DNA of 39,782 nt. Source: Planctomycetota bacterium (GTDB taxonomy: Bacteria > Planctomycetota > MHYJ01 > JACQRL01 > SBBU01). Shown here one piece after another: positions 1-39,782 of this stretch. The notes beneath the pieces were generated by a model that saw only the letters and a list, made by a program, of their open reading frames with translations, was not told where the DNA came from and searched no databases. Numbering within the stretch: position 1 is the stretch's first letter; each line of letters begins with the position of its first letter. Where the stretch lies: contig JACQRL010000039.1 in the NCBI GenBank assembly GCA_016206485.1, positions 1 to 39,782 on the forward strand. The letters run 5' to 3'. A program made the position numbers and the translations under genes.

Positions 1-172
1 ACATGGGGCATGCGAAGTCCAATCACAATTTAGGTGTCGCCCTTTAATGCTGATGCAAGCACAAATCACAAAATTTTGAGAAAACCGCGAAAAGTACAGG
101 AAGAATTTGTTTCTTATCAGATGACTTGCTAAGACTTGTTAGACTCAATGGACTGTTTATAATGTCCGTTCG

Positions 173-1351
173 ATGAACACATCATATATTGTTGCGGCCA
201 AGAGGGCGCCGATCGGAAAATTTCTCGGCGTGTTTAAATCTACTTCAGCGGTTGAGCTCGCTGTGCAAGTGACAAAAAATATAATTGAAACAGCAAAAGT
301 CCCGTCAGACGCAATAGATGAAGTCATTTATGCAAACGCGCGACAGGCTGGCAACGGACCAAACATTGCAAGGCAGGTTACATACAAATCCGGGATCCCC
401 GTAAAGACCCCGGCATTCACAGTGAATAAGGCGTGCGCATCAAGTATAAAAACTGTTGTGCTCGGCCATCAGGCAATAATTTTAAATGACGCGGATATCG
501 TCTTGGCAGGCGGCGTTGAAAACATGTCTAAAACTCCTTTCATACTACCTGATCTGCGTACAGGGTTAAAGCTTGGACACACAACGCTTTATGACGGACA
601 GTATCTCGATGGGTTTGTGTGTCCTCTTTGCGGACTGCTTATGGGAGAGACTGCAGAGAACCTTGCAGAAAAGTATCAAATCTCGCGGGCTCAGCAAGAC
701 GAGTATGCATATAATAGCCAGATGAAGTGCAAGGCTGCAATGGAGAAAGGAGCATTTAAAGATGAGATCGCTCCAATTACACTTTCATCAAAAAACAAAA
801 CGGAGCTCATAACAACAGATGAGCATCCGAGGCCTGAAACAACCTTGGAAGGGCTCAGCTCGCTCCCGACAGCATTCAAAAAAAACGGCTCTGTCACAGC
901 AGGCAATGCATGCGGAATCGCAGATACGGCAAGCTCGGTATTGCTCGCGTCCGAAAACGCCCTGAAAAAATATAATTTTAAACCGATCGCCAGAATAATT
1001 GGATATTCCAGCTGCGGGGTCGATCCTAAATATATGGGAATCGGTCCTGTAGAGGCAGTCAATAAACTTTTAAAGAAAACCGGCATGAAGCTGAATGACT
1101 TTGGACTCATTGAACTCAATGAGGCCTTTGCTGTTCAGGTTCTGGCCTGCCAGAAGGATTTGGGGTTTGACATGTCAATAACCAACGTCAATGGCGGGGC
1201 CATCGCGCTGGGGCATCCTATAGGGGCAACAGGAGCAAGAATAATCACAACTCTGATTCATGAAGCAAGGAGAAAAAAAGTGAAATATGCTCTTGCAGCA
1301 CTATGCGTATCAGGCGGACTTGGAATGGCGGTCTCATTTGAGATTTTATGA
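173..1351 (+). CDS. acetyl-CoA C-acetyltransferase (thiolase II family)
   Basis: 392-aa ORF with ATG start. Thiolase hallmarks are visible: active-site Cys context VNKACASS, C-terminal NVNGGAIALGHPIGATGARI and CVSGGLGMA. Confidence 0.93.
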   Translation: MNTSYIVAAKRAPIGKFLGVFKSTSAVELAVQVTKNIIETAKVPSDAIDEVIYANARQAGNGPNIARQVTYKSGIPVKTPAFTVNKACASSIKTVVLGHQAIILNDADIVLAGGVENMSKTPFILPDLRTGLKLGHTTLYDGQYLDGFVCPLCGLLMGETAENLAEKYQISRAQQDEYAYNSQMKCKAAMEKGAFKDEIAPITLSSKNKTELITTDEHPRPETTLEGLSSLPTAFKKNGSVTAGNACGIADTASSVLLASENALKKYNFKPIARIIGYSSCGVDPKYMGIGPVEAVNKLLKKTGMKLNDFGLIELNEAFAVQVLACQKDLGFDMSITNVNGGAIALGHPIGATGARIITTLIHEARRKKVKYALAALCVSGGLGMAVSFEIL

Positions 1352-2718
1352 GCACAGACACAGAACATAAAAATCAAAATTCTGGAGAGAAAAACAACGG
1401 AACTCCAGTTACAAACGGCAACGGGACAGCCGCGACCCGACATAATCAAAATAAAAGTCTTCAAAAACTTGAACAGCTTTCTGATATAAAAACTGCGAGG
1501 CGATTAGAGCTCCTTCAGCCGCGCATAGCAGCAAAACGAATCAACGAAATGACGCGACCCGACATAGCCGATGTTGTAAGACACATAGACAGCGCTCTGT
1601 TTGCAGAGATGGCTCCATACATCAGCACCGACAAGTTGAAAGAAATCCTCCCGAAGATGGCCAGCAACGACCTGACAGAAATCGCCCTCAATCTTCCTTC
1701 AAACGAAAGAGAGAGGTTTTTCGACTGTCTTGCAACAGAGCAGGTAGAGACGATAAGACAGCAGCTTCTTTATCCAGAGGACACCGCCGGAAGCATGATG
1801 GACACAAAAGTAATCACCTTCCCAAAGTCTACCACTATCAATGAAGCAATAAGTAAAATAAGAAAAGCTCCGCACACCATGTACTCCTATGTATATGTTG
1901 TTGACGAGCACAAAAAACTGGAAGGGGTTGTTTCCCTTAGAAATCTTCTGGTTTCCGAAGGGAAAGTCACTCTTGAGCAGATAATGAATCGAGATATCCT
2001 TAAAGTCTCCGTACAAACAGATAGAAGGGAGCTTTCTTTGCTCATGCAAGAACATGAATACATGTCTCTTCCAGTAATTGATAGCAACGGAATGTTTCTC
2101 GGCATAGTACGACACGATGACGTTCTGAAGGCTGTTGAAGAAGAGGCGAGCGAAGATGTTCAAAAATTGTTCGGCGCAGGCGCTGATGAGAAAGTTACAT
2201 CTTCTATCAGATATTCCATGAAAAAAAGACTGCCGTGGTTGACGATAAATCTTATGTCTGCGTTTCTTGTTGCAGCTGTCGTATCCACCTTTGAGCATGT
2301 AATCGCCAGATATACTCTTATTGCCATTTTGATGCCAATAGTAGCCGGGCAGGGAGGAAACACCGGGTCGCAGAGCCTGGCTGTTATCATCAGAGCCCTT
2401 GCTCTAAAAGAATTAGAAGGACTTCCAGTTAAACTACTCATTAGAAATATTATCCTCGGACTGGCGAATGGAGCCTTGATTGCAACACTGACCTTTTCAG
2501 CTGTCTATCTGTGGCAGGGAAATTTTAAAGTCGCATGTATTATCTCTGCCGCCATGATTGTGAACATGACTGTCGCAACTCTGGCCGGAATGCTTATACC
2601 TGTGGTGCTGAAGGCATTTAAATTCGATCCTGCGCAGGGCTCCAGTGTAATACTCACTACTATTACAGACTGCACAGGTTTCGCCTCATTCCTCGGGTTC
2701 GCTCATTTATTTCTTTAA
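1348..2718 (+). CDS. mgtE: magnesium transporter MgtE
   Basis: 456-aa ORF whose ATG overlaps the thiolase stop (ATGA at 1348-1351). It has an N-terminal helical region and a CBS-pair-like segment (VYVVDEHKKLEGVVSLRNLL / LPVIDSNGMFLGIVRHDDVL). The C-terminal multi-TM domain carries PIVAGQGGNTGSQS, typical of MgtE. Confidence 0.9.
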   Translation: MSTDTEHKNQNSGEKNNGTPVTNGNGTAATRHNQNKSLQKLEQLSDIKTARRLELLQPRIAAKRINEMTRPDIADVVRHIDSALFAEMAPYISTDKLKEILPKMASNDLTEIALNLPSNERERFFDCLATEQVETIRQQLLYPEDTAGSMMDTKVITFPKSTTINEAISKIRKAPHTMYSYVYVVDEHKKLEGVVSLRNLLVSEGKVTLEQIMNRDILKVSVQTDRRELSLLMQEHEYMSLPVIDSNGMFLGIVRHDDVLKAVEEEASEDVQKLFGAGADEKVTSSIRYSMKKRLPWLTINLMSAFLVAAVVSTFEHVIARYTLIAILMPIVAGQGGNTGSQSLAVIIRALALKELEGLPVKLLIRNIILGLANGALIATLTFSAVYLWQGNFKVACIISAAMIVNMTVATLAGMLIPVVLKAFKFDPAQGSSVILTTITDCTGFASFLGFAHLFL

Positions 2719-2761
2719 ACTTCACAATCGGCGAATCTCTGCTAAAATCCGTAAAATCCTT

Positions 2762-3271
2762 ATGAAGAATCTCAGTCTGTCTGAGTTTTGCGAGCTGGTG
2801 TCTCAGCCGGGTTCGGCGCCCGGAGGCGGTTCCATGGCATTTCTCAATCTTGCCCTGGGCTGCTCACTTATATTAAAATCGCTTCCAAAAGACAGTCCGC
2901 AGGAAATTATCAGCAACATCAGATCTTCGATGAATACGTTCCTTTCTCTCGTGGAAAAGGATGCGCAGATATTTAATGAATATCTTAAGTCCAGAAAAGA
3001 TTCCTCCGTAATGGTTAAATCATGCATGGTTCTGAAAGAGGGGCTGGAAACACTCATAAAAATGAACCTGAAAGATATTAAGCAGCTGGAAGGTCACGTA
3101 AAGCAGGACATAAAAGTCGATTACAAATACGGAATGGATATCTTAAAATGCGCTGCAGATGGGATCCGCAGAACTTTGACTTCAAATCTCAACGGAATTT
3201 CTTCGTCAGCAGAAAAAGACAGATTTGCCCAGTTCATTAACGAGGCAGACAATTACTTTAAAACCCTGTAG
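2762..3271 (+). CDS. cyclodeaminase/cyclohydrolase family protein (FTCD C-terminal-like)
   Basis: 169-aa ORF. N-terminal SQPGSAPGGGSMAF resembles the PAPGGGS signature of the formiminotransferase-cyclodeaminase C-terminal family. Composition is helical. The family call is from memory of the motif only. Confidence 0.6.
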   Translation: MKNLSLSEFCELVSQPGSAPGGGSMAFLNLALGCSLILKSLPKDSPQEIISNIRSSMNTFLSLVEKDAQIFNEYLKSRKDSSVMVKSCMVLKEGLETLIKMNLKDIKQLEGHVKQDIKVDYKYGMDILKCAADGIRRTLTSNLNGISSSAEKDRFAQFINEADNYFKTL

Positions 3272-3274
3272 TTC

Positions 3275-3469
3275 ATGGAGCAGAAGCAAAAAAAGTCTAA
3301 AAGACGCCCCTACATCTGTGTTAACTTCGAATGCTGCAGGGTATACTCACGAATATACATAAATAGAAAAAGAGATGCGTTTGTCGGCTGGTGCCCAAAG
3401 TGCGGACACAAAGTCATCGCAAAAATATCAGAGGATGGAGAGGAAGGACCGTTCTTCACGGCATCCTAG
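3275..3469 (+). CDS. small zinc-ribbon-like hypothetical protein
   Basis: 64-aa ORF starting 4 nt after the upstream stop. A basic N-terminus is followed by Cys clusters (CVNFECC ... WCPKCGH), consistent with a 4-Cys zinc ribbon. No family recognised. Confidence 0.45.
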   Translation: MEQKQKKSKRRPYICVNFECCRVYSRIYINRKRDAFVGWCPKCGHKVIAKISEDGEEGPFFTAS

Positions 3470-3472
3470 AAT

Positions 3473-3570
3473 CGTGGAACATAGAACGTGGAATGTAGAT
3501 CATAGCACAGACAAATTTTCTGAGATTTCTTTTTCCTCCAAGATCTACGCTCTACGTTCTACGCTCTAAG
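3473..3570. repeat. inverted arrays of degenerate heptanucleotide repeats (CGTRGAA family)
   Basis: Left arm 3473-3507 reads CGTGGAA CATAGAA CGTGGAA TGTAGAT CATAGCA. Right arm 3543-3570 reads ATCTACG CTCTACG TTCTACG CTCTAAG, the reverse-complement orientation of the same family. The arms are about 35 nt apart, so an imperfect long stem-loop is possible. Located between two co-directional genes. Confidence 0.7.
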
Positions 3571-3574
3571 ATTT

Positions 3575-4366
3575 ATGGTGCAGATACTGCTCACCGCTTC
3601 AAGCGCCCATAAACAGATCATTCGCAATAGTTTTTACGCACTTTTACTCCTACTGATGGCGGCAGGCATTTTTTCCAGTCAATATATGACTTTATTTGAG
3701 TTTGGAAGAGACGTAAATCTTATGAGAGAGATTGCCCTCTCCACAATTTTCTTATGGATACTATTGTGTTCCATACTCAGCAGCAACATAGTAATATCAG
3801 AAGAAATAGACAATAAAATAACATACACTATTCTTACCAAACCCATTTCTTCTCATGGGTTTATCATAGGAAAACTTCTTGGTGTTGCCTCTGCCGTATT
3901 TTTCGGGGTTGTTTTGCTCACCTGCATAATGTTTTACTCCCTCTGGCTTAAATCCGGCAGCGACCTTGCGCTAAAATATGAATACTCGACAACCCAGACA
4001 TTCTGGGAGCATATGTACGCAAACTTTTTTGGCAAAGAGATTTTATTTTTTGCACAGACGCTTTTCCTGTCAACCTGCAGCACTCTGCTTCTGAGCTCGA
4101 TCTCGATATTTTGCTTTACCCTGATGTCGCAAAATATTGCTTTCATTTCCACCATAGTAATTGTTCTGATCAGCCAGCTTATACATGTGTTAATTCCGAC
4201 GGGCGGGCTGCTTCCTTCGCTGATAATCTTCCAGCTGCCGACAAGCATTTCTCAGGGACAAATCGTTTCGTTTGGTTTTATAGCGCTCTCAACTTTATAT
4301 TTAACAAGCTATATTATCTTCATAGTAACACTAAATTCGATATTATTTAGCAGAAGAAGTTTGTAA
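3575..4366 (+). CDS. polytopic membrane protein (ABC-2/NosY-type permease-like topology), function unknown
   Basis: 263-aa ORF with ATG start and about six long hydrophobic segments. No ATPase partner is present in the window. The family assignment is tentative. Confidence 0.55.
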   Translation: MVQILLTASSAHKQIIRNSFYALLLLLMAAGIFSSQYMTLFEFGRDVNLMREIALSTIFLWILLCSILSSNIVISEEIDNKITYTILTKPISSHGFIIGKLLGVASAVFFGVVLLTCIMFYSLWLKSGSDLALKYEYSTTQTFWEHMYANFFGKEILFFAQTLFLSTCSTLLLSSISIFCFTLMSQNIAFISTIVIVLISQLIHVLIPTGGLLPSLIIFQLPTSISQGQIVSFGFIALSTLYLTSYIIFIVTLNSILFSRRSL

Positions 4367-4370
4367 AAAT

Positions 4371-5093
4371 ATGAAATACGGCATACTAGGGGATATTCAT
4401 GCCAATCTGGAAGCGCTTCAGGTTGTCTTTGACGAGATGGAAAAGCAGGGTGTACAAAAGTACATCTCTGTCGGAGACGTAATAGGATATGGAGCAAATC
4501 CTCAGGAGTGCGTAGAGCTCTTGAAAAAGAAAAATACCTCAATAGTTGCGGGCAACCATGATCTTGCCATAGCAGGCAGGCTGGATCTTGCTTATTTTAA
4601 CACCTATGCAAAGGCTGCATGTCTCTGGACAAGACAAAACATGGATAAAAAGCTGGTTGAGGAACTAGGCAGGCTCCCAATGAAAATAACTGTTGATGAC
4701 TTTACGGTCGTTCACGCCACGCTATACAATCCCGAGCAGTTCGATTACATACAAACGAGCTATGATGCGCATTTATCATTTCTGTGTCAGGCAACAAAGT
4801 TGTGTTTTATAGGACATTCTCATATTCCTATAGTATTTTATAAAAACAAAACCGTAACATCCGACTTCTCGACAAAAATAGAAAGGATCCGCGCTGAAAA
4901 GATCCTTGTAAACGTAGGGGCAATCGGGCAGCCGAGGGATGAAAATCCGGACGCCGTCTGCACTGTATACGACTCAGACACCGGCCTTATCACAATCAAA
5001 AGACTTAAATATCAGGTTGAAATCACCTGTCAAAAAATAATCAAAGCAGGACTTCCCAGCGTGCTCAGTGAGAGACTGAAATACGGACGATAA
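4371..5093 (+). CDS. metallophosphoesterase (calcineurin-like, YfcE/MJ0936-type)
   Basis: 240-aa ORF with the ordered metallophosphoesterase motifs GDIHAN, GDVIGYGANP, GNHD and GHSH. Confidence 0.85.
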   Translation: MKYGILGDIHANLEALQVVFDEMEKQGVQKYISVGDVIGYGANPQECVELLKKKNTSIVAGNHDLAIAGRLDLAYFNTYAKAACLWTRQNMDKKLVEELGRLPMKITVDDFTVVHATLYNPEQFDYIQTSYDAHLSFLCQATKLCFIGHSHIPIVFYKNKTVTSDFSTKIERIRAEKILVNVGAIGQPRDENPDAVCTVYDSDTGLITIKRLKYQVEITCQKIIKAGLPSVLSERLKYGR

Positions 5094-5136
5094 AAAGAAG
5101 TACCAGAATATAGTATGTGGAATACAGGAGCAGTTT

Positions 5137-5766
5137 ATGAATAATGAAAATTCAACTCTTGCAACTCCAGCACTGTCTACAACCAAGACTAATATTTTGC
5201 GTAGACTTTATTACTGGACGCTTTCGCTGGCACAAAAAAAACATGCAGTCTCACTGCTTTTTATTGTATCGTTTATCGAATCAATATTTTTTCCAATACC
5301 ACCCGACATAATACAGATCGCGCTCTGCTACGCGAACCCGAAAAAATCATTCTGGTACGCGTTTGTCAGTCTTGTAGGATCGGTATCCGGCGCACTTGTC
5401 GGATATGCTATTGGATATATTGTAAAGGAGCCTATTATCAATTTTCTAACAGTGTATGTGACATCGCAAGGCACTGTCGACCAGGTGATACATTATTTCC
5501 AAATAAATGCGTTCTTCTGGCTATTCGCAGCAGCGTTTACTCCGATTCCATACAAAGTATTCACGCTAAGCGCCGGCATAATGCAGATTAATCTCTTGGT
5601 TTTTATCGTTGCGTCCATACTCGGCAGGGGCGGCAGATTCTTTCTCGTAGGAGGTCTTATATATCTCTTTGGAGATAAAGTAAAGCCTGTTATTGAAAAA
5701 AAATTGGAGTTTATAACGGTCACGCTGACGCTACTTCTTGTGTTGGGCGTTCTACTACTGAAATAG
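5137..5766 (+). CDS. DedA/YqaA family (VTT domain) membrane protein
   Basis: 209-aa ORF with multiple TM segments and the DedA-type motif SFIESIFFPIPPD. Confidence 0.8.
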   Translation: MNNENSTLATPALSTTKTNILRRLYYWTLSLAQKKHAVSLLFIVSFIESIFFPIPPDIIQIALCYANPKKSFWYAFVSLVGSVSGALVGYAIGYIVKEPIINFLTVYVTSQGTVDQVIHYFQINAFFWLFAAAFTPIPYKVFTLSAGIMQINLLVFIVASILGRGGRFFLVGGLIYLFGDKVKPVIEKKLEFITVTLTLLLVLGVLLLK

Positions 5767-5950
5767 TAAGTTTCGGTTGCAAGTCATTGATAAACAATAC
5801 CATGCAGTAGACAATTTCTATAGTAGTTATAGTCTGTAATATAAAATACTCTTATTAGACAAGATCTTGTACAAAGTTTCACTATTACATCCGCTTGCCA
5901 GACTGCAATAAAGTTGACCGCACCATTTAAAAAGCAAATATTACTACCCA

Positions 5951-7060
5951 ATGAAAATTGCAGTCCCAAAAGAAGTAAGAGAAGGAGAGAATCGGGTTGC
6001 GCTTATCCCTGAAACGACAGTAAAACTGGTTAAAGCCGGAATGACAGTAGTAATTGAAACAGGTGCTGGAACGGCATCCTCTTTTTTAGATAACGAATAC
6101 AAAAACGCAGGAGCGTCCATAGAAGCTGAGAGAAATAAACTGTTCGGAGAGGCGGATATAGTTCTAAAGGTAAACCCTCCAACATTGCAGGAGACAGATT
6201 TATACAAGCATGGAGGAGTATCTGTGTCGCTAGTATTTCCTCATTCCTGTGGAGAACTGCTTAAAAAGATGGCGGAAAAGAAAATATCCTCATTCTCGCT
6301 TGATCTGATACCAAGAATAAGCAGGGCGCAGTCTATGGATGTTCTGAGTTCCATGAGCTCTATTGCAGGGTACAAAGCAGTCATGATAGCAGCCGGGCAT
6401 CTGGGGAAAATTTTCCCTATGATGATGACAGCTGCAGGAACTATTTTACCTGCTAAGGTTTTTATTATGGGTGTTGGCGTTGCAGGCCTTCAGGCAATAG
6501 CGACTGCGAAAAGACTTGGAGCATCAGTTGAGGCGTATGATGTAAGACCTGCAGTTAAAGAGCAGGTTGAAAGTCTTGGCGCGAGATTTGTTTCTATATC
6601 TCTGGAAACAAAAGATGCGCAGGATGCGGGTGGATATGCAAAGGCGCAGTCAGAAGAGTTTTATAAAAAACAGCAGGAAATGCTTTCTAATGTGATAGCC
6701 TCGGCGGATGTAGTGATAACAACAGCGCTTGTCCCGGGAAAAAAAGCGCCGATTCTTGTCAAAGAAGATTCGGTCAAAAGAATGAAGGCGGGCTCGGTCG
6801 TAGTTGATCTCGCGGCAGAGCAGGGAGGAAACTGTGAGGCTACAGAACCGGGGAAAGAGGTTGTAAAGCATGGGGTTCTGATCAGCGGATTGAAGAATCT
6901 TCCCAGTCTTGTGCCGTTTCATTCCAGCCAGATGTTTTCCAGAAACCTGCACTCATTCTGCTCGCTGATTTTCAAGGAAGGAAAACTGAATTTAGATCTG
7001 GGAGATGAAATAATTAAGGCGACTTTAGTAACGCATAATGGAGAAGTGTTGTGGAAATAA
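5951..7060 (+). CDS. pntAA: NAD(P) transhydrogenase subunit alpha, part 1
   Basis: 369-aa ORF with alanine dehydrogenase/PNT-like layout and Rossmann motif IMGVGVAGLQAIATAKRLGA. It is immediately followed by pntAB and pntB. Confidence 0.92.
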   Translation: MKIAVPKEVREGENRVALIPETTVKLVKAGMTVVIETGAGTASSFLDNEYKNAGASIEAERNKLFGEADIVLKVNPPTLQETDLYKHGGVSVSLVFPHSCGELLKKMAEKKISSFSLDLIPRISRAQSMDVLSSMSSIAGYKAVMIAAGHLGKIFPMMMTAAGTILPAKVFIMGVGVAGLQAIATAKRLGASVEAYDVRPAVKEQVESLGARFVSISLETKDAQDAGGYAKAQSEEFYKKQQEMLSNVIASADVVITTALVPGKKAPILVKEDSVKRMKAGSVVVDLAAEQGGNCEATEPGKEVVKHGVLISGLKNLPSLVPFHSSQMFSRNLHSFCSLIFKEGKLNLDLGDEIIKATLVTHNGEVLWK

Positions 7061-7108
7061 AAAGAAAAAGACTTGATAGTTGTGAGTTGGCGGTTTTCAG
7101 GGGGAGTT

Positions 7109-7396
7109 ATGGATTTTAACGTGCTTGTTCAGGCCCTGACAATACTCACGTTGGCGATTTTTGTCGGATTTGAAGTTATCGCCAAGGTCCCTCCAACTCT
7201 GCATACGCCGTTGATGTCAGGTTCAAATGCGATCTCAGGTATTACGGTAGTTGGAGCTCTTCTTGCAGCAGGAGGCGGACACTCTCAGTTTGCGCAGATA
7301 TTAGGGGTGGTTGCCATCGCGCTCGCAATGATAAATGTGATGGGGGGATTTGTCGTTACAAACAGAATGCTTCGGATGTTCAAGAGGAAAAAATAA
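7109..7396 (+). CDS. pntAB: NAD(P) transhydrogenase subunit alpha, part 2 (membrane)
   Basis: Small hydrophobic protein (MDFNVLVQALTIL... GSNAISGITVVGALL) between pntAA and pntB. The ATG at 7109 is preceded by GGGGAG. The ORF-track start at 7073 is a TTG and is probably too long. Confidence 0.88.
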   Translation: MDFNVLVQALTILTLAIFVGFEVIAKVPPTLHTPLMSGSNAISGITVVGALLAAGGGHSQFAQILGVVAIALAMINVMGGFVVTNRMLRMFKRKK

Positions 7397-7398
7397 AG

Positions 7399-8775
7399 AT
7401 GGCAGAAGCATATATTAATCTGTGTTATCTTGTCTCATCAGCGCTGTTTATAATAGGGCTTAAGTGTCTTGGCTCTCCCAGAACTGCCAGGACAGGAAAT
7501 CTCATTGGATCATGGGGTATGCTGATCGCGATAGCTGCGACCTTGTTGGGTAAAAGTATATTGTCATATGAGCTTATTATTGTTGGCATTGTTGTAGGAT
7601 CTTTTCTGGGTGTTTTGCTTGCCTTGCTGGTCAAGATGACGGCTATGCCGCAAATGGTGGGTTTGTTGAATGGATTTGGAGGAGCTGCGTCATTATTGGT
7701 GGCAGGAGCCCAGTATATGACACAGGGTGAACAAAATATTTATGTATTAATAGGAATTGTGTTGAGCGTAGTCGTTGGAGCGGTTACTTTTACCGGAAGT
7801 GTGATAGCTGCGGCAAAACTTCAGGAGTTGATCAGTGGGAGACCGCTTGTTTATCCGCTTCAAAAAACCATAACACTGGTTGTAGCTATCGTGACCATCG
7901 GGTTTTCTGTGCTTCTTGTTCGGGAAATAAATAATGACTACCTTTATATTCTAAGCGCTATTTCCGGGTTATTGGGAATTCTTCTGGTTCTGCCGATAGG
8001 TGGCGGCGATATGCCGGTTGTTATTTGTCTGCTTAATTCATATTCAGGTATGGCCGCGATGTTCACCGGATTTACTTTTAAGACCCCGAATGCAATGTTG
8101 ATAATTACAGGATCGCTGGTGGGCGCGTCCGGAATTATTCTGACGGCTATTATGTGCAAGGCGATGAATCGTTCGATTTGGAATGTGATATTCGGAGGTT
8201 TTGGCCAGGTTCAGCAAGGGGGCGCTGCTGCTACAAAGGCGCATGGAAATATTAAGAGCGGTACAGCAGAGGATGTCGGAATGCTTTTAGATGGAGCGAG
8301 GTTGGCGATAATAGTTCCCGGTTATGGAATGGCGGTAGCTCAGGCCCAGCATGTTGTTAAGGAATTTTCGGACGCGCTTATGAAGAAAGGAGTTGACGTG
8401 AAATATGCGATACATCCTGTCGCGGGCAGAATGCCGGGACATATGAACGTACTCCTTGCCGAAGCGAACGTTCCGTATGACCAGCTTTATGAGATGGATA
8501 AAATCAATCCTCAATTTTCAGAGGCAGATCTTGTCCTGGTTGTCGGCGCAAATGATATAACAAATCCTTCGGCAAAAACAAACCAGAGCAGCCCGTTGTT
8601 CGGCATGCCGATTCTCGAGGTTGACAGGGCGCGCGCTATCGTTGTTCTTAAAAGAAGCATGAATCCCGGCTTTGCCGGCGTTGATAATGAATTATATTAC
8701 AACTCTAAATGCATGATGCTCTTTGGAGACGCGAAGAAGAGTTTGACCGATCTGATTTCAGCTGTCCGGCAGTAA
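7399..8775 (+). CDS. pntB: NAD(P) transhydrogenase subunit beta
   Basis: 458-aa ORF with an N-terminal multi-TM domain. The C-terminal NADP(H)-binding domain carries PGYGMAVAQAQH and VGANDITNP. Confidence 0.93.
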   Translation: MAEAYINLCYLVSSALFIIGLKCLGSPRTARTGNLIGSWGMLIAIAATLLGKSILSYELIIVGIVVGSFLGVLLALLVKMTAMPQMVGLLNGFGGAASLLVAGAQYMTQGEQNIYVLIGIVLSVVVGAVTFTGSVIAAAKLQELISGRPLVYPLQKTITLVVAIVTIGFSVLLVREINNDYLYILSAISGLLGILLVLPIGGGDMPVVICLLNSYSGMAAMFTGFTFKTPNAMLIITGSLVGASGIILTAIMCKAMNRSIWNVIFGGFGQVQQGGAAATKAHGNIKSGTAEDVGMLLDGARLAIIVPGYGMAVAQAQHVVKEFSDALMKKGVDVKYAIHPVAGRMPGHMNVLLAEANVPYDQLYEMDKINPQFSEADLVLVVGANDITNPSAKTNQSSPLFGMPILEVDRARAIVVLKRSMNPGFAGVDNELYYNSKCMMLFGDAKKSLTDLISAVRQ

Positions 8776-8833
8776 TATAAACGAATTATTGGTTGATCTG
8801 TCGCGAAAGCGCCATACTCATCTCCAAAGCTCA

Positions 8834-8875
8834 ACCCCTGACTTCTGAATCCTGAATACTGACTCCTGATTGTTG
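8834..8875. repeat. heptanucleotide tandem array (AYTNCTG family)
   Basis: Six in-phase heptads: ACCCCTG ACTTCTG AATCCTG AATACTG ACTCCTG ATTGTTG. CTGA recurs at exactly 7-nt steps (8838, 8845, 8852, 8859, 8866). Lies between the convergent stops of pntB and the HEPN gene. Confidence 0.75.
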
Positions 8876-8882
8876 TTTCCTT

Positions 8883-9245
8883 TCAGCAACTTTTCACTAT
8901 TTCTTTGAAGAGACTCAAATATTGAGGGAGCTTGACAAACAGTTTGTTGGCAAACTCTTCATCATATGAGTGAACAGCACTGTTTCTATCCTCAATCATT
9001 TCCTGCCAGAGTTTATCATCTTTGATCAGCGCCAGTTTAAAAGAGGATTTGAATGCCTCTTTGGGTGTCCTGCAAACAATTCCCTGGTCTCTCATTATCT
9101 CAGCAAGCGACCTCCAGGAAAGCTCAAAACAGATCTCAAACCGCTTGATTGCGGAATCTCTTATAGTAGTACTTTTTGGACAGGTCAATACTTCTTCCAG
9201 TCTGATAACAGCTAGCTTGAAAGACTCTATTCTATTCTTTGCCAT
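8883..9245 (-). CDS. hepT: HEPN-domain protein, HI0074-type nucleotidyltransferase substrate-binding family (HepT-like toxin)
   Basis: 120-aa ORF with the R-x4-H HEPN motif in RNSAVH. It overlaps the upstream MNT gene by 14 nt. Confidence 0.8.
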   Translation of the reverse strand: MAKNRIESFKLAVIRLEEVLTCPKSTTIRDSAIKRFEICFELSWRSLAEIMRDQGIVCRTPKEAFKSSFKLALIKDDKLWQEMIEDRNSAVHSYDEEFANKLFVKLPQYLSLFKEIVKSC

Positions 9246-9585
9246 TTGGATCTATTTTTACCGAGTTACTTAGAATGTTCTCTCTAAAGTCAGCAGCTAT
9301 CGAGTTTAAATCAACAATGTCAAAACTTCGCAGGGTGGGAAGGTCGTCAATTTCCTCCTTAATTTTGTACATAGATAGGGTTGGAATAGGTTTTCCGGTA
9401 TCAACAGCAATGTCAATATCAGATTCATTATATGATGTCTGATTTGCCCAGGATCCAAATAAGTAGATTTCTACGCTGGAGCCAAGATTCCTTGTGATTA
9501 TCTTGGTGACGGTTTCTAACTGCGGTCTGATCGTACCGAGCCTGTCCCCGTCTGAAGTTGTCATAAATAGTATCATAGTTTCCAT
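9232..9585 (-). CDS. mntA: minimal nucleotidyltransferase (MntA-like antitoxin)
   Basis: 117-aa ORF with the polymerase-beta-type motif LFGSWANQTSYNESDIDIAV (GS ... DxD). It lies upstream of, and overlaps, the HEPN gene. Confidence 0.85.
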   Translation of the reverse strand: METMILFMTTSDGDRLGTIRPQLETVTKIITRNLGSSVEIYLFGSWANQTSYNESDIDIAVDTGKPIPTLSMYKIKEEIDDLPTLRSFDIVDLNSIAADFRENILSNSVKIDPNGKE

Positions 9586-9701
9586 GACGAAAAACTGAAT
9601 TGATTCTGGAGTGATTGTAAAACTTTTTGCCTATTACACAGGTGGAGGGAAGCTCGTCAAATGTTGCTCAAGTCCGGTTTGGCAGCAAGATTTGTGAAAA
9701 A

Positions 9702-11003
9702 TCAGTGCGATTCTGTGGAAATCCCAAATTCTCCGCCACCATCGGATTGGCTCTTATCCAGAATGAACGGCTCTTTTCTGGACAGATTGATATCGCTGAA
9801 TGTGAAAGTATGAAATTTTATTGACCCCGGTTTTTCGGATAGATATTCAATCTTCATCCAGAGCTTCTTGATCTGTTTGTTAAGAATTTTACTGAGAGCA
9901 AACCTTCCCTGCTCATTAGTTTTTGTGTGAACTGCGCTCAGACCTTCCTGTTCAAGCACGACAAGTACATTTTTTATCGGTCTGCCGTTTTCGTCGATGC
10001 ATAGCCCGCTGAAGCTCCATGAAGCAGGCTCCATAATAAATTTTAATATGCGGTGCTCTCCGCCTGCAAGCGGCTCAACGATTTTGGTTACATCAGGATA
10101 TCCGGAGTTTGTACATGTAATTTTCAGGCGCGTGTTGATGGGAACAGCAATCTTTGTCGAGTACTTCTCTTGTAGTTGGCATGAGAAACCCGATTTGTGC
10201 CCGAGCACCCCAAAGAAAACCCACCTGCACAATTCATCAGCAGGTGTGATCTCGACCTTTGGATTGAATATATAAGAAGAACCGAATGATTGGGACAAGA
10301 TCTGATCAGAAAGTGAAAGCTTCTCTTTGCTCTCAGGGGTTGAATACGCGGTAAATTCGACAGCAACAGCAATCTCTGCTGTTGGGAGAGGAGTGAAGTT
10401 TACTATTAGAGTTTTTTCATTCGGTATATAAAACTTTACTGGCGTGAATGTCAAAGGCGGGCTATAGGTCAGGATTCCGTCTGTGCCTGTTTTATGCTCT
10501 CCTTCGAAGGAAAGCGTGTACACATAGATTACTGAATTAACTGTCTCTTCGAGGTTATAAGTGAGCGAGATAGTGTAGCTGCCATCCTGATCTGTTTCAG
10601 CGTTTTGAGAGTTTTGGAGATTAATATTGAGTAGGTCGTCTGTGGATGAAGAGCCCGGATACCTTTCTTCTTCTTTTGCGCTGATGAATCCGGCGTTTAC
10701 CCGCGTGCCGCTTACAGGCGCGCCTGTGAAATCAGAAACCTTTCCGGTAATGTTTATTTTGTTCTGATCTGCTATCTGGGGTGTGTTCTGTTCCGAGGCA
10801 GGTAATTTTATTGTGACAAAGTTGCTTTTCTGTTCGGCTTTCTCGCTTTGCTCTGGTTGAGTCGAATTGTCGTGTTGTTCTGCAGGCTGCCATAGGTTTT
10901 TCATAAAGTGAAAAACAGCTAAAGTTAGCATAAAGATAACTGCCAGCTCCAAAGAGTGAGGGATACGATTTCGGCCTGCAGAAGTGTGGCGGTTCAGTTT
11001 CAT
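9702..11003 (-). CDS. membrane-anchored hypothetical protein with carboxypeptidase-regulatory-like beta-sandwich segments
   Basis: 433-aa ORF with an N-terminal TM helix (LELAVIFMLTLAVFHFM) and a polar linker. Segments ITGKVSDFTGAPVSGTRVNA and FSGLCIDENGRPIKNVLVVLEQ...TNEQGRFAL resemble CarboxypepD_reg-type folds. Confidence 0.6.
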   Translation of the reverse strand: MKLNRHTSAGRNRIPHSLELAVIFMLTLAVFHFMKNLWQPAEQHDNSTQPEQSEKAEQKSNFVTIKLPASEQNTPQIADQNKINITGKVSDFTGAPVSGTRVNAGFISAKEEERYPGSSSTDDLLNINLQNSQNAETDQDGSYTISLTYNLEETVNSVIYVYTLSFEGEHKTGTDGILTYSPPLTFTPVKFYIPNEKTLIVNFTPLPTAEIAVAVEFTAYSTPESKEKLSLSDQILSQSFGSSYIFNPKVEITPADELCRWVFFGVLGHKSGFSCQLQEKYSTKIAVPINTRLKITCTNSGYPDVTKIVEPLAGGEHRILKFIMEPASWSFSGLCIDENGRPIKNVLVVLEQEGLSAVHTKTNEQGRFALSKILNKQIKKLWMKIEYLSEKPGSIKFHTFTFSDINLSRKEPFILDKSQSDGGGEFGISTESH

Positions 11004-11104
11004 ATATTTATAAGCACTATTTTGCCTTTAGTTCTTATAAGCAGAGATTTGATACATCTTATCCCCATAATTAGTTGGTTAATATTTTGGGAGAAAGTCT
11101 GGGT

Positions 11105-11671
11105 TCAGCTTGAAGAACAGCTGTCTTCGAGTGTGTATCGCAGATTCATAAGCCCCACCTCTCCGGTATTGGGACAATAAGTCGTCATATTCTTCAGCGG
11201 TTTGGCATAAAGGTGGATCGTTACGAGCTCACGGGTTGAAGTATTGGCAAGCTGGTGGATTTCATCGTAGTCGACACACGCAAGGAGATTTGTCTCGACC
11301 GCTTCTTCAAGTGTTTGTTTGACAAATGCTTTATTTACTGAAGGTTTGTCTTTGACCTCGAAAAGTCTCTGGGTAACTTTTCCTGTGTAAACACGAGTGA
11401 CATTCAGTGAGCCCGCATGATCGTGAATTGTTGTGACATGCCCCGGCTTCCAGCAGAGTACCAACAGGTCAAAATATGGTGTTCTTGAAATGAGATTTCT
11501 TGTATAGTCGTCCGATTTGAAAAGAATCTGGTCTTTTATCAGGTTTTCATCGATAGTTAGTCTGCCGAAAAGATCCACAAGCTGTTTTACTTTAAGCTGA
11601 TCCTGAGGGATCTTCATCATTTCGACGGTAAATTCGTCAAGTGAGATCTTGTCAACCAGCGTTTTATCCAT
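11105..11671 (-). CDS. cysteine dioxygenase type I-like cupin protein
   Basis: WKPGHVTTIHDHAGS matches the H-x-H metal-ligand context of bacterial CDO homologues, and a later DEIHQL could supply the third His. The ATG at 11671 is preferred over the ORF-track start at 11737, which would leave only 13 nt to the divergent gene. Confidence 0.6.
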   Translation of the reverse strand: MDKTLVDKISLDEFTVEMMKIPQDQLKVKQLVDLFGRLTIDENLIKDQILFKSDDYTRNLISRTPYFDLLVLCWKPGHVTTIHDHAGSLNVTRVYTGKVTQRLFEVKDKPSVNKAFVKQTLEEAVETNLLACVDYDEIHQLANTSTRELVTIHLYAKPLKNMTTYCPNTGEVGLMNLRYTLEDSCSSS

Positions 11672-11750
11672 GACTTTCTTACAAGATAAAAGGAAGGAAT
11701 AAATTATCAAGTTCTTTAAACTGTGCCAAAGCAACATCGTTTAATATATA

Positions 11751-13103
11751 ATGAAATCTGTCTTTAAATATTCCGTTATTCTCGTTTGTCTGGGCGTGGA
11801 GGGTCTCCAATCTGATATTGCAGGCATTGCTAACGAAATAGAAATTGATCCGAATAAGAGATATCAGATGATGTCAGGTTTTGGGGCGACAGCTCCATTT
11901 ATCGAGAAAAAAATCTATGATTTTCCAAAGGAAGTCAGGGAAAAATTTTTAGATCTGATGTTTTCAGACATGGGGGCAAGGATGTCTATTTTATACAACG
12001 ATGTCCAGCCCTCTTATGAATTCAAAAACTTTCCGGATGAAGAGGATAAATATCAATATTGGTTGATGCAAGAGGCGAAAAAGAGAGGCGTAGAAATATT
12101 CTATTCAATAGCTTCTTCTCCCCCTGCCAAGTGGAAGGCAAACAAAAATGTTAACGGCAACAAGAAGGATAAAAGAGAACCGAATTATCTGCTTGAAGAG
12201 CACTACAGCGACTACGCAAAATATCTTTCTGATTATATAAAAGGTTACGAAAAAGTTGGAATTACTATTAATGTAGTCGGGCTTCAGAATGAACCGGATT
12301 TTAATGCGGATTACCCGAGCTGCTTGTGGACAAAGGAGCAGCTGTCGGAATTCGCCAAAGTGGTGAAGAAACTCTTTGTTTCAAGTAAAGTGAAGGCGAA
12401 GATCTCTTTTCCGGATACAGTAGGATGGAAGACGGCAATTGAATATACTGCCTTTGCTTTCAAAGATACTGAAGCCGTAAACGCTGTTGATATTATTGGA
12501 GCGCATACTTTTGGCGGTGGAGATCAGGCCCGGCTGTTTGAACTTGCCGCTAAATACAACAAGACAGTTTGGCAGACTTCCTCGGCTGATCTGAGAGGAA
12601 GTGATGAATCAATGGTTGATGGGCTGAGATGGGCAAAAGAAATTACAGAGGATTTGACCTATGGCAATGTGAGCGCGTGGATTTACTGGTGGCTTGTCGC
12701 ATTTTCAAGGAGGCCGTGCGCAAACGCCCTGACCAGATATAATGGACAGGACAACATCCTGGTTATTCCAAAACGTTTCTGGGTGTTTTCTCAATTCAGC
12801 CGGTTTATTAGGGGCGGGGCGGTTAGAATTGAATCCGCGGATTTTATATCTGACCTGAAAACCTGCGCATTTTTGGATAGCAATAAAACAACAATTATTC
12901 TCGTTGTTGTAAACGATGCGAATAAAGAGGAGAAATTTGAAATCAGTGTGGCCGGCCACGCTGTCGAGAAAATCAGGGGATTTAGAACAACTGAGACTGA
13001 AGATATGGCTGAGCTTAAAATCATGTCGGACAGATCGCCGGTAATTCCACCGAAAAGCGTTGCCACCTATCTGATAGATATAAAATCTAATACGATGTTT
13101 TAA
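11751..13103 (+). CDS. glycoside hydrolase family 30-like protein (secreted)
   Basis: 450-aa ORF with a signal-peptide-like N-terminus, an early GFGA motif and an acid/base-type GLQNEPDF. Overall length and layout fit O-glycosyl hydrolase family 30. See the finding on the nucleophile position. Confidence 0.65.
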   Translation: MKSVFKYSVILVCLGVEGLQSDIAGIANEIEIDPNKRYQMMSGFGATAPFIEKKIYDFPKEVREKFLDLMFSDMGARMSILYNDVQPSYEFKNFPDEEDKYQYWLMQEAKKRGVEIFYSIASSPPAKWKANKNVNGNKKDKREPNYLLEEHYSDYAKYLSDYIKGYEKVGITINVVGLQNEPDFNADYPSCLWTKEQLSEFAKVVKKLFVSSKVKAKISFPDTVGWKTAIEYTAFAFKDTEAVNAVDIIGAHTFGGGDQARLFELAAKYNKTVWQTSSADLRGSDESMVDGLRWAKEITEDLTYGNVSAWIYWWLVAFSRRPCANALTRYNGQDNILVIPKRFWVFSQFSRFIRGGAVRIESADFISDLKTCAFLDSNKTTIILVVVNDANKEEKFEISVAGHAVEKIRGFRTTETEDMAELKIMSDRSPVIPPKSVATYLIDIKSNTMF

Positions 13104-13163
13104 ACGACCCGCCGCGCCAAATATAAATTTTGCATATTTTTTTTGCAATCATATTATCGATTA

Positions 13164-13529
13164 ATGAATAAATTTACAGAGATTGATAATAAGTACAAGG
13201 CTCTCATTGAAAAGTACAGAGATTTCGGTCCGCTGATGCTCCGTATCGGGGCAACCGCGCCAGGATTTACTGCTCTACCATATACTGCCATGTTCAGCAG
13301 CTTGTTTGGTCTTATTACATTAGTGGCAAGTGTGTCGATAATCCTGGGATTTTATTTCAGGTTCGGCTGTCTTCTTATGATAGTTGCCTATATACTTCCT
13401 TTTGTTGTCAGATCTATCGAATTTGATAGTTCATTTAACGTGCTTAGAGTGGTTCTTGGTGTCATCCCAACGATCGGTTTGTTGCTGGTGGGTCCGGGAA
13501 AATACAGTATAGACAACAAGTCTTCATAA
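13164..13529 (+). CDS. small multi-TM membrane protein (DoxX-like?)
   Basis: ATG at 13164; the ORF-track start at 13143 is a TTG. It has three to four hydrophobic helices. The DoxX resemblance is weak. Confidence 0.4.
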   Translation: MNKFTEIDNKYKALIEKYRDFGPLMLRIGATAPGFTALPYTAMFSSLFGLITLVASVSIILGFYFRFGCLLMIVAYILPFVVRSIEFDSSFNVLRVVLGVIPTIGLLLVGPGKYSIDNKSS

Positions 13530-13596
13530 TCGAGCCTGTTGTTGCAGCAAATGGCAGACATATCTAAACAATTACGGGTTGAGAATTTTGGATCGT

Positions 13597-13710
13597 ATGA
13601 AAAAGCGAAAGTGGTTTGATTACTTTGTTGCGTTCGTGCTCGTTATATTTGTTGTGTTTATTGTATTCATAGTTTATGAGGTTATAGCTATGCACAGCTA
13701 TAACAAATGA
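13597..13710 (+). CDS. possible 37-aa single-pass membrane micro-protein
   Basis: Absent from the ORF track because it is too short. ATG at 13597 encodes MKKRKWFDYFVAFVLVIFVVFIVFIVYEVIAMHSYNK, a basic N-terminus followed by one TM helix. Its stop overlaps the rsmD start in ATGA (13707-13710). Confidence 0.3.
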   Translation: MKKRKWFDYFVAFVLVIFVVFIVFIVYEVIAMHSYNK

Positions 13711-14258
13711 GAATTCTTACAGGAAAGTATAAAGGTCTGGAAATCCCCTCTGATCTGTCTGATAAAACAAGGCCGCTGACTACTCTTCTCAGAAGATCCA
13801 TTTTTGACAGCTTCGGGCGCAATCTTGAAGGGAAGGTTGTTTATGATCTCTTTGCAGGATCCGGATCATTTGGGCTTGAAGCAATAAGCAACGGGGCGCT
13901 TCAATCTGTTTTTGTGGATATCTCAGGAAAAAACTGCGACAACATCAGGAAATTTCTTCAGTCTATACAGGCTGAAAATGGGACGGTTCTTAACTGCAGT
14001 TATGAAAGGATTTCCGAAAGAGTTGTTCATGAATTTCCTCCGGATATTGTATTTGCAGACCCTCCATACGCCCTCGCAAGAAATAAATTGCTTGCCGGGA
14101 GTATATATGATGGAATTGTAAACGCATTCAAAGGCAACTCATTTATCCTGATCTATCGTCTATTTAGTAAGGTTGAATTGCTTAAGAAGGCCTCAAAGGT
14201 TGTAAAACATGGACAGGATTCTGTATACTTTATTTGTGTGGGTAGTTCGAGTCTTTAA
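13707..14258 (+). CDS. rsmD: 16S rRNA (guanine966-N2)-methyltransferase RsmD
   Basis: 183-aa ORF with SAM-binding motif DLFAGSGSFGLEAISNGA and catalytic FADPPY. Confidence 0.88.
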   Translation: MRILTGKYKGLEIPSDLSDKTRPLTTLLRRSIFDSFGRNLEGKVVYDLFAGSGSFGLEAISNGALQSVFVDISGKNCDNIRKFLQSIQAENGTVLNCSYERISERVVHEFPPDIVFADPPYALARNKLLAGSIYDGIVNAFKGNSFILIYRLFSKVELLKKASKVVKHGQDSVYFICVGSSSL

Positions 14259-14350
14259 CACCTCCCTTTGCACATGTTTGTACAATTTATACTTATATAA
14301 TGAGCCGGATGAAGCCGCAGGGTTTCACCCGGTAAGTTCGATATAATAAT

Positions 14351-16777
14351 ATGTCACAGTTTATACTGACATCAATTTTGCTTTTGTTTCAAAACGGTGA
14401 AGAAGTCGGATTTGACCTGCTTTATGATCAGGAAAGAGTTGAGCAGGAGTTGATATCCTACAGTAGCGCCAGAAACTGGCCTGCATTTCTGAAAAAAATT
14501 AAAAAGGTGGTCTCGGAATATGAAGGGAAAATCTGCGTCGTCGACTCTAAGTATGTTTCATTTAATGTATGGCTTAGAAATCTGCTCAGTCACATGGGAG
14601 CCGAGACGATCTCCATATTTCAGCGTGAATTTGCGCCGGATTACAAAGTTGAATTTGGAAAGGCGCTTTCCTCTGCGGATATCAGCAGGTGTCTTTCACT
14701 AATAGACAGGTTTTTTGTATGCAAAGAAACCCCTGATTTTGTCTTAAAATTAACCAATCAGCTTGTTGAAAAAGGACAGCTCACGACTGCTCTGCTGGTT
14801 TTTGAGGGTCTGATCGGCAGGTATGATCTGGAGATCAAAACGAGGGAGCTGGTTCAGGCGAGAATTAATGATCTTAAAAAACATGTGCGATGGGATTTTT
14901 CATATCCGAGGGCTCAGTTTCCTGTCTTCACTAATATGGGTTTATCTGACGAGCCGTCATCCAGATATTGCTCGATTGATGAGATCGCGGCAGGTATTGA
15001 GAATTATAAAAAGCAGTCGCTCTGTCTCATGGAAAAAACAGCGTCTGTAAAATTAGATCTTTCTTACAAAAGGTCTGAAGATGTTTTTGTTGTTCCCGCG
15101 ATTGATCCGGTTTCAGATAAAATGCTTGTGAATAATGGATTCAACTTCAAGCTGGTTGATTTGAAAAGACTTGATCCAACCGCCTCTCCCGGCGCTGAGC
15201 CGCATGTATTATTATCTGTCAGCAATAATGCGGATCAGCATGCCAATCAGCCCTCACTCGCATCTTCACAGTTCAAGATGCTGCCTTCAGTTATGTCGGG
15301 GCTGCTTGTCAGGAATTACTTGATCGTCAATCAGGTGGTAAGCTTCAACATCAACAATATCTATACAGCCAGCCAGCATCTGGTGTGTTACGAACTTTCT
15401 CAGGATGATAATTCGGTTGTCGCAAAGAAATTATGGAGTCTTAAGGAGACCGGTTCTGAGGATCTGAAAACATTTTTAGTCTCTTTTATTCCCCCGTTTG
15501 TGAATTCCGGTGACTCCCTGGTTTCTGTTGTCATGAAGAGAAGGATAAACAAATATGGCGGTGTTCAGAGCTGTGAGCTGTATATATACTGTTTTGATAT
15601 AAAAAATGGGGCAGTTCTCTGGAAAAGACAGCTGGACAGCTATCCTCTGTATTTTTACGGACAAAGAGCAAAAATAAGCTATCCATATATCTTTGTCACT
15701 GATGGTCTTATTAATGTTGTATTGCCGCATTCGTTCACGGTGTACAGGTTCACATTCAGCGGCGAGTTGGTCGGCTTTGACACCTTCTTTAAGAAGAGGA
15801 CTTCCGCTAATGATTTTCCTCAGCAGGGATTTACTTATGGACAGCAGAGCCAGGTCTTTATTATGCCGAGATGGTTTCTGGCAGAAGGAAAATTCTTTTT
15901 CGCGGATGATAATGATATTTACAAAACTGACTTTGTAGGTTTTAACCCTGTTGTACAGATGAGAATAAGCGATGTGAAGGCGCTCATTGCGGTAGACAGG
16001 AAGAAAGTTTCCTTTGTTGATAAGTCTGGACACCTTGCCTTTTTTTCTGTTACAGATAGCGCTCCGGAGGTGTTCAGCGATCCGGTTACAAAAATCAACG
16101 AACCATTTTGCGCGACAGACAGGCATGTATATTTTGTTGAAAAGCGGGAGGGCAAAAACGATCTTATAAGCATCAATCTTGATAACCTGATGATATGCTG
16201 CAGCACAAGTTTCGAAGGGGCTGAGCTGCATTCCCCGACCTATTATAAGGATTTTGTCATAGCTTCTTCTATAGAAGGAGCTCAGATATTCAGGTCGCTT
16301 GAAATCGAGCTTGAACTTGCCAGGAAAAATTCAGCCGGCGGGGAAGCAGATATAACAAGACTTCTTACTCTGTTAAACAGGGTATTTGAAAGGGCCTGTA
16401 TAAGAAATGTAAATGACCTTTATTTGAGGACATTACCGAATGAATTTGCCGATAATTTCAGCCGGCTGAAACAACCGGAGCAGAAAGAATTTGCGGCGTT
16501 TCCGAGATTTATAGTTTCCGCGATTTCAGAAAAGAAGATCTCTTTTAATGCAAAGGTGCTTAAACTTGCGCTGAAACTTTCCTCTGATACCAGGGAGCAG
16601 ATCAAGATAACAAACGAATTAATCGGTCATTACTCTGACAGAAGTCGATTTAGCTGCGCATTCTACAGATTTTATAAGATCTGTGTTGAGGTAGGCGCTC
16701 AGGATTTTAAGACTGCCTGGAAGGACACGGCTGAGCTGGTAAAATTTCTGCGGACACAAAATCGCAGGGTAAAGTAA
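14351..16777 (+). CDS. large hypothetical protein: helical N- and C-terminal regions flanking a PQQ/BamB-like beta-propeller-like core
   Basis: 808-aa ORF with ATG start. Central strings such as HLVCYELSQDDNSVVAKKLWSL and IYCFDIKNGAVLWKRQL resemble PQQ-like propeller blades. Coding status is strong; function is unknown. Confidence 0.6.
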   Translation: MSQFILTSILLLFQNGEEVGFDLLYDQERVEQELISYSSARNWPAFLKKIKKVVSEYEGKICVVDSKYVSFNVWLRNLLSHMGAETISIFQREFAPDYKVEFGKALSSADISRCLSLIDRFFVCKETPDFVLKLTNQLVEKGQLTTALLVFEGLIGRYDLEIKTRELVQARINDLKKHVRWDFSYPRAQFPVFTNMGLSDEPSSRYCSIDEIAAGIENYKKQSLCLMEKTASVKLDLSYKRSEDVFVVPAIDPVSDKMLVNNGFNFKLVDLKRLDPTASPGAEPHVLLSVSNNADQHANQPSLASSQFKMLPSVMSGLLVRNYLIVNQVVSFNINNIYTASQHLVCYELSQDDNSVVAKKLWSLKETGSEDLKTFLVSFIPPFVNSGDSLVSVVMKRRINKYGGVQSCELYIYCFDIKNGAVLWKRQLDSYPLYFYGQRAKISYPYIFVTDGLINVVLPHSFTVYRFTFSGELVGFDTFFKKRTSANDFPQQGFTYGQQSQVFIMPRWFLAEGKFFFADDNDIYKTDFVGFNPVVQMRISDVKALIAVDRKKVSFVDKSGHLAFFSVTDSAPEVFSDPVTKINEPFCATDRHVYFVEKREGKNDLISINLDNLMICCSTSFEGAELHSPTYYKDFVIASSIEGAQIFRSLEIELELARKNSAGGEADITRLLTLLNRVFERACIRNVNDLYLRTLPNEFADNFSRLKQPEQKEFAAFPRFIVSAISEKKISFNAKVLKLALKLSSDTREQIKITNELIGHYSDRSRFSCAFYRFYKICVEVGAQDFKTAWKDTAELVKFLRTQNRRVK

Positions 16778-16799
16778 TATTGCAGGGAGTATTTGTACA

Positions 16800-17675
16800 C
16801 TATTTTGCTTTCCATGTTGTTAAGATCTCATCTATTGATTTCTCAACATCAACACCTTTAGCGCGGTAATTTTTCCTTATTTCTTTTATGAGACCTCTTT
16901 CTTTTTTTATAACTTCTTGGAGTTTTATCAATTCGTTTTTATATTCTATTGCGTTCATCTTTCCCAACGCCTTCACAGCGGCATTTTGAATTGCGACATT
17001 TGCATCCCAGATGTAATTTGCCACTACTTTCGCATGGTCTATAGATTTCATTGATCCAAGGGCTTTACAAGCACTTATTACTGCTACTCTTTCATCCAGG
17101 CTTGGGCGAGTGTTGAGAGGTTGTTCTAAAAATCTGGCGATTTCGCCGGCGCATTCTATTGAACCCCACCTATCAAGCAGCTTGATAATTTCTGAAAGTG
17201 TATTGACATTATATTCAACACGTAAAAGTTTTGCTATTTTAGACGCGTACTTTCTCGCATTCAAGTCTTCAAGCGCTATTACAACCAGAAGCTTGTCTGT
17301 TGCAGGATCATTAAGTAATTTTGCAACGTCATCCGTGTGTTTTGACGACTTGCATGCGCCCAAAAACCGCGCGGTAAGGCTTCTAACCTCCGGGTCTTTG
17401 TCTTCAAGCAATAAAGCTGCCTCATCTGCTTTGTCATTAGCGTTGATCAGCAGTAAGTGTAAAATAGAGTTTTTCTTTATAAGTGGGTCATCACTCTTTA
17501 GAGATCCAGCCAACTCCTCTTTAGACATTTTAGTAAAATGTGTATTACTGGACATATGACAACTGATGAGAAAGCCCAGTATGATGATGAGCGTATTAAA
17601 TGAAAAAACAAAAGAGATATGTTCAGTCTTTGAACAATTTACAAAATTATTTCTTTCCATCATAGAAGTAGTCAT
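16800..17675 (-). CDS. membrane-anchored HEAT-repeat protein
   Basis: 291-aa ORF with an N-terminal TM helix (FVFSFNTLIIILGFLISC). Repeats of about 31 aa follow, such as LLEDKDPEVRSLTARFLGACKSSKHTDDVAKLLND and WDANVAIQNAAVKALGKMNAIEYKNELIKL. Confidence 0.7.
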   Translation of the reverse strand: MTTSMMERNNFVNCSKTEHISFVFSFNTLIIILGFLISCHMSSNTHFTKMSKEELAGSLKSDDPLIKKNSILHLLLINANDKADEAALLLEDKDPEVRSLTARFLGACKSSKHTDDVAKLLNDPATDKLLVVIALEDLNARKYASKIAKLLRVEYNVNTLSEIIKLLDRWGSIECAGEIARFLEQPLNTRPSLDERVAVISACKALGSMKSIDHAKVVANYIWDANVAIQNAAVKALGKMNAIEYKNELIKLQEVIKKERGLIKEIRKNYRAKGVDVEKSIDEILTTWKAK

Positions 17676-17960
17676 TAATTCAACCTCCCTAAATTAACAC
17701 TCTGTTTGTTATGCAAAAAAAACGTAGGAATTAAGACTTCCAGATTTTAAACCAGTATTTTGGAGAATTTGGTAGCTTCTTCCAATTCTGGAGTTTTTCT
17801 GCATCTTCTGTGTTGTACACAGCAAGGTGAATCAGCCAGTGCTGCAGGCTTAAAAAGATTTGCCAACTGCTTGGATGCATTTAACCTTGGTTGCAATTGA
17901 GTATCTATGCACTTTTGAGCAGAGTTTTAATAAGGAGGTCGTGCTATTAAAGAGCAGCAG

Positions 17961-18554
17961 TTGTTTGCGCTGGCGATATCGGTTACATTTCTGCATTCGC
18001 TTGTTCCTTCGCACTGGCTCTGCTTTTCGCTGGTCGCTAAAAGGTTCGGATGGAACACAAAAAGACTCTTTTTCACAATACTTCTTGCAAATCTCATTCA
18101 TATAATATTTCTTGGGGTAATTATTTTTCTGCTGGAGACTGTGATACCGCACGAAGTAGAAGAAACAGCGCATTTAATCGGCTCTGCTTTTATATTAGCG
18201 CTGGGCTTGGCCTACATTGTCATGCACTACCTCAACATAGGACATAAACATTCAGCTGAAAATATCGTGGAGGGAGGCTCAACAGCGTTTCTAATGCTGT
18301 CGCTTATACTTTCTCCCTGCAACTATGTAATTGCGCCGCTTATATATGCGGCATCAATGCCCGGATTCACAATAGCAGTTCTTATAATAGCCATTTTTTT
18401 TGTGACTGTCGCGACAGCCTCGCTTCTTGCCTATCTCAGCTTCATCGGGCTGAAGGCGATTAATCTGGAATGGTTTGACCATAACGAAAAATGGATAATG
18501 GGGCTTGTCATGATTGCCGTTGCAGTTATTATGTATCTGGGTGAAACTCATTAA
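17961..18554 (+). CDS. polytopic membrane protein with His/Cys TM motifs (possible metal-ion or DsbD/NicO-superfamily-like transporter)
   Basis: 197-aa ORF with about six TM segments and motifs FLHSLVPSHW, NIGHKHS and LSPCNYVIAP. The start is uncertain: the TTG at 17961 is 22 nt from an AAGGAGG at 17932-17938, and an in-frame ATT lies at 17946. Confidence 0.5.
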   Translation: MFALAISVTFLHSLVPSHWLCFSLVAKRFGWNTKRLFFTILLANLIHIIFLGVIIFLLETVIPHEVEETAHLIGSAFILALGLAYIVMHYLNIGHKHSAENIVEGGSTAFLMLSLILSPCNYVIAPLIYAASMPGFTIAVLIIAIFFVTVATASLLAYLSFIGLKAINLEWFDHNEKWIMGLVMIAVAVIMYLGETH

Positions 18555-18572
18555 TACCTGCCGACATTATTG

Positions 18573-19004
18573 ATGAATTTTAAAAGGATTGCTCTTATTC
18601 TGATACTCGCAGTTTCTATTTCTGTTATATGTTATACAAACTATAAAGATCTTTTAGACAAACATCCTTCGCCATGGGAATTGGCATATGCCCCGGACTA
18701 CCACCATGGGAAATTCGTATACATGAAAGCGAAAGTCATTTCGAAGGTTGGAAAGGGATATGTTGTTGAGGATCACGGCTACAGAATACATGTCGTAACG
18801 GAAGCGCAACTTAACCAGGGTGATTATGCGATGATTGTTGGAAGGTTTGACAAAGAGTGGAGGATTTATGCCCATGATATTGAGGTTGTACCGCTTGTTA
18901 CCCATAAGACTGTTATCAGTTATGTCTTGGCATTTTTGGTTGTTGTAGTTTTTGCCTCGCAGTTTTTCAGGGCGTTCAGGGTGGAAAAATGGCAGATATA
19001 TTAA
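18573..19004 (+). CDS. bitopic membrane protein with OB-fold-like central domain, function unknown
   Basis: ATG at 18573; the ORF-track TTG is at 18570. N- and C-terminal TM helices flank a beta-rich segment (GKFVYMKAKVISKVGKGYVVEDHGYRIHVV...GDYAMIVGRF). It overlaps the next gene by 16 nt. Confidence 0.5.
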   Translation: MNFKRIALILILAVSISVICYTNYKDLLDKHPSPWELAYAPDYHHGKFVYMKAKVISKVGKGYVVEDHGYRIHVVTEAQLNQGDYAMIVGRFDKEWRIYAHDIEVVPLVTHKTVISYVLAFLVVVVFASQFFRAFRVEKWQIY

Positions 19005-20152
19005 CGCATTATACTTCCGGCCGTCTCGCGGGCGTTGTGCTTGAGCCAAGAAAGGAGATCGCGCTCGTGGCAGGAGTCCTGATGCCGGATATTATTTCGA
19101 AATCAATGATGTTTATTTTTCAGTCGAAGCCGTTTTATTCTGCCTTCAGTCACTCCATTGTCGGAGCTGTTATGTACTCAGCCCTGTTCTGCGCGCTATT
19201 TGTGCGAAGGGAGACGCTAAACGTGTTCTTCCCTTTCATGGTGGTCGGCTATCTGATACATATTTTGTTTGATGCGTTTAAAGACTATCTTGGTTTCGGT
19301 GTTGTATATCCGTTTCTTCCTTTTAGTCAGGAGTTCATACAGCTGCCTTTTTACAATCCGTACAACTCTGTTTACCTTATACCTGCTGATATACTTGCTT
19401 TGTTAATAGTGATTATTGTAAGACAGAAGTTGTTCGGCGGCGAGCCGTCGCGCGCAAACTGGAGATTGTTTGTCGGAGATCTTTGGCAAAGTCTGGTGAA
19501 CGGCCTCGGCGCGATTAAAAGAGTAAATTTTGGCATGCTGGTTTGCGCCGCAATGTTTTTTTTCTTGGGGAGAATAAATAATGATGGAGACAAAAGCAAA
19601 TTCGACTGGATATATGAATATGGAGTTATGCCGAAGAAGTTTGATGGGCGCGAGTATTTTTTTGAGTGCTTGAATTACACAAGACAGCTGAAAGGAAATG
19701 ATTTTGAGGCATCTTATCGGGGCAGAGATATTCTCTTTTTGTCAGAAACGAGCATTCAAGGCGATTCAAGTGTTATTGCAAGGTACGATTATGAAAAAGA
19801 TGCCTTCAAACTTTTAGATTCATTTAGTCTGTCGACTGAGATGAAGCTGTTAATAATTTTAATGACCGTGCTTATATTCGCTGTCTCATGCTGTTCGAAT
19901 AATTCTCTTCTGCTCTTGACGAGATATCTTTTATTTCCATATCTGTGCCTTCTAGTCCTGGTTTATTTTTTTGGAACCGGTATGCATTATGGCGAACTCT
20001 CTTCAAATATTTTTACTGTGCTGTGCGCGAATACTGCGTTGTGGTTTGCTACAAATGGAGGCGGAAAAGAGGCGCTGATTGCTGCGTCAGCTGTTCTGGC
20101 AAACTCTCTCTTCAATATGTACGTGATCGTGTGGCCATATTTTATCCTCTGA
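18989..20152 (+). CDS. YdjM-like membrane-bound metal-dependent hydrolase domain fused to a long C-terminal membrane region
   Basis: 387-aa ORF. The N-terminal ~130 aa carry the ordered motifs ILTHYTSG, LMPDIISK, FSHSIVG and GYLIHILFDAF, as in the YdjM/LexA-binding inner-membrane hydrolase family. The C-terminal ~250 aa add a soluble segment and more TM helices. Confidence 0.55.
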   Translation: MADILTHYTSGRLAGVVLEPRKEIALVAGVLMPDIISKSMMFIFQSKPFYSAFSHSIVGAVMYSALFCALFVRRETLNVFFPFMVVGYLIHILFDAFKDYLGFGVVYPFLPFSQEFIQLPFYNPYNSVYLIPADILALLIVIIVRQKLFGGEPSRANWRLFVGDLWQSLVNGLGAIKRVNFGMLVCAAMFFFLGRINNDGDKSKFDWIYEYGVMPKKFDGREYFFECLNYTRQLKGNDFEASYRGRDILFLSETSIQGDSSVIARYDYEKDAFKLLDSFSLSTEMKLLIILMTVLIFAVSCCSNNSLLLLTRYLLFPYLCLLVLVYFFGTGMHYGELSSNIFTVLCANTALWFATNGGGKEALIAASAVLANSLFNMYVIVWPYFIL

Positions 20153-20357
20153 TTTTCTTTATTAATTAATACGCGAAACCATAAAGGATTTCCACGATAG
20201 CGAAGGGCTTGTGCTTGTAACGTATAAGGTCATTAGTAAGGAATGCCCTGATCCACCTGATGATCCTTCTACAGGCTCAATCAAAGTAAAGTACACTATT
20301 TTTTATGGCGGTGGTTCAGCGGAGTATACACATCCACCGGATTAGCTATATAATAAT

Positions 20358-22052
20358 ATGAGAATGGGAGTTTTTTTATCTAAATACTTAGTAGTAACTC
20401 TGTGTGGTTTAGTATTTGATATTCAAATAACAGAGGATGACTACAACGATCTCGTAAGACAATTATCAGACAAAAATCCTACTATTAGAGGAAGAGTGTT
20501 TAATAAACTTGTTGGATGTTGGGAGGCAGATGACATACTTGATTTAATCAGTAGGTCTATAGAGTCTGCGAAGCAGGATGGCAACTCCTTTTTAACTGAA
20601 ATCCTATCACAGATTAAAACCTGTATCATTAATCGAAAGGAGTTGGGAAGCGAATTAGTTGAGATATTTACTGACAAAGTGGATGAAATGTGCAGCTGGA
20701 GTGAGGATTTTTTAGTATTATTTTTCACGAGGCAGATAAATCAGCACATGGGAGGCTTGGTAAAGGATACAAAGACATGCGAAGTGTTTGCAAAGTGGTT
20801 ATTTGGGCGCTTAAAGTCACATAGCGCTAAAAGGAACTTTATTGATGCCATAGGGGATAATTTTTTGGATAAATCACCACTCCAGATACCGAATGGAAAA
20901 GAGTTGCTGGTCAAGCTACTGAAAGACACAGATACAAAAGTCAAGGCCAGTGCTTTGGGAACACTTTATCGTATGGATGTTAGAGACCCTTACAAAGAGA
21001 TTGTTGATCTGACAAAAGATAGTGAGCCTATGATAAGACTTAGTTCAGCAAGGTACTTAGTGCGAGCAGATGCTGAGAAATTCGGCGATAAGTTAGCCGG
21101 ATTGCTGAATGATGAATTATTGTACATAAGAATGTTGGCGGTGGAAAAAATTGCTGAAAATGGATTGAAACAGTATTCAGGTCAGATTGCTGTGCTTCTC
21201 GATGAGCGATTATATACCGATTATAAACCTATAGAGAAAAAATTTGCGATTATTGGGGATATTGAAAAAATCTTTGGCGGTGTTAACGCTTTAAAAAAAA
21301 GCGCTATTGCCGCCCTTGGAACTTTGGGCTCTAAAGAATTTGTAAAAGAAGTAGGAAATTTTTTGAAGCACGACAACATTTCATTGAGGCTAGAGGCGAT
21401 GAGATCGCTTGCTAAATTAAGAGCCTTTGAATATATACCTGAAATAGGGAGTTTCCTTAAGCATAACGAGATCCAATTGAGGGTAGAGGCAATTAAATTT
21501 CTTGGCGAGTTAGGAGCTGTGGAATATATTGATGAGATGGTGATTATATTACAGTCGGAAAATCACTATGATATTCAACTCGAAGCGGTAAGGAGTCTGC
21601 ATTTGTTTGGAGCAAAGGAATATATAGAACAATATATAGATAGCACAAAGAAATTGGATACAGATTCTATTACGACCTTATTAACTATTTTAGGCGATGT
21701 CAAAGCCAGAGAATTCTCTAATTTTGCCGTGGAATGCTTGGCAGATGAGAAATGCAGGGTAAGAGCTATCAGGACATTAGGAGATATGGGTATTAAAAGA
21801 CATGCCAAAGATATTGCCATATATCTTAGAGATAGTAGTGCGGAAGTTAGGATAGCAACAATTGAAGAATTAGGATCGCTAGATGCAGTTGAATATACAA
21901 AAGAAATTGCTGAACTTGTAAGTGATGAAACTGTTGTTAGTTCTGGTTGGTTGCATAGTCCTCCCAAAATCGTTAAAGAATGCGCTTTGAAAGTGCTTAA
22001 AAAATGGAATGTCGATATAAAACAACTGCAGAAGGAAAATAAAACTAAATAG
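20358..22052 (+). CDS. HEAT-repeat (PBS-lyase-type) protein with N-terminal signal/anchor
   Basis: 564-aa ORF with a hydrophobic N-terminus (FLSKYLVVTLCGLVF). Many ~31-aa repeats follow, for example FLKHDNISLRLEAMRSLAKLRAFEYIPEIGSFLKHNEIQLRVEAIKFLGELGAVEYIDEM and LRDSSAEVRIATIEELGSLDAVEYTKEIAELV. Confidence 0.75.
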   Translation: MRMGVFLSKYLVVTLCGLVFDIQITEDDYNDLVRQLSDKNPTIRGRVFNKLVGCWEADDILDLISRSIESAKQDGNSFLTEILSQIKTCIINRKELGSELVEIFTDKVDEMCSWSEDFLVLFFTRQINQHMGGLVKDTKTCEVFAKWLFGRLKSHSAKRNFIDAIGDNFLDKSPLQIPNGKELLVKLLKDTDTKVKASALGTLYRMDVRDPYKEIVDLTKDSEPMIRLSSARYLVRADAEKFGDKLAGLLNDELLYIRMLAVEKIAENGLKQYSGQIAVLLDERLYTDYKPIEKKFAIIGDIEKIFGGVNALKKSAIAALGTLGSKEFVKEVGNFLKHDNISLRLEAMRSLAKLRAFEYIPEIGSFLKHNEIQLRVEAIKFLGELGAVEYIDEMVIILQSENHYDIQLEAVRSLHLFGAKEYIEQYIDSTKKLDTDSITTLLTILGDVKAREFSNFAVECLADEKCRVRAIRTLGDMGIKRHAKDIAIYLRDSSAEVRIATIEELGSLDAVEYTKEIAELVSDETVVSSGWLHSPPKIVKECALKVLKKWNVDIKQLQKENKTK

Positions 22053-22221
22053 CTTGTAACAAGTATTCTGACCTGCCCCGAGGTTAAATCGAAATATTCA
22101 GAGCTAATCAGATGTTTATAACGACAGTGGGACCTTTGCCCGCAAGAAAAGGATGATAAGTAGTAGTAATTTAAAAATGTTTTCCATAGCGGAGATTTGT
22201 CAGGAATCGGAAGTAATTAGT

Positions 22222-22938
22222 TTAGAATCGCACCGACAGCAGATACTTTAGTTCATCTTCAACATCTTTTTGGTCAATGACGTAGCCTTTTACTTCGTTT
22301 GTAATGATGTTATCCAGAAGATTTTTTGTATAGACAAGGTAATTTTTCACATCTGTTTCTTTTATTCCGAATTGTTTTGAAAGTTCCTTATAGGTTGGAG
22401 ATATAGCGCTTCTTGCGTCGTAGTATGAACTGAAGACATCAAAATATACTTTCTTGTCCTGTTTATGGAGCACATCCTGCAATTCGCCTATAGAGCGTGT
22501 TATTACAGCTCTTGCCCATTCCTGATCAAAGTAATCAGATGGGTTTCTTGATTCATGCGAATCTGTCGGTTCATCGATAATTCCATCTGAGCTTATTGTA
22601 ACCGACCCGCCGCCCCGCTTCTGTCTCATCGAGTCTCTGCGCGAGTTGATCAGAAAATGTTTGAGAGTTGCTTTTATATATGTTCTGAACCTGCCCTTAT
22701 CCGGCGAAACGTTTTTAAGATAATCCTTTTCGAGAAACTTTGTGAAGTATTCCTGTGTAAGATCCTTGGCCTCCTCATTTGATTTATTCCAGAACATTCT
22801 GATGTATTTATATGCCGGCATCCAGTACATGGAAATCAACCTTCCGATCTGCTCTTTATAATCTTTTGTGTCCCTGTCTTTTGCATTAAGAACTACTCCC
22901 CAGATTGTATTAGGAAAGCCCCAGCGGTCTTCCGCCAT
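22222..22938 (-). CDS. ECF-type RNA polymerase sigma-70 family factor
   Basis: Region-2-like AKDLTQEYFTKFLEKDYL...FRTYIKATLKHFLINSRRD and region-4 HTH-like SPTYKELSKQFGIKETDVKNYL. The ATG at 22938 (MAEDRWGFP...) is preferred because it aligns with the start of the paralog at 39580. The ORF extends to an ATG at 23016, adding a hydrophobic 26 aa that is unlikely in a sigma factor. Confidence 0.72.
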   Translation of the reverse strand: MAEDRWGFPNTIWGVVLNAKDRDTKDYKEQIGRLISMYWMPAYKYIRMFWNKSNEEAKDLTQEYFTKFLEKDYLKNVSPDKGRFRTYIKATLKHFLINSRRDSMRQKRGGGSVTISSDGIIDEPTDSHESRNPSDYFDQEWARAVITRSIGELQDVLHKQDKKVYFDVFSSYYDARSAISPTYKELSKQFGIKETDVKNYLVYTKNLLDNIITNEVKGYVIDQKDVEDELKYLLSVRF

Positions 22939-23097
22939 CGTGGTATTATGCTTTTTTATCATAGGAGCTACTGCTTTCATTATAATATACATGACGATCG
23001 AAAGTCCAATTATCACGACACTTTGTCTGCTAACTCGAAGTAAAGATTATACGTAGGGCGCGTGCTCTTCCAAAGAGCATGGGTGATAACAGCAAGT

Positions 23098-25647
23098 CTA
23101 TTTGGTTTTTGTTAGGATTTTGATGAATATTAGAGCAAGAAATGGAATAGATCCTATGAAAAACAACAATTGTAAAGAGTTAGCTATCCTGCTGGCAGGT
23201 TTTGGGGCTGTTTTAGCGTAGACTAGTCCTGTATACTGACCTATTATATTGTGTTTTAAGAGAATGTCTCTGTGTTTTGACAGGAATGTTACTAGTTTAC
23301 TAGCAGGATTCGATGTTGCTTGTGTAGTGATGTAGCACAGAATGCCCCTTTGCCTGCTACTGGTACTTGTGCTACTGCCTGATTCTGGTGCGGGACTTCC
23401 TTGGGTTGGAGGTTCGGTCGGATCTGGTATCAGGATTCCTGGACTTGGGCTGGGTACATTTGGCTGCGCCAGCAATGTGACAGACACCATCGATGATTCA
23501 CCGCAAAGTTGGCTGTAAGCAGTCACGCCGAAGGTATAAACTTGCTCAATAAGATATTCTTCGATTGATGACTCTGAAAGCAAGGCTTGTGTTGTATTTG
23601 CAGGGAAAGTTGTAATGAGAAAAAATACCGGGATACCACCTACAAGCTTTCTTCCGTAAAGCCTGAATTCATTCTCATTATTTGAGTTGTCGTTCCAGGT
23701 CAGAAGAACTCCACTGCCTTCTACAAAGACAGCATTTAAATCTGATGGAGCGTTTATTGTGCAGGTTGGTGGAGGCGTCACGGCCGGCGTATCAACAGCT
23801 ATGTATGTCCCCGGACCCGGTACAGTTGATGCATAAGAAGACTCTCCAACTATATTTCTTGCCTTGATTCTGTAATAGTATCTTGTTGATGGCTGAACAG
23901 TATTGTCAGTGTATGTGATTATATTTGCAGGGATGTTGAATGTGGTTTTTGGCGAAAAGTTTTGGCTTGCGCTCCTTTCCAAAAGAAATTCATCCTCTAC
24001 TTCTGAGTTATCTCTCCAGGTCATAGTAACACGGGAAGACTGTACTGATGTTGAACGAAAGTTTGAAGGAGCTTTTGGAGGATCTCCTATCAAGCGAGAA
24101 TCATTTATTTTACAGACTTTAATATCTCCAGTATCTCTGTTGTCTTGAATAAAGACCAGTGTCTTCCAGCCGCCTATTTTCTCGACCTGTATTGGCAGCT
24201 GCTCTCCCGGACCGTCAGAGATCACGAGAGGATCATCTTCCCATATTCTTATCGGTTCTCCTGTGGGATTGCCGTCCTCCACTGCAATTGCAAGACACTC
24301 TATGTTTTTGTCTCCGTCGAAATTGTGCTCCCAGACAATCAGAATGAATAAATCAATACTGCTGGTCGAATCTACTGTAACTATGGAGTTTCTATTATCG
24401 CTCATAATACTGGCGTCATAACCAAGTTGAATTCCGTTTGTATTTCCATTTTCTGATAATTGCGGATCTCCACCTTGGGAAAAAAGCTGAAGCATTATAA
24501 AGTATCCGTCATCCGGGTTGTAGTTCTGTCTGTTGCTCCAAGTTACAACTGTCTGTCCACCCGGAGCAGAAGCTAGAGATGGTTCGACCTGTGCCCCGCT
24601 CGCATCGGATATCTGAAGTCCGTTAGGAGTTTGATCCCATACTATTACTCCGAATTGATTAATGCGTCTTGCATACAACTTGTTGTCCGGAGATTCCTCT
24701 CTAACGTATACGGCGACAACTTCACCAGAGAAGTCATCATATATTGCGACGTGATCTCTGTCTGTAATGTCATCAGTTAAATCTGTGTTGGATAAAATTA
24801 TCCCACCGTTGCCCCATACATATTCTCCGCCTTGTGGGATAGTTCCGTTTCTTGTTCGGAATTCGCAGACGATGTCCCAGTCATCATTTGAAAATCTCTC
24901 TGCAGTAATAAAGACTCCATCATGAGCAGTTATAATATTTGGTGAAATGACCTGATCGCCTCCAAAGTCTATCAAAACTCCTTCATCTCCGAAGAGTTTA
25001 TCAAGGTTGTTTGTCACTCTTTGCAGGTATACCTGACTTGCGTCCCTGTAGTCTTCACATACAATGTATGCCCCTCCTTCGCCATCAGGGATTGCTTTGA
25101 AGTTTATCTGGTCGCTATCGGCATCAAATATTGGGGCGAGGTTTGGGTCAAGAGGGCCAGATCCGCCATCAGCATTGATTAATGGAACTATTACTCCTTC
25201 ATCATCAACAATGAAAGCATAGATATTCCAGTTGTCCTCCTGAGTTGTTGTTATATTATGCTCGAAGAAAACAAAAGATCTGTTCCCTGCCGACGGAATA
25301 ACTTTTATATTTCTTAATGAGCCGTCTGAGGGAAGGTTGATTCCGATTTGTTCTCCAGCTGATCCGAACCTTGTCGTTGAGTCCAGATATAATCTTTGAA
25401 AAACCAGTCTCAAGTTGTCCCGAACGCAAACTCCTGCGAAGCCGTCAAGAACTCCTCCCCCTCTGTACACCGGGACCGCAGAAAAATAGTTTTCAGTAGA
25501 ATCGTCTGCAGCAATTACGATGTTGTTATCAGAGGGATTTGTGTGGAACTCTGCCTCTAAAACCAGGGGTAGCAATAAAACTGCCGCAAGTATCAGTTTC
25601 AGCCCATTTGACATGATGGCCGTGGTTGTTTTGTCTCGAGATTTCAT
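23098..25647 (-). CDS. giant secreted repeat protein B (W-x-D-x-R...IY repeats, 2x FN3-like, Pro/Ser stalk, Cys-motif C-terminal anchor)
   Basis: ATG at 25647 gives MKSRDK...LILAAVLLLPLVLEA, a signal peptide. The ORF-track start at 25677 is a TTG overlapping the upstream stop. FN3-like strings include VTMTWRDNSEVEDEFLLERS...YYYRIKARN and VLLTWNDNSNNENEFRLYGR. The C-terminus reads GILCYITTQATS...KHRD... followed by a terminal TM helix. Confidence 0.7.
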   Translation of the reverse strand: MKSRDKTTTAIMSNGLKLILAAVLLLPLVLEAEFHTNPSDNNIVIAADDSTENYFSAVPVYRGGGVLDGFAGVCVRDNLRLVFQRLYLDSTTRFGSAGEQIGINLPSDGSLRNIKVIPSAGNRSFVFFEHNITTTQEDNWNIYAFIVDDEGVIVPLINADGGSGPLDPNLAPIFDADSDQINFKAIPDGEGGAYIVCEDYRDASQVYLQRVTNNLDKLFGDEGVLIDFGGDQVISPNIITAHDGVFITAERFSNDDWDIVCEFRTRNGTIPQGGEYVWGNGGIILSNTDLTDDITDRDHVAIYDDFSGEVVAVYVREESPDNKLYARRINQFGVIVWDQTPNGLQISDASGAQVEPSLASAPGGQTVVTWSNRQNYNPDDGYFIMLQLFSQGGDPQLSENGNTNGIQLGYDASIMSDNRNSIVTVDSTSSIDLFILIVWEHNFDGDKNIECLAIAVEDGNPTGEPIRIWEDDPLVISDGPGEQLPIQVEKIGGWKTLVFIQDNRDTGDIKVCKINDSRLIGDPPKAPSNFRSTSVQSSRVTMTWRDNSEVEDEFLLERSASQNFSPKTTFNIPANIITYTDNTVQPSTRYYYRIKARNIVGESSYASTVPGPGTYIAVDTPAVTPPPTCTINAPSDLNAVFVEGSGVLLTWNDNSNNENEFRLYGRKLVGGIPVFFLITTFPANTTQALLSESSIEEYLIEQVYTFGVTAYSQLCGESSMVSVTLLAQPNVPSPSPGILIPDPTEPPTQGSPAPESGSSTSTSSRQRGILCYITTQATSNPASKLVTFLSKHRDILLKHNIIGQYTGLVYAKTAPKPASRIANSLQLLFFIGSIPFLALIFIKILTKTK

Positions 25648-25673
25648 ATATGATTCAGAGACCTCTTTTTTGA

Positions 25674-28202
25674 TCAATAGTTGGCTAAGAGCCGTTTAAT
25701 ATTGATAAAAAGAGAAACAATTAAAAATGTAATCAACGAGTATCTTGCGAAGCTGTCTTTGTAACCGTACTCAAACCAGATTGTTAAATAATAAACAATT
25801 TGTTGTACTGATTGGGAATAAATTGATGTGAAGAATGTGCCGGGAATAGTTGAATCAAAATATCTGTCTCTGCATTTTGTCATAAATATTACAGAGTTTG
25901 CGTTAACGCTCCCGGTTGTTCTGGTTGCGATGTAGCAGAGTCCCTCTTTTCTCACGCTGTTTTTTGTGCTTGATTTCGGTTGTGATTGTGGAGGCGCAGT
26001 CGGAGGTGGCGGGTCAGGAATAAAAATCGGAGATGTTTGTCCACTCATAAAAGCGGAGGAGGATGTATTAGATGAACCCGGTTCGCCGCTTCCTCCCTCA
26101 CCTTCGAGGGTTGTAGCGCTCGCGGGACCAATTGCTACGGATATAGAGATGCCCATCCTGTACCTTATTTTATATTTATATAGAGTTCGCTGTTGCAGAC
26201 CGGTATCTGTATAGCTTGATGCCGGATATGGAATTGTACCAACGAACTCAAAATTTCCACTTTCTCCAACAGCTCTTTTTATCTCTATCTGTGGCGGGGG
26301 AGGAAATGGATAAAGAGGATTGGTCCATTGAAGTCTTATTTGAGAACCTGATAGCGCAGTCGCGGTGAGATTAGAAGGAGGCAGTACTCCGGAACTAGGC
26401 GCTTGCCCGTTCAGTTCCCCCGGAATACCAACAGCAAGAGTCTCTGTATACTCAGAATGTGAATCTCGCGTGACTGATCCCCAGGCAGGGAGACTCGTTC
26501 TTGCATATAACCGTATTCTGTACATGTAGATACTGTCTGGAATGACTGTGCTGTCGTGAAACGGAACCGCGCTGTTCGGAATATCAGCTATTTGTATGTA
26601 TTGATTATTATTCGGATCAGAATTATATAAGCTCTTTCTTTCGATCTTAAAACCGGTGCTTATGATCCCCTGCACGCCTGATCCTCCTGAGCTGACAAGA
26701 GGTGATACCGTTGGGTTCCAGGAGATTTGTACTTCCAGGTATGTTGACTGAGGTTGGATCGCAGTTGGTATTTTATTCGGCTTTACATTTGTGCCATCAT
26801 CGGTCGCGACCCCTGTAATAACACTCTGTGTGTTCGAATAACCGACCCAAACGAGATCGTTGCCATACGGGAACACATATTCCAGACTTTGATTTCCGGT
26901 GTTGCCTACCTGAAAACCGGGATCTCCATTTCCTTCATAGAACCTGCTGGTTCCGTTAAAGGCGCTCAGGAGCTGTCCATAAATCTTTTTATCACCTCCT
27001 GCCCTGAGGTCTTCCCAGAGTACGAATATTGCCTGATCCGGATTTACAAGAACCTTCGGCCTGGTTTGATTTCCTTCCGCATAACAAACAGTAGTGTCCC
27101 ACTCTTTGGATCCTGTTATTTTCTTTATCTTTGCGGCATTGATGTCATGAGTTGTTGATCCCTGCAGTATTGTTGACCAGCTGATTATTAATTCTCCCGT
27201 ATTCAGGTTTGTAAAATCAGGGGTGAAATTTTCTACTGAGCTGTCGGATACATTAATTCCATAGCCCGGAAACCTCACAGTTGCTGATTGTACCTGAAAG
27301 CTGTTGAAGTAAACATCGTTGTTTCCATCCTGATTACTCAGACAAACAAAATGCGCTACATTACCTGAGGCGTCAGAATCTGTCAGTACAGAATAATCCG
27401 ACTCTGTTGATTGATTTCCCAGTGTTCCAAATACGGTTATTCCATTAGTGTAGCCCTGCGCGGTATTGATTGTTGATGTAAGGTCATCTGTTTTAAAGAT
27501 GTTCATTTTTATATCGCCTCCCTCCTGCCAGCTGACCAGAACAAGTGTATTTGCAGACCACGCAAGTGGTTGTATGGGATTGATCTTCCAATTGCTTACC
27601 TGTCTTGCAGGATTGATCGTAACAATGCCCGGAGGATTTAATATATTGCCGTCCGGTTTGATAATCCCAAGCTTCAAAGTTATATTTTGCGTGATATTAT
27701 CCTGTTCTCCATACAATACTACAGACAGATACTGACTGCTTTTTAGAACTGCGGTGACCTTTGGTTCGATCAATGTGGCGCTTGAAGATGACGCAATTAA
27801 GACACCAGTCCCCCATTCTTTGACATAATCTTTATTTACTCTGTTTGCATAAATATTTGAGGTTCCGTTGCGATTATCCTGACAGACTACGACTAGTTTT
27901 GGGTCTTGTGTTGACGGCGGGACATATGCAAAATCGGGATTCCATTGATCGGAGGTAGGGTGGTTAATTATAGGAGATGCCGAAGAAACAAGCCCTCCTT
28001 CATATATACTTTTTGCCATCACATCCTTTTGTGAAAGCGTGTTGTATACCACGTCGTACTGACTGCCTGTCAGTGTCGGATTTCGTTTAGCAACCATATT
28101 TTCTGCGGATGCCGCGACTTCTTTGTCGATTCCATTCCATTCCTGGACATTTGCCTGAAACAGCAGCAGGGAAATTCCAGTGATGAAGCCAGGTAATTTC
28201 AT
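25674..28202 (-). CDS. giant secreted repeat protein A (paralogous architecture to 23098..25647)
   Basis: 842-aa ORF with ATG start and a signal-peptide-like N-terminus (MKLPGFITGISLLLFQANV). Repeats include CQDNRNGTSNIYANRV, WEDLRAGGDKKIYGQLL and SNQDGNNDVYFNSF. FN3-like strings include IRLQWTNP...YKYKIRYRMG. The C-terminus reads EGLCYIATRTTGS...KCRDRYF...PG... followed by a TM helix. Confidence 0.7.
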   Translation of the reverse strand: MKLPGFITGISLLLFQANVQEWNGIDKEVAASAENMVAKRNPTLTGSQYDVVYNTLSQKDVMAKSIYEGGLVSSASPIINHPTSDQWNPDFAYVPPSTQDPKLVVVCQDNRNGTSNIYANRVNKDYVKEWGTGVLIASSSSATLIEPKVTAVLKSSQYLSVVLYGEQDNITQNITLKLGIIKPDGNILNPPGIVTINPARQVSNWKINPIQPLAWSANTLVLVSWQEGGDIKMNIFKTDDLTSTINTAQGYTNGITVFGTLGNQSTESDYSVLTDSDASGNVAHFVCLSNQDGNNDVYFNSFQVQSATVRFPGYGINVSDSSVENFTPDFTNLNTGELIISWSTILQGSTTHDINAAKIKKITGSKEWDTTVCYAEGNQTRPKVLVNPDQAIFVLWEDLRAGGDKKIYGQLLSAFNGTSRFYEGNGDPGFQVGNTGNQSLEYVFPYGNDLVWVGYSNTQSVITGVATDDGTNVKPNKIPTAIQPQSTYLEVQISWNPTVSPLVSSGGSGVQGIISTGFKIERKSLYNSDPNNNQYIQIADIPNSAVPFHDSTVIPDSIYMYRIRLYARTSLPAWGSVTRDSHSEYTETLAVGIPGELNGQAPSSGVLPPSNLTATALSGSQIRLQWTNPLYPFPPPPQIEIKRAVGESGNFEFVGTIPYPASSYTDTGLQQRTLYKYKIRYRMGISISVAIGPASATTLEGEGGSGEPGSSNTSSSAFMSGQTSPIFIPDPPPPTAPPQSQPKSSTKNSVRKEGLCYIATRTTGSVNANSVIFMTKCRDRYFDSTIPGTFFTSIYSQSVQQIVYYLTIWFEYGYKDSFARYSLITFLIVSLFINIKRLLANY

Positions 28203-28244
28203 GTAGCTTTAGAACTTTTTTAGAAATTTGGTTTAGCAACCAGT

Positions 28245-28260
28245 TGGCAACAATCTTGCT
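28245..28260 (+). promoter_or_regulatory. candidate sigma-54 (-24/-12) promoter
   Basis: TGGCAA-CAATC-TTGCT matches the TGGCAC-N5-TTGCW consensus with exact GG-to-GC spacing of 12 nt. It is intergenic and points toward the crotonase start at 28419. No enhancer-binding protein or rpoN is present in the window. Confidence 0.35.
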
Positions 28261-28310
28261 TGGCACAAACTACACTGATTAAATCTCGATTACACCGATT
28301 TGATTTGCAT

Positions 28311-28380
28311 TTTCCATATTCTATGTTCTACGCTCCACGATCTACGAACCATGATTGCTGGACATATTCCACGTTTTCCA
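28311..28380. repeat. heptanucleotide tandem array (CGTRGAA family, reverse orientation)
   Basis: In-phase heptads: TTCCATA TTCTATG TTCTACG CTCCACG ATCTACG AACCATG. More degenerate units follow, including TCCACGT and TTTCCAT. Located in the leader between the candidate sigma-54 site and the crotonase ATG. Confidence 0.7.
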
Positions 28381-28418
28381 TAATATGCATTCTCAACACT
28401 AATTTGAGAGGAGTTTTT

Positions 28419-29210
28419 ATGACACTGGTTGAATATGAAGTGAGAAAAAAAGTCGCATGGCTGACCTTAAATGCCCCGCCCGCCAATACTTATTCATATG
28501 AGATGATGCAGGATTTTGATAAAGGAGTTCTGCAGGCAAGGTTTGATAAAAATATAAATGTAATCGTTATTACCGGCAAGGGAGACAAGTTCTTTTCAGC
28601 AGGCGCGGATATCTCAATGCTTGCTACAGCCGACCCCGCATTTAAATATTATTTCTGCTTGCATGCAAACGAAACGCTCAACAGACTTGAACATACCGCA
28701 AAACTGACGATAGCTGCGATCAATGGTCATTGTGTAGGCGGCGGACTTGAAATCGCTATGGCTGCAGATTTAAGGATTGCAAAAAAAGATGCAGGTCAGC
28801 TTGGGCTGCCGGAAGTTACGCTTGGAGTTCTCCCCGGAACAGGAGGCACCCAGAGACTTTCAAGGATGGTCGGCAAATCAAAAGCGATTGAGCTTATGAC
28901 CACAGGAAAGTTGCTTAACTTTGAAGAGGGTGTTCAGTTAGGCATTGTTAATAAAATTTTCGACTCGGCGAACTTTGAAGAAAAAATTCAGCAGTTTGCT
29001 TCAGAGTTTTGCGCCCCGAACAAGGCAGCAAAGGCAGTCGGTTTGATCAAGAGGTCAGTGCAGAGCGGATGGGAGGTCGGATTTTCTGATGGGCTTGCAA
29101 TCGAAAGAGAATGTCAGCAGCAACTGTTTACCAGTGAGGACGCAAAAAATGGGATTCAAAATTGGATACAGACTAAAGGGAAGGGAAAGGTGGAATTTAA
29201 AGGATCCTAA
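28419..29210 (+). CDS. enoyl-CoA hydratase/isomerase (crotonase) family protein
   Basis: ATG at 28419 is preceded by GAGAGGAG. The ORF-track TTG at 28260 adds a non-protein-like N-terminus that covers the repeat array. Crotonase motifs present: FFSAGADISML and INGHCVGGGLEIAMAADLRIA. Confidence 0.88.
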   Translation: MTLVEYEVRKKVAWLTLNAPPANTYSYEMMQDFDKGVLQARFDKNINVIVITGKGDKFFSAGADISMLATADPAFKYYFCLHANETLNRLEHTAKLTIAAINGHCVGGGLEIAMAADLRIAKKDAGQLGLPEVTLGVLPGTGGTQRLSRMVGKSKAIELMTTGKLLNFEEGVQLGIVNKIFDSANFEEKIQQFASEFCAPNKAAKAVGLIKRSVQSGWEVGFSDGLAIERECQQQLFTSEDAKNGIQNWIQTKGKGKVEFKGS

Positions 29211-29254
29211 CGTGAAGAAGTCAGTAGACAGGAGACAGAATACAGGGAAATAAA

Positions 29255-30721
29255 ATGAACCAAGTTCCAGCGTTTGCTAAAGAGCCACAGCTGTTGTTCA
29301 TAAATGGCAGGTGGCTGGAGTCCAGCAGTCAGCAATATTTTGAGGATGTAAATCCTGCAACCGAGGAAGTTATAACCAACATAGCAAAAGCAACGAAAAA
29401 AGATGTGGACTTTGCTGTTAAGTCTGCTCAGGAGGCGATGCGCGGCAATAGTTGGGGAGGATTTTCTTCCAAACAACGCGGAAAGGTGATCTTCAAGATA
29501 GCAGCTCTCCTTGAAAAGTATAAAGAAGAGTTCGCCACCCTGGAAACACTTGATACAGGCAAGACTATAACCGAATCTCTGTATGCGGATATTGCAACTT
29601 CTGTGGATGTGCTCGAATACTATGCGGGGTGCGCTACCAAAATAGAGGGGACGACTCTTCCAACCGACAGCAAATTTTTTACTTTCACGCTCAAAGAACC
29701 GGTTGGAGTTGTCGGATGTATAGTACCATGGAACTTTCCTCTCCTTCTTGCTGTCTGGAAGATAGCGCCGGCCCTCGCCGCAGGCAATACAGTTATACTC
29801 AAGCCTTCGATGATGACTCCTCTGACTGCGCTTAGGTTTGCAAAACTTACTGAGGAAGCAGGGTTGCCTCCGGGTGTGTTGAATGTTCTTCCCGGTGCGG
29901 GAAGCGAAATAGGTTCATACATGGTTGAGCATCCCGGGATCAACAAGATCTCATTCACAGGTGAAACACAAACGGGTAAAGAGATTCTTGCGGGAAGTGT
30001 GGACACGCTCAAGCGAGTGACACTAGAGCTCGGCGGAAAATCTCCGAATATAATATTCAAGGATGCAGATATTGAAATGGCATCGAAAGGCGCGTTCAAT
30101 GCGATCTTCTATAACAAAGGAGAAGTTTGTTGCGCCGGCTCGCGATTGTTTGTTGAGAGGGGCGTGCATGCAGATGTGATAACCAGATTAGTTGAGAGGG
30201 CTGGCAGAACTACTCCGGGAGATCCTCTTAAGCAAACAACCCGCCTGGGACCGTTGATATCAAGATCTCAGCTTGAAAAGGTTCAGTCTTATACCGAGAC
30301 AGGGAAGAAAGAGGGGGCGCAGCTCGTGATTGGCGGCGAAAAACCAAAGGAACTTTTAAAAGGGTACTACTTTAAACCGACAATTTTTGACGGTGTAAGA
30401 AATGACATGAAAATTGCCAGGGAAGAGATCTTTGGTCCTCTGCTTTCTGTGATCGAATTTGAAGATTTTAATGACGTGATAACAAAATCTAATGATACTT
30501 TCTATGGGCTTGCTGCAGGCATTTGGACAAGGGATGTTTCAAAGGCAATAAAGGCATCAAGGGCTTTAAAGGCTGGCACAGTATGGATTAATTGTTACAA
30601 TTTCTTCGATGCAAGCGCGCCATTTGGTGGTTATAAACAGAGCGGAGTCGGAAGAGAGCTCGGACTTAAAGGGCTTGATCCTTACACTGAGCTCAAAACT
30701 GTTTGGATAAGTACGGAATGA
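29255..30721 (+). CDS. NAD(P)+-dependent aldehyde dehydrogenase
   Basis: 488-aa ORF with ALDH signatures LELGGKSP (catalytic Glu), GEVCCAGSR (catalytic Cys) and EEIFGPL. Confidence 0.92.
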   Translation: MNQVPAFAKEPQLLFINGRWLESSSQQYFEDVNPATEEVITNIAKATKKDVDFAVKSAQEAMRGNSWGGFSSKQRGKVIFKIAALLEKYKEEFATLETLDTGKTITESLYADIATSVDVLEYYAGCATKIEGTTLPTDSKFFTFTLKEPVGVVGCIVPWNFPLLLAVWKIAPALAAGNTVILKPSMMTPLTALRFAKLTEEAGLPPGVLNVLPGAGSEIGSYMVEHPGINKISFTGETQTGKEILAGSVDTLKRVTLELGGKSPNIIFKDADIEMASKGAFNAIFYNKGEVCCAGSRLFVERGVHADVITRLVERAGRTTPGDPLKQTTRLGPLISRSQLEKVQSYTETGKKEGAQLVIGGEKPKELLKGYYFKPTIFDGVRNDMKIAREEIFGPLLSVIEFEDFNDVITKSNDTFYGLAAGIWTRDVSKAIKASRALKAGTVWINCYNFFDASAPFGGYKQSGVGRELGLKGLDPYTELKTVWISTE

Positions 30722-30723
30722 AA

Positions 30724-30758
30724 CGTAGAACGTGGATCGTGGAACGTAGAACAAGGAG
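30724..30758. repeat. heptanucleotide tandem array (CGTRGAA family) running into the rplM ribosome-binding site
   Basis: CGTAGAA CGTGGAT CGTGGAA CGTAGAA CAAGGAG. The last, degenerate unit supplies the AAGGAG Shine-Dalgarno sequence 6 nt before the rplM ATG (30765). Confidence 0.75.
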
Positions 30759-30764
30759 CTGATA

Positions 30765-31223
30765 ATGAAGTTTACGACGACTTTGATGAGGCAGAAGGAA
30801 CTAAAAAGAGAGTGGTATTTAATTGACGCTTCAAACGCTACGGTAGGACGTCTTGCTACAAGAGTAGCTACCGTCCTGATGGGTAAGCACAAACCCACAT
30901 ATGTCACTTACCTTGATTGCGGTGATAATGTAATCATTGTTAATTGCAGTAAGGTCAGACTCACTGGAGATAAGGCGCAAACAAGGGTTTATAAGAGATA
31001 TTCTGGATATATGTCAGGTGAAAAGGAGCTCCCGTATGCAAGGGCATTTGAGAGGGATCCGACTTTCGTCGTGAGAGAGTCAGTAAGACGTATGCTTCCT
31101 AAAACAAATCTTGGCAGACTTGCTATAAGGAAGTTAAAGTTGTATGAAGGAGCAGAACATCCGCATAAAATACAATCACCTAAGGTGATGAAGCTGACAG
31201 ATATAAGAAAAGGGAGAGTGTAA
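30765..31223 (+). CDS. rplM: 50S ribosomal protein L13
   Basis: 152-aa ORF with WYLIDASNATVGRLATRVATVLMGKHKP, typical of L13. It is followed by rpsI in the conserved gene order. Confidence 0.97.
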   Translation: MKFTTTLMRQKELKREWYLIDASNATVGRLATRVATVLMGKHKPTYVTYLDCGDNVIIVNCSKVRLTGDKAQTRVYKRYSGYMSGEKELPYARAFERDPTFVVRESVRRMLPKTNLGRLAIRKLKLYEGAEHPHKIQSPKVMKLTDIRKGRV

Positions 31224-31224
31224 T

Positions 31225-31617
31225 ATGAGTGAAAAAGTAATCTGGGCTACCGGCAGACGAAAAACCTCCGTGGCGCAGATAAGAATAATTCCCGGCAAAG
31301 GGGAGATAACAGTCAATCGCATGAAACTTGATGAGTATTTTCCTTTGGAACAGCACAGGAAAAATCTTCTGATCCCTATTGAAACCGCAAAAAAAGAGAA
31401 TCAATACGATTTATTTATAAAGGTTGACGGCGGCGGTAAAGTATCGCAAGTGGGCGCAATAAGACATGGAATCGCAAGGGCTCTCAGCAAAGTAGATCCC
31501 GCTGTTATTCCTTCTCTTAAAGAGAAATATCTTCTTACCAGAGATCCGAGAATGAAAGAGCGTAAAAAGTATGGAAAACTTGGCGCAAGAAAAGGACAGC
31601 AGTACTCGAAGCGTTGA
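31225..31617 (+). CDS. rpsI: 30S ribosomal protein S9
   Basis: 130-aa ORF starting 2 nt after the rplM stop. The C-terminus ...GARKGQQYSKR is typical of S9. Confidence 0.97.
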   Translation: MSEKVIWATGRRKTSVAQIRIIPGKGEITVNRMKLDEYFPLEQHRKNLLIPIETAKKENQYDLFIKVDGGGKVSQVGAIRHGIARALSKVDPAVIPSLKEKYLLTRDPRMKERKKYGKLGARKGQQYSKR

Positions 31618-32756
31618 TGAACTCCAGGTTAGACAAGTTACCACCGTACTATTTTGTTCAGTTAGAAAATAAGAAAAAGCATATCGAAAAGGAAGGAGTT
31701 AAAGTCTACGATTTTTCAATAGGAGATCCCGATCTCTCACCTCCCGCCAAGCTCATTGATTTTCTCAGGGATGAGCTGGGAAAGGAAGTAAATAATTATT
31801 CTTCTACAAGGGGTGAGCGGCGGCTGAGAGAATCTTTTGCACAGTGGTATAGAACGCGTTATGGAGTGACTCTCGATCCGGAAAAGGAGATGACCATGTG
31901 CGTCGGAACAAAAGAGGGCATATTTCATCTGCCTCTGGCTTTGTGCGATCAGGGGGACGTAGCTATAATTCCCGAGCCCTATTATCCTGTTTATCTTTCG
32001 GCTACAACTCTTGCAGGATGCAATCAGTACTTTCTCAGTATGAGAGAGGAAAATAAATTTTTGTTGGAGTTTGACAGCGTTCCACAAGAAGTTCTGAAAA
32101 AAGCGAAGTTTATTTACGTAAATTATCCGAATAATCCGACCTCTGCAGTTGCAAATGAGAGTTTTTATAAAAGTCTGATCGAGTGGGCGCAAAGAAATAA
32201 TATTATAATCGCGCAGGATGCCGCGTATCAGGATGTAATTTACGATAGAAAGCCGATTTCAATTATGCAGTTTGAAGGAGCAAAGGATATTGCAGTTGAA
32301 TTTTATTCATTTTCAAAACTGTTCAACATAACTGGGTGGAGACTTGGGTTCGCCATAGGAAATGAAAAAATTGTCTCCGCGCTTCATAAAGTAAAAAGCA
32401 ACGCTGATTCCGGACAGTACATGGGCATACAAAACGCGGTGGCAAGATTCCTTCCAATTTCCTCTTCGTTTCTTGCTGAGCAGCAGTCAACCTACAAAAG
32501 ACGAAGACAGACATTTTACAGCTATCTCAAAATTGCCGGGTATCAATATTTTGATTCGGTTGGAACGTTTTACGTTTGGTGGAAACTTCCAAAAGATATT
32601 AAATCGGCAGATTTTGCGGACAAGATGCTTACAAGTAATCGTATTTTGGTTATTCCCGGGAGCGCGTTCGGCCCTGCCGGCGAAGGATATGTCAGGGCTG
32701 CTCTTACATGTCCGGAAGAAGATATAAGACGCGCGCTTGAAAACCTGAAATCGTAG
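31617..32756 (+). CDS. class I/II PLP-dependent aminotransferase (DapL/AspC-like)
   Basis: ATG at 31617 overlaps the rpsI stop by 1 nt (TGATG); the ORF-track TTG is at 31614. Motifs present: LPPYYF, YPNNPTSAV and the PLP-lysine context SFSKLFNITGWRLGF. Confidence 0.85.
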   Translation: MNSRLDKLPPYYFVQLENKKKHIEKEGVKVYDFSIGDPDLSPPAKLIDFLRDELGKEVNNYSSTRGERRLRESFAQWYRTRYGVTLDPEKEMTMCVGTKEGIFHLPLALCDQGDVAIIPEPYYPVYLSATTLAGCNQYFLSMREENKFLLEFDSVPQEVLKKAKFIYVNYPNNPTSAVANESFYKSLIEWAQRNNIIIAQDAAYQDVIYDRKPISIMQFEGAKDIAVEFYSFSKLFNITGWRLGFAIGNEKIVSALHKVKSNADSGQYMGIQNAVARFLPISSSFLAEQQSTYKRRRQTFYSYLKIAGYQYFDSVGTFYVWWKLPKDIKSADFADKMLTSNRILVIPGSAFGPAGEGYVRAALTCPEEDIRRALENLKS

Positions 32757-32857
32757 AACTTGAATCATAAAACATGGGTGCTGCTGGTTTTACTCTGCTG
32801 ACTCCTGATTTCTGACTACTCGCTGCTATAACCTAACTACTGACTGTCGTCTTCTGA
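32752..32857. repeat. composite heptanucleotide array (CGTRGAA-type units followed in the same phase by AYTNCTG-type units)
   Basis: The first units read CGTAGAA CTTGAAT CATAAAA CATGGGT. They continue as GCTGCTG GTTTTAC TCTGCTG ACTCCTG ATTTCTG ACTACTC GCTGCTA TAACCTA ACTACTG ACTGTCG TCTTCTG. CTGA recurs in phase at 32798, 32805, 32812, 32840 and 32854. The array fills the gap between two convergent stops. Confidence 0.75.
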
Positions 32858-32859
32858 TT

Positions 32860-35175
32860 CTAGTTAAATATCTTCTCTTTATATTTCTCCGCTTCTTTTT
32901 GCAGTTCGTTCAGACTTGAATAAAACCAGTCAACTCTGTGTTCTTTGCCAGTGATTTTGTTTAACGACATGTAGGCGATGAGCCTTGTCCAGGGATCAGG
33001 ATCTGCCAGAAAATTCAGGAGAATCTTCTTAACTTCAAGAGATTCAAAGTTGCTTAAAACTTTTACAAGGGCGCGATAGGTATGGATTCCACATTTTTCT
33101 TTTATAACTGCTGAGTTGCGTAGCTGTGCAAGAATGTATTTCTCAATCTCCGGAGAAGAACGATTTATAAAGAGTTCAATTATTGTCTCCATGATATGAG
33201 TTGTTGATCCAAGTGCGGCTTTTACCAGCTGTTGTTTCTGTTCAGAAGATGGAATTTGGTTAGAAGAGTTGGAAGAGGGAATGCCCGCCAGGCTTTTGAG
33301 CATGGTTTTATTAGCCATCTCTACAAGCTGCGGGTCAGAGAGCTGTCCTGAGGTTCCCAGATAGAAAATCGCAAGCGCTGCAAGATGCTGTTCATCCGCG
33401 TTTTCAGATAGATAAAGTTCCGAGATCTTCTTAAGTTTTGAGTCAATGACATTAATTATCTTTTCGTTCTTTATATCGAGCATTTTAATGTATCTTATGA
33501 CTCTGTCGATCAGGTGGACAGGCAGAGAAAGGTCATTTAATACCGTCATTGAAAGTTCAGGAAACGAATCGGGATAATTTCTGAAGTAAGTGAAAAGAGC
33601 TGCAAATAAAACCTGATCATCTTCAAACGCCGATAAAAGCAGCTGTTCGAGAAAAGCCTTCCCGTATTTTCCAAGTCCCGGAAGCGTTTCAATAAGAAGT
33701 ATCCTGACAGAAGGCTCAAAATCGCTTAAGGCATAGCGAACAGGTCTTGCGTTTCTGATTGGGCTTGGTTTTTGAAGATAACTTCGTTTGCTTTTGCTTA
33801 GGATATACTTTGCTGTTTCAAGCTTTTCCATGTATTTTTTCATGCTGGTTTTTTCTCCGCTTAGAGCCAATGACATTTCAAGAAGCTGGCGTAAAATTTT
33901 AAGTTTGGCATTGGGCACATAACTGTCAGCTGGGTTTTCAAATTTAGGAGCGGGAGAGTCAATAATCCACTTCAGTTTCAGAATGTTTTTCTTCATTTCA
34001 TTGCACATGTCAACGAACTTTTTGGCAGGATCAGAGGAGTCTTTATCAAAACATTTTAGGGAGGCCTTCATGAGTACAAGCACTTTTTCAAAATCTCCGG
34101 TAGTTCTTGCGTCATCCAGCATCTCGACGAGAATGCCAAATGCCTTTTTGTGTGACAGTTTTGCCAGGGAGTTGATAAACGCTATTTGAAATACGGTATC
34201 AGGTTCATTTCTAACCTTGTCAGTCAAAAATTGCGGGAGTTCCTGAAATCCTGACATTGTCAGAAAATACAATGCGCGCGCCCTTTCGATGGCATCTTTG
34301 CTGTTTTTTAATACCTCGAAGAGGTCCTGCATCGGATCATATTTTTGAATTGTGCCGAGATAATAAACCGCGTTTCTTCTGACCCTTTTACTCGGATCTG
34401 AGATCAGTCTTCTGACGTGCAGGTAGAGATCTCTTTCAGGAAATAAGCTGAGTCCGTACGCAAATCTGGAGGTCAGAGTAAAAGGATAGGATTTTGTGAG
34501 CTCGGATGAGATTATGCGGCTTATCATAGTGCTGTATGGATCGCCAAGATTAAGGAAGTTTGGAACTTCTTCCGCGACGCCCATATAAGCGGTCGCCATC
34601 TTGAAAAACTCACGCAGTTTGTCCTGAAATTCCTTTATAGTAATGACCAGATTTGAGGAAGGAAGCCCGAGAAGCAGCAGAGAAAATATCTCTTCGTTAT
34701 CGAATGTTCTGTTGCTGTGAAAATATTTTAGGAGCATTCGGTTAAAACATTTCAGATTAGATTCCAGGAGTGTCTGTTCTGAATCAGAATAGGAGGTATG
34801 CGAAATAGCAGAGGCTACAGGGTCAGATTCGAGCAGGACTCCTTCTATCCAGGGATGATGGCTTGAAAAGTCTTTTGTGGTGATTCCGCATTCACTGATG
34901 AAATCATAGTTGATGGGAGGTGCTGGAATGTTAGCAGGTGGAGGGGTCATCTTTTTCTTATCCGCTGGAGGCTTCTTTGGTAAAGGTCCAGTCTGCTGGC
35001 CACCTTCTTCTTTGTCAGCAAGATTGCCTCCTCCGGTTTGAATTATCCTAAGCTCATCTGTGACCGTAATCATGGGTTGGAAATTTGTTATAGAATCGAA
35101 AGGGTCTCCCGGCGGAAGCAGGATATCCATATCCATCAGGATGATTAAAGAGAATATAGAAAAAATCTTCTTCAT
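32860..35175 (-). CDS. secreted HEAT-like repeat protein, paralog 1 of a divergent pair
   Basis: 771-aa ORF with a signal-like N-terminus, then DMDILLPPGDP..ITNFQP and a Pro-rich segment. HEAT-like units follow (SDPSKRVRRNAVYYLGTIQKYDPMQDLFEVLKNS; LADPDPWTRLIAYMSLNKITGKEH). Alignable end to end with 36145..38481. Confidence 0.65.
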   Translation of the reverse strand: MKKIFSIFSLIILMDMDILLPPGDPFDSITNFQPMITVTDELRIIQTGGGNLADKEEGGQQTGPLPKKPPADKKKMTPPPANIPAPPINYDFISECGITTKDFSSHHPWIEGVLLESDPVASAISHTSYSDSEQTLLESNLKCFNRMLLKYFHSNRTFDNEEIFSLLLLGLPSSNLVITIKEFQDKLREFFKMATAYMGVAEEVPNFLNLGDPYSTMISRIISSELTKSYPFTLTSRFAYGLSLFPERDLYLHVRRLISDPSKRVRRNAVYYLGTIQKYDPMQDLFEVLKNSKDAIERARALYFLTMSGFQELPQFLTDKVRNEPDTVFQIAFINSLAKLSHKKAFGILVEMLDDARTTGDFEKVLVLMKASLKCFDKDSSDPAKKFVDMCNEMKKNILKLKWIIDSPAPKFENPADSYVPNAKLKILRQLLEMSLALSGEKTSMKKYMEKLETAKYILSKSKRSYLQKPSPIRNARPVRYALSDFEPSVRILLIETLPGLGKYGKAFLEQLLLSAFEDDQVLFAALFTYFRNYPDSFPELSMTVLNDLSLPVHLIDRVIRYIKMLDIKNEKIINVIDSKLKKISELYLSENADEQHLAALAIFYLGTSGQLSDPQLVEMANKTMLKSLAGIPSSNSSNQIPSSEQKQQLVKAALGSTTHIMETIIELFINRSSPEIEKYILAQLRNSAVIKEKCGIHTYRALVKVLSNFESLEVKKILLNFLADPDPWTRLIAYMSLNKITGKEHRVDWFYSSLNELQKEAEKYKEKIFN

Positions 35176-35348
35176 ATTTCTACTATACAGTACAGACGCG
35201 CGTTTTGTCTCACTGTATTATATCAGTATTCTAAGCATTTTTTTACCCTGATTGTTTAAAGCAAATCTGGGGTTTTCTCTGTGATTTTGTGGCTATTCTG
35301 TGTCTTTGTGGAAGAGATTTGTTAAACATTGTTTAAAAGTTTAAAAGG

Positions 35349-35939
35349 TTAAAAGTGAGGGCTGATGGTTGGCAGAAGCTTTTTTACCGCCTTTCCTCTG
35401 TGGCTGATTTTGTTTTTTTCCTCTGGAGATAATTGAGCGGTTGTCTTTCCGAGCTCTTTGACATAAAAGATTGGATCATATCCAAAGCCATTTGTACCCT
35501 CGGATTTTGAGTTTATGTATCCATAGCATCTGTCACTGCTGACTGCAAAAATCTTTCCTTTGTAACCAAAAATACATACTGCTATGTAGTATGTCTTTCG
35601 CTTTTCAAACGGGATTCCTTCCAATTTTTTCAGCAAAAGCTCATTGTTATCCTGAGATGCAGCATTTGCACCTGCAAATCTTGCGGAGCGCACTCCGGGG
35701 GCGCCTTTTAGAAACTCGACGCATATCCCGGAATCTTCTGCGAATACTGGATAGGTAACCAGACTGGAATAAAACACGCACTTACTTGCGGCGTTTTCAA
35801 AGAATGTTTTTCCATTTTCAGGGGCGATGTTTTTTATCCCCGCTTCATCAAGTCCGACCAGATCCGCGTTGATTTGTGCAAACAGTGATTTGAACTCGCG
35901 CAGCTTTCCCTTGTTACCAGTCGCAATAAGCAGTCTCAT
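35349..35939 (-). CDS. rdgB: RdgB/HAM1 family non-canonical purine NTP pyrophosphatase
   Basis: 196-aa ORF with LLIATGNKGKLREF, GTNGFGYDPIF and ISHRGKA motifs. Confidence 0.92.
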   Translation of the reverse strand: MRLLIATGNKGKLREFKSLFAQINADLVGLDEAGIKNIAPENGKTFFENAASKCVFYSSLVTYPVFAEDSGICVEFLKGAPGVRSARFAGANAASQDNNELLLKKLEGIPFEKRKTYYIAVCIFGYKGKIFAVSSDRCYGYINSKSEGTNGFGYDPIFYVKELGKTTAQLSPEEKNKISHRGKAVKKLLPTISPHF

Positions 35940-36144
35940 AAATTGTAGAGACTATGACATAGCCCGTAGAAGACAAGTAAATTTGAGTGGAACACGACGC
36001 CATTTTGTGCCCGGTACCATCTCTTATCTGTGGAATTCGCCCAGATCTGTGCAATCAGTGAAAGAGTTTTATCAAAGGACCATTATATATGGTGGATATT
36101 ATAAGTATTTTATCTGGTGCTGGGTAAATGTTGTTTATATTATT

Positions 36145-38481
36145 ATGGGGTTGAAATTGACAGTGCTTAAGATCTGGCGGTTGAAGTATCTAGCCTTCAT
36201 CTCTCTTTTATCTTTTTGTTTTTGTCTTGATATGGATATTGATATTCCTCCCGGGACTCCAACAGAGATAATCTCAAATTTCCAGCCTTCAGTGACAATT
36301 ACCACGGATATGAAACTCATTGAAACACAATCAGGCACACCTACACAACCTAATGATGGCGAGAAAGTTGAGAGAAGAGGAACCGAAGTAAAAAAACAGA
36401 TTGTGCTTCCTCCTAAGGCGCCGCCTCCTGTCAGCGCGGGATTTTTTGAGGCGACAGGCATCACCACGATAGATTTCCCCGGACACTATCCTTGGGCGTC
36501 AACACTTAAATCAGGACTGGATCCGATAGCGGAAGATCTTGCTATTTCAGGTTATACACAGGAAGAAAAGATTAAAAGTTGGAAGCCAAAACTCATTCCA
36601 TACAGCGATCCGAAGAACGCAAAATATGAAGCGTATTTAAAATGTTTTCAGAGAATTCTGATCAGATATTTTCACCTCAACCGTACTTTAGAAAATGAAG
36701 ATATTTTTTACTTTATGCTTTTCGGTGATCCTCCGGCATCTTTTGCAGCATCCATTAATGAGGTGAAGAAGGATCTGAAAGAGTACTGCGGCAAAATAAT
36801 GAGCTATCTTGATCCGGAAACAAAACAGCCTGTCATTCCGGGAATGCCGGATGATTACAGTCTCATGATGTATACAATTGTTTTATCAGAGCTTGTATAT
36901 TATTATCCTTTCACAGTTAACTCTCCGTTTGCTCCGGGACTCGATCACTTTGCTTCGGAAGAAATTTACCCTCACCTTAGATCAATGCTCAAAAGCACTA
37001 ATAAACGTGTAATGAGAAACGCTGTGTATTATCTCGGAACAATGCAGAAGTATGATGCCCTTGCAGAACTGTTCAATATCCTTCAAAACAGTTCTGATAA
37101 AGTTGCACGCGCGAGATCTCTGTATTTTCTCACTGCATCAAGCTATCCGGAACTCGCATCATACCTAATAAGCCAGCTTGATTCTGAAAAAGATCCTGTA
37201 TTTGAAGTTGCTTTTCTAAATGCGCTTGGAAAGCTCGGGGATAAAAAGGCATTTCCGGGGCTATGCAAGAAAATAATTTCTATGGCTTCTGCCTACGATT
37301 ACGAAAAGTTGATTGCTGCTGTCAAGGCATGCGCCAGATGTGTTGACAAGCGTGACAAGGAAACTCTTAAACAGCTCGCCCAGCAGATTTTAAAGATTCA
37401 TTCTTCTCTTGAAGGCGCAGCATGGGCAGGTGAACCGGAGACCCCCGACCTTGCTGTTCCTGCTGATAGTTATAGGGGTGACGCAAGGCGAAAAACACTG
37501 AAGGAAGTTTTAGAAATCTCGCTCGCCGCCTGCGGTGAGAAGCAGGCTTTGGGAGATCTCCCTTCAAAATTCGAAGAAATCATCAACAGACTCGAGACTC
37601 CTAAAAAAAGAGCCGTCAATGCAGGCGCTGTCGGAGGCTCTCCTCCTATGGCATTGGGAAGTTTTGATGTCCTCAACAGATTATTTCTTGTTGAGGTTCT
37701 GCCGGAGATGGGGAAGACAGGGAAAATTCTCCTTGAAAGACTCCTTCTCAGCGGTTTTGAACATGATAATGTCCTGTTTACCGCGCTGAACACCTACTAT
37801 CGATATTATCCCGATGACTTTGAAAAACTCGCATTGCAGATACTGATTCTTAACAAAGAGCTTCCTGTGCCTCTGGTTGATAAAGCTCTTAAGTATATGT
37901 ACTTTACAGATCTGAAAGATGATAAGACCAAAAAAAATCTTGATAAGATTCTGAATATGCTGGTTATGGAGTATGGTCCTCAGCAGGACCTGTCTTCAAA
38001 GCACCTGTCTACACTTGCGGTGTTTTATTTGGGACTTGGAAAGAAGTTGAAAGAGAAGATTTTGTCATCGATAATTGACAGTGAGCTCAGGGAGCAGAAA
38101 CCCGAACCGGTAACAAAGGAACAGGATCCGCCTCTTCTTGGCTTAAAAATAGAACCGACAAGCAGTCTGATAAGAATCTGTATTGAGATGCTGGGAAGAA
38201 TGAAGACTGTAGATGCTGAAAAAGCGCTTCTCAAGCTCGCTAAAAAAATAACGGATATCGAAAATAAAAGGATCCTTGCCAAAGCTCTTGGAAATTTCAC
38301 GTCCAAAGAAGTTAAAGCTGAATTGATCGAAATGCTTTCTGATAAAGACAGCTGGACACGTCTTATTGCCTATCTTTCATTGAGCAGAATTACCAGAAAG
38401 GAACACAAAATCGACTGGTTCTATACAGATCTTGATAAACTAAAACCTGAAATTGAAAAATATAAAACTGTCCTAAATTAA
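36145..38481 (+). CDS. secreted HEAT-like repeat protein, paralog 2 of a divergent pair
   Basis: ATG at 36145 gives MGLKLTVLKIWRLKYLAFISLLSFCFC, signal-like, followed by LDMDIDIPPGTP..ISNFQP as in the paralog. The ORF-track start at 35827 would overlap rdgB antisense and encodes low-quality sequence. HEAT-like units include KSTNKRVMRNAVYYLGTMQKYDALAELFNILQNS and LSDKDSWTRLIAYLSLSRITRKEH. Confidence 0.65.
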   Translation: MGLKLTVLKIWRLKYLAFISLLSFCFCLDMDIDIPPGTPTEIISNFQPSVTITTDMKLIETQSGTPTQPNDGEKVERRGTEVKKQIVLPPKAPPPVSAGFFEATGITTIDFPGHYPWASTLKSGLDPIAEDLAISGYTQEEKIKSWKPKLIPYSDPKNAKYEAYLKCFQRILIRYFHLNRTLENEDIFYFMLFGDPPASFAASINEVKKDLKEYCGKIMSYLDPETKQPVIPGMPDDYSLMMYTIVLSELVYYYPFTVNSPFAPGLDHFASEEIYPHLRSMLKSTNKRVMRNAVYYLGTMQKYDALAELFNILQNSSDKVARARSLYFLTASSYPELASYLISQLDSEKDPVFEVAFLNALGKLGDKKAFPGLCKKIISMASAYDYEKLIAAVKACARCVDKRDKETLKQLAQQILKIHSSLEGAAWAGEPETPDLAVPADSYRGDARRKTLKEVLEISLAACGEKQALGDLPSKFEEIINRLETPKKRAVNAGAVGGSPPMALGSFDVLNRLFLVEVLPEMGKTGKILLERLLLSGFEHDNVLFTALNTYYRYYPDDFEKLALQILILNKELPVPLVDKALKYMYFTDLKDDKTKKNLDKILNMLVMEYGPQQDLSSKHLSTLAVFYLGLGKKLKEKILSSIIDSELREQKPEPVTKEQDPPLLGLKIEPTSSLIRICIEMLGRMKTVDAEKALLKLAKKITDIENKRILAKALGNFTSKEVKAELIEMLSDKDSWTRLIAYLSLSRITRKEHKIDWFYTDLDKLKPEIEKYKTVLN

Positions 38482-39404
38482 AAATCCTGACTGTCTTCCT
38501 GCGTTTCTTCTGACTCATCAGGATCATCAGGCTCTTCTGAGCTTCTGCCCGATTTTTTTATTTGTTCGTGAAGGTCAAGCATGAATTTTTTCCAGTCTTC
38601 TGTCATCTCTTTGTAGGTGACACCTGTCTGATCAAATGCGCTTTTGAGCGCCTTGTCATATCTTTTTTCCTTTAATTCTTCAAGCAGAATCCCAAAAAAT
38701 TTTCTGTATTTGCCCTGCTGAGAGGAATCGGATTCGATGAGAAATTTACACAGTGACCATGCAAGGGTGTAATCTTGTACATTAGTCTCGAAAGGGGTGA
38801 AAACTTTTTTGAGGTTAAACTTCCATTCAATCTTCTGCATGTTTTTAACTACTTTAATAAGTTTGCTTTCAGGGAGAAATATCCTGTTTATTTTTTCTTT
38901 ATCTTCATCAAGCTCTATGCCAGCAAAGTAGACTGCGAGTCCCTCTTTTATCCACCCCGGCAGATGTGCCTCACAAATATCATAGACCAGATCTGTGTAA
39001 AAATGAAAAAACTCATGCATAATGATGTGATATTTAGTGTACAGCTTTTGCTGATTTTCAGGTATTGTGTACAAAGTTTTTTTGATTGGAATATATACTC
39101 CGTTTACTTTTATCTGAAAATTAGGAACCTCTTTTTTTATGGTCGCATTCATTTCCTTAACATCATCGAACAGTTTAATTGTGCATTTGAAATCATGCTG
39201 GGGTTGGAGCTCAGGAAGAACAGTCACATACAGCTTCTGAATTGCATCGAGAATGCGAGATATTTCTTTGACTTCTTTGTCGCTGAAATCTTTATATTTA
39301 ATTGTAAAATTTGATCCGCTATAGCTTTTCCACTCATCCTTCCCAGCAGTTTTTTTATCGCCGTCTGAGATCATGAGCGAGAGCAGGAAAATAAGTTTCT
39401 TCAT
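38478..39404 (-). CDS. secreted HExxH protein, DUF1570-like (peptidase MA-like), with acidic C-terminal tail
   Basis: 308-aa ORF with a signal-like N-terminus. IIMHEFFHFY...HLPGWIKEGLAVYFAG and DYTLAWSLCKFL fit the DUF1570 pattern as I recall it. The tail reads SSEEPDDPDESEETQEDSQDF. Confidence 0.6.
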   Translation of the reverse strand: MKKLIFLLSLMISDGDKKTAGKDEWKSYSGSNFTIKYKDFSDKEVKEISRILDAIQKLYVTVLPELQPQHDFKCTIKLFDDVKEMNATIKKEVPNFQIKVNGVYIPIKKTLYTIPENQQKLYTKYHIIMHEFFHFYTDLVYDICEAHLPGWIKEGLAVYFAGIELDEDKEKINRIFLPESKLIKVVKNMQKIEWKFNLKKVFTPFETNVQDYTLAWSLCKFLIESDSSQQGKYRKFFGILLEELKEKRYDKALKSAFDQTGVTYKEMTEDWKKFMLDLHEQIKKSGRSSEEPDDPDESEETQEDSQDF

Positions 39405-39579
39405 ATTAAGATATACGATATAAAAATTTCTTTTGTTGAAAATTATATTTACCCCGTCTCACAGCGCAAGGCATTGATTTTAATGATTTTATTCGAGATG
39501 TTCAGGATAAACCTTTAACGAAAGCCACTTGCAAAAATTTTCTTACAGTTTTGGTATCAGCAAGTTAGAATGTGCTGAG

Positions 39580-39782
39580 ATGGCAAGACGTGATACTACG
39601 ATAGGAGGGGAAGCATGGGATTTCCCCAGCACCATCTGGAGTATTGTCCTTAATGCTAAGAATAAAACCACAGCAGAATATCAGAAATCTTTAAACAAAC
39701 TTGTTTCGATGTATTGGAAGCCTGTTTATCGCTATATACGGATCGCATGGGACAGATCAAATGAGGATTCAAAAGACCTGAC
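39580..39782 (+). CDS. ECF-type sigma factor paralog (5' partial, runs off the window)
   Basis: Not in the ORF track because it has no stop within the window. The ATG at 39580 encodes MARRDTTIGGEAWDFPSTIWSIVLNAKNKTTAEYQKSLNKLVSMYWKPVYRYIRIAWDRSNEDSKDL. By hand count, 30 of 55 positions are identical to the N-terminus of 22222..22938. Confidence 0.65.
   Translation, partial: MARRDTTIGGEAWDFPSTIWSIVLNAKNKTTAEYQKSLNKLVSMYWKPVYRYIRIAWDRSNEDSKDL

Follow-up and report, generated by a model that had tools for sequence, protein, structure and literature searches.

Tandem paralogous proteins with predicted beta-propellers next to an ECF-type sigma factor of a kinase-associated family in a planctomycete

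Two adjacent genes of a planctomycete metagenome-assembled genome (MAG), hereafter A and B, encode proteins with a new combination of known domains. The best overall explanation, which we hold to be probable, is that A and B, tandem paralogues specific to this lineage, serve as envelope-displayed binding proteins, and that the sigma factor encoded next to them is controlled by a kinase and at most loosely linked to them. The locus is unusual; in essence it is ordinary, not a new kind of system.

Organization of the locus

The window, i.e., the whole stretch of DNA analysed, is a contig of 39,782 nucleotides (39.8 kb). Genes A and B and the gene of an ECF-type sigma factor are closely spaced and co-directional on the minus strand (Table 1), and the ORFs recovered are those of the initial annotation. 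The junction between A and B, described there as abutting or overlapping, depends on the start of B: the stop codon of A (25674–25676) precedes the ATG at 25647 by 26 nt, and overlaps by 4 nt the alternative TTG start, which gives an ORF at 23098–25677(-). The longest sigma ORF spans 22222–23016 (264 aa, GTG start), and the distance from the stop of B to the sigma start is 81 nt for this GTG, 135 nt for the ATG at 22962 used by NCBI, and 159 nt for an ATG at 22938, within the 80–160 nt given previously. The two proteins had been called giant, which at 842–849 aa they are not; their tandem paralogy holds, as they align collinearly in BLASTP (26% identity, E = 2e-11).

In a promoter and terminator scan of the gap between B and the sigma gene, motifs were no more frequent than in shuffled sequence, and the fold of the gap is unremarkable (z -0.31). 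The sigma gene probably has its own promoter in this 135-nt gap. A second, truncated sigma copy at the right edge of the window is real; the secreted proteins said to adjoin it are weakly supported, its neighbour being a divergently oriented gene for a Peptidase_MA_2/DUF1570 protein.

Elsewhere in the window there is a GH30-like gene. A horizontally acquired island was considered and rejected: the GC content across 22–28 kb (0.41–0.445) is that of the rest of the contig. Exact-sequence contig look-ups found no entry for A and none for P0167, the sigma paralogue closest to ours; for P0168 and P0169 they returned only short Logan contigs of ~2.5 kb.

Table 1. Features of the locus, with positions in the window and the basis of each assignment. 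Residue numbers refer to the encoded protein.
Feature	Position	Strand	Basis
Gene A (MBI4242701.1, 842 aa)	25674..28202	-	ATG start; ORF call, profile scans, hydropathy
A, degenerate beta-propeller repeats, TIGR04275-related (predicted), residues ~85-470	26793..27950	-	Repeat HMM, collinear alignment, phmmer, AF2
A, FN3-like module 1, residues ~490-595	26418..26735	-	No Pfam match; aligns with the Pfam-supported FN3 of B
A, FN3 module 2, residues ~605-695	26118..26390	-	PF00041, 27.3 bits (cut-off 25)
A, linker, Gly/Ser- then Pro/Ser/Thr-rich, residues ~696-755	25938..26117	-	44% Pro/Ser/Thr
A, CYIAT motif, CFI-box-CTERM-like segment and terminal TM helix (817-841), residues 756-842	25677..25937	-	NF041770, hydropathy, AF2
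Gene B (MBI4242700.1, 849 aa)	23098..25647	-	ATG start used by NCBI; architecture as in A
B, predicted beta-propeller, ~8 blades, residues ~45-515	24103..25515	-	Repeat HMM, AF2, Foldseek
B, FN3 module 1, residues ~526-610	23818..24072	-	PF00041, 31.1 bits (cut-off 25)
B, FN3-like module 2, residues ~630-725	23473..23760	-	No Pfam match; aligns with the Pfam-supported FN3 of A
B, Pro/Ser/Thr-rich linker, residues ~726-770	23338..23472	-	48% Pro/Ser/Thr
B, CYITT motif, CFI-box-CTERM-like segment and terminal TM helix (821-848), residues 771-849	23101..23337	-	NF041770; hydropathy 2.5
B-sigma intergenic region	22963..23097	-	Short hairpin without U-tract; sigma-70-like match TTGGAA-16-TATAAT
ECF-type sigma factor (MBI4242699.1, 246 aa)	22222..22962	-	TIGR02937, family alignment, kinase adjacency in relatives
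Truncated sigma paralogue, same family	39580..39782	+	Cut by contig end

The propeller region and its relatives

A repeat HMM with a 54-aa unit, built from distant relatives, matched both A and B (full-sequence E = 5e-20 for A and 4e-27 for B; single-repeat E = 1.6e-11 and 5.5e-12, respectively) and no other ORF in the six-frame translation of the window. The matches fall at residues 99–130, 253–299, 315–368, and 371–414 of A, and B contains seven of them. The family consensus (...GGAIIAWEDYRSGNYDIYAQRID...) agrees with the signature that had been noted for these degenerate repeats from the start. The repeat region of A can also be aligned collinearly with relatives that have a single propeller of eight repeats.

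The AF2 model of B (pTM 0.73) is all-beta, with 31 strands, which would make roughly eight blades of four, and a Foldseek search with this model returned beta-propellers, in support of the fold guessed initially. The model of the propeller region of A is likewise all-beta (pLDDT 60–89). Over its full length, however, A is poorly modelled (pLDDT 49), with a confidence outside the propeller that is too low for a structural confirmation of the FN3 and anchor folds. We put the predicted number of blades at about eight.

A phmmer search with A yielded 1407 relatives (clusters at 50% identity) at E<=1e-3, and the query alone at E<=1e-30. No orthologues of A or B were found in the databases searched, nor any relative with the succession of domains seen in A and B, from the propeller to the CFI-box-like TM anchor. 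Relatives carry 8 or about 16 repeats. TIGR04275 matches (E<=1e-3) 65 of 68 relatives. A T9SS tail is present in 25 of the 68 and a CFI box in none (0/68), and weak matches to TolB and to the delta-60 repeat occur in two relatives each. For one relative, P0002, Pfam recognised no repeat family, and NCBIfam alone recognised the repeat. The relatives P0018 and P0019, matched by A with E = 4e-28 and 4e-25, score 129 and 118 bits with TIGR04275. A and B themselves give no TIGR04275 match at E<=0.1 in a direct NCBIfam scan (curated cut-off 85 bits), hence the link is a transitive one: by homology through such relatives, the propeller of A and B is predicted to be a very divergent member of TIGR04275 (beta_prop_Msarc). 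At the level of domains the proteins are thus not undescribed, as had been proposed, given TIGR04275 in nearly all relatives and the weak match of the Cys motif to CFI_box_CTERM. Full-length matches to a characterised adhesin or enzyme were absent from the Pfam, NCBIfam, and PDB searches, and sequence and profile searches of PDB with the repeat region gave nothing significant.

FN3 modules, linkers, and termini

Of the two FN3-like modules claimed for each protein, one passes the Pfam gathering score of 25 bits when the modules are scanned singly, the sole support for the other being the collinear alignment of A with B. The Pro/Ser/Thr-rich stalk was confirmed in both proteins. A hydrophobic signal-like segment at the N-terminus, called as a signal peptide in both, is clear in the hydropathy profile of B and weaker in that of A.

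The Cys-motif anchor at the C-terminus also stood up to analysis. The motifs CYIAT (residue 756 of 842 in A) and CYITT (771 of 849 in B) align to position 1 of the NF041770 profile, and a hydrophobic helix ends both proteins. NF041770 scores 22.0 bits in A (E = 1e-4, profile positions 1–50) and 23.2 bits in B (E = 4.5e-5, positions 1–54), so that both miss the curated cut-off of 40 bits. In the AF2 model, the C-terminus of A forms helices at residues 799–813 and 817–841. Beyond the TM helix only about 1 to 7 residues remain in A and B, on the cytoplasmic side. Profile scans of both proteins found no Por_Secre_tail (T9SS sorting domain).

The sigma factor and its family

The sigma factor scores 48.2 bits with TIGR02937 (cut-off 42.9; residues 58–232 of the 264-aa ORF) and 24.8 with Sigma70_r2 (cut-off 24). 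It is one of at least seven paralogues encoded in the same MAG (accessions MBI4242–4245), and more than 590 related loci were found in genome representatives. Kinase adjacency was scored by six-frame motif and HMM scans in 80 related loci, 40 of them planctomycete. An ORF with Hanks-kinase motifs lies within 400 nt of the sigma gene in 58 of the 80 loci and is directly downstream and co-directional in 51; in the planctomycete subset, a kinase is adjacent in 25 of 40 loci and not adjacent in the remaining 15. Pkinase was confirmed by Pfam. In the same genome, a sigma paralogue (locus L002) adjoins a kinase-TPR gene. The non-kinase neighbours are mixed, including glutamyl-tRNA reductase, TPR proteins, glycosyltransferase, peroxiredoxin, and regulators.

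Groups of ECF sigma factors linked to kinases and lacking anti-sigma factors have been described (PMC7826278; PMC8999054; PMC13147305), and the Ser/Thr-kinase-associated groups are described as expanded in Planctomycetota (PMC7826278; PMC8999054). To judge by its sequence and by the neighbours of its relatives, our sigma factor is a member of such a kinase-associated clade without an anti-sigma factor. Profile scans detected no anti-sigma domain in the genes neighbouring the sigma gene and no kinase gene among the proteins encoded on the 39.8-kb contig; the former agrees with the initial annotation, as does the lack of a recognisable catalytic domain in A and B. The missing anti-sigma factor is explained by the partnership of this family with a Hanks kinase (PMC7826278), and control by a Hanks kinase encoded elsewhere is most likely. 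Membership in ECF43, a group that has lost the DAED motif in sigma2.2 and has a phospho-Thr (STTA in EcfP, consensus QTTA) (PMC8999054; PMC13147305), was rejected: the sigma2.2 region, EEAKDLTQE, retains acidic residues, which are conserved across the family alignment.

Relation of the sigma factor to A and B

ECF sigma factors often regulate adjoining genes, and A, B, and the sigma gene are co-directional and close together. Nevertheless, that the sigma factor drives A and B is doubtful in our view, and the adjacency reflects at most a loose regulon link. The stronger proposal, that of a dedicated module in which A and B are the specific targets of the sigma factor and cassettes of a sigma factor with surface propellers recur across the paralogues, seems unlikely. 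It draws further on the secreted propeller-type neighbours of other sigma paralogues. At L001, in the same genome, P0168 has an RCC1-like gene upstream; at L005, a sigma-kinase pair is accompanied by two divergently oriented tandem genes of delta-60/SBBP-like type; at L024, a secreted propeller gene follows the sigma gene; and L003 and L027 have FG-GAP and BNR-like neighbours, respectively. These five cases leave room for a real link between sigma and surface proteins. However, the repeat HMM matches in 5 of the 40 planctomycete loci, and the matches are not significantly concentrated by the sigma gene (3/5 within 2.5 kb, binomial p ~0.10), i.e., the occurrence of propeller genes beside other paralogues is not statistically significant; at L001, moreover, a strong terminator separates the propeller gene from the sigma gene. 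The databases searched contain no orthologous A/B pair, and the non-kinase neighbours of the family are heterogeneous. A search for shared promoter motifs turned up no 7-mer common to the upstream regions of A, B, the two sigma copies, and two paralogues, and none common to those of A, the sigma gene, and the second sigma copy. Finally, the sigma gene is located downstream of A and B, with a promoter-like site of its own. Because of the many paralogues in the MAG and the pairing of the family with Hanks kinases, the sigma factor should not be considered dedicated to A and B.

Proposed role of A and B

The anatomy of the proteins suggests how they may act as binding proteins at the envelope. 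A and B would be exported via the N-terminal Sec-type signal, and the C-terminal TM helix following the CFI-box-like segment would anchor them in the cytoplasmic membrane, at the place where relatives from other phyla often have a T9SS sorting domain. The two FN3 modules and the extended Pro/Ser/Thr linker would then project the propeller of about eight blades from the membrane. Since the W-E-D-x-R...D-I-Y residues recur in every blade, they are read as structural rather than catalytic, and this reading makes non-catalytic binding of a ligand, a glycan or a protein, the likeliest activity.

A catalytic role, with the propellers as envelope-tethered glycan-active enzymes (hydrolase, lyase, or sialidase-like), appears improbable. 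The best Foldseek matches of the B model are indeed GH43 arabinanases, sialidase-like proteins, and PL24/PL25 ulvan lyases (E ~1e-6), B has a weak Pfam Glyco_hydro_43 match (E = 0.14), and the window contains the GH30-like gene mentioned above. But with TM-scores of at most 0.5 and ~10% identity, only the generic propeller fold is common to A/B and these enzymes, which have five to seven blades versus about eight. Pfam, NCBIfam, and PDB sequence searches gave no significant match to an enzyme family, and conservation of the same residues in every blade is typical of structural motifs.

Quite speculative is a broader scenario in which some planctomycete lineages keep expanded kinase-type ECF paralogues, each tied to one or several fast-evolving secreted propellers at the cell surface; A and B would then be the regulon of an orphan copy, and their CFI-box-like tail an envelope sorting or anchoring signal replacing the T9SS tail that relatives from other phyla have. 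That A and B sense extracytoplasmic signals for the adjacent sigma factor, or stand in for its anti-sigma factor, is hardly credible: neither an anti-sigma factor nor a kinase is encoded nearby and each protein has a single membrane span with a large external domain, but the 1 to 7 residues past the TM helix are too few for sigma binding, and the usual regulator of the family is a Hanks kinase.

Three modest leads would follow from further work on the locus, none of which overturns the current understanding. A planctomycete variant with another anchor shows that phyla reuse the TIGR04275-type propeller in combination with different anchors. The CFI-box-like domain is placed after a classic stalk, at the position expected of a sorting or anchoring signal. 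The 15 planctomycete sigma copies (of 40) without an adjacent kinase raise the question of how orphan copies are controlled.

Comparison with known systems

The sigma factor resembles the Ser/Thr-kinase-associated ECF groups (ECF43, ECF59–62, ECF217, ECF283) in having sigma2 and sigma4 regions, in lacking an anti-sigma factor, in the expansion of its family in Planctomycetota and, at the family level, in the Hanks kinase gene near the sigma gene (58/80 loci). It differs in that the contig of this copy encodes no kinase and, from ECF43 in particular, in keeping the acidic residues of EEAKDLTQE where ECF43 has lost DAED.

With the CFI-box-CTERM proteins of NF041770, A and B share the C-[FY]-I-[AT]-T motif in a domain at the extreme C-terminus and the hydrophobic helix as the last element; their scores of 22–23 bits are far from the cut-off of 40. 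Literature searches for the CFI-box or CFIATAA domain and for TIGR04275 found nothing.

Secreted propellers of the SBBP, delta-60, and PD40 (TolB-type) families also have a short repeated blade with a D-I-Y-type strand. However, A and B match none of them directly, and the resemblance is limited to the blade type.

The closest system is TIGR04275 (beta_prop_Msarc), to our knowledge a large family without known function or solved structure. Common to it and to A/B are a blade of ~54 aa with the W-E-D-x-R-x-G-x-x-D-I-Y core, the arrangement of blades in sets of eight, and N-terminal secretion, whereas A and B have repeats too degenerate for the TIGR04275 model to detect. A T9SS sorting or FlgD-Ig domain is the usual C-terminal element of the relatives (25/68); in A and B, by contrast, the propeller is followed by two FN3 modules and a linker, and the protein ends with a CFI-box-like TM anchor.

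Gene layout and overall interpretation

Three minus-strand ORFs, encoding the tandem paralogous proteins A and B and an ECF-type sigma factor, are indeed present where the initial annotation had proposed an undescribed surface-protein module with a dedicated sigma factor. The window spans a whole contig, 39,782 bp long, from the MAG of an uncultured "Planctomycetes bacterium". The observation is confirmed; its interpretation is supported in part only. A and B unite known domain types in a new, lineage-specific way: each has a propeller of the TIGR04275 type, two FN3-like modules, a stalk, and an anchor resembling a CFI box. The sigma factor beside them belongs to a large ECF sigma family of the kinase type.

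If B starts at TTG 25677, it overlaps A by 4 nt; the alternative ATG leaves a gap of 26 nt. Since a scan of this junction for terminators found no terminator-like element, A and B are likely co-transcribed. The distance from the stop of B to the sigma start is 81 to 159 nt, depending on the start codon, and 135 nt with the NCBI start. The GC content of the A-B-sigma region equals that of the remaining contig. On the other side of A, the ECH_1 domain of the enoyl-CoA hydratase ORF starts only at residue 62, so this ORF is probably over-extended at its 5' end, which would make the intergenic region between A and the hydratase about 200 nt long.

Features of the window and of loci (L numbers) encoding relatives of its sigma factor
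Feature	Accession or locus	Coordinates	Strand	Remark
A	MBI4242701.1	25674-28202	-	NCBI protein, 842 aa
B	MBI4242700.1	23098-25647	-	NCBI protein, 849 aa; NCBI start ATG at 25647
Sigma factor	MBI4242699.1	22222-22962	-	NCBI protein, 246 aa; NCBI start at 22962
Enoyl-CoA hydratase ORF		28260-29210	+	TTG start
HEAT / PBS-lyase-HEAT-like protein		16800-17675	-	
HEAT / PBS-lyase-HEAT-like protein		20358-22052	+	
HEAT / PBS-lyase-HEAT-like protein		32860-35175	-	
HEAT / PBS-lyase-HEAT-like protein		35827-38481	+	884 aa
RdgB/HAM1 gene		35349-35939	-	
Nucleotidyltransferase-substrate-binding / HepT-like protein		8883-9245	-	small
Multi-pass membrane protein		18989-20152	+	387 aa; N-terminal YdjM domain
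Peptidase_MA_2/DUF1570 protein		38478-39404	-	signal-like N-terminus
Sigma paralogue, incomplete		39580-39782	+	seventh copy; contig edge
RCC1-like gene	L001			upstream of P0168, same genome; strong terminator between it and sigma
Hairpin terminator	L001	400-496		
FG-GAP neighbour of sigma-family member	L003			
Tandem pair of paralogous propeller proteins (secreted, delta-60/SBBP-like), with sigma and kinase-TPR genes	L005	6358-13374		propeller genes divergent from sigma; groundwater planctomycete MAG
Two sigma paralogues flanking one kinase-TPR gene, with a propeller-like protein after the second sigma	L024	6445-12046		
BNR-like neighbour of sigma-family member	L027			
Sigma-adjacent kinase	L061	6259-10125		TPR repeats, PD40 propeller, GH114 domain

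A divergent beta-propeller in A and B

For A and B alike, sequence searches of Pfam and PDB gave no match within the N-terminal ~480 residues. When residues 1-500 of A were compared with 5.8 billion proteins in a word-indexed search, the only matches were A itself and, distantly, P0002, which has eight clean 54-aa repeats. A repeat HMM, first built from P0002 and then rebuilt with 1689 instances of the repeat taken from 163 relatives (consensus TANGVAVCTAAGDQENPQIVSDGAGGAIIAWEDYRSGNYDIYAQRIDASGTVLW), identifies four repeats in A and, within the N-terminal region of B, seven, the best single repeats having E-values of 1.6e-11 and 5.5e-12, respectively; the FN3 region of B gives two more matches, both weak (E about 0.004 and 0.3). 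In a six-frame translation of the window, no ORF other than A and B matches the model. The W/C-x-[DEQ]-x-[RG]...[DN]-[IV]-[YF] signature noticed in the initial annotation is the core of the blade that the HMM describes.

With A as the query, phmmer was run exhaustively against 1.84 billion cluster representatives and yielded 1407 relatives at E<=1e-3, of which 236 had E<=1e-10, and A alone reached E<=1e-30; a full-length search with B had the same outcome. By these counts the repeat family is large, yet A has no orthologue in the databases searched. The relatives have 8 or about 16 repeats. Among the 68 relatives scanned, 65 match NCBIfam TIGR04275 ("beta_prop_Msarc, beta-propeller repeat protein") and 25 carry a T9SS sorting domain, while a CFI box is found in none. 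Because A and B themselves are below detection by the TIGR04275 model, their link to this repeat family is transitive.

The AlphaFold2 model of residues 25-520 of B (pTM 0.73, mean pLDDT 68) is all-beta, with 31 strands, corresponding to roughly eight four-stranded blades. Foldseek aligned it with beta-propellers from the PDB, namely GH43 enzymes, sialidase-like proteins, PL24/PL25 lyases, and peptidase propellers, at TM-scores of 0.5 or lower and an identity of about 10%; a profile search of PDB sequences with the repeat region gave no match. The propeller fold suspected earlier is thus borne out: the repeat region of A and B makes up a divergent propeller with about eight blades, from a family with a curated model. 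Nothing points to a specific enzyme identity.

C-terminal modules and predicted topology

A and B are collinear over about 300 residues of their C-terminal halves (26% identity, E 2e-11). One FN3 module per protein passes the Pfam gathering score (residues ~608-684 of A, 27.3 bits; residues ~526-606 of the 849-aa B, 31.1 bits). As the partner module of each protein aligns to the Pfam-positive module of the other, two FN3-like modules per protein, as initially annotated, seem a reasonable reading, half of its support being paralogy only. The linker that follows is 44-48% Pro/Ser/Thr. The subsequent Cys motif (CYIAT / CYITT) lines up with the first position of NCBIfam NF041770 (CFI_box_CTERM) at 22-23 bits, below the cut-off of 40; a literature search on the CFI box found no publication. 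The last ~25 residues, with few residues after them, are strongly hydrophobic and were modeled as a helix by AlphaFold2; the only other strong hydrophobic segment in each protein is the signal-like one at the N-terminus. Given this anchor helix, A and B are predicted to expose a large external domain tethered through the C-terminal helix.

Other genes on the contig

This 40-kb contig encodes four HEAT / PBS-lyase-HEAT-like repeat proteins, and the gene for one of these converges with that for the sigma factor. As listed, the gene of the 884-aa protein overlaps at its start with the opposite-strand RdgB/HAM1 gene by about 110 nt, and its true start is probably further downstream. The YdjM-domain protein is encoded about 2 kb past the sigma gene. 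The HepT-like protein may be a toxin-antitoxin component.

The sigma family and its kinase neighbors

The sigma factor passes TIGR02937 (48.2 bits, cut-off 42.9). Its closest relatives are five more proteins of the same MAG (MBI4242-MBI4245 accessions, 42-58% identity), and with the incomplete copy, which is divergent from the Peptidase_MA_2/DUF1570 gene, this MAG has at least seven paralogues. Relatives are encoded in more than 590 loci (one genome per species), with many copies per genome in some planctomycete MAGs.

In 58 of the best 80 loci, the sigma gene has an ORF with a Hanks-kinase catalytic-loop motif at most 400 nt away, and in 51 of these 58 that ORF is directly downstream and co-directional; Pfam confirms Pkinase in the sigma-adjacent kinases. 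A kinase adjoins sigma in 25/40 planctomycete loci, where it typically has 800-1000 aa and is often fused to TPR repeats, and in 33/40 non-planctomycete loci, where it has about 330-400 aa. P0169, a sigma paralogue of the same genome (L002), adjoins a kinase-TPR gene. No kinase is encoded on the 39,782-bp contig of the window, and likewise no kinase adjoins sigma in 15/40 planctomycete loci.

The kinase of L061 carries a PD40 propeller, hence propellers also serve as kinase sensor domains in the sigma-kinase system. In six loci of Acidobacteriota (L016, L019-L021, L036, L042), glutamyl-tRNA reductase is the conserved gene upstream of the sigma-kinase pair; this synteny is lineage-specific.

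Is the sigma factor tied to A and B?

The proposal of a dedicated sigma factor is not supported. The non-kinase neighbors of sigma-family members are heterogeneous, and a comparison of six upstream regions revealed no 7-mer common to three or more, both of which count against a dedicated link. Further, the B-sigma gap holds a sigma-70-like promoter match, although promoter-like matches are not enriched relative to shuffles.

A looser link is favored by propeller-type secreted genes that adjoin some sigma paralogues. In the closest analogue of the A-B-sigma arrangement, L005, the tandem propeller genes are divergent from a sigma gene that has a kinase-TPR gene behind it. At L024, the second sigma gene is followed by that of a 466-aa secreted propeller-like protein, which has a weak PDIAV_lipo match and matches the repeat HMM (E 2e-13). 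FG-GAP and BNR-like neighbors occur at other loci. The terminator between the RCC1-like gene and P0168 is a strong hairpin, GCAGGTCAGG...CCTGACCTGC, then a T-run. Repeat-HMM matches were found in 5/40 planctomycete loci, 3/5 of them no more than 2.5 kb from the sigma gene (binomial p about 0.10); this proximity of sigma and propeller genes is a hint, not statistically established. It is quite improbable that each sigma paralogue is tied to its own variable surface propeller, with the CFI box as a sorting signal.

Relation to published ECF groups

The sigma2.2 region of the sigma factor reads EEAKDLTQE, and its retained acidic residues rule out membership in ECF43 sensu stricto (PMC8999054, PMC13147305). 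Kinase-associated ECF groups without anti-sigma factors include ECF43, ECF59-62, ECF217, and ECF283 (PMC7826278, PMC8999054), and it is these groups that the sigma family described here matches in its pairing with kinases.

Follow-up and report, generated by a model that had tools for sequence, protein, structure and literature searches.

The window analysed here is a stretch of 39,782 nucleotides (39.8 kb) from a Planctomycetota bacterium, in which two adjacent genes, here called A and B, lie on the minus strand with 26 nt between them. Gene A (25674..28202) encodes 842 aa, as read from the list of open reading frames and the translation of 28202..25674, and its product ends in CYIATRTTGSVNANSVIFMTKCRDRYFDSTIPGTFFTSIY...KRLLANY. 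Gene B (23098..25647) encodes 849 aa, and the translation of 25677..23098 ends in CYITTQATSNPASKLVTFLSKHRDILLKHNIIGQYTGLVY...KILTKTK. The mechanical start of the latter reading frame is a TTG at 25677; the start is most likely the ATG at 25647, which has an AAGAGG motif upstream, and the protein read from this ATG is identical to the database entry P0118 (849 aa). An earlier sequence-only reading of this DNA had quoted both C-terminal sequences at the correct coordinates, and the coding strand is the minus strand, the plus-strand translation being full of stops. It had also called the two proteins giant, which is an overstatement at 842 and 849 aa. The source of A and B is a deep-branching bacterium.

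Protein A consists of a signal-peptide-like N-terminus, degenerate 54-aa repeats, two FN3 domains (fn3 match at aa 608-684), a P/S/T-rich stalk and a CFI-box-like tail. Protein B displays the same order behind a signal peptide, and its fn3 match scored 30.2 bits. The N-terminal signal of A is weak; hydrophobic segments are found at the N-termini of both. The two proteins, which are exported and encoded in tandem, are distant paralogues with 26% identity across 300 aa (E 2e-11). Word-indexed homologue searches with full-length A found only one relative, P0002, which is the only detectable relative of the N-domain (the repeat domain) of A and itself ends in a T9SS sorting tail (PF18962, Por_Secre_tail). 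Since P0002 has this tail in place of the CFI-like box, the C-terminal module appears to be an interchangeable surface-retention part. A genome scan for syntenic loci based on rplM gave a best identity of 56% from mixed phyla and no usable synteny.

Directly downstream of B an ECF-type sigma-70 family gene is found on the minus strand at 22222..23016 (TIGR02937, 48.2 bits with a cutoff of 42.9; Sigma70_r2), and the 81-nt gap between the two genes includes a promoter-like site as well as a hairpin. Neighbouring HEAT/PBS-lyase-like genes were considered for a connection with the box Cys, but the idea was dropped, since genes of this kind are not called in any of the three annotated canonical loci.

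A Pro/Ser/Thr-rich stalk of about 45-55 aa precedes the tail Cys in each protein, in agreement with the Pro-rich stalk described before. The stalk of A (25938..26096, minus strand; aa 703-755) reads GGSGEPGSSNTSSS...PIFIPDPPPPTAPPQSQPKSSTKNSVRKEGL in the translation and that of B (23338..23466, minus strand) reads QPNVPSPSPGILIPDPTEPPTQGSPAPESGSSTSTSSRQRGIL, and the motif I[FL]IPDP is common to both. The CFI-box-like domain of A (25677..25937, minus strand; aa 756-842) comprises 87 aa from the invariant Cys (CYIATRTTGS...), on the evidence of NF041770, hhalign and AlphaFold2 (AF2), while that of B (23101..23337, minus strand) comprises 79 aa (CYITTQATSN...), on that of NF041770 and an HMM of our own. 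The two tails are 28% identical to each other, and tail A has a second Cys at aa 777. The residue before the tail Cys is Leu in both proteins. A lipoprotein lipobox was rejected for this Cys, as positions -3 to -1 are EGL (A) and GIL (B) and do not fit [LVI][ASTVI][GAS]-Cys; the Cys is also situated about 750 residues from the N-terminus, behind a hydrophilic stalk.

Of the NCBIfam models, NF041770 (CFI_box_CTERM) alone matches the tails, with no other at E<10. Tail B aligns with profile positions 1-55 of 69 (28.2 bits, E 1.2e-6) and tail A with positions 1-50 (27.2 bits, E 2.5e-6), both starting on the Cys, and the whole proteins score 22 (A) and 23.2 bits (B). The curated cutoff is 40 bits; the isolated tails, at 27-28 bits, lie below it, and annotation pipelines, including that of NCBI, would therefore miss the tails of A and B and not name them. 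Our HMM, made from 101 canonical boxes, was run on 698 six-frame segments of the window; it matched only the two tails (E 3e-5 and 4e-5; next 0.09) and aligned tail B over positions 1-54 without gaps. Comparison of the tails with the canonical boxes by hhalign gave a probability of 96.3% (E 2e-9), likewise ungapped.

The reciprocal search, in which a profile of the two tails only was run over 1.84 billion proteins, recovered A, B, two junk repeat ORFs and 13 other proteins (E 3.5e-5 to 9e-4). The junk ORFs (P0119 and P0120, the top non-self matches) were discarded as repetitive and read in the wrong frame. All the 13 others carry the CFI-box motif, and the 10 that were tested are all members of NF041770 (62-160 bits). 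This exhaustive search found no close relatives of the tails, and a word-indexed search with the tail alignment gave no match.

In an alignment of 65-70 sequences (A, B and 63-68 canonical boxes) Cys1, Ile3, Thr5, the Arg of RD and the first Tyr of YY are invariant, while the nearly invariant F2, AAYGS, F of FRD and SPP are not kept in A and B. Tyr at position 2 is also found in the true NF041770 members P0124 and P0125. The family consensus is CFIATAAYGSxLxPxVxxLRxFRDxYLLTNxxGxxFVxxYYRYSPP, and the motif as first given was almost exact, except that the gap from GS to FRD is 11 residues and not 10. The proposal that both proteins end in a divergent CFI-box-type domain is borne out by the NF041770 matches, by hhalign and by the reciprocal profile search; as a statement on homology alone, judged from sequence comparison, it is very highly probable. 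The sequence-only reading had taken the lack of both a significant HMM match and other carriers of the motif as evidence against its claim; the HMM match is significant, and no third C[FYW][IVL][ATS]T tail in a real gene was found within the 39.8-kb window.

The CFI-box is common. The exact peptide CFIATAAY gave at least 600 matches in one metagenome scan, and named members are found in Thermodesulfobacteriota, Pseudomonadota, Nitrospiraceae, Omnitrophota and Acidobacteria. In the literature searched there was no paper on the CFI-box or NF041770 and no experiment on any member of the family. The box is predicted to be a domain of about 77-85 aa that begins with the invariant Cys and adopts a four-helix fold. 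Usually it is placed at the end of large adhesin-like exported proteins, and 55 of 65 complete canonical proteins have signal-peptide-like N-termini. A TM segment and about four K/R residues follow 62 of 82 boxes, which puts the box outside the membrane; the other 20 boxes have no TM at all. Boxes may also be internal (P0126, P0130, L099 and L158) or be carried by proteins without a signal peptide (TPR, HEPN-like, Zn-ribbon). The linker in front of canonical boxes is rich in Gly (33%) and Ser (14%), and position -1 to the Cys is Gly in 60 of 119 boxes, with R, S, P or K in others. The Cys is the only one in 88 of 112 boxes and must therefore be unpaired within the domain. Tandem paralogues occur in the canonical loci L091, L104, L139 and L147. 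Canonical proteins of only 110-125 aa were not accepted as boxes that stand alone, since L081 and L083 at least are C-terminal fragments of frameshifted genes for giant surface proteins.

For the canonical box P0078, a stand-alone box of 79 aa, AlphaFold2 predicts a compact four-helix domain of about 77 aa (pLDDT 92.9, pTM 0.76), the helices being placed at box positions 2-8, 14-27, 31-53 and 55-76. The model of tail A is of moderate confidence (pLDDT 77.5, pTM 0.43) and has helices at box positions 3-6, 13-27, 31-56 and 62-86. The four predicted helices of tail A thus fall at the canonical positions, indicating that the "TM helix" at the end of A and B is probably a hydrophobic helix 4 and not an added segment. 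This assignment builds on where the helices are predicted, on a MAFFT alignment and on residues of helix 4 that are kept (Arg/Leu in A, Pro in B), as the HMM alignments stop at position 50 or 55 of 69; in tail B part of the SPP motif survives as APKPASRIA, and the proline of helix 4 is present (GSIPFL). Foldseek searches against the PDB gave 0 matches with the model of tail A and none below E 7 with that of the canonical box, a profile search of PDB sequences gave no match, and no Pfam match was found on the canonical boxes.

The putative TM, or helix 4, of A (SLITFLIVSLFINIKRLLA; 25683..25739, minus strand; aa 822-840) has a Kyte-Doolittle 19-mer value (KD) of 1.81, and that of B (LLFFIGSIPFLALIFIKIL, followed by TKTK; 23113..23169, minus strand) reaches 2.52. 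A hydrophobic C-terminal segment had been noted in both proteins, and these values agree with it, although 1.81 is borderline for a TM. The description of tails that end in a TM helix thus holds for the hydrophobic end, but the segment is probably helix 4 of the box and not a separate one beyond it. Even the helix of A is more hydrophobic than those of all 20 canonical short-tail boxes (0.55-1.78). With no extra TM-plus-Arg tail after the box, A and B fall into the short-tail subclass; members of the long-tail subclass have a TM and an Arg/Lys-rich end and extend about 109 aa from the Cys, compared to 87 aa in A and 79 aa in B.

Helix 4 in A and B is, unlike that of canonical short-tail boxes, hydrophobic enough to span a membrane. 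The tails are most likely an extracytoplasmic, membrane-proximal anchor module. Taken as a whole, the statement that A and B are exported tandem paralogues with a diverged but complete CFI-box, in which helix 4 serves as a membrane anchor, is reasonably probable, while the anchor mechanism taken separately falls just on the probable side. After Sec export, the C-terminal helix would remain in the cytoplasmic membrane with its short K/R-containing end inside, helices 1-3 of the box would lie on the outer face of this membrane, and the stalk would keep the FN3 and repeat domains off it, so that the whole would act as a type I tether. The sequences, their homology to the CFI-box, the order of the domains, the hydrophobicity and the agreement in predicted helix positions are shown directly. 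We infer this topology and the retention of the tail in mature A and B, and likewise any role of the invariant Cys, Thr, Arg-Asp and Tyr, which may form a putative binding or reactive site. Canonical short-tail boxes have a helix 4 that is no TM and are yet found on exported proteins, and the box must therefore do something beyond spanning the membrane. The members without a signal peptide are not accounted for if the box is no more than an extracytoplasmic anchor.

A different reading is that the CFI-box is a cargo tag of a dedicated, undescribed sorting pathway, which would recognise the folded box, after which the protein would be cut at or near the Cys and then released or bound covalently to lipid or envelope. 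The tail of A and B would in that case be a transient signal rather than the anchor of the mature protein, in likeness to the T9SS C-terminal domain, PEP-CTERM/exosortase or MYXO-CTERM/myxosortase. The position of the box at the extreme C-terminus of large adhesin-like proteins with signal peptides, behind a flexible Gly/Ser- or Pro-rich linker, fits such a tag, as do the TM and basic tail that in 62 of 82 cases follow it as in sortase-type signals, and the invariant first Cys with its frequent Gly at -1 (60/119). The model name given by the NCBI curators carries "-CTERM", the only N-domain relative of A has a T9SS tail, and the conserved polar C, T, R, D and Y resemble a recognition or reaction site more than a passive anchor. 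However, position -1 is variable, with Leu in A and B and residues such as R, S, P or K in further boxes, and the approximately 50 folded residues from the Cys to the TM are unlike any known sortase-type signal. The earlier observation that no cognate processing enzyme is apparent nearby was upheld, with no candidate within the 39.8-kb window, and when neighbour ORFs were clustered over 80 canonical loci (662 kb) no gene family was found to recur beside the box. The only neighbour family present in many loci (22) was discarded as an artefact, consisting of antisense-frame translations of repeat genes.

The sequence-only reading had expected a signal for sorting or anchoring, which, if meant as in sortase substrates, is not established; the prediction is a folded four-helix domain, boxes can be internal, 20 of 82 are without a TM, some members have no signal peptide and the "TM" takes the place of helix 4. 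A dedicated pathway with a transient tag is accordingly considered rather unlikely, and the same low probability is given to the wider form of the idea, in which the first Cys would be the reaction site of a widespread undescribed pathway for sorting or self-attachment of surface proteins. If true, the scope of this pathway would be comparable to that of PEP-CTERM/exosortase or the T9SS C-terminal domain, and the tails of A and B, from a lineage so distant that just the essential residues are left, would define the minimal functional core as C-x-I-x-T ... R-D ... G ... Y together with a hydrophobic helix at the end.

It is more doubtful still whether the box serves oligomerisation or docking, pairing A with B by way of the helical tails and perhaps a disulfide between the box Cys residues, or processes itself with the Cys as nucleophile. 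The position of the two genes next to each other on one strand, separated by 26 nt, and the clustering of CFI-box paralogues in canonical loci agree with pairing, and so do the single Cys, unpaired within the domain, of 88 of 112 boxes and the predicted helical bundle, which is typical of dimerisation modules. On the other hand, tail A has its second Cys at aa 777, and a cytoplasmic location, in which disulfides are not formed, is to be expected for members that have no signal peptide. Self-processing is opposed by the lack of similarity to Hint or Ntn folds and by the empty Foldseek search against the PDB. Finally, a chance or compositional resemblance, with the tails as a paralogue-specific juxtamembrane segment plus TM, would suit the scores under the curated cutoff, the absence of close relatives in the searches and that of a third copy in the window, but it is exceedingly improbable and effectively refuted by the reciprocal profile search and the NF041770 scores of its matches, as two independently diverged tails align ungapped from position 1 with all five invariant residues kept, all 13 non-self, non-junk matches carry the motif (the 10 tested being NF041770 members), and the protein context (C-terminal, behind a linker, on exported proteins) is that of canonical members.

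The tails of A and B represent a new variant within a family that is widespread and catalogued by NCBI but uncharacterised, with no Pfam entry and neither a solved structure nor a structurally similar entry in the PDB. They are useful outliers, although the function is not revealed by them, and they show which residues survive extreme divergence, namely Cys, Ile, Thr, Arg-Asp, Gly and Tyr. As judged from the models, helix 4 of the CFI-box can probably itself become a membrane-spanning segment, with the last helix as the anchor here, which speaks for a function of the box at the surface of the membrane.

Like the canonical CFI-box, the tails form the C-terminus of exported multi-domain proteins and start with the invariant Cys as soon as the low-complexity linker ends; about 50 residues align ungapped with C, I, T, (G, S), RD, G, F/Y and Y kept. 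In tail A the four helices are predicted at coinciding positions, by a model of moderate confidence (pTM 0.43), the length of 79-87 aa is close to the short-tail median of 81.5 aa, and tandem paralogues are found in several canonical loci as well. The tails differ in having Tyr instead of Phe at position 2 and in keeping little of AAYGS, which reads RTTGS in A and QATSN in B; FRD has become CRD in A and HRD in B, and of SPP nothing remains in A and only APKP in B. Their helix 4 is TM-grade (KD 1.81 and 2.52, compared to a canonical short-tail maximum of 1.78), and they are without the separate TM and Arg-rich tail present in 62 of 82 canonical boxes.

With the LPXTG/sortase, PEP-CTERM/exosortase, GlyGly-CTERM/rhombosortase and MYXO-CTERM/myxosortase systems the tails share the C-terminal place behind a linker and a terminal hydrophobic helix with a few basic residues, and MYXO-CTERM also has a conserved Cys. 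These tripartite signals have a motif of 3-6 residues directly before the TM, whereas A and B have about 50 residues of predicted folded helices from the Cys to the hydrophobic helix, and no gene for a cognate enzyme was found within their window or near canonical boxes. Among the other sorting-signal models of NCBIfam and Pfam none matches the tails at E<10, and PF18962 gave no Pfam match on them. The T9SS C-terminal domain is a beta-sandwich and the CFI-box is predicted to be all-helical, and T9SS tails are without a TM. Both are nevertheless folded C-terminal domains of about 80 residues on surface proteins with signal peptides, and on P0002 the T9SS domain occupies the equivalent architectural slot.

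Genes A and B lie in tandem on the minus strand. Gene A runs from 28202 to 25674 and its translation gives 842 aa, and the mechanical ORF of gene B runs from 25677 to 23098. The most likely start of B is the ATG at 25647, downstream of an AAGAGG motif; the resulting 849-aa product is identical to an entry in the protein library, and the term giant used in the sequence-only reading is therefore too strong. The tails, the last 87 aa of A and the last 79 aa of B, were correctly positioned in that reading but not assigned to the minus strand; the plus-strand translations are riddled with stop codons. A and B have a common layout: a signal-peptide-like hydrophobic N-terminus (distinct in B, less marked in A), a repeat region of about 450-500 aa, two FN3 domains, a Pro/Ser/Thr-rich stalk (translated from the minus strand, 25938-26096 in A and 23338-23466 in B) and the tail. 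Their last approximately 300 aa are 26% identical (E 2e-11) and the tails 28%; by this comparison they are distant paralogues. Both stalks contain I[FL]IPDP directly ahead of a Pro-rich run, kept though the paralogues are otherwise only about 26% identical.

The repeat region contains degenerate copies of a 54-aa repeat without a name (GGAIVxWEDxRxGxxDIYAQRVDxxG...W), found at 26793-28025 (minus) in A and likewise in the equivalent N-terminal half of B. It is covered by Pfam neither in the precomputed domains of P0002, a protein from the database searches, nor in scans of A and B. P0002 is the sole detectable relative of the N-domain of A, and contains eight clean, near-perfect copies followed by a FlgD-Ig (FlgD_ig) domain and a T9SS sorting tail. 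That this relative ends in a T9SS tail speaks for the C-terminal module being the exchangeable retention part.

The C-terminal motif given in the sequence-only reading proved to be real. A search with a consensus of this type brought up 115 proteins, some of them named "CFI-box-CTERM domain-containing protein" by NCBI, and their consensus is CFIATAAYGSxLxPxVxxLRxFRDxYLLTNxxGxxFVxxYYRYSPP... The corresponding NCBIfam model, NF041770, is the only one matching the tails at E<10, and its alignment begins at the Cys, profile position 1. The matches are significant (A, 27.2 bits, E 2.5e-6; B, 28.2 bits, E 1.2e-6), but they fall under the curated 40-bit cutoff and cover only positions 1-50/55 of 69. 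When an HMM built from 101 canonical boxes was run on 698 six-frame segments of the window, only the two tails matched (E 3e-5 and 4e-5; next best 0.09). An hhalign comparison of the A+B pair with the canonical alignment gave 96.3% probability (E 2e-9) with columns 1-48 ungapped. In the reverse direction, a profile made from the two tails alone was searched with full HMMER against 1.84 billion representative proteins. Apart from A, B and two junk repeat ORFs, it matched 13 proteins (E 3.5e-5 to 9e-4); all ten tested of these 13 are bona fide NF041770 members (62-160 bits). Alignments of 65-70 sequences, A and B among them, show Cys1, Ile3, Thr5, the RD arginine and the first Tyr of YY to be invariant. 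Together with these residues, the four profile tests make homology of the tails to the CFI-box well supported, chance being excluded for practical purposes, and the identification made in the sequence-only reading was essentially correct.

The tails are nevertheless extreme outliers. Position 2 is Y for F, AAYGS is mostly replaced, as is the F of FRD, and of the SPP motif nothing remains in A and only APKP in B. No relatives closer to them than the canonical boxes were found in the protein library. This fits the organism: its ribosomal protein L13 (rplM, 30765-31223, plus strand) is at most 56% identical to that of any of 185,579 GTDB species representatives, and as the best matches are spread over Gemmatimonadales, Planctomycetota and Bacteroidales, it appears to belong to a deep, unsampled lineage.

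A metagenome scan with the exact peptide CFIATAAY gave at least 600 rows, from which 80 loci with 82 usable boxes were kept. Among the matches listed the box is terminal, the median protein length is 638 aa (range 177-1774), and 55 of 65 complete proteins have a signal-peptide-like N-terminus. Two to five adjacent CFI-box genes occur at loci L091, L104, L139 and L147, comparable to the A/B tandem. The ten residues ahead of the Cys of canonical boxes are 33% Gly and 14% Ser; position -1 is Gly in about half of the cases, yet not conserved. The 82 boxes listed form two subclasses. The 62 long-tail boxes (median 109 aa from the Cys) have a separate TM segment with a median Kyte-Doolittle (KD) value of 2.23 and about four K/R in the last 15 residues, while the 20 short-tail boxes (median 81.5 aa) lack a basic end and have a median KD of 1.21 (maximum 1.78). 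Internal boxes also exist (P0126, 1661 aa; P0130, 1331 aa; loci L099 and L158), with TM segments following the box; P0126 and P0130 continue into a second ectodomain with a terminal second box, resembling a fusion of two CFI-box genes. Terminal boxes are also found on proteins without a signal peptide (P0122, P0124 (loci L085 and L086) and P0127). One of these carries a HEPN-like motif, another combines TPR repeats with a zinc ribbon, and the gene of a third is next to a type I restriction-modification system (hsdS/hsdR); a role as extracytoplasmic anchor does not obviously explain them.

The stand-alone, 79-aa canonical box P0078 was predicted from a 70-sequence alignment (pLDDT 92.9, pTM 0.76) to form four helices, at box positions 2-8, 14-27, 31-53 and 55-76. 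For tail A (65 sequences, pLDDT 77.5, pTM 0.43) the predicted helices are at 3-6, 13-27, 31-56 and 62-86. Foldseek found no PDB counterpart for either model, and neither a profile search of PDB sequences nor Pfam scans of canonical boxes gave a match. The hydrophobic helix previously read as a terminal TM helix is present in both tails and appears to take the place of helix 4 of the box, in A by the predicted helix positions. Of the residues typical of helix 4, the nearly invariant Arg and Leu are still present in A (FARYSLI) and the Pro in B (GSIPFL), and the tail lengths are those of the short-tail subclass. The KD values of helix 4, 1.81 in A and 2.52 in B, are at or above the maximum of the 20 canonical short tails.

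The best-supported reading is that A and B are exported via Sec and anchored by the last helix. This helix would be retained in the cytoplasmic membrane with its short K/R-bearing end inside, box helices 1-3 would lie at the outer membrane face, and the stalk would present the FN3 and repeat domains. Earlier the motif had been taken as a sorting or anchoring signal; the CFI-box identity was borne out, and the sorting role stays putative. That the box is a sorting tag seems unlikely, and is kept alive by the polar invariants (Cys, Thr, Arg-Asp, Tyr), which in so small a domain suggest a binding or reactive site and not a passive spacer. A classical sortase-type signal is made less likely by the predicted folded domain of about 77 aa, the approximately 50 residues between Cys and hydrophobic helix, the variable position -1, the occurrence of TM-less, internal and signal-peptide-less forms, and the neighbourhood of the box, where all-against-all clustering of neighbour ORFs from the 80 kept loci found no recurrent gene family. 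The one large cluster was rejected as antisense translations of repeat genes.

As previously noted, no processing enzyme is apparent near the A/B pair; gene scans of the window found no sortase-, exosortase-, rhombosortase- or peptidase-like gene adjoining it. On the same strand, B is followed after 81 nt by an ECF-type sigma factor gene (22222-23016, minus; TIGR02937 above cutoff), with no evident anti-sigma factor. The sigma factor ORF carries about 50 surplus residues at its N-terminus, which makes an internal start probable; the 81-nt gap contains a hairpin (GCTCTTTGGAAGAGC) and a promoter-like site. Other neighbours encode a HEAT-repeat protein, an enoyl-CoA hydratase, an aldehyde dehydrogenase and rplM-rpsI. 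Four HEAT/PBS-lyase-like repeat proteins are encoded within 40 kb (16800-17675, minus; 20358-22052, plus; 32860-35175, minus; 35827-38481, plus); the 564- and 771-aa proteins among them are encoded a few kb from A/B. The gene calls at the three annotated canonical CFI-box loci include none of this type, and a link to the CFI-box is therefore not inferred. ORFs of 808, 433, 197 and 144 aa at 14351-16777 (plus), 9702-11003 (minus) and 17961-19004 (plus) had no NCBIfam match, and those of 808, 197 and 144 aa none in Pfam. The 197-aa ORF resembles a multi-pass membrane protein and lies upstream of a YdjM-like membrane hydrolase homologue (18989-20152).

The tails of A and B are thus divergent copies of a family already catalogued as NF041770, which is without a Pfam entry or a structure and on which literature searches for the CFI-box returned nothing. 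They disclose no function, and the family merits study. What they add to the catalogued family is a minimal conserved core of the box and, as modelled, the indication that helix 4 can turn into a membrane anchor.

Follow-up and report, generated by a model that had tools for sequence, protein, structure and literature searches.

A family of predicted exported HEAT-type alpha-solenoids in uncultured Planctomycetota and its recurrent cytochrome gene partner

What is the significance of two long, related HEAT-like genes that point away from each other with only a housekeeping gene between them? The question is raised by a 39,782-nt stretch of a Planctomycetota metagenome-assembled genome (MAG), hereafter the window, in which two such genes, copies A and B, flank rdgB. 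The initial annotation considered this arrangement to be either an ancient inverted duplication around rdgB or a two-component extracytoplasmic scaffold. Alpha-solenoids of Planctomycetes are eukaryote-like and abundant, and almost none of them has a proposed role.

The resemblance between the two genes is borne out in full. BLASTP aligns them end to end, from the signal peptide through the last helix, with 37% identity and 56% positives over ~780 columns (E 1e-165), and all of the shared motifs quoted previously are found in both translations: DMDIxxPPGxPxxxIxNFQPxxTxT, GITTxDFxxHxPW, LKCFxRxLxxYFHxNRT, KRVxRNAVYYLGTxQKYD and WTRLIAYxSLxxITxKEHxxDWFY. The coordinates confirm that the genes diverge, and the gene between them, identified as Ham1/RdgB by PF01725, lies on the same strand as copy A and is divergent from copy B (Table 1). 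A longer frame for copy B, starting at 35827, was rejected as not credible because it overlaps rdgB on the opposite strand, and a scan for promoters and terminators yielded matches at chance level only. The HEAT-like nature of both proteins is likewise upheld by Pfam, as their scores for HEAT_2 (PF13646; 61.1 bits for A and 77.4 for B, gathering cut-off 27.7) and HEAT (PF02985; 27.3 and 23.5 bits, cut-off 23.5) place both among the HEAT repeat proteins.

Table 1. Features of the locus carrying copies A and B, in window coordinates.
Feature	Position	Strand	Description
Family copy A	32860..35175	-	771 aa by its open reading frame and translation; the predicted signal peptide and the motif DMDILLPPGDP precede a Pro-rich linker, the family-specific N-module and the HEAT superhelix
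Copy A predicted signal peptide	35134..35175	-	aa 1-14, MKK followed by IFSIFSLIILM; two K/R, then 11 uncharged residues, without a lipobox; heuristic call only
Copy A N-terminal family motif	35074..35133	-	aa 15-34, DMDILLPPGDPFDSITNFQP; homologous to DLDVxVPPGTPxEW of relatives
rdgB, Ham1-family NTP pyrophosphatase	35349..35939	-	PF01725, E 4e-56
Family copy B	36145..38481	+	778 aa; architecture as in copy A
Copy B predicted signal peptide	36145..36228	+	aa 1-28; four K/R, then a 14-residue uncharged h-region, without a lipobox; heuristic call only
Copy B N-terminal motif	36229..36288	+	aa 29-48, DMDIDIPPGTPTEIISNFQP; D29, P35 and P36 invariant in an alignment of 24 family members
Copy B disordered Pro/Lys-rich linker	36298..36405	+	aa 52-87; pLDDT 31-42, no secondary structure; length and composition vary in alignments
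Copy B, rest of family-specific N-module	36406..36879	+	aa 88-245, including GITTIDF and KCFQRILIRYFHLNRT; no Pfam or PDB match for profile positions 1-245
Copy B HEAT/ARM-type alpha-solenoid	36880..38478	+	ends in the conserved WTRLIAY...DWFY cap; Pfam HEAT_2 in four stretches; PDB alphaRep by profile

Across the family, the proteins follow a common order of predicted Sec-type signal peptide, PPG motif, disordered Pro/Lys-rich linker, N-module of ~245 residues and HEAT superhelix. The motif after the signal peptide is near-invariant, D-L-D-V-x-V-P-P-G-T-P-x-E-W (in its wider form D-[LAM]-[DE]-[VI]-x-[VIL]-P-P-G-[TS]-P-x-[DE]-[WI]), and ~14 HEAT-like repeats lead into a C-terminal cap with the conserved pattern W-[TV]-R...Y...L...DW. 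Alignments further reveal a nearly invariant His in an FHxNR helix. Signal peptides were called heuristically, by inspecting n- and h-regions and searching for a lipobox, and in all 11 paralogs of this genome, as in the relatives, the N-terminus shows a basic n-region ahead of a hydrophobic stretch of 11-20 residues, the stretch being uncharged over 11-14 residues in A and B. The proteins are therefore predicted to be Sec-exported, in line with the secretion proposed for the pair. The residues V/I/L-x-A directly precede the motif in 5 of the 11 paralogs, and the -1 residue is M in copy A and L in copy B, neither of which conforms to the -1 rule commonly applied to signal peptidase I sites. As for the choice between a signal peptide and a lipoprotein signal, no lipobox ([LVI][ASTVI][GAS]C, by regular expression) occurs in the first 45 residues of A, B or any other of the 11 paralogs, and a bacterial lipoprotein identity was rejected on this ground.

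The suspicion that the N-terminal module falls outside characterised families also stood: its ~245 residues have no match in Pfam, NCBIfam or the PDB. An AF2 model of mature copy B, built from a 24-sequence alignment, reached a pLDDT of 84.4 and a pTM of 0.89, with ~30 helices over mature residues 128-750 that stack in pairs into an alpha-solenoid. For the N-terminal 245 residues, the model shows a docked peptide, the disordered linker, short helices and one hairpin. The motif has a pLDDT of 83-87 even with the disordered linker following it, and is thus modelled as packed on the body, from which we infer, on one AF2 model, that the N-terminal peptide may dock in cis onto the folded protein. 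A shallower run with 10 paralogs (pLDDT 64.8) left the N-terminus unresolved, with low confidence for the motif segment. Foldseek against the PDB gave no functional lead, retrieving generic solenoids only (alphaRep, beta-catenin, Kap123, SF3B1) with TM of at most 0.3.

How widespread are such proteins? A search of 1.84 billion representative proteins gave no more than 34 matches at E<1e-30, and all 13 named related loci, recovered with a 3-sequence alignment, come from MAGs of uncultured Planctomycetota, to which the family, judged by these searches, is restricted. A first homologue search had returned 3 matches only and was dominated by generic HEAT candidates. The N-module profile is present in 13 of 56 genomes of the class and in 19 of 301 in the phylum sample; the frames that carry it are always ~480-1340 aa long, with full-length open reading frames at related loci of ~700-830 aa. 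In the literature searched, neither this HEAT family nor a link between HEAT proteins and cytochromes is the subject of any paper found.

Copy number by the same profile is highest in this genome (11), followed by relative G016 (9). The MAG, which is 80% complete, holds at least 11 full-length paralogs with 29-52% identity, spread over 9 contigs, two of them sharing contig C369. External metagenome sequences interleave with these paralogs in the tree, and B has a counterpart outside this genome in a fragment of 65% identity, which argues that the duplications are old; A and B are thus ancient paralogs, as had been suggested, and on sequence comparison all eleven copies are old and dispersed. 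Their neighbours are housekeeping genes that differ for every copy; a search for a conserved neighbour found none, and a co-directional downstream gene is absent from all 11. Only the copy on contig C300 has an RHS-repeat tail.

This dispersal bears directly on whether A, rdgB and B form a unit. An old inverted duplication with rdgB at its centre, or an extracytoplasmic scaffold to which A and B are dedicated as a pair, would explain why the two genes are adjacent, divergent and alignable over their full length, and nearby or tandem copies do occur elsewhere: tandem arrays are common, as with three copies in a row in G016, and two copies lie on C369. On L087, the closest external contig, an ortholog of the C218 copy precedes a B ortholog (61-65% identical to B) in tandem, so that a copy of the A/C218 clade adjoins B in two organisms, and the neighbourhood of the two clades may be ancestral. 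Yet at least 11 paralogs exist, of which A and B make up only two, and the sister of A is the copy on contig C218 rather than B (tree support 99-100); a two-component scaffold of A and B alone is unsupported. Moreover, the L087 pair is tandem rather than inverted, its neighbour of B is the ortholog of C218 and not of A, and rdgB is absent from that contig. At none of the 22 related loci checked does a Ham1 gene lie within ~6 kb of a family copy, so synteny with rdgB is not seen there. Of the duplication proposal, a local origin of A and B is plausible and its centring on rdgB does not stand; the pair reading, as regards rdgB, is largely refuted, and we consider it very unlikely overall. The arrangement would instead be the remnant of local duplication and rearrangement, forming no functional unit with rdgB, whose position between the copies is incidental. 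The earlier reading of the bracketing pair as a special unit is corrected accordingly.

A more informative association emerges in the relatives, where a same-strand partner gene lies directly downstream of 14 of 50 unique family copies, ~38 of the 50 having at least 600 nt of downstream sequence. Spacing ranges from overlap of the stop codon to ~300 nt and is often overlapping or below 70 nt. Eight of the 14 partners are membrane-anchored penta- or hexaheme c-type cytochromes that match Pfam Cytochrome_C554/C7 and contain 5-6 CxxCH motifs; the other six are heme-less, consisting of the cytochrome's C-terminal domain only. Linked pairs occur in at least 13 genomes, which represent several families and at least two classes. 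Within the class, the partner C-domain is present in 13/13 family-positive versus 8/43 family-negative genomes; in the phylum sample, where the association is weaker, it is found in 92 of 301 genomes (13/19 family-positive versus 79/282 family-negative), and related genomes in these counts are non-independent samples. An exclusive phylum-level co-occurrence of family and partner was accordingly rejected in favour of enrichment only. This genome encodes two partner-type cytochromes (C109:2937-3971 and C48:14530-15564), and none of its 11 copies is next to either. Adjacency is also absent in the multi-copy relatives G016, G047 and G020, and a search beside the partner cytochromes that stand unlinked in G009, G024, G047, G016 and G020 found no family copy. 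As a separate observation, the uncultured lineage also carries Cyc2-type iron-oxidation genes, and the MAG is iron-oxidiser-like.

Because family genes in relatives often lie immediately upstream of a cytochrome or heme-less C-domain gene, we propose, with moderate confidence, that this Planctomycetota-restricted family of putatively exported alpha-solenoids serves as periplasmic adaptor or scaffold subunits tied to cytochromes. Any partner that is a c-type cytochrome has to lie in the periplasm, in agreement with the predicted signal peptides of the family. The family protein would dock onto the C-terminal domain of the partner, and different clients may bind to the solenoid surfaces, which have diverged among the paralogs; physical contact with the cytochrome, like the adaptor role itself, is inferred. 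Alternatively, these could be generic exported HEAT scaffolds whose adjacency to cytochromes is a historical accident, the paralogs having another task in the envelope, for instance to bind other proteins or components of the cell wall or of polysaccharides. For 36 of the 50 relatives' copies, as for all 11 in this genome, the partner is indeed not next door, its C-domain is widespread in the phylum whether or not the family is present, and numerous uncharacterised alpha-solenoid paralog families are known in Planctomycetes (PMC3837014). But a chance association sits poorly with adjacency that recurs in so many genomes, families and classes, at same-strand spacings that are often so tight, and that survives the loss of hemes from the partner, nor does it account for the complete co-occurrence inside the class; we therefore judge this alternative possible but rather unlikely.

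A role in the periplasmic maturation of multiheme cytochromes, either as a HEAT counterpart of CcmI/NrfG, the TPR chaperones of apocytochromes, or as a relative of E/F-type bilin lyases that handles tetrapyrroles, seems improbable to us. E/F-type bilin lyases are likewise built of PBS-type HEAT repeats, and the family's repeat type (weak NblB, CpcE and CpcF matches, alphaRep matches), its gene linkage to c-type cytochromes and the near-invariant His could be taken as hints in this direction. Six linked partners without any CxxCH are nevertheless still adjacent, which points to the non-heme C-domain as the conserved element; NCBIfam lyase models score only 19-44 bits against cut-offs of 220-330, and eleven copies for two cytochromes would be odd for a dedicated maturase. 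Returning to the adaptor proposal, a bolder version of it, which we offer as speculation and consider rather unlikely, envisages an unrecognised periplasmic module in which the pentaheme cytochrome or its heme-less relic is the common membrane base and the HEAT superhelices are interchangeable soluble subunits, with DLDVxVPPGTPxEW as shared clasp and paralog-specific surfaces. The eleven copies would then be an adaptor repertoire through which electrons or clients reach separate partners.

Several known systems help to place the family. PBS-lyase-type HEAT proteins (HEAT_2/HEAT_PBS; MTH187, the alphaRep consensus, CpcE/F and NblB) share its repeat type, with HEAT_2 scores of 61-77 bits, and alphaRep chains, the best PDB matches to the family profile, share its all-alpha solenoid fold. 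These proteins are cytoplasmic, mostly 130-300 aa and without signal peptide, whereas the present family is predicted to be exported, has 700-830 aa and carries a ~245-residue N-module with DLDVxVPPGTPxEW found in no curated model. An identity as E/F-type bilin lyase or NblB (NF058502, NF058515, NF045915) was rejected, with best scores of 18.8-44.2 bits, and the export-type N-termini of all 11 paralogs depart from the cytoplasmic character of those proteins. Among eukaryotic HEAT/ARM proteins, Kap123, beta-catenin, SF3B1 and PP2A-A stand at the top of the Foldseek matches and are similar in length and in their superhelical repeats, but TM values of 0.2-0.3 and identities of 11-17% denote generic fold likeness rather than homology, and the setting here, predicted to be the bacterial periplasm, is wholly different. 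By analogy with importins and beta-catenin, the combination of a flexible terminal peptide and a solenoid suggests peptide-in-groove binding.

CcmI and NrfG are periplasmic TPR chaperones in System I c-type cytochrome maturation, and resemble the family, itself predicted to be periplasmic, as alpha-solenoids genetically tied to c-type cytochromes; they differ in being TPR proteins within Ccm/Nrf operons, whereas the present family is of HEAT type, has heme-less partners as well and occurs in 11 copies. A membrane-coat-like protein of the PVC type was rejected, as Pfam and the AF2 model show no N-terminal beta-propeller/WD40. Imm-HEAT immunity proteins of polymorphic toxin systems are small cytoplasmic HEAT proteins encoded beside a toxin gene (Zhang et al. 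2012, PMC3482391), and this identity was also rejected for a family with export signals, >700 aa and housekeeping neighbours. Finally, a survey has described Planctomycetes as unusually rich in alpha-solenoids (Fournier et al. 2013, PMC3837014); it lists PBS-type HEAT proteins that had not been expected there, and families in which a single genome has up to 9 uncharacterised paralogs. For those families, which may or may not include the present one, the paper gives neither an architecture nor an export signal, and reports no N-terminal motif and no link to cytochromes (PMC3837014). The family considered here is now defined by its taxonomic range, by a fold modelled with confidence, by an N-terminal motif and module that are diagnostic for it, and by a genetic partner that recurs, the membrane-anchored multiheme cytochrome, turning a "hypothetical HEAT protein" into a testable hypothesis on periplasmic organisation or electron-transfer scaffolding.

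Copies A and B, the two probably exported HEAT-solenoid proteins on either side of rdgB, are paralogs within a dispersed family of 11 copies with a shared architecture. As the initial annotation had proposed, the two ORFs are alike from end to end (37% identity over the full length, BLASTP, E 1e-165), every motif quoted for the pair was found in both translations, and the gene between them is rdgB. This gene runs in the same direction as A across a 173-nt gap and diverges from B across a 205-nt gap; a longer frame for B starting at 35827 was rejected as not credible, being antisense across rdgB. A search of the assembly from which the window comes (458 contigs, 3.45 Mb in total, 80.6% completeness) recovered 11 full-length paralogs across nine contigs, with pairwise identities of 29% to 52% (median 33%, n=11 copies). 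Their neighbours, mostly housekeeping genes, differ at each locus, and none of this genome's copies has a co-directional downstream gene. Elsewhere in the window, the 564-aa protein with strong HEAT_2/HEAT_PBS matches (88 bits) belongs to a different family, giving no match in the family searches, and the 808-aa ORF has no Pfam match at E<=1e-5.

Coordinates of family copies, neighbouring genes and cytochrome homologs (G000, this genome)
Feature	Location	Strand	Details
808-aa ORF	window:14351-16777	+
564-aa HEAT protein	window:20358-22052	+
Copy A	window:32860-35175	-	771 aa (ORF list)
rdgB (Ham1/RdgB protein)	window:35349-35939	-	Pfam, E 4e-56; between A and B
Copy B	window:36145-38481	+	778 aa (ORF list)
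Peptidase_MA_2/DUF1570-like gene	window:38478-39404	-	convergent with B; stop codons overlap by 4 nt
C300 paralog	G000:C300:4807-7911 (L020)		1034 aa
C139 paralog	G000:C139:14900-16873 (L021)		657 aa
Closest external contig	L087:1-1498 (JGI 3300045950)		C218 ortholog then B ortholog (61-65% identity), tandem, same strand
Pentaheme partner homolog	C109:2937-3971		344 aa
Pentaheme partner homolog	C48:14530-15564		344 aa
Locus of C109 pentaheme gene	G000:C109:2525-7760 (L080)
Partner cytochrome homolog, genus g10	G009, L082:2553-4715

All 11 paralogs begin with a basic n-region and a hydrophobic stretch of 11-20 residues, lack a lipobox, and carry the motif D-[AML]-[DE]-[IV]-x-x-P-P-G-T, followed by a Pro/Lys-rich segment (LPPKAPPP), GITTxDF and KCFxRxLxxxFHNNR, HEAT repeats, and the C-terminal cap DxDxWTRLIAYxSL...DWFY. 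The C300 paralog continues beyond a normal cap for ~265 further residues that include an RHS repeat (PF05593), the sole fusion seen in the family; the C139 paralog ends without a cap 99 nt from the contig end, possibly through truncation, frameshifting or an artefact of assembly. Most paralogs of this genome also hold a CxxC pair within one solenoid helix (B residues 396-399, KACARCVD), and the KCF cysteine is conserved among them; neither is conserved in distant relatives.

Pfam matches to A and B above the gathering scores are HEAT_2/HEAT alone, starting at about residue 240. Ahead of these, the N-module (profile positions 1-245) matches nothing in Pfam or PDB apart from its last ~30 positions, which correspond to the first HEAT repeat, establishing the module as novel. 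NCBIfam returned NblB/CpcE/CpcF, all sub-threshold, and the PDB profile search returned MTH187 and the artificial alphaRep proteins, which represent the PBS-type HEAT consensus. AF2 modelling, an approach suggested for the N-terminus at the outset, left the N-terminal 225 residues unresolved with 10 paralogs (pLDDT 64.8); with 24 sequences, relatives included, mature B reached pLDDT 84.4 and pTM 0.89, with a continuous helical solenoid at residues 128-750 and disorder at residues 24-59. Foldseek found generic solenoids only (TM <=0.3). The first 20 residues, containing the invariant motif, were modelled at pLDDT 83-87 as a beta-bridge and short helix, and we read the motif peptide as probably packing onto the folded body.

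The suggestion that the pair arose around rdgB is not supported, given the 11 paralogs, a maximum-likelihood tree placing A as sister to the C218 copy (99/100), and the lack of Ham1 at the related loci examined. In the same paralog tree five copies form one tight clade and B stands alone. Sequences from other metagenomes, when added, fall among this genome's paralogs, and a JGI fragment shares 65% identity with B but just 32-38% with the remaining copies; the duplications are therefore older than the split from other organisms. On L087, the contig carrying this fragment, where no Ham1 sequence was found, the gene ahead of the B ortholog is the 3' end of a family gene grouping with C218 (96/95), with A as next sister, and the B ortholog apparently uses a non-ATG start. 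Twenty-two related loci, the majority including 6 kb of flanking sequence, were queried by tblastn with rdgB, the aminotransferase and the DUF1570-like gene; this detected neither rdgB nor, beside the relatives' copies, the DUF1570-like gene, firmly showing that rdgB is missing from the related loci examined. An A/C218-clade copy beside B may represent an old neighbourhood, of which rdgB is not part. A tandem array of three copies in G016 and two nearby copies on C369 of this genome indicate that family growth evidently proceeds by local duplication.

The family is restricted to Planctomycetota. The full-length profile, when run against 1.84 billion representative proteins, gave just 34 matches below 1e-30, the nearest dozen being this genome's own copies and a few metagenome sequences; the numerous weaker matches were generic multi-repeat HEAT proteins. 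In the class, 13/56 genomes matched a profile built on the N-terminal 280 residues, as did 19 of the 301 sampled across the phylum; the matches always fell inside open frames of about 480-1340 aa, with 11 copies here, nine in G016 and 1-4 elsewhere. The relatives compared are class-level at closest, and each of the 13 named related loci belongs to a MAG of an uncultured member of the Planctomycetota. Where full-length ORFs were recovered at related loci, they span about 700-830 aa; distant homologs (20-28% identity, 680-830 aa) share the N-terminal motif, usually DLDVGVPPG(T/S)PLEW, and the cap.

An all-against-all neighbour comparison, then a directed look downstream, revealed a conserved, recurrent partner gene beside some relatives' copies. 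At three loci (L023, L027, L034) it follows the family gene, spaced from stop overlap to +52 nt, and encodes a 319-480-aa protein that is membrane-anchored at its N-terminus and combines 5-6 CxxCH motifs (Pfam Cytochrome_C554/C7) with a non-heme C-terminal domain of ~125 residues. At four others (L011, L014, L015, L016), the gene downstream encodes a membrane-anchored 130-182-aa protein without CxxCH, homologous to that C-terminal domain alone. Among 50 unique copies from the class and phylum scans, ~38 of which have >=600 nt of downstream sequence, 14 are followed immediately by a same-strand partner (8 heme-bearing, 6 heme-less), and one further copy has the cytochrome ~770 nt upstream. The multi-copy genomes G016, G047 and G020 have no linked copy and one partner gene each, located elsewhere. 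Within family f10, loci L011, L014 and L015 pair a His/Gly/Pro-rich N-terminus (HGGGPHGG...PPPPPP), in place of the DLDVxVPPG motif, with a linked partner lacking any heme motif, while G034 (also f10) and G015 retain a degenerate motif with a heme-less partner.

Within the class, the partner C-terminal domain occurs in 13/13 family-positive vs 8/43 family-negative genomes, these eight all belonging to one genus (g10) with weaker scores. In all 8 genomes of g10 the partner cytochrome has a homolog of 335-720 aa, but no HEAT-family copy occurs near it or elsewhere. Across the phylum sample (92/301 genomes with the domain) the association is an enrichment only, 13/19 family-positive vs 79/282 family-negative, related genomes not being independent. 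This genome's two pentaheme homologs, neither linked to a family copy, give only weak matches to PDB 5ze8 and to curated models of cytochromes. Ahead of the C109 gene lies a gene for a 135-aa protein with one CxxCH, the counterpart of the N-terminal extension in the relatives' hexaheme version; behind it lies a gene for a 1256-aa protein that ends in a TolB-like propeller.

Export of the family proteins to the periplasm can reasonably be inferred from their signal-peptide features and from a partner that is necessarily periplasmic. We hypothesize that they serve as adaptors or scaffolds in the periplasm and would dock there on the partner's C-terminal domain, with different paralogs presenting different binding surfaces. 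A role in heme attachment is argued against by the heme-less partners. A scaffold unrelated to cytochromes stays a live alternative, since adjacency is missing in this genome and for most copies.

None of the papers in the library searched gives a description of the family or of its cytochrome linkage. We regard it as an undescribed HEAT-repeat protein variant of moderate interest, with a testable cytochrome link; a 2013 survey (PMC3837014) noted that Planctomycetes have numerous alpha-solenoid paralogs that are uncharacterised.
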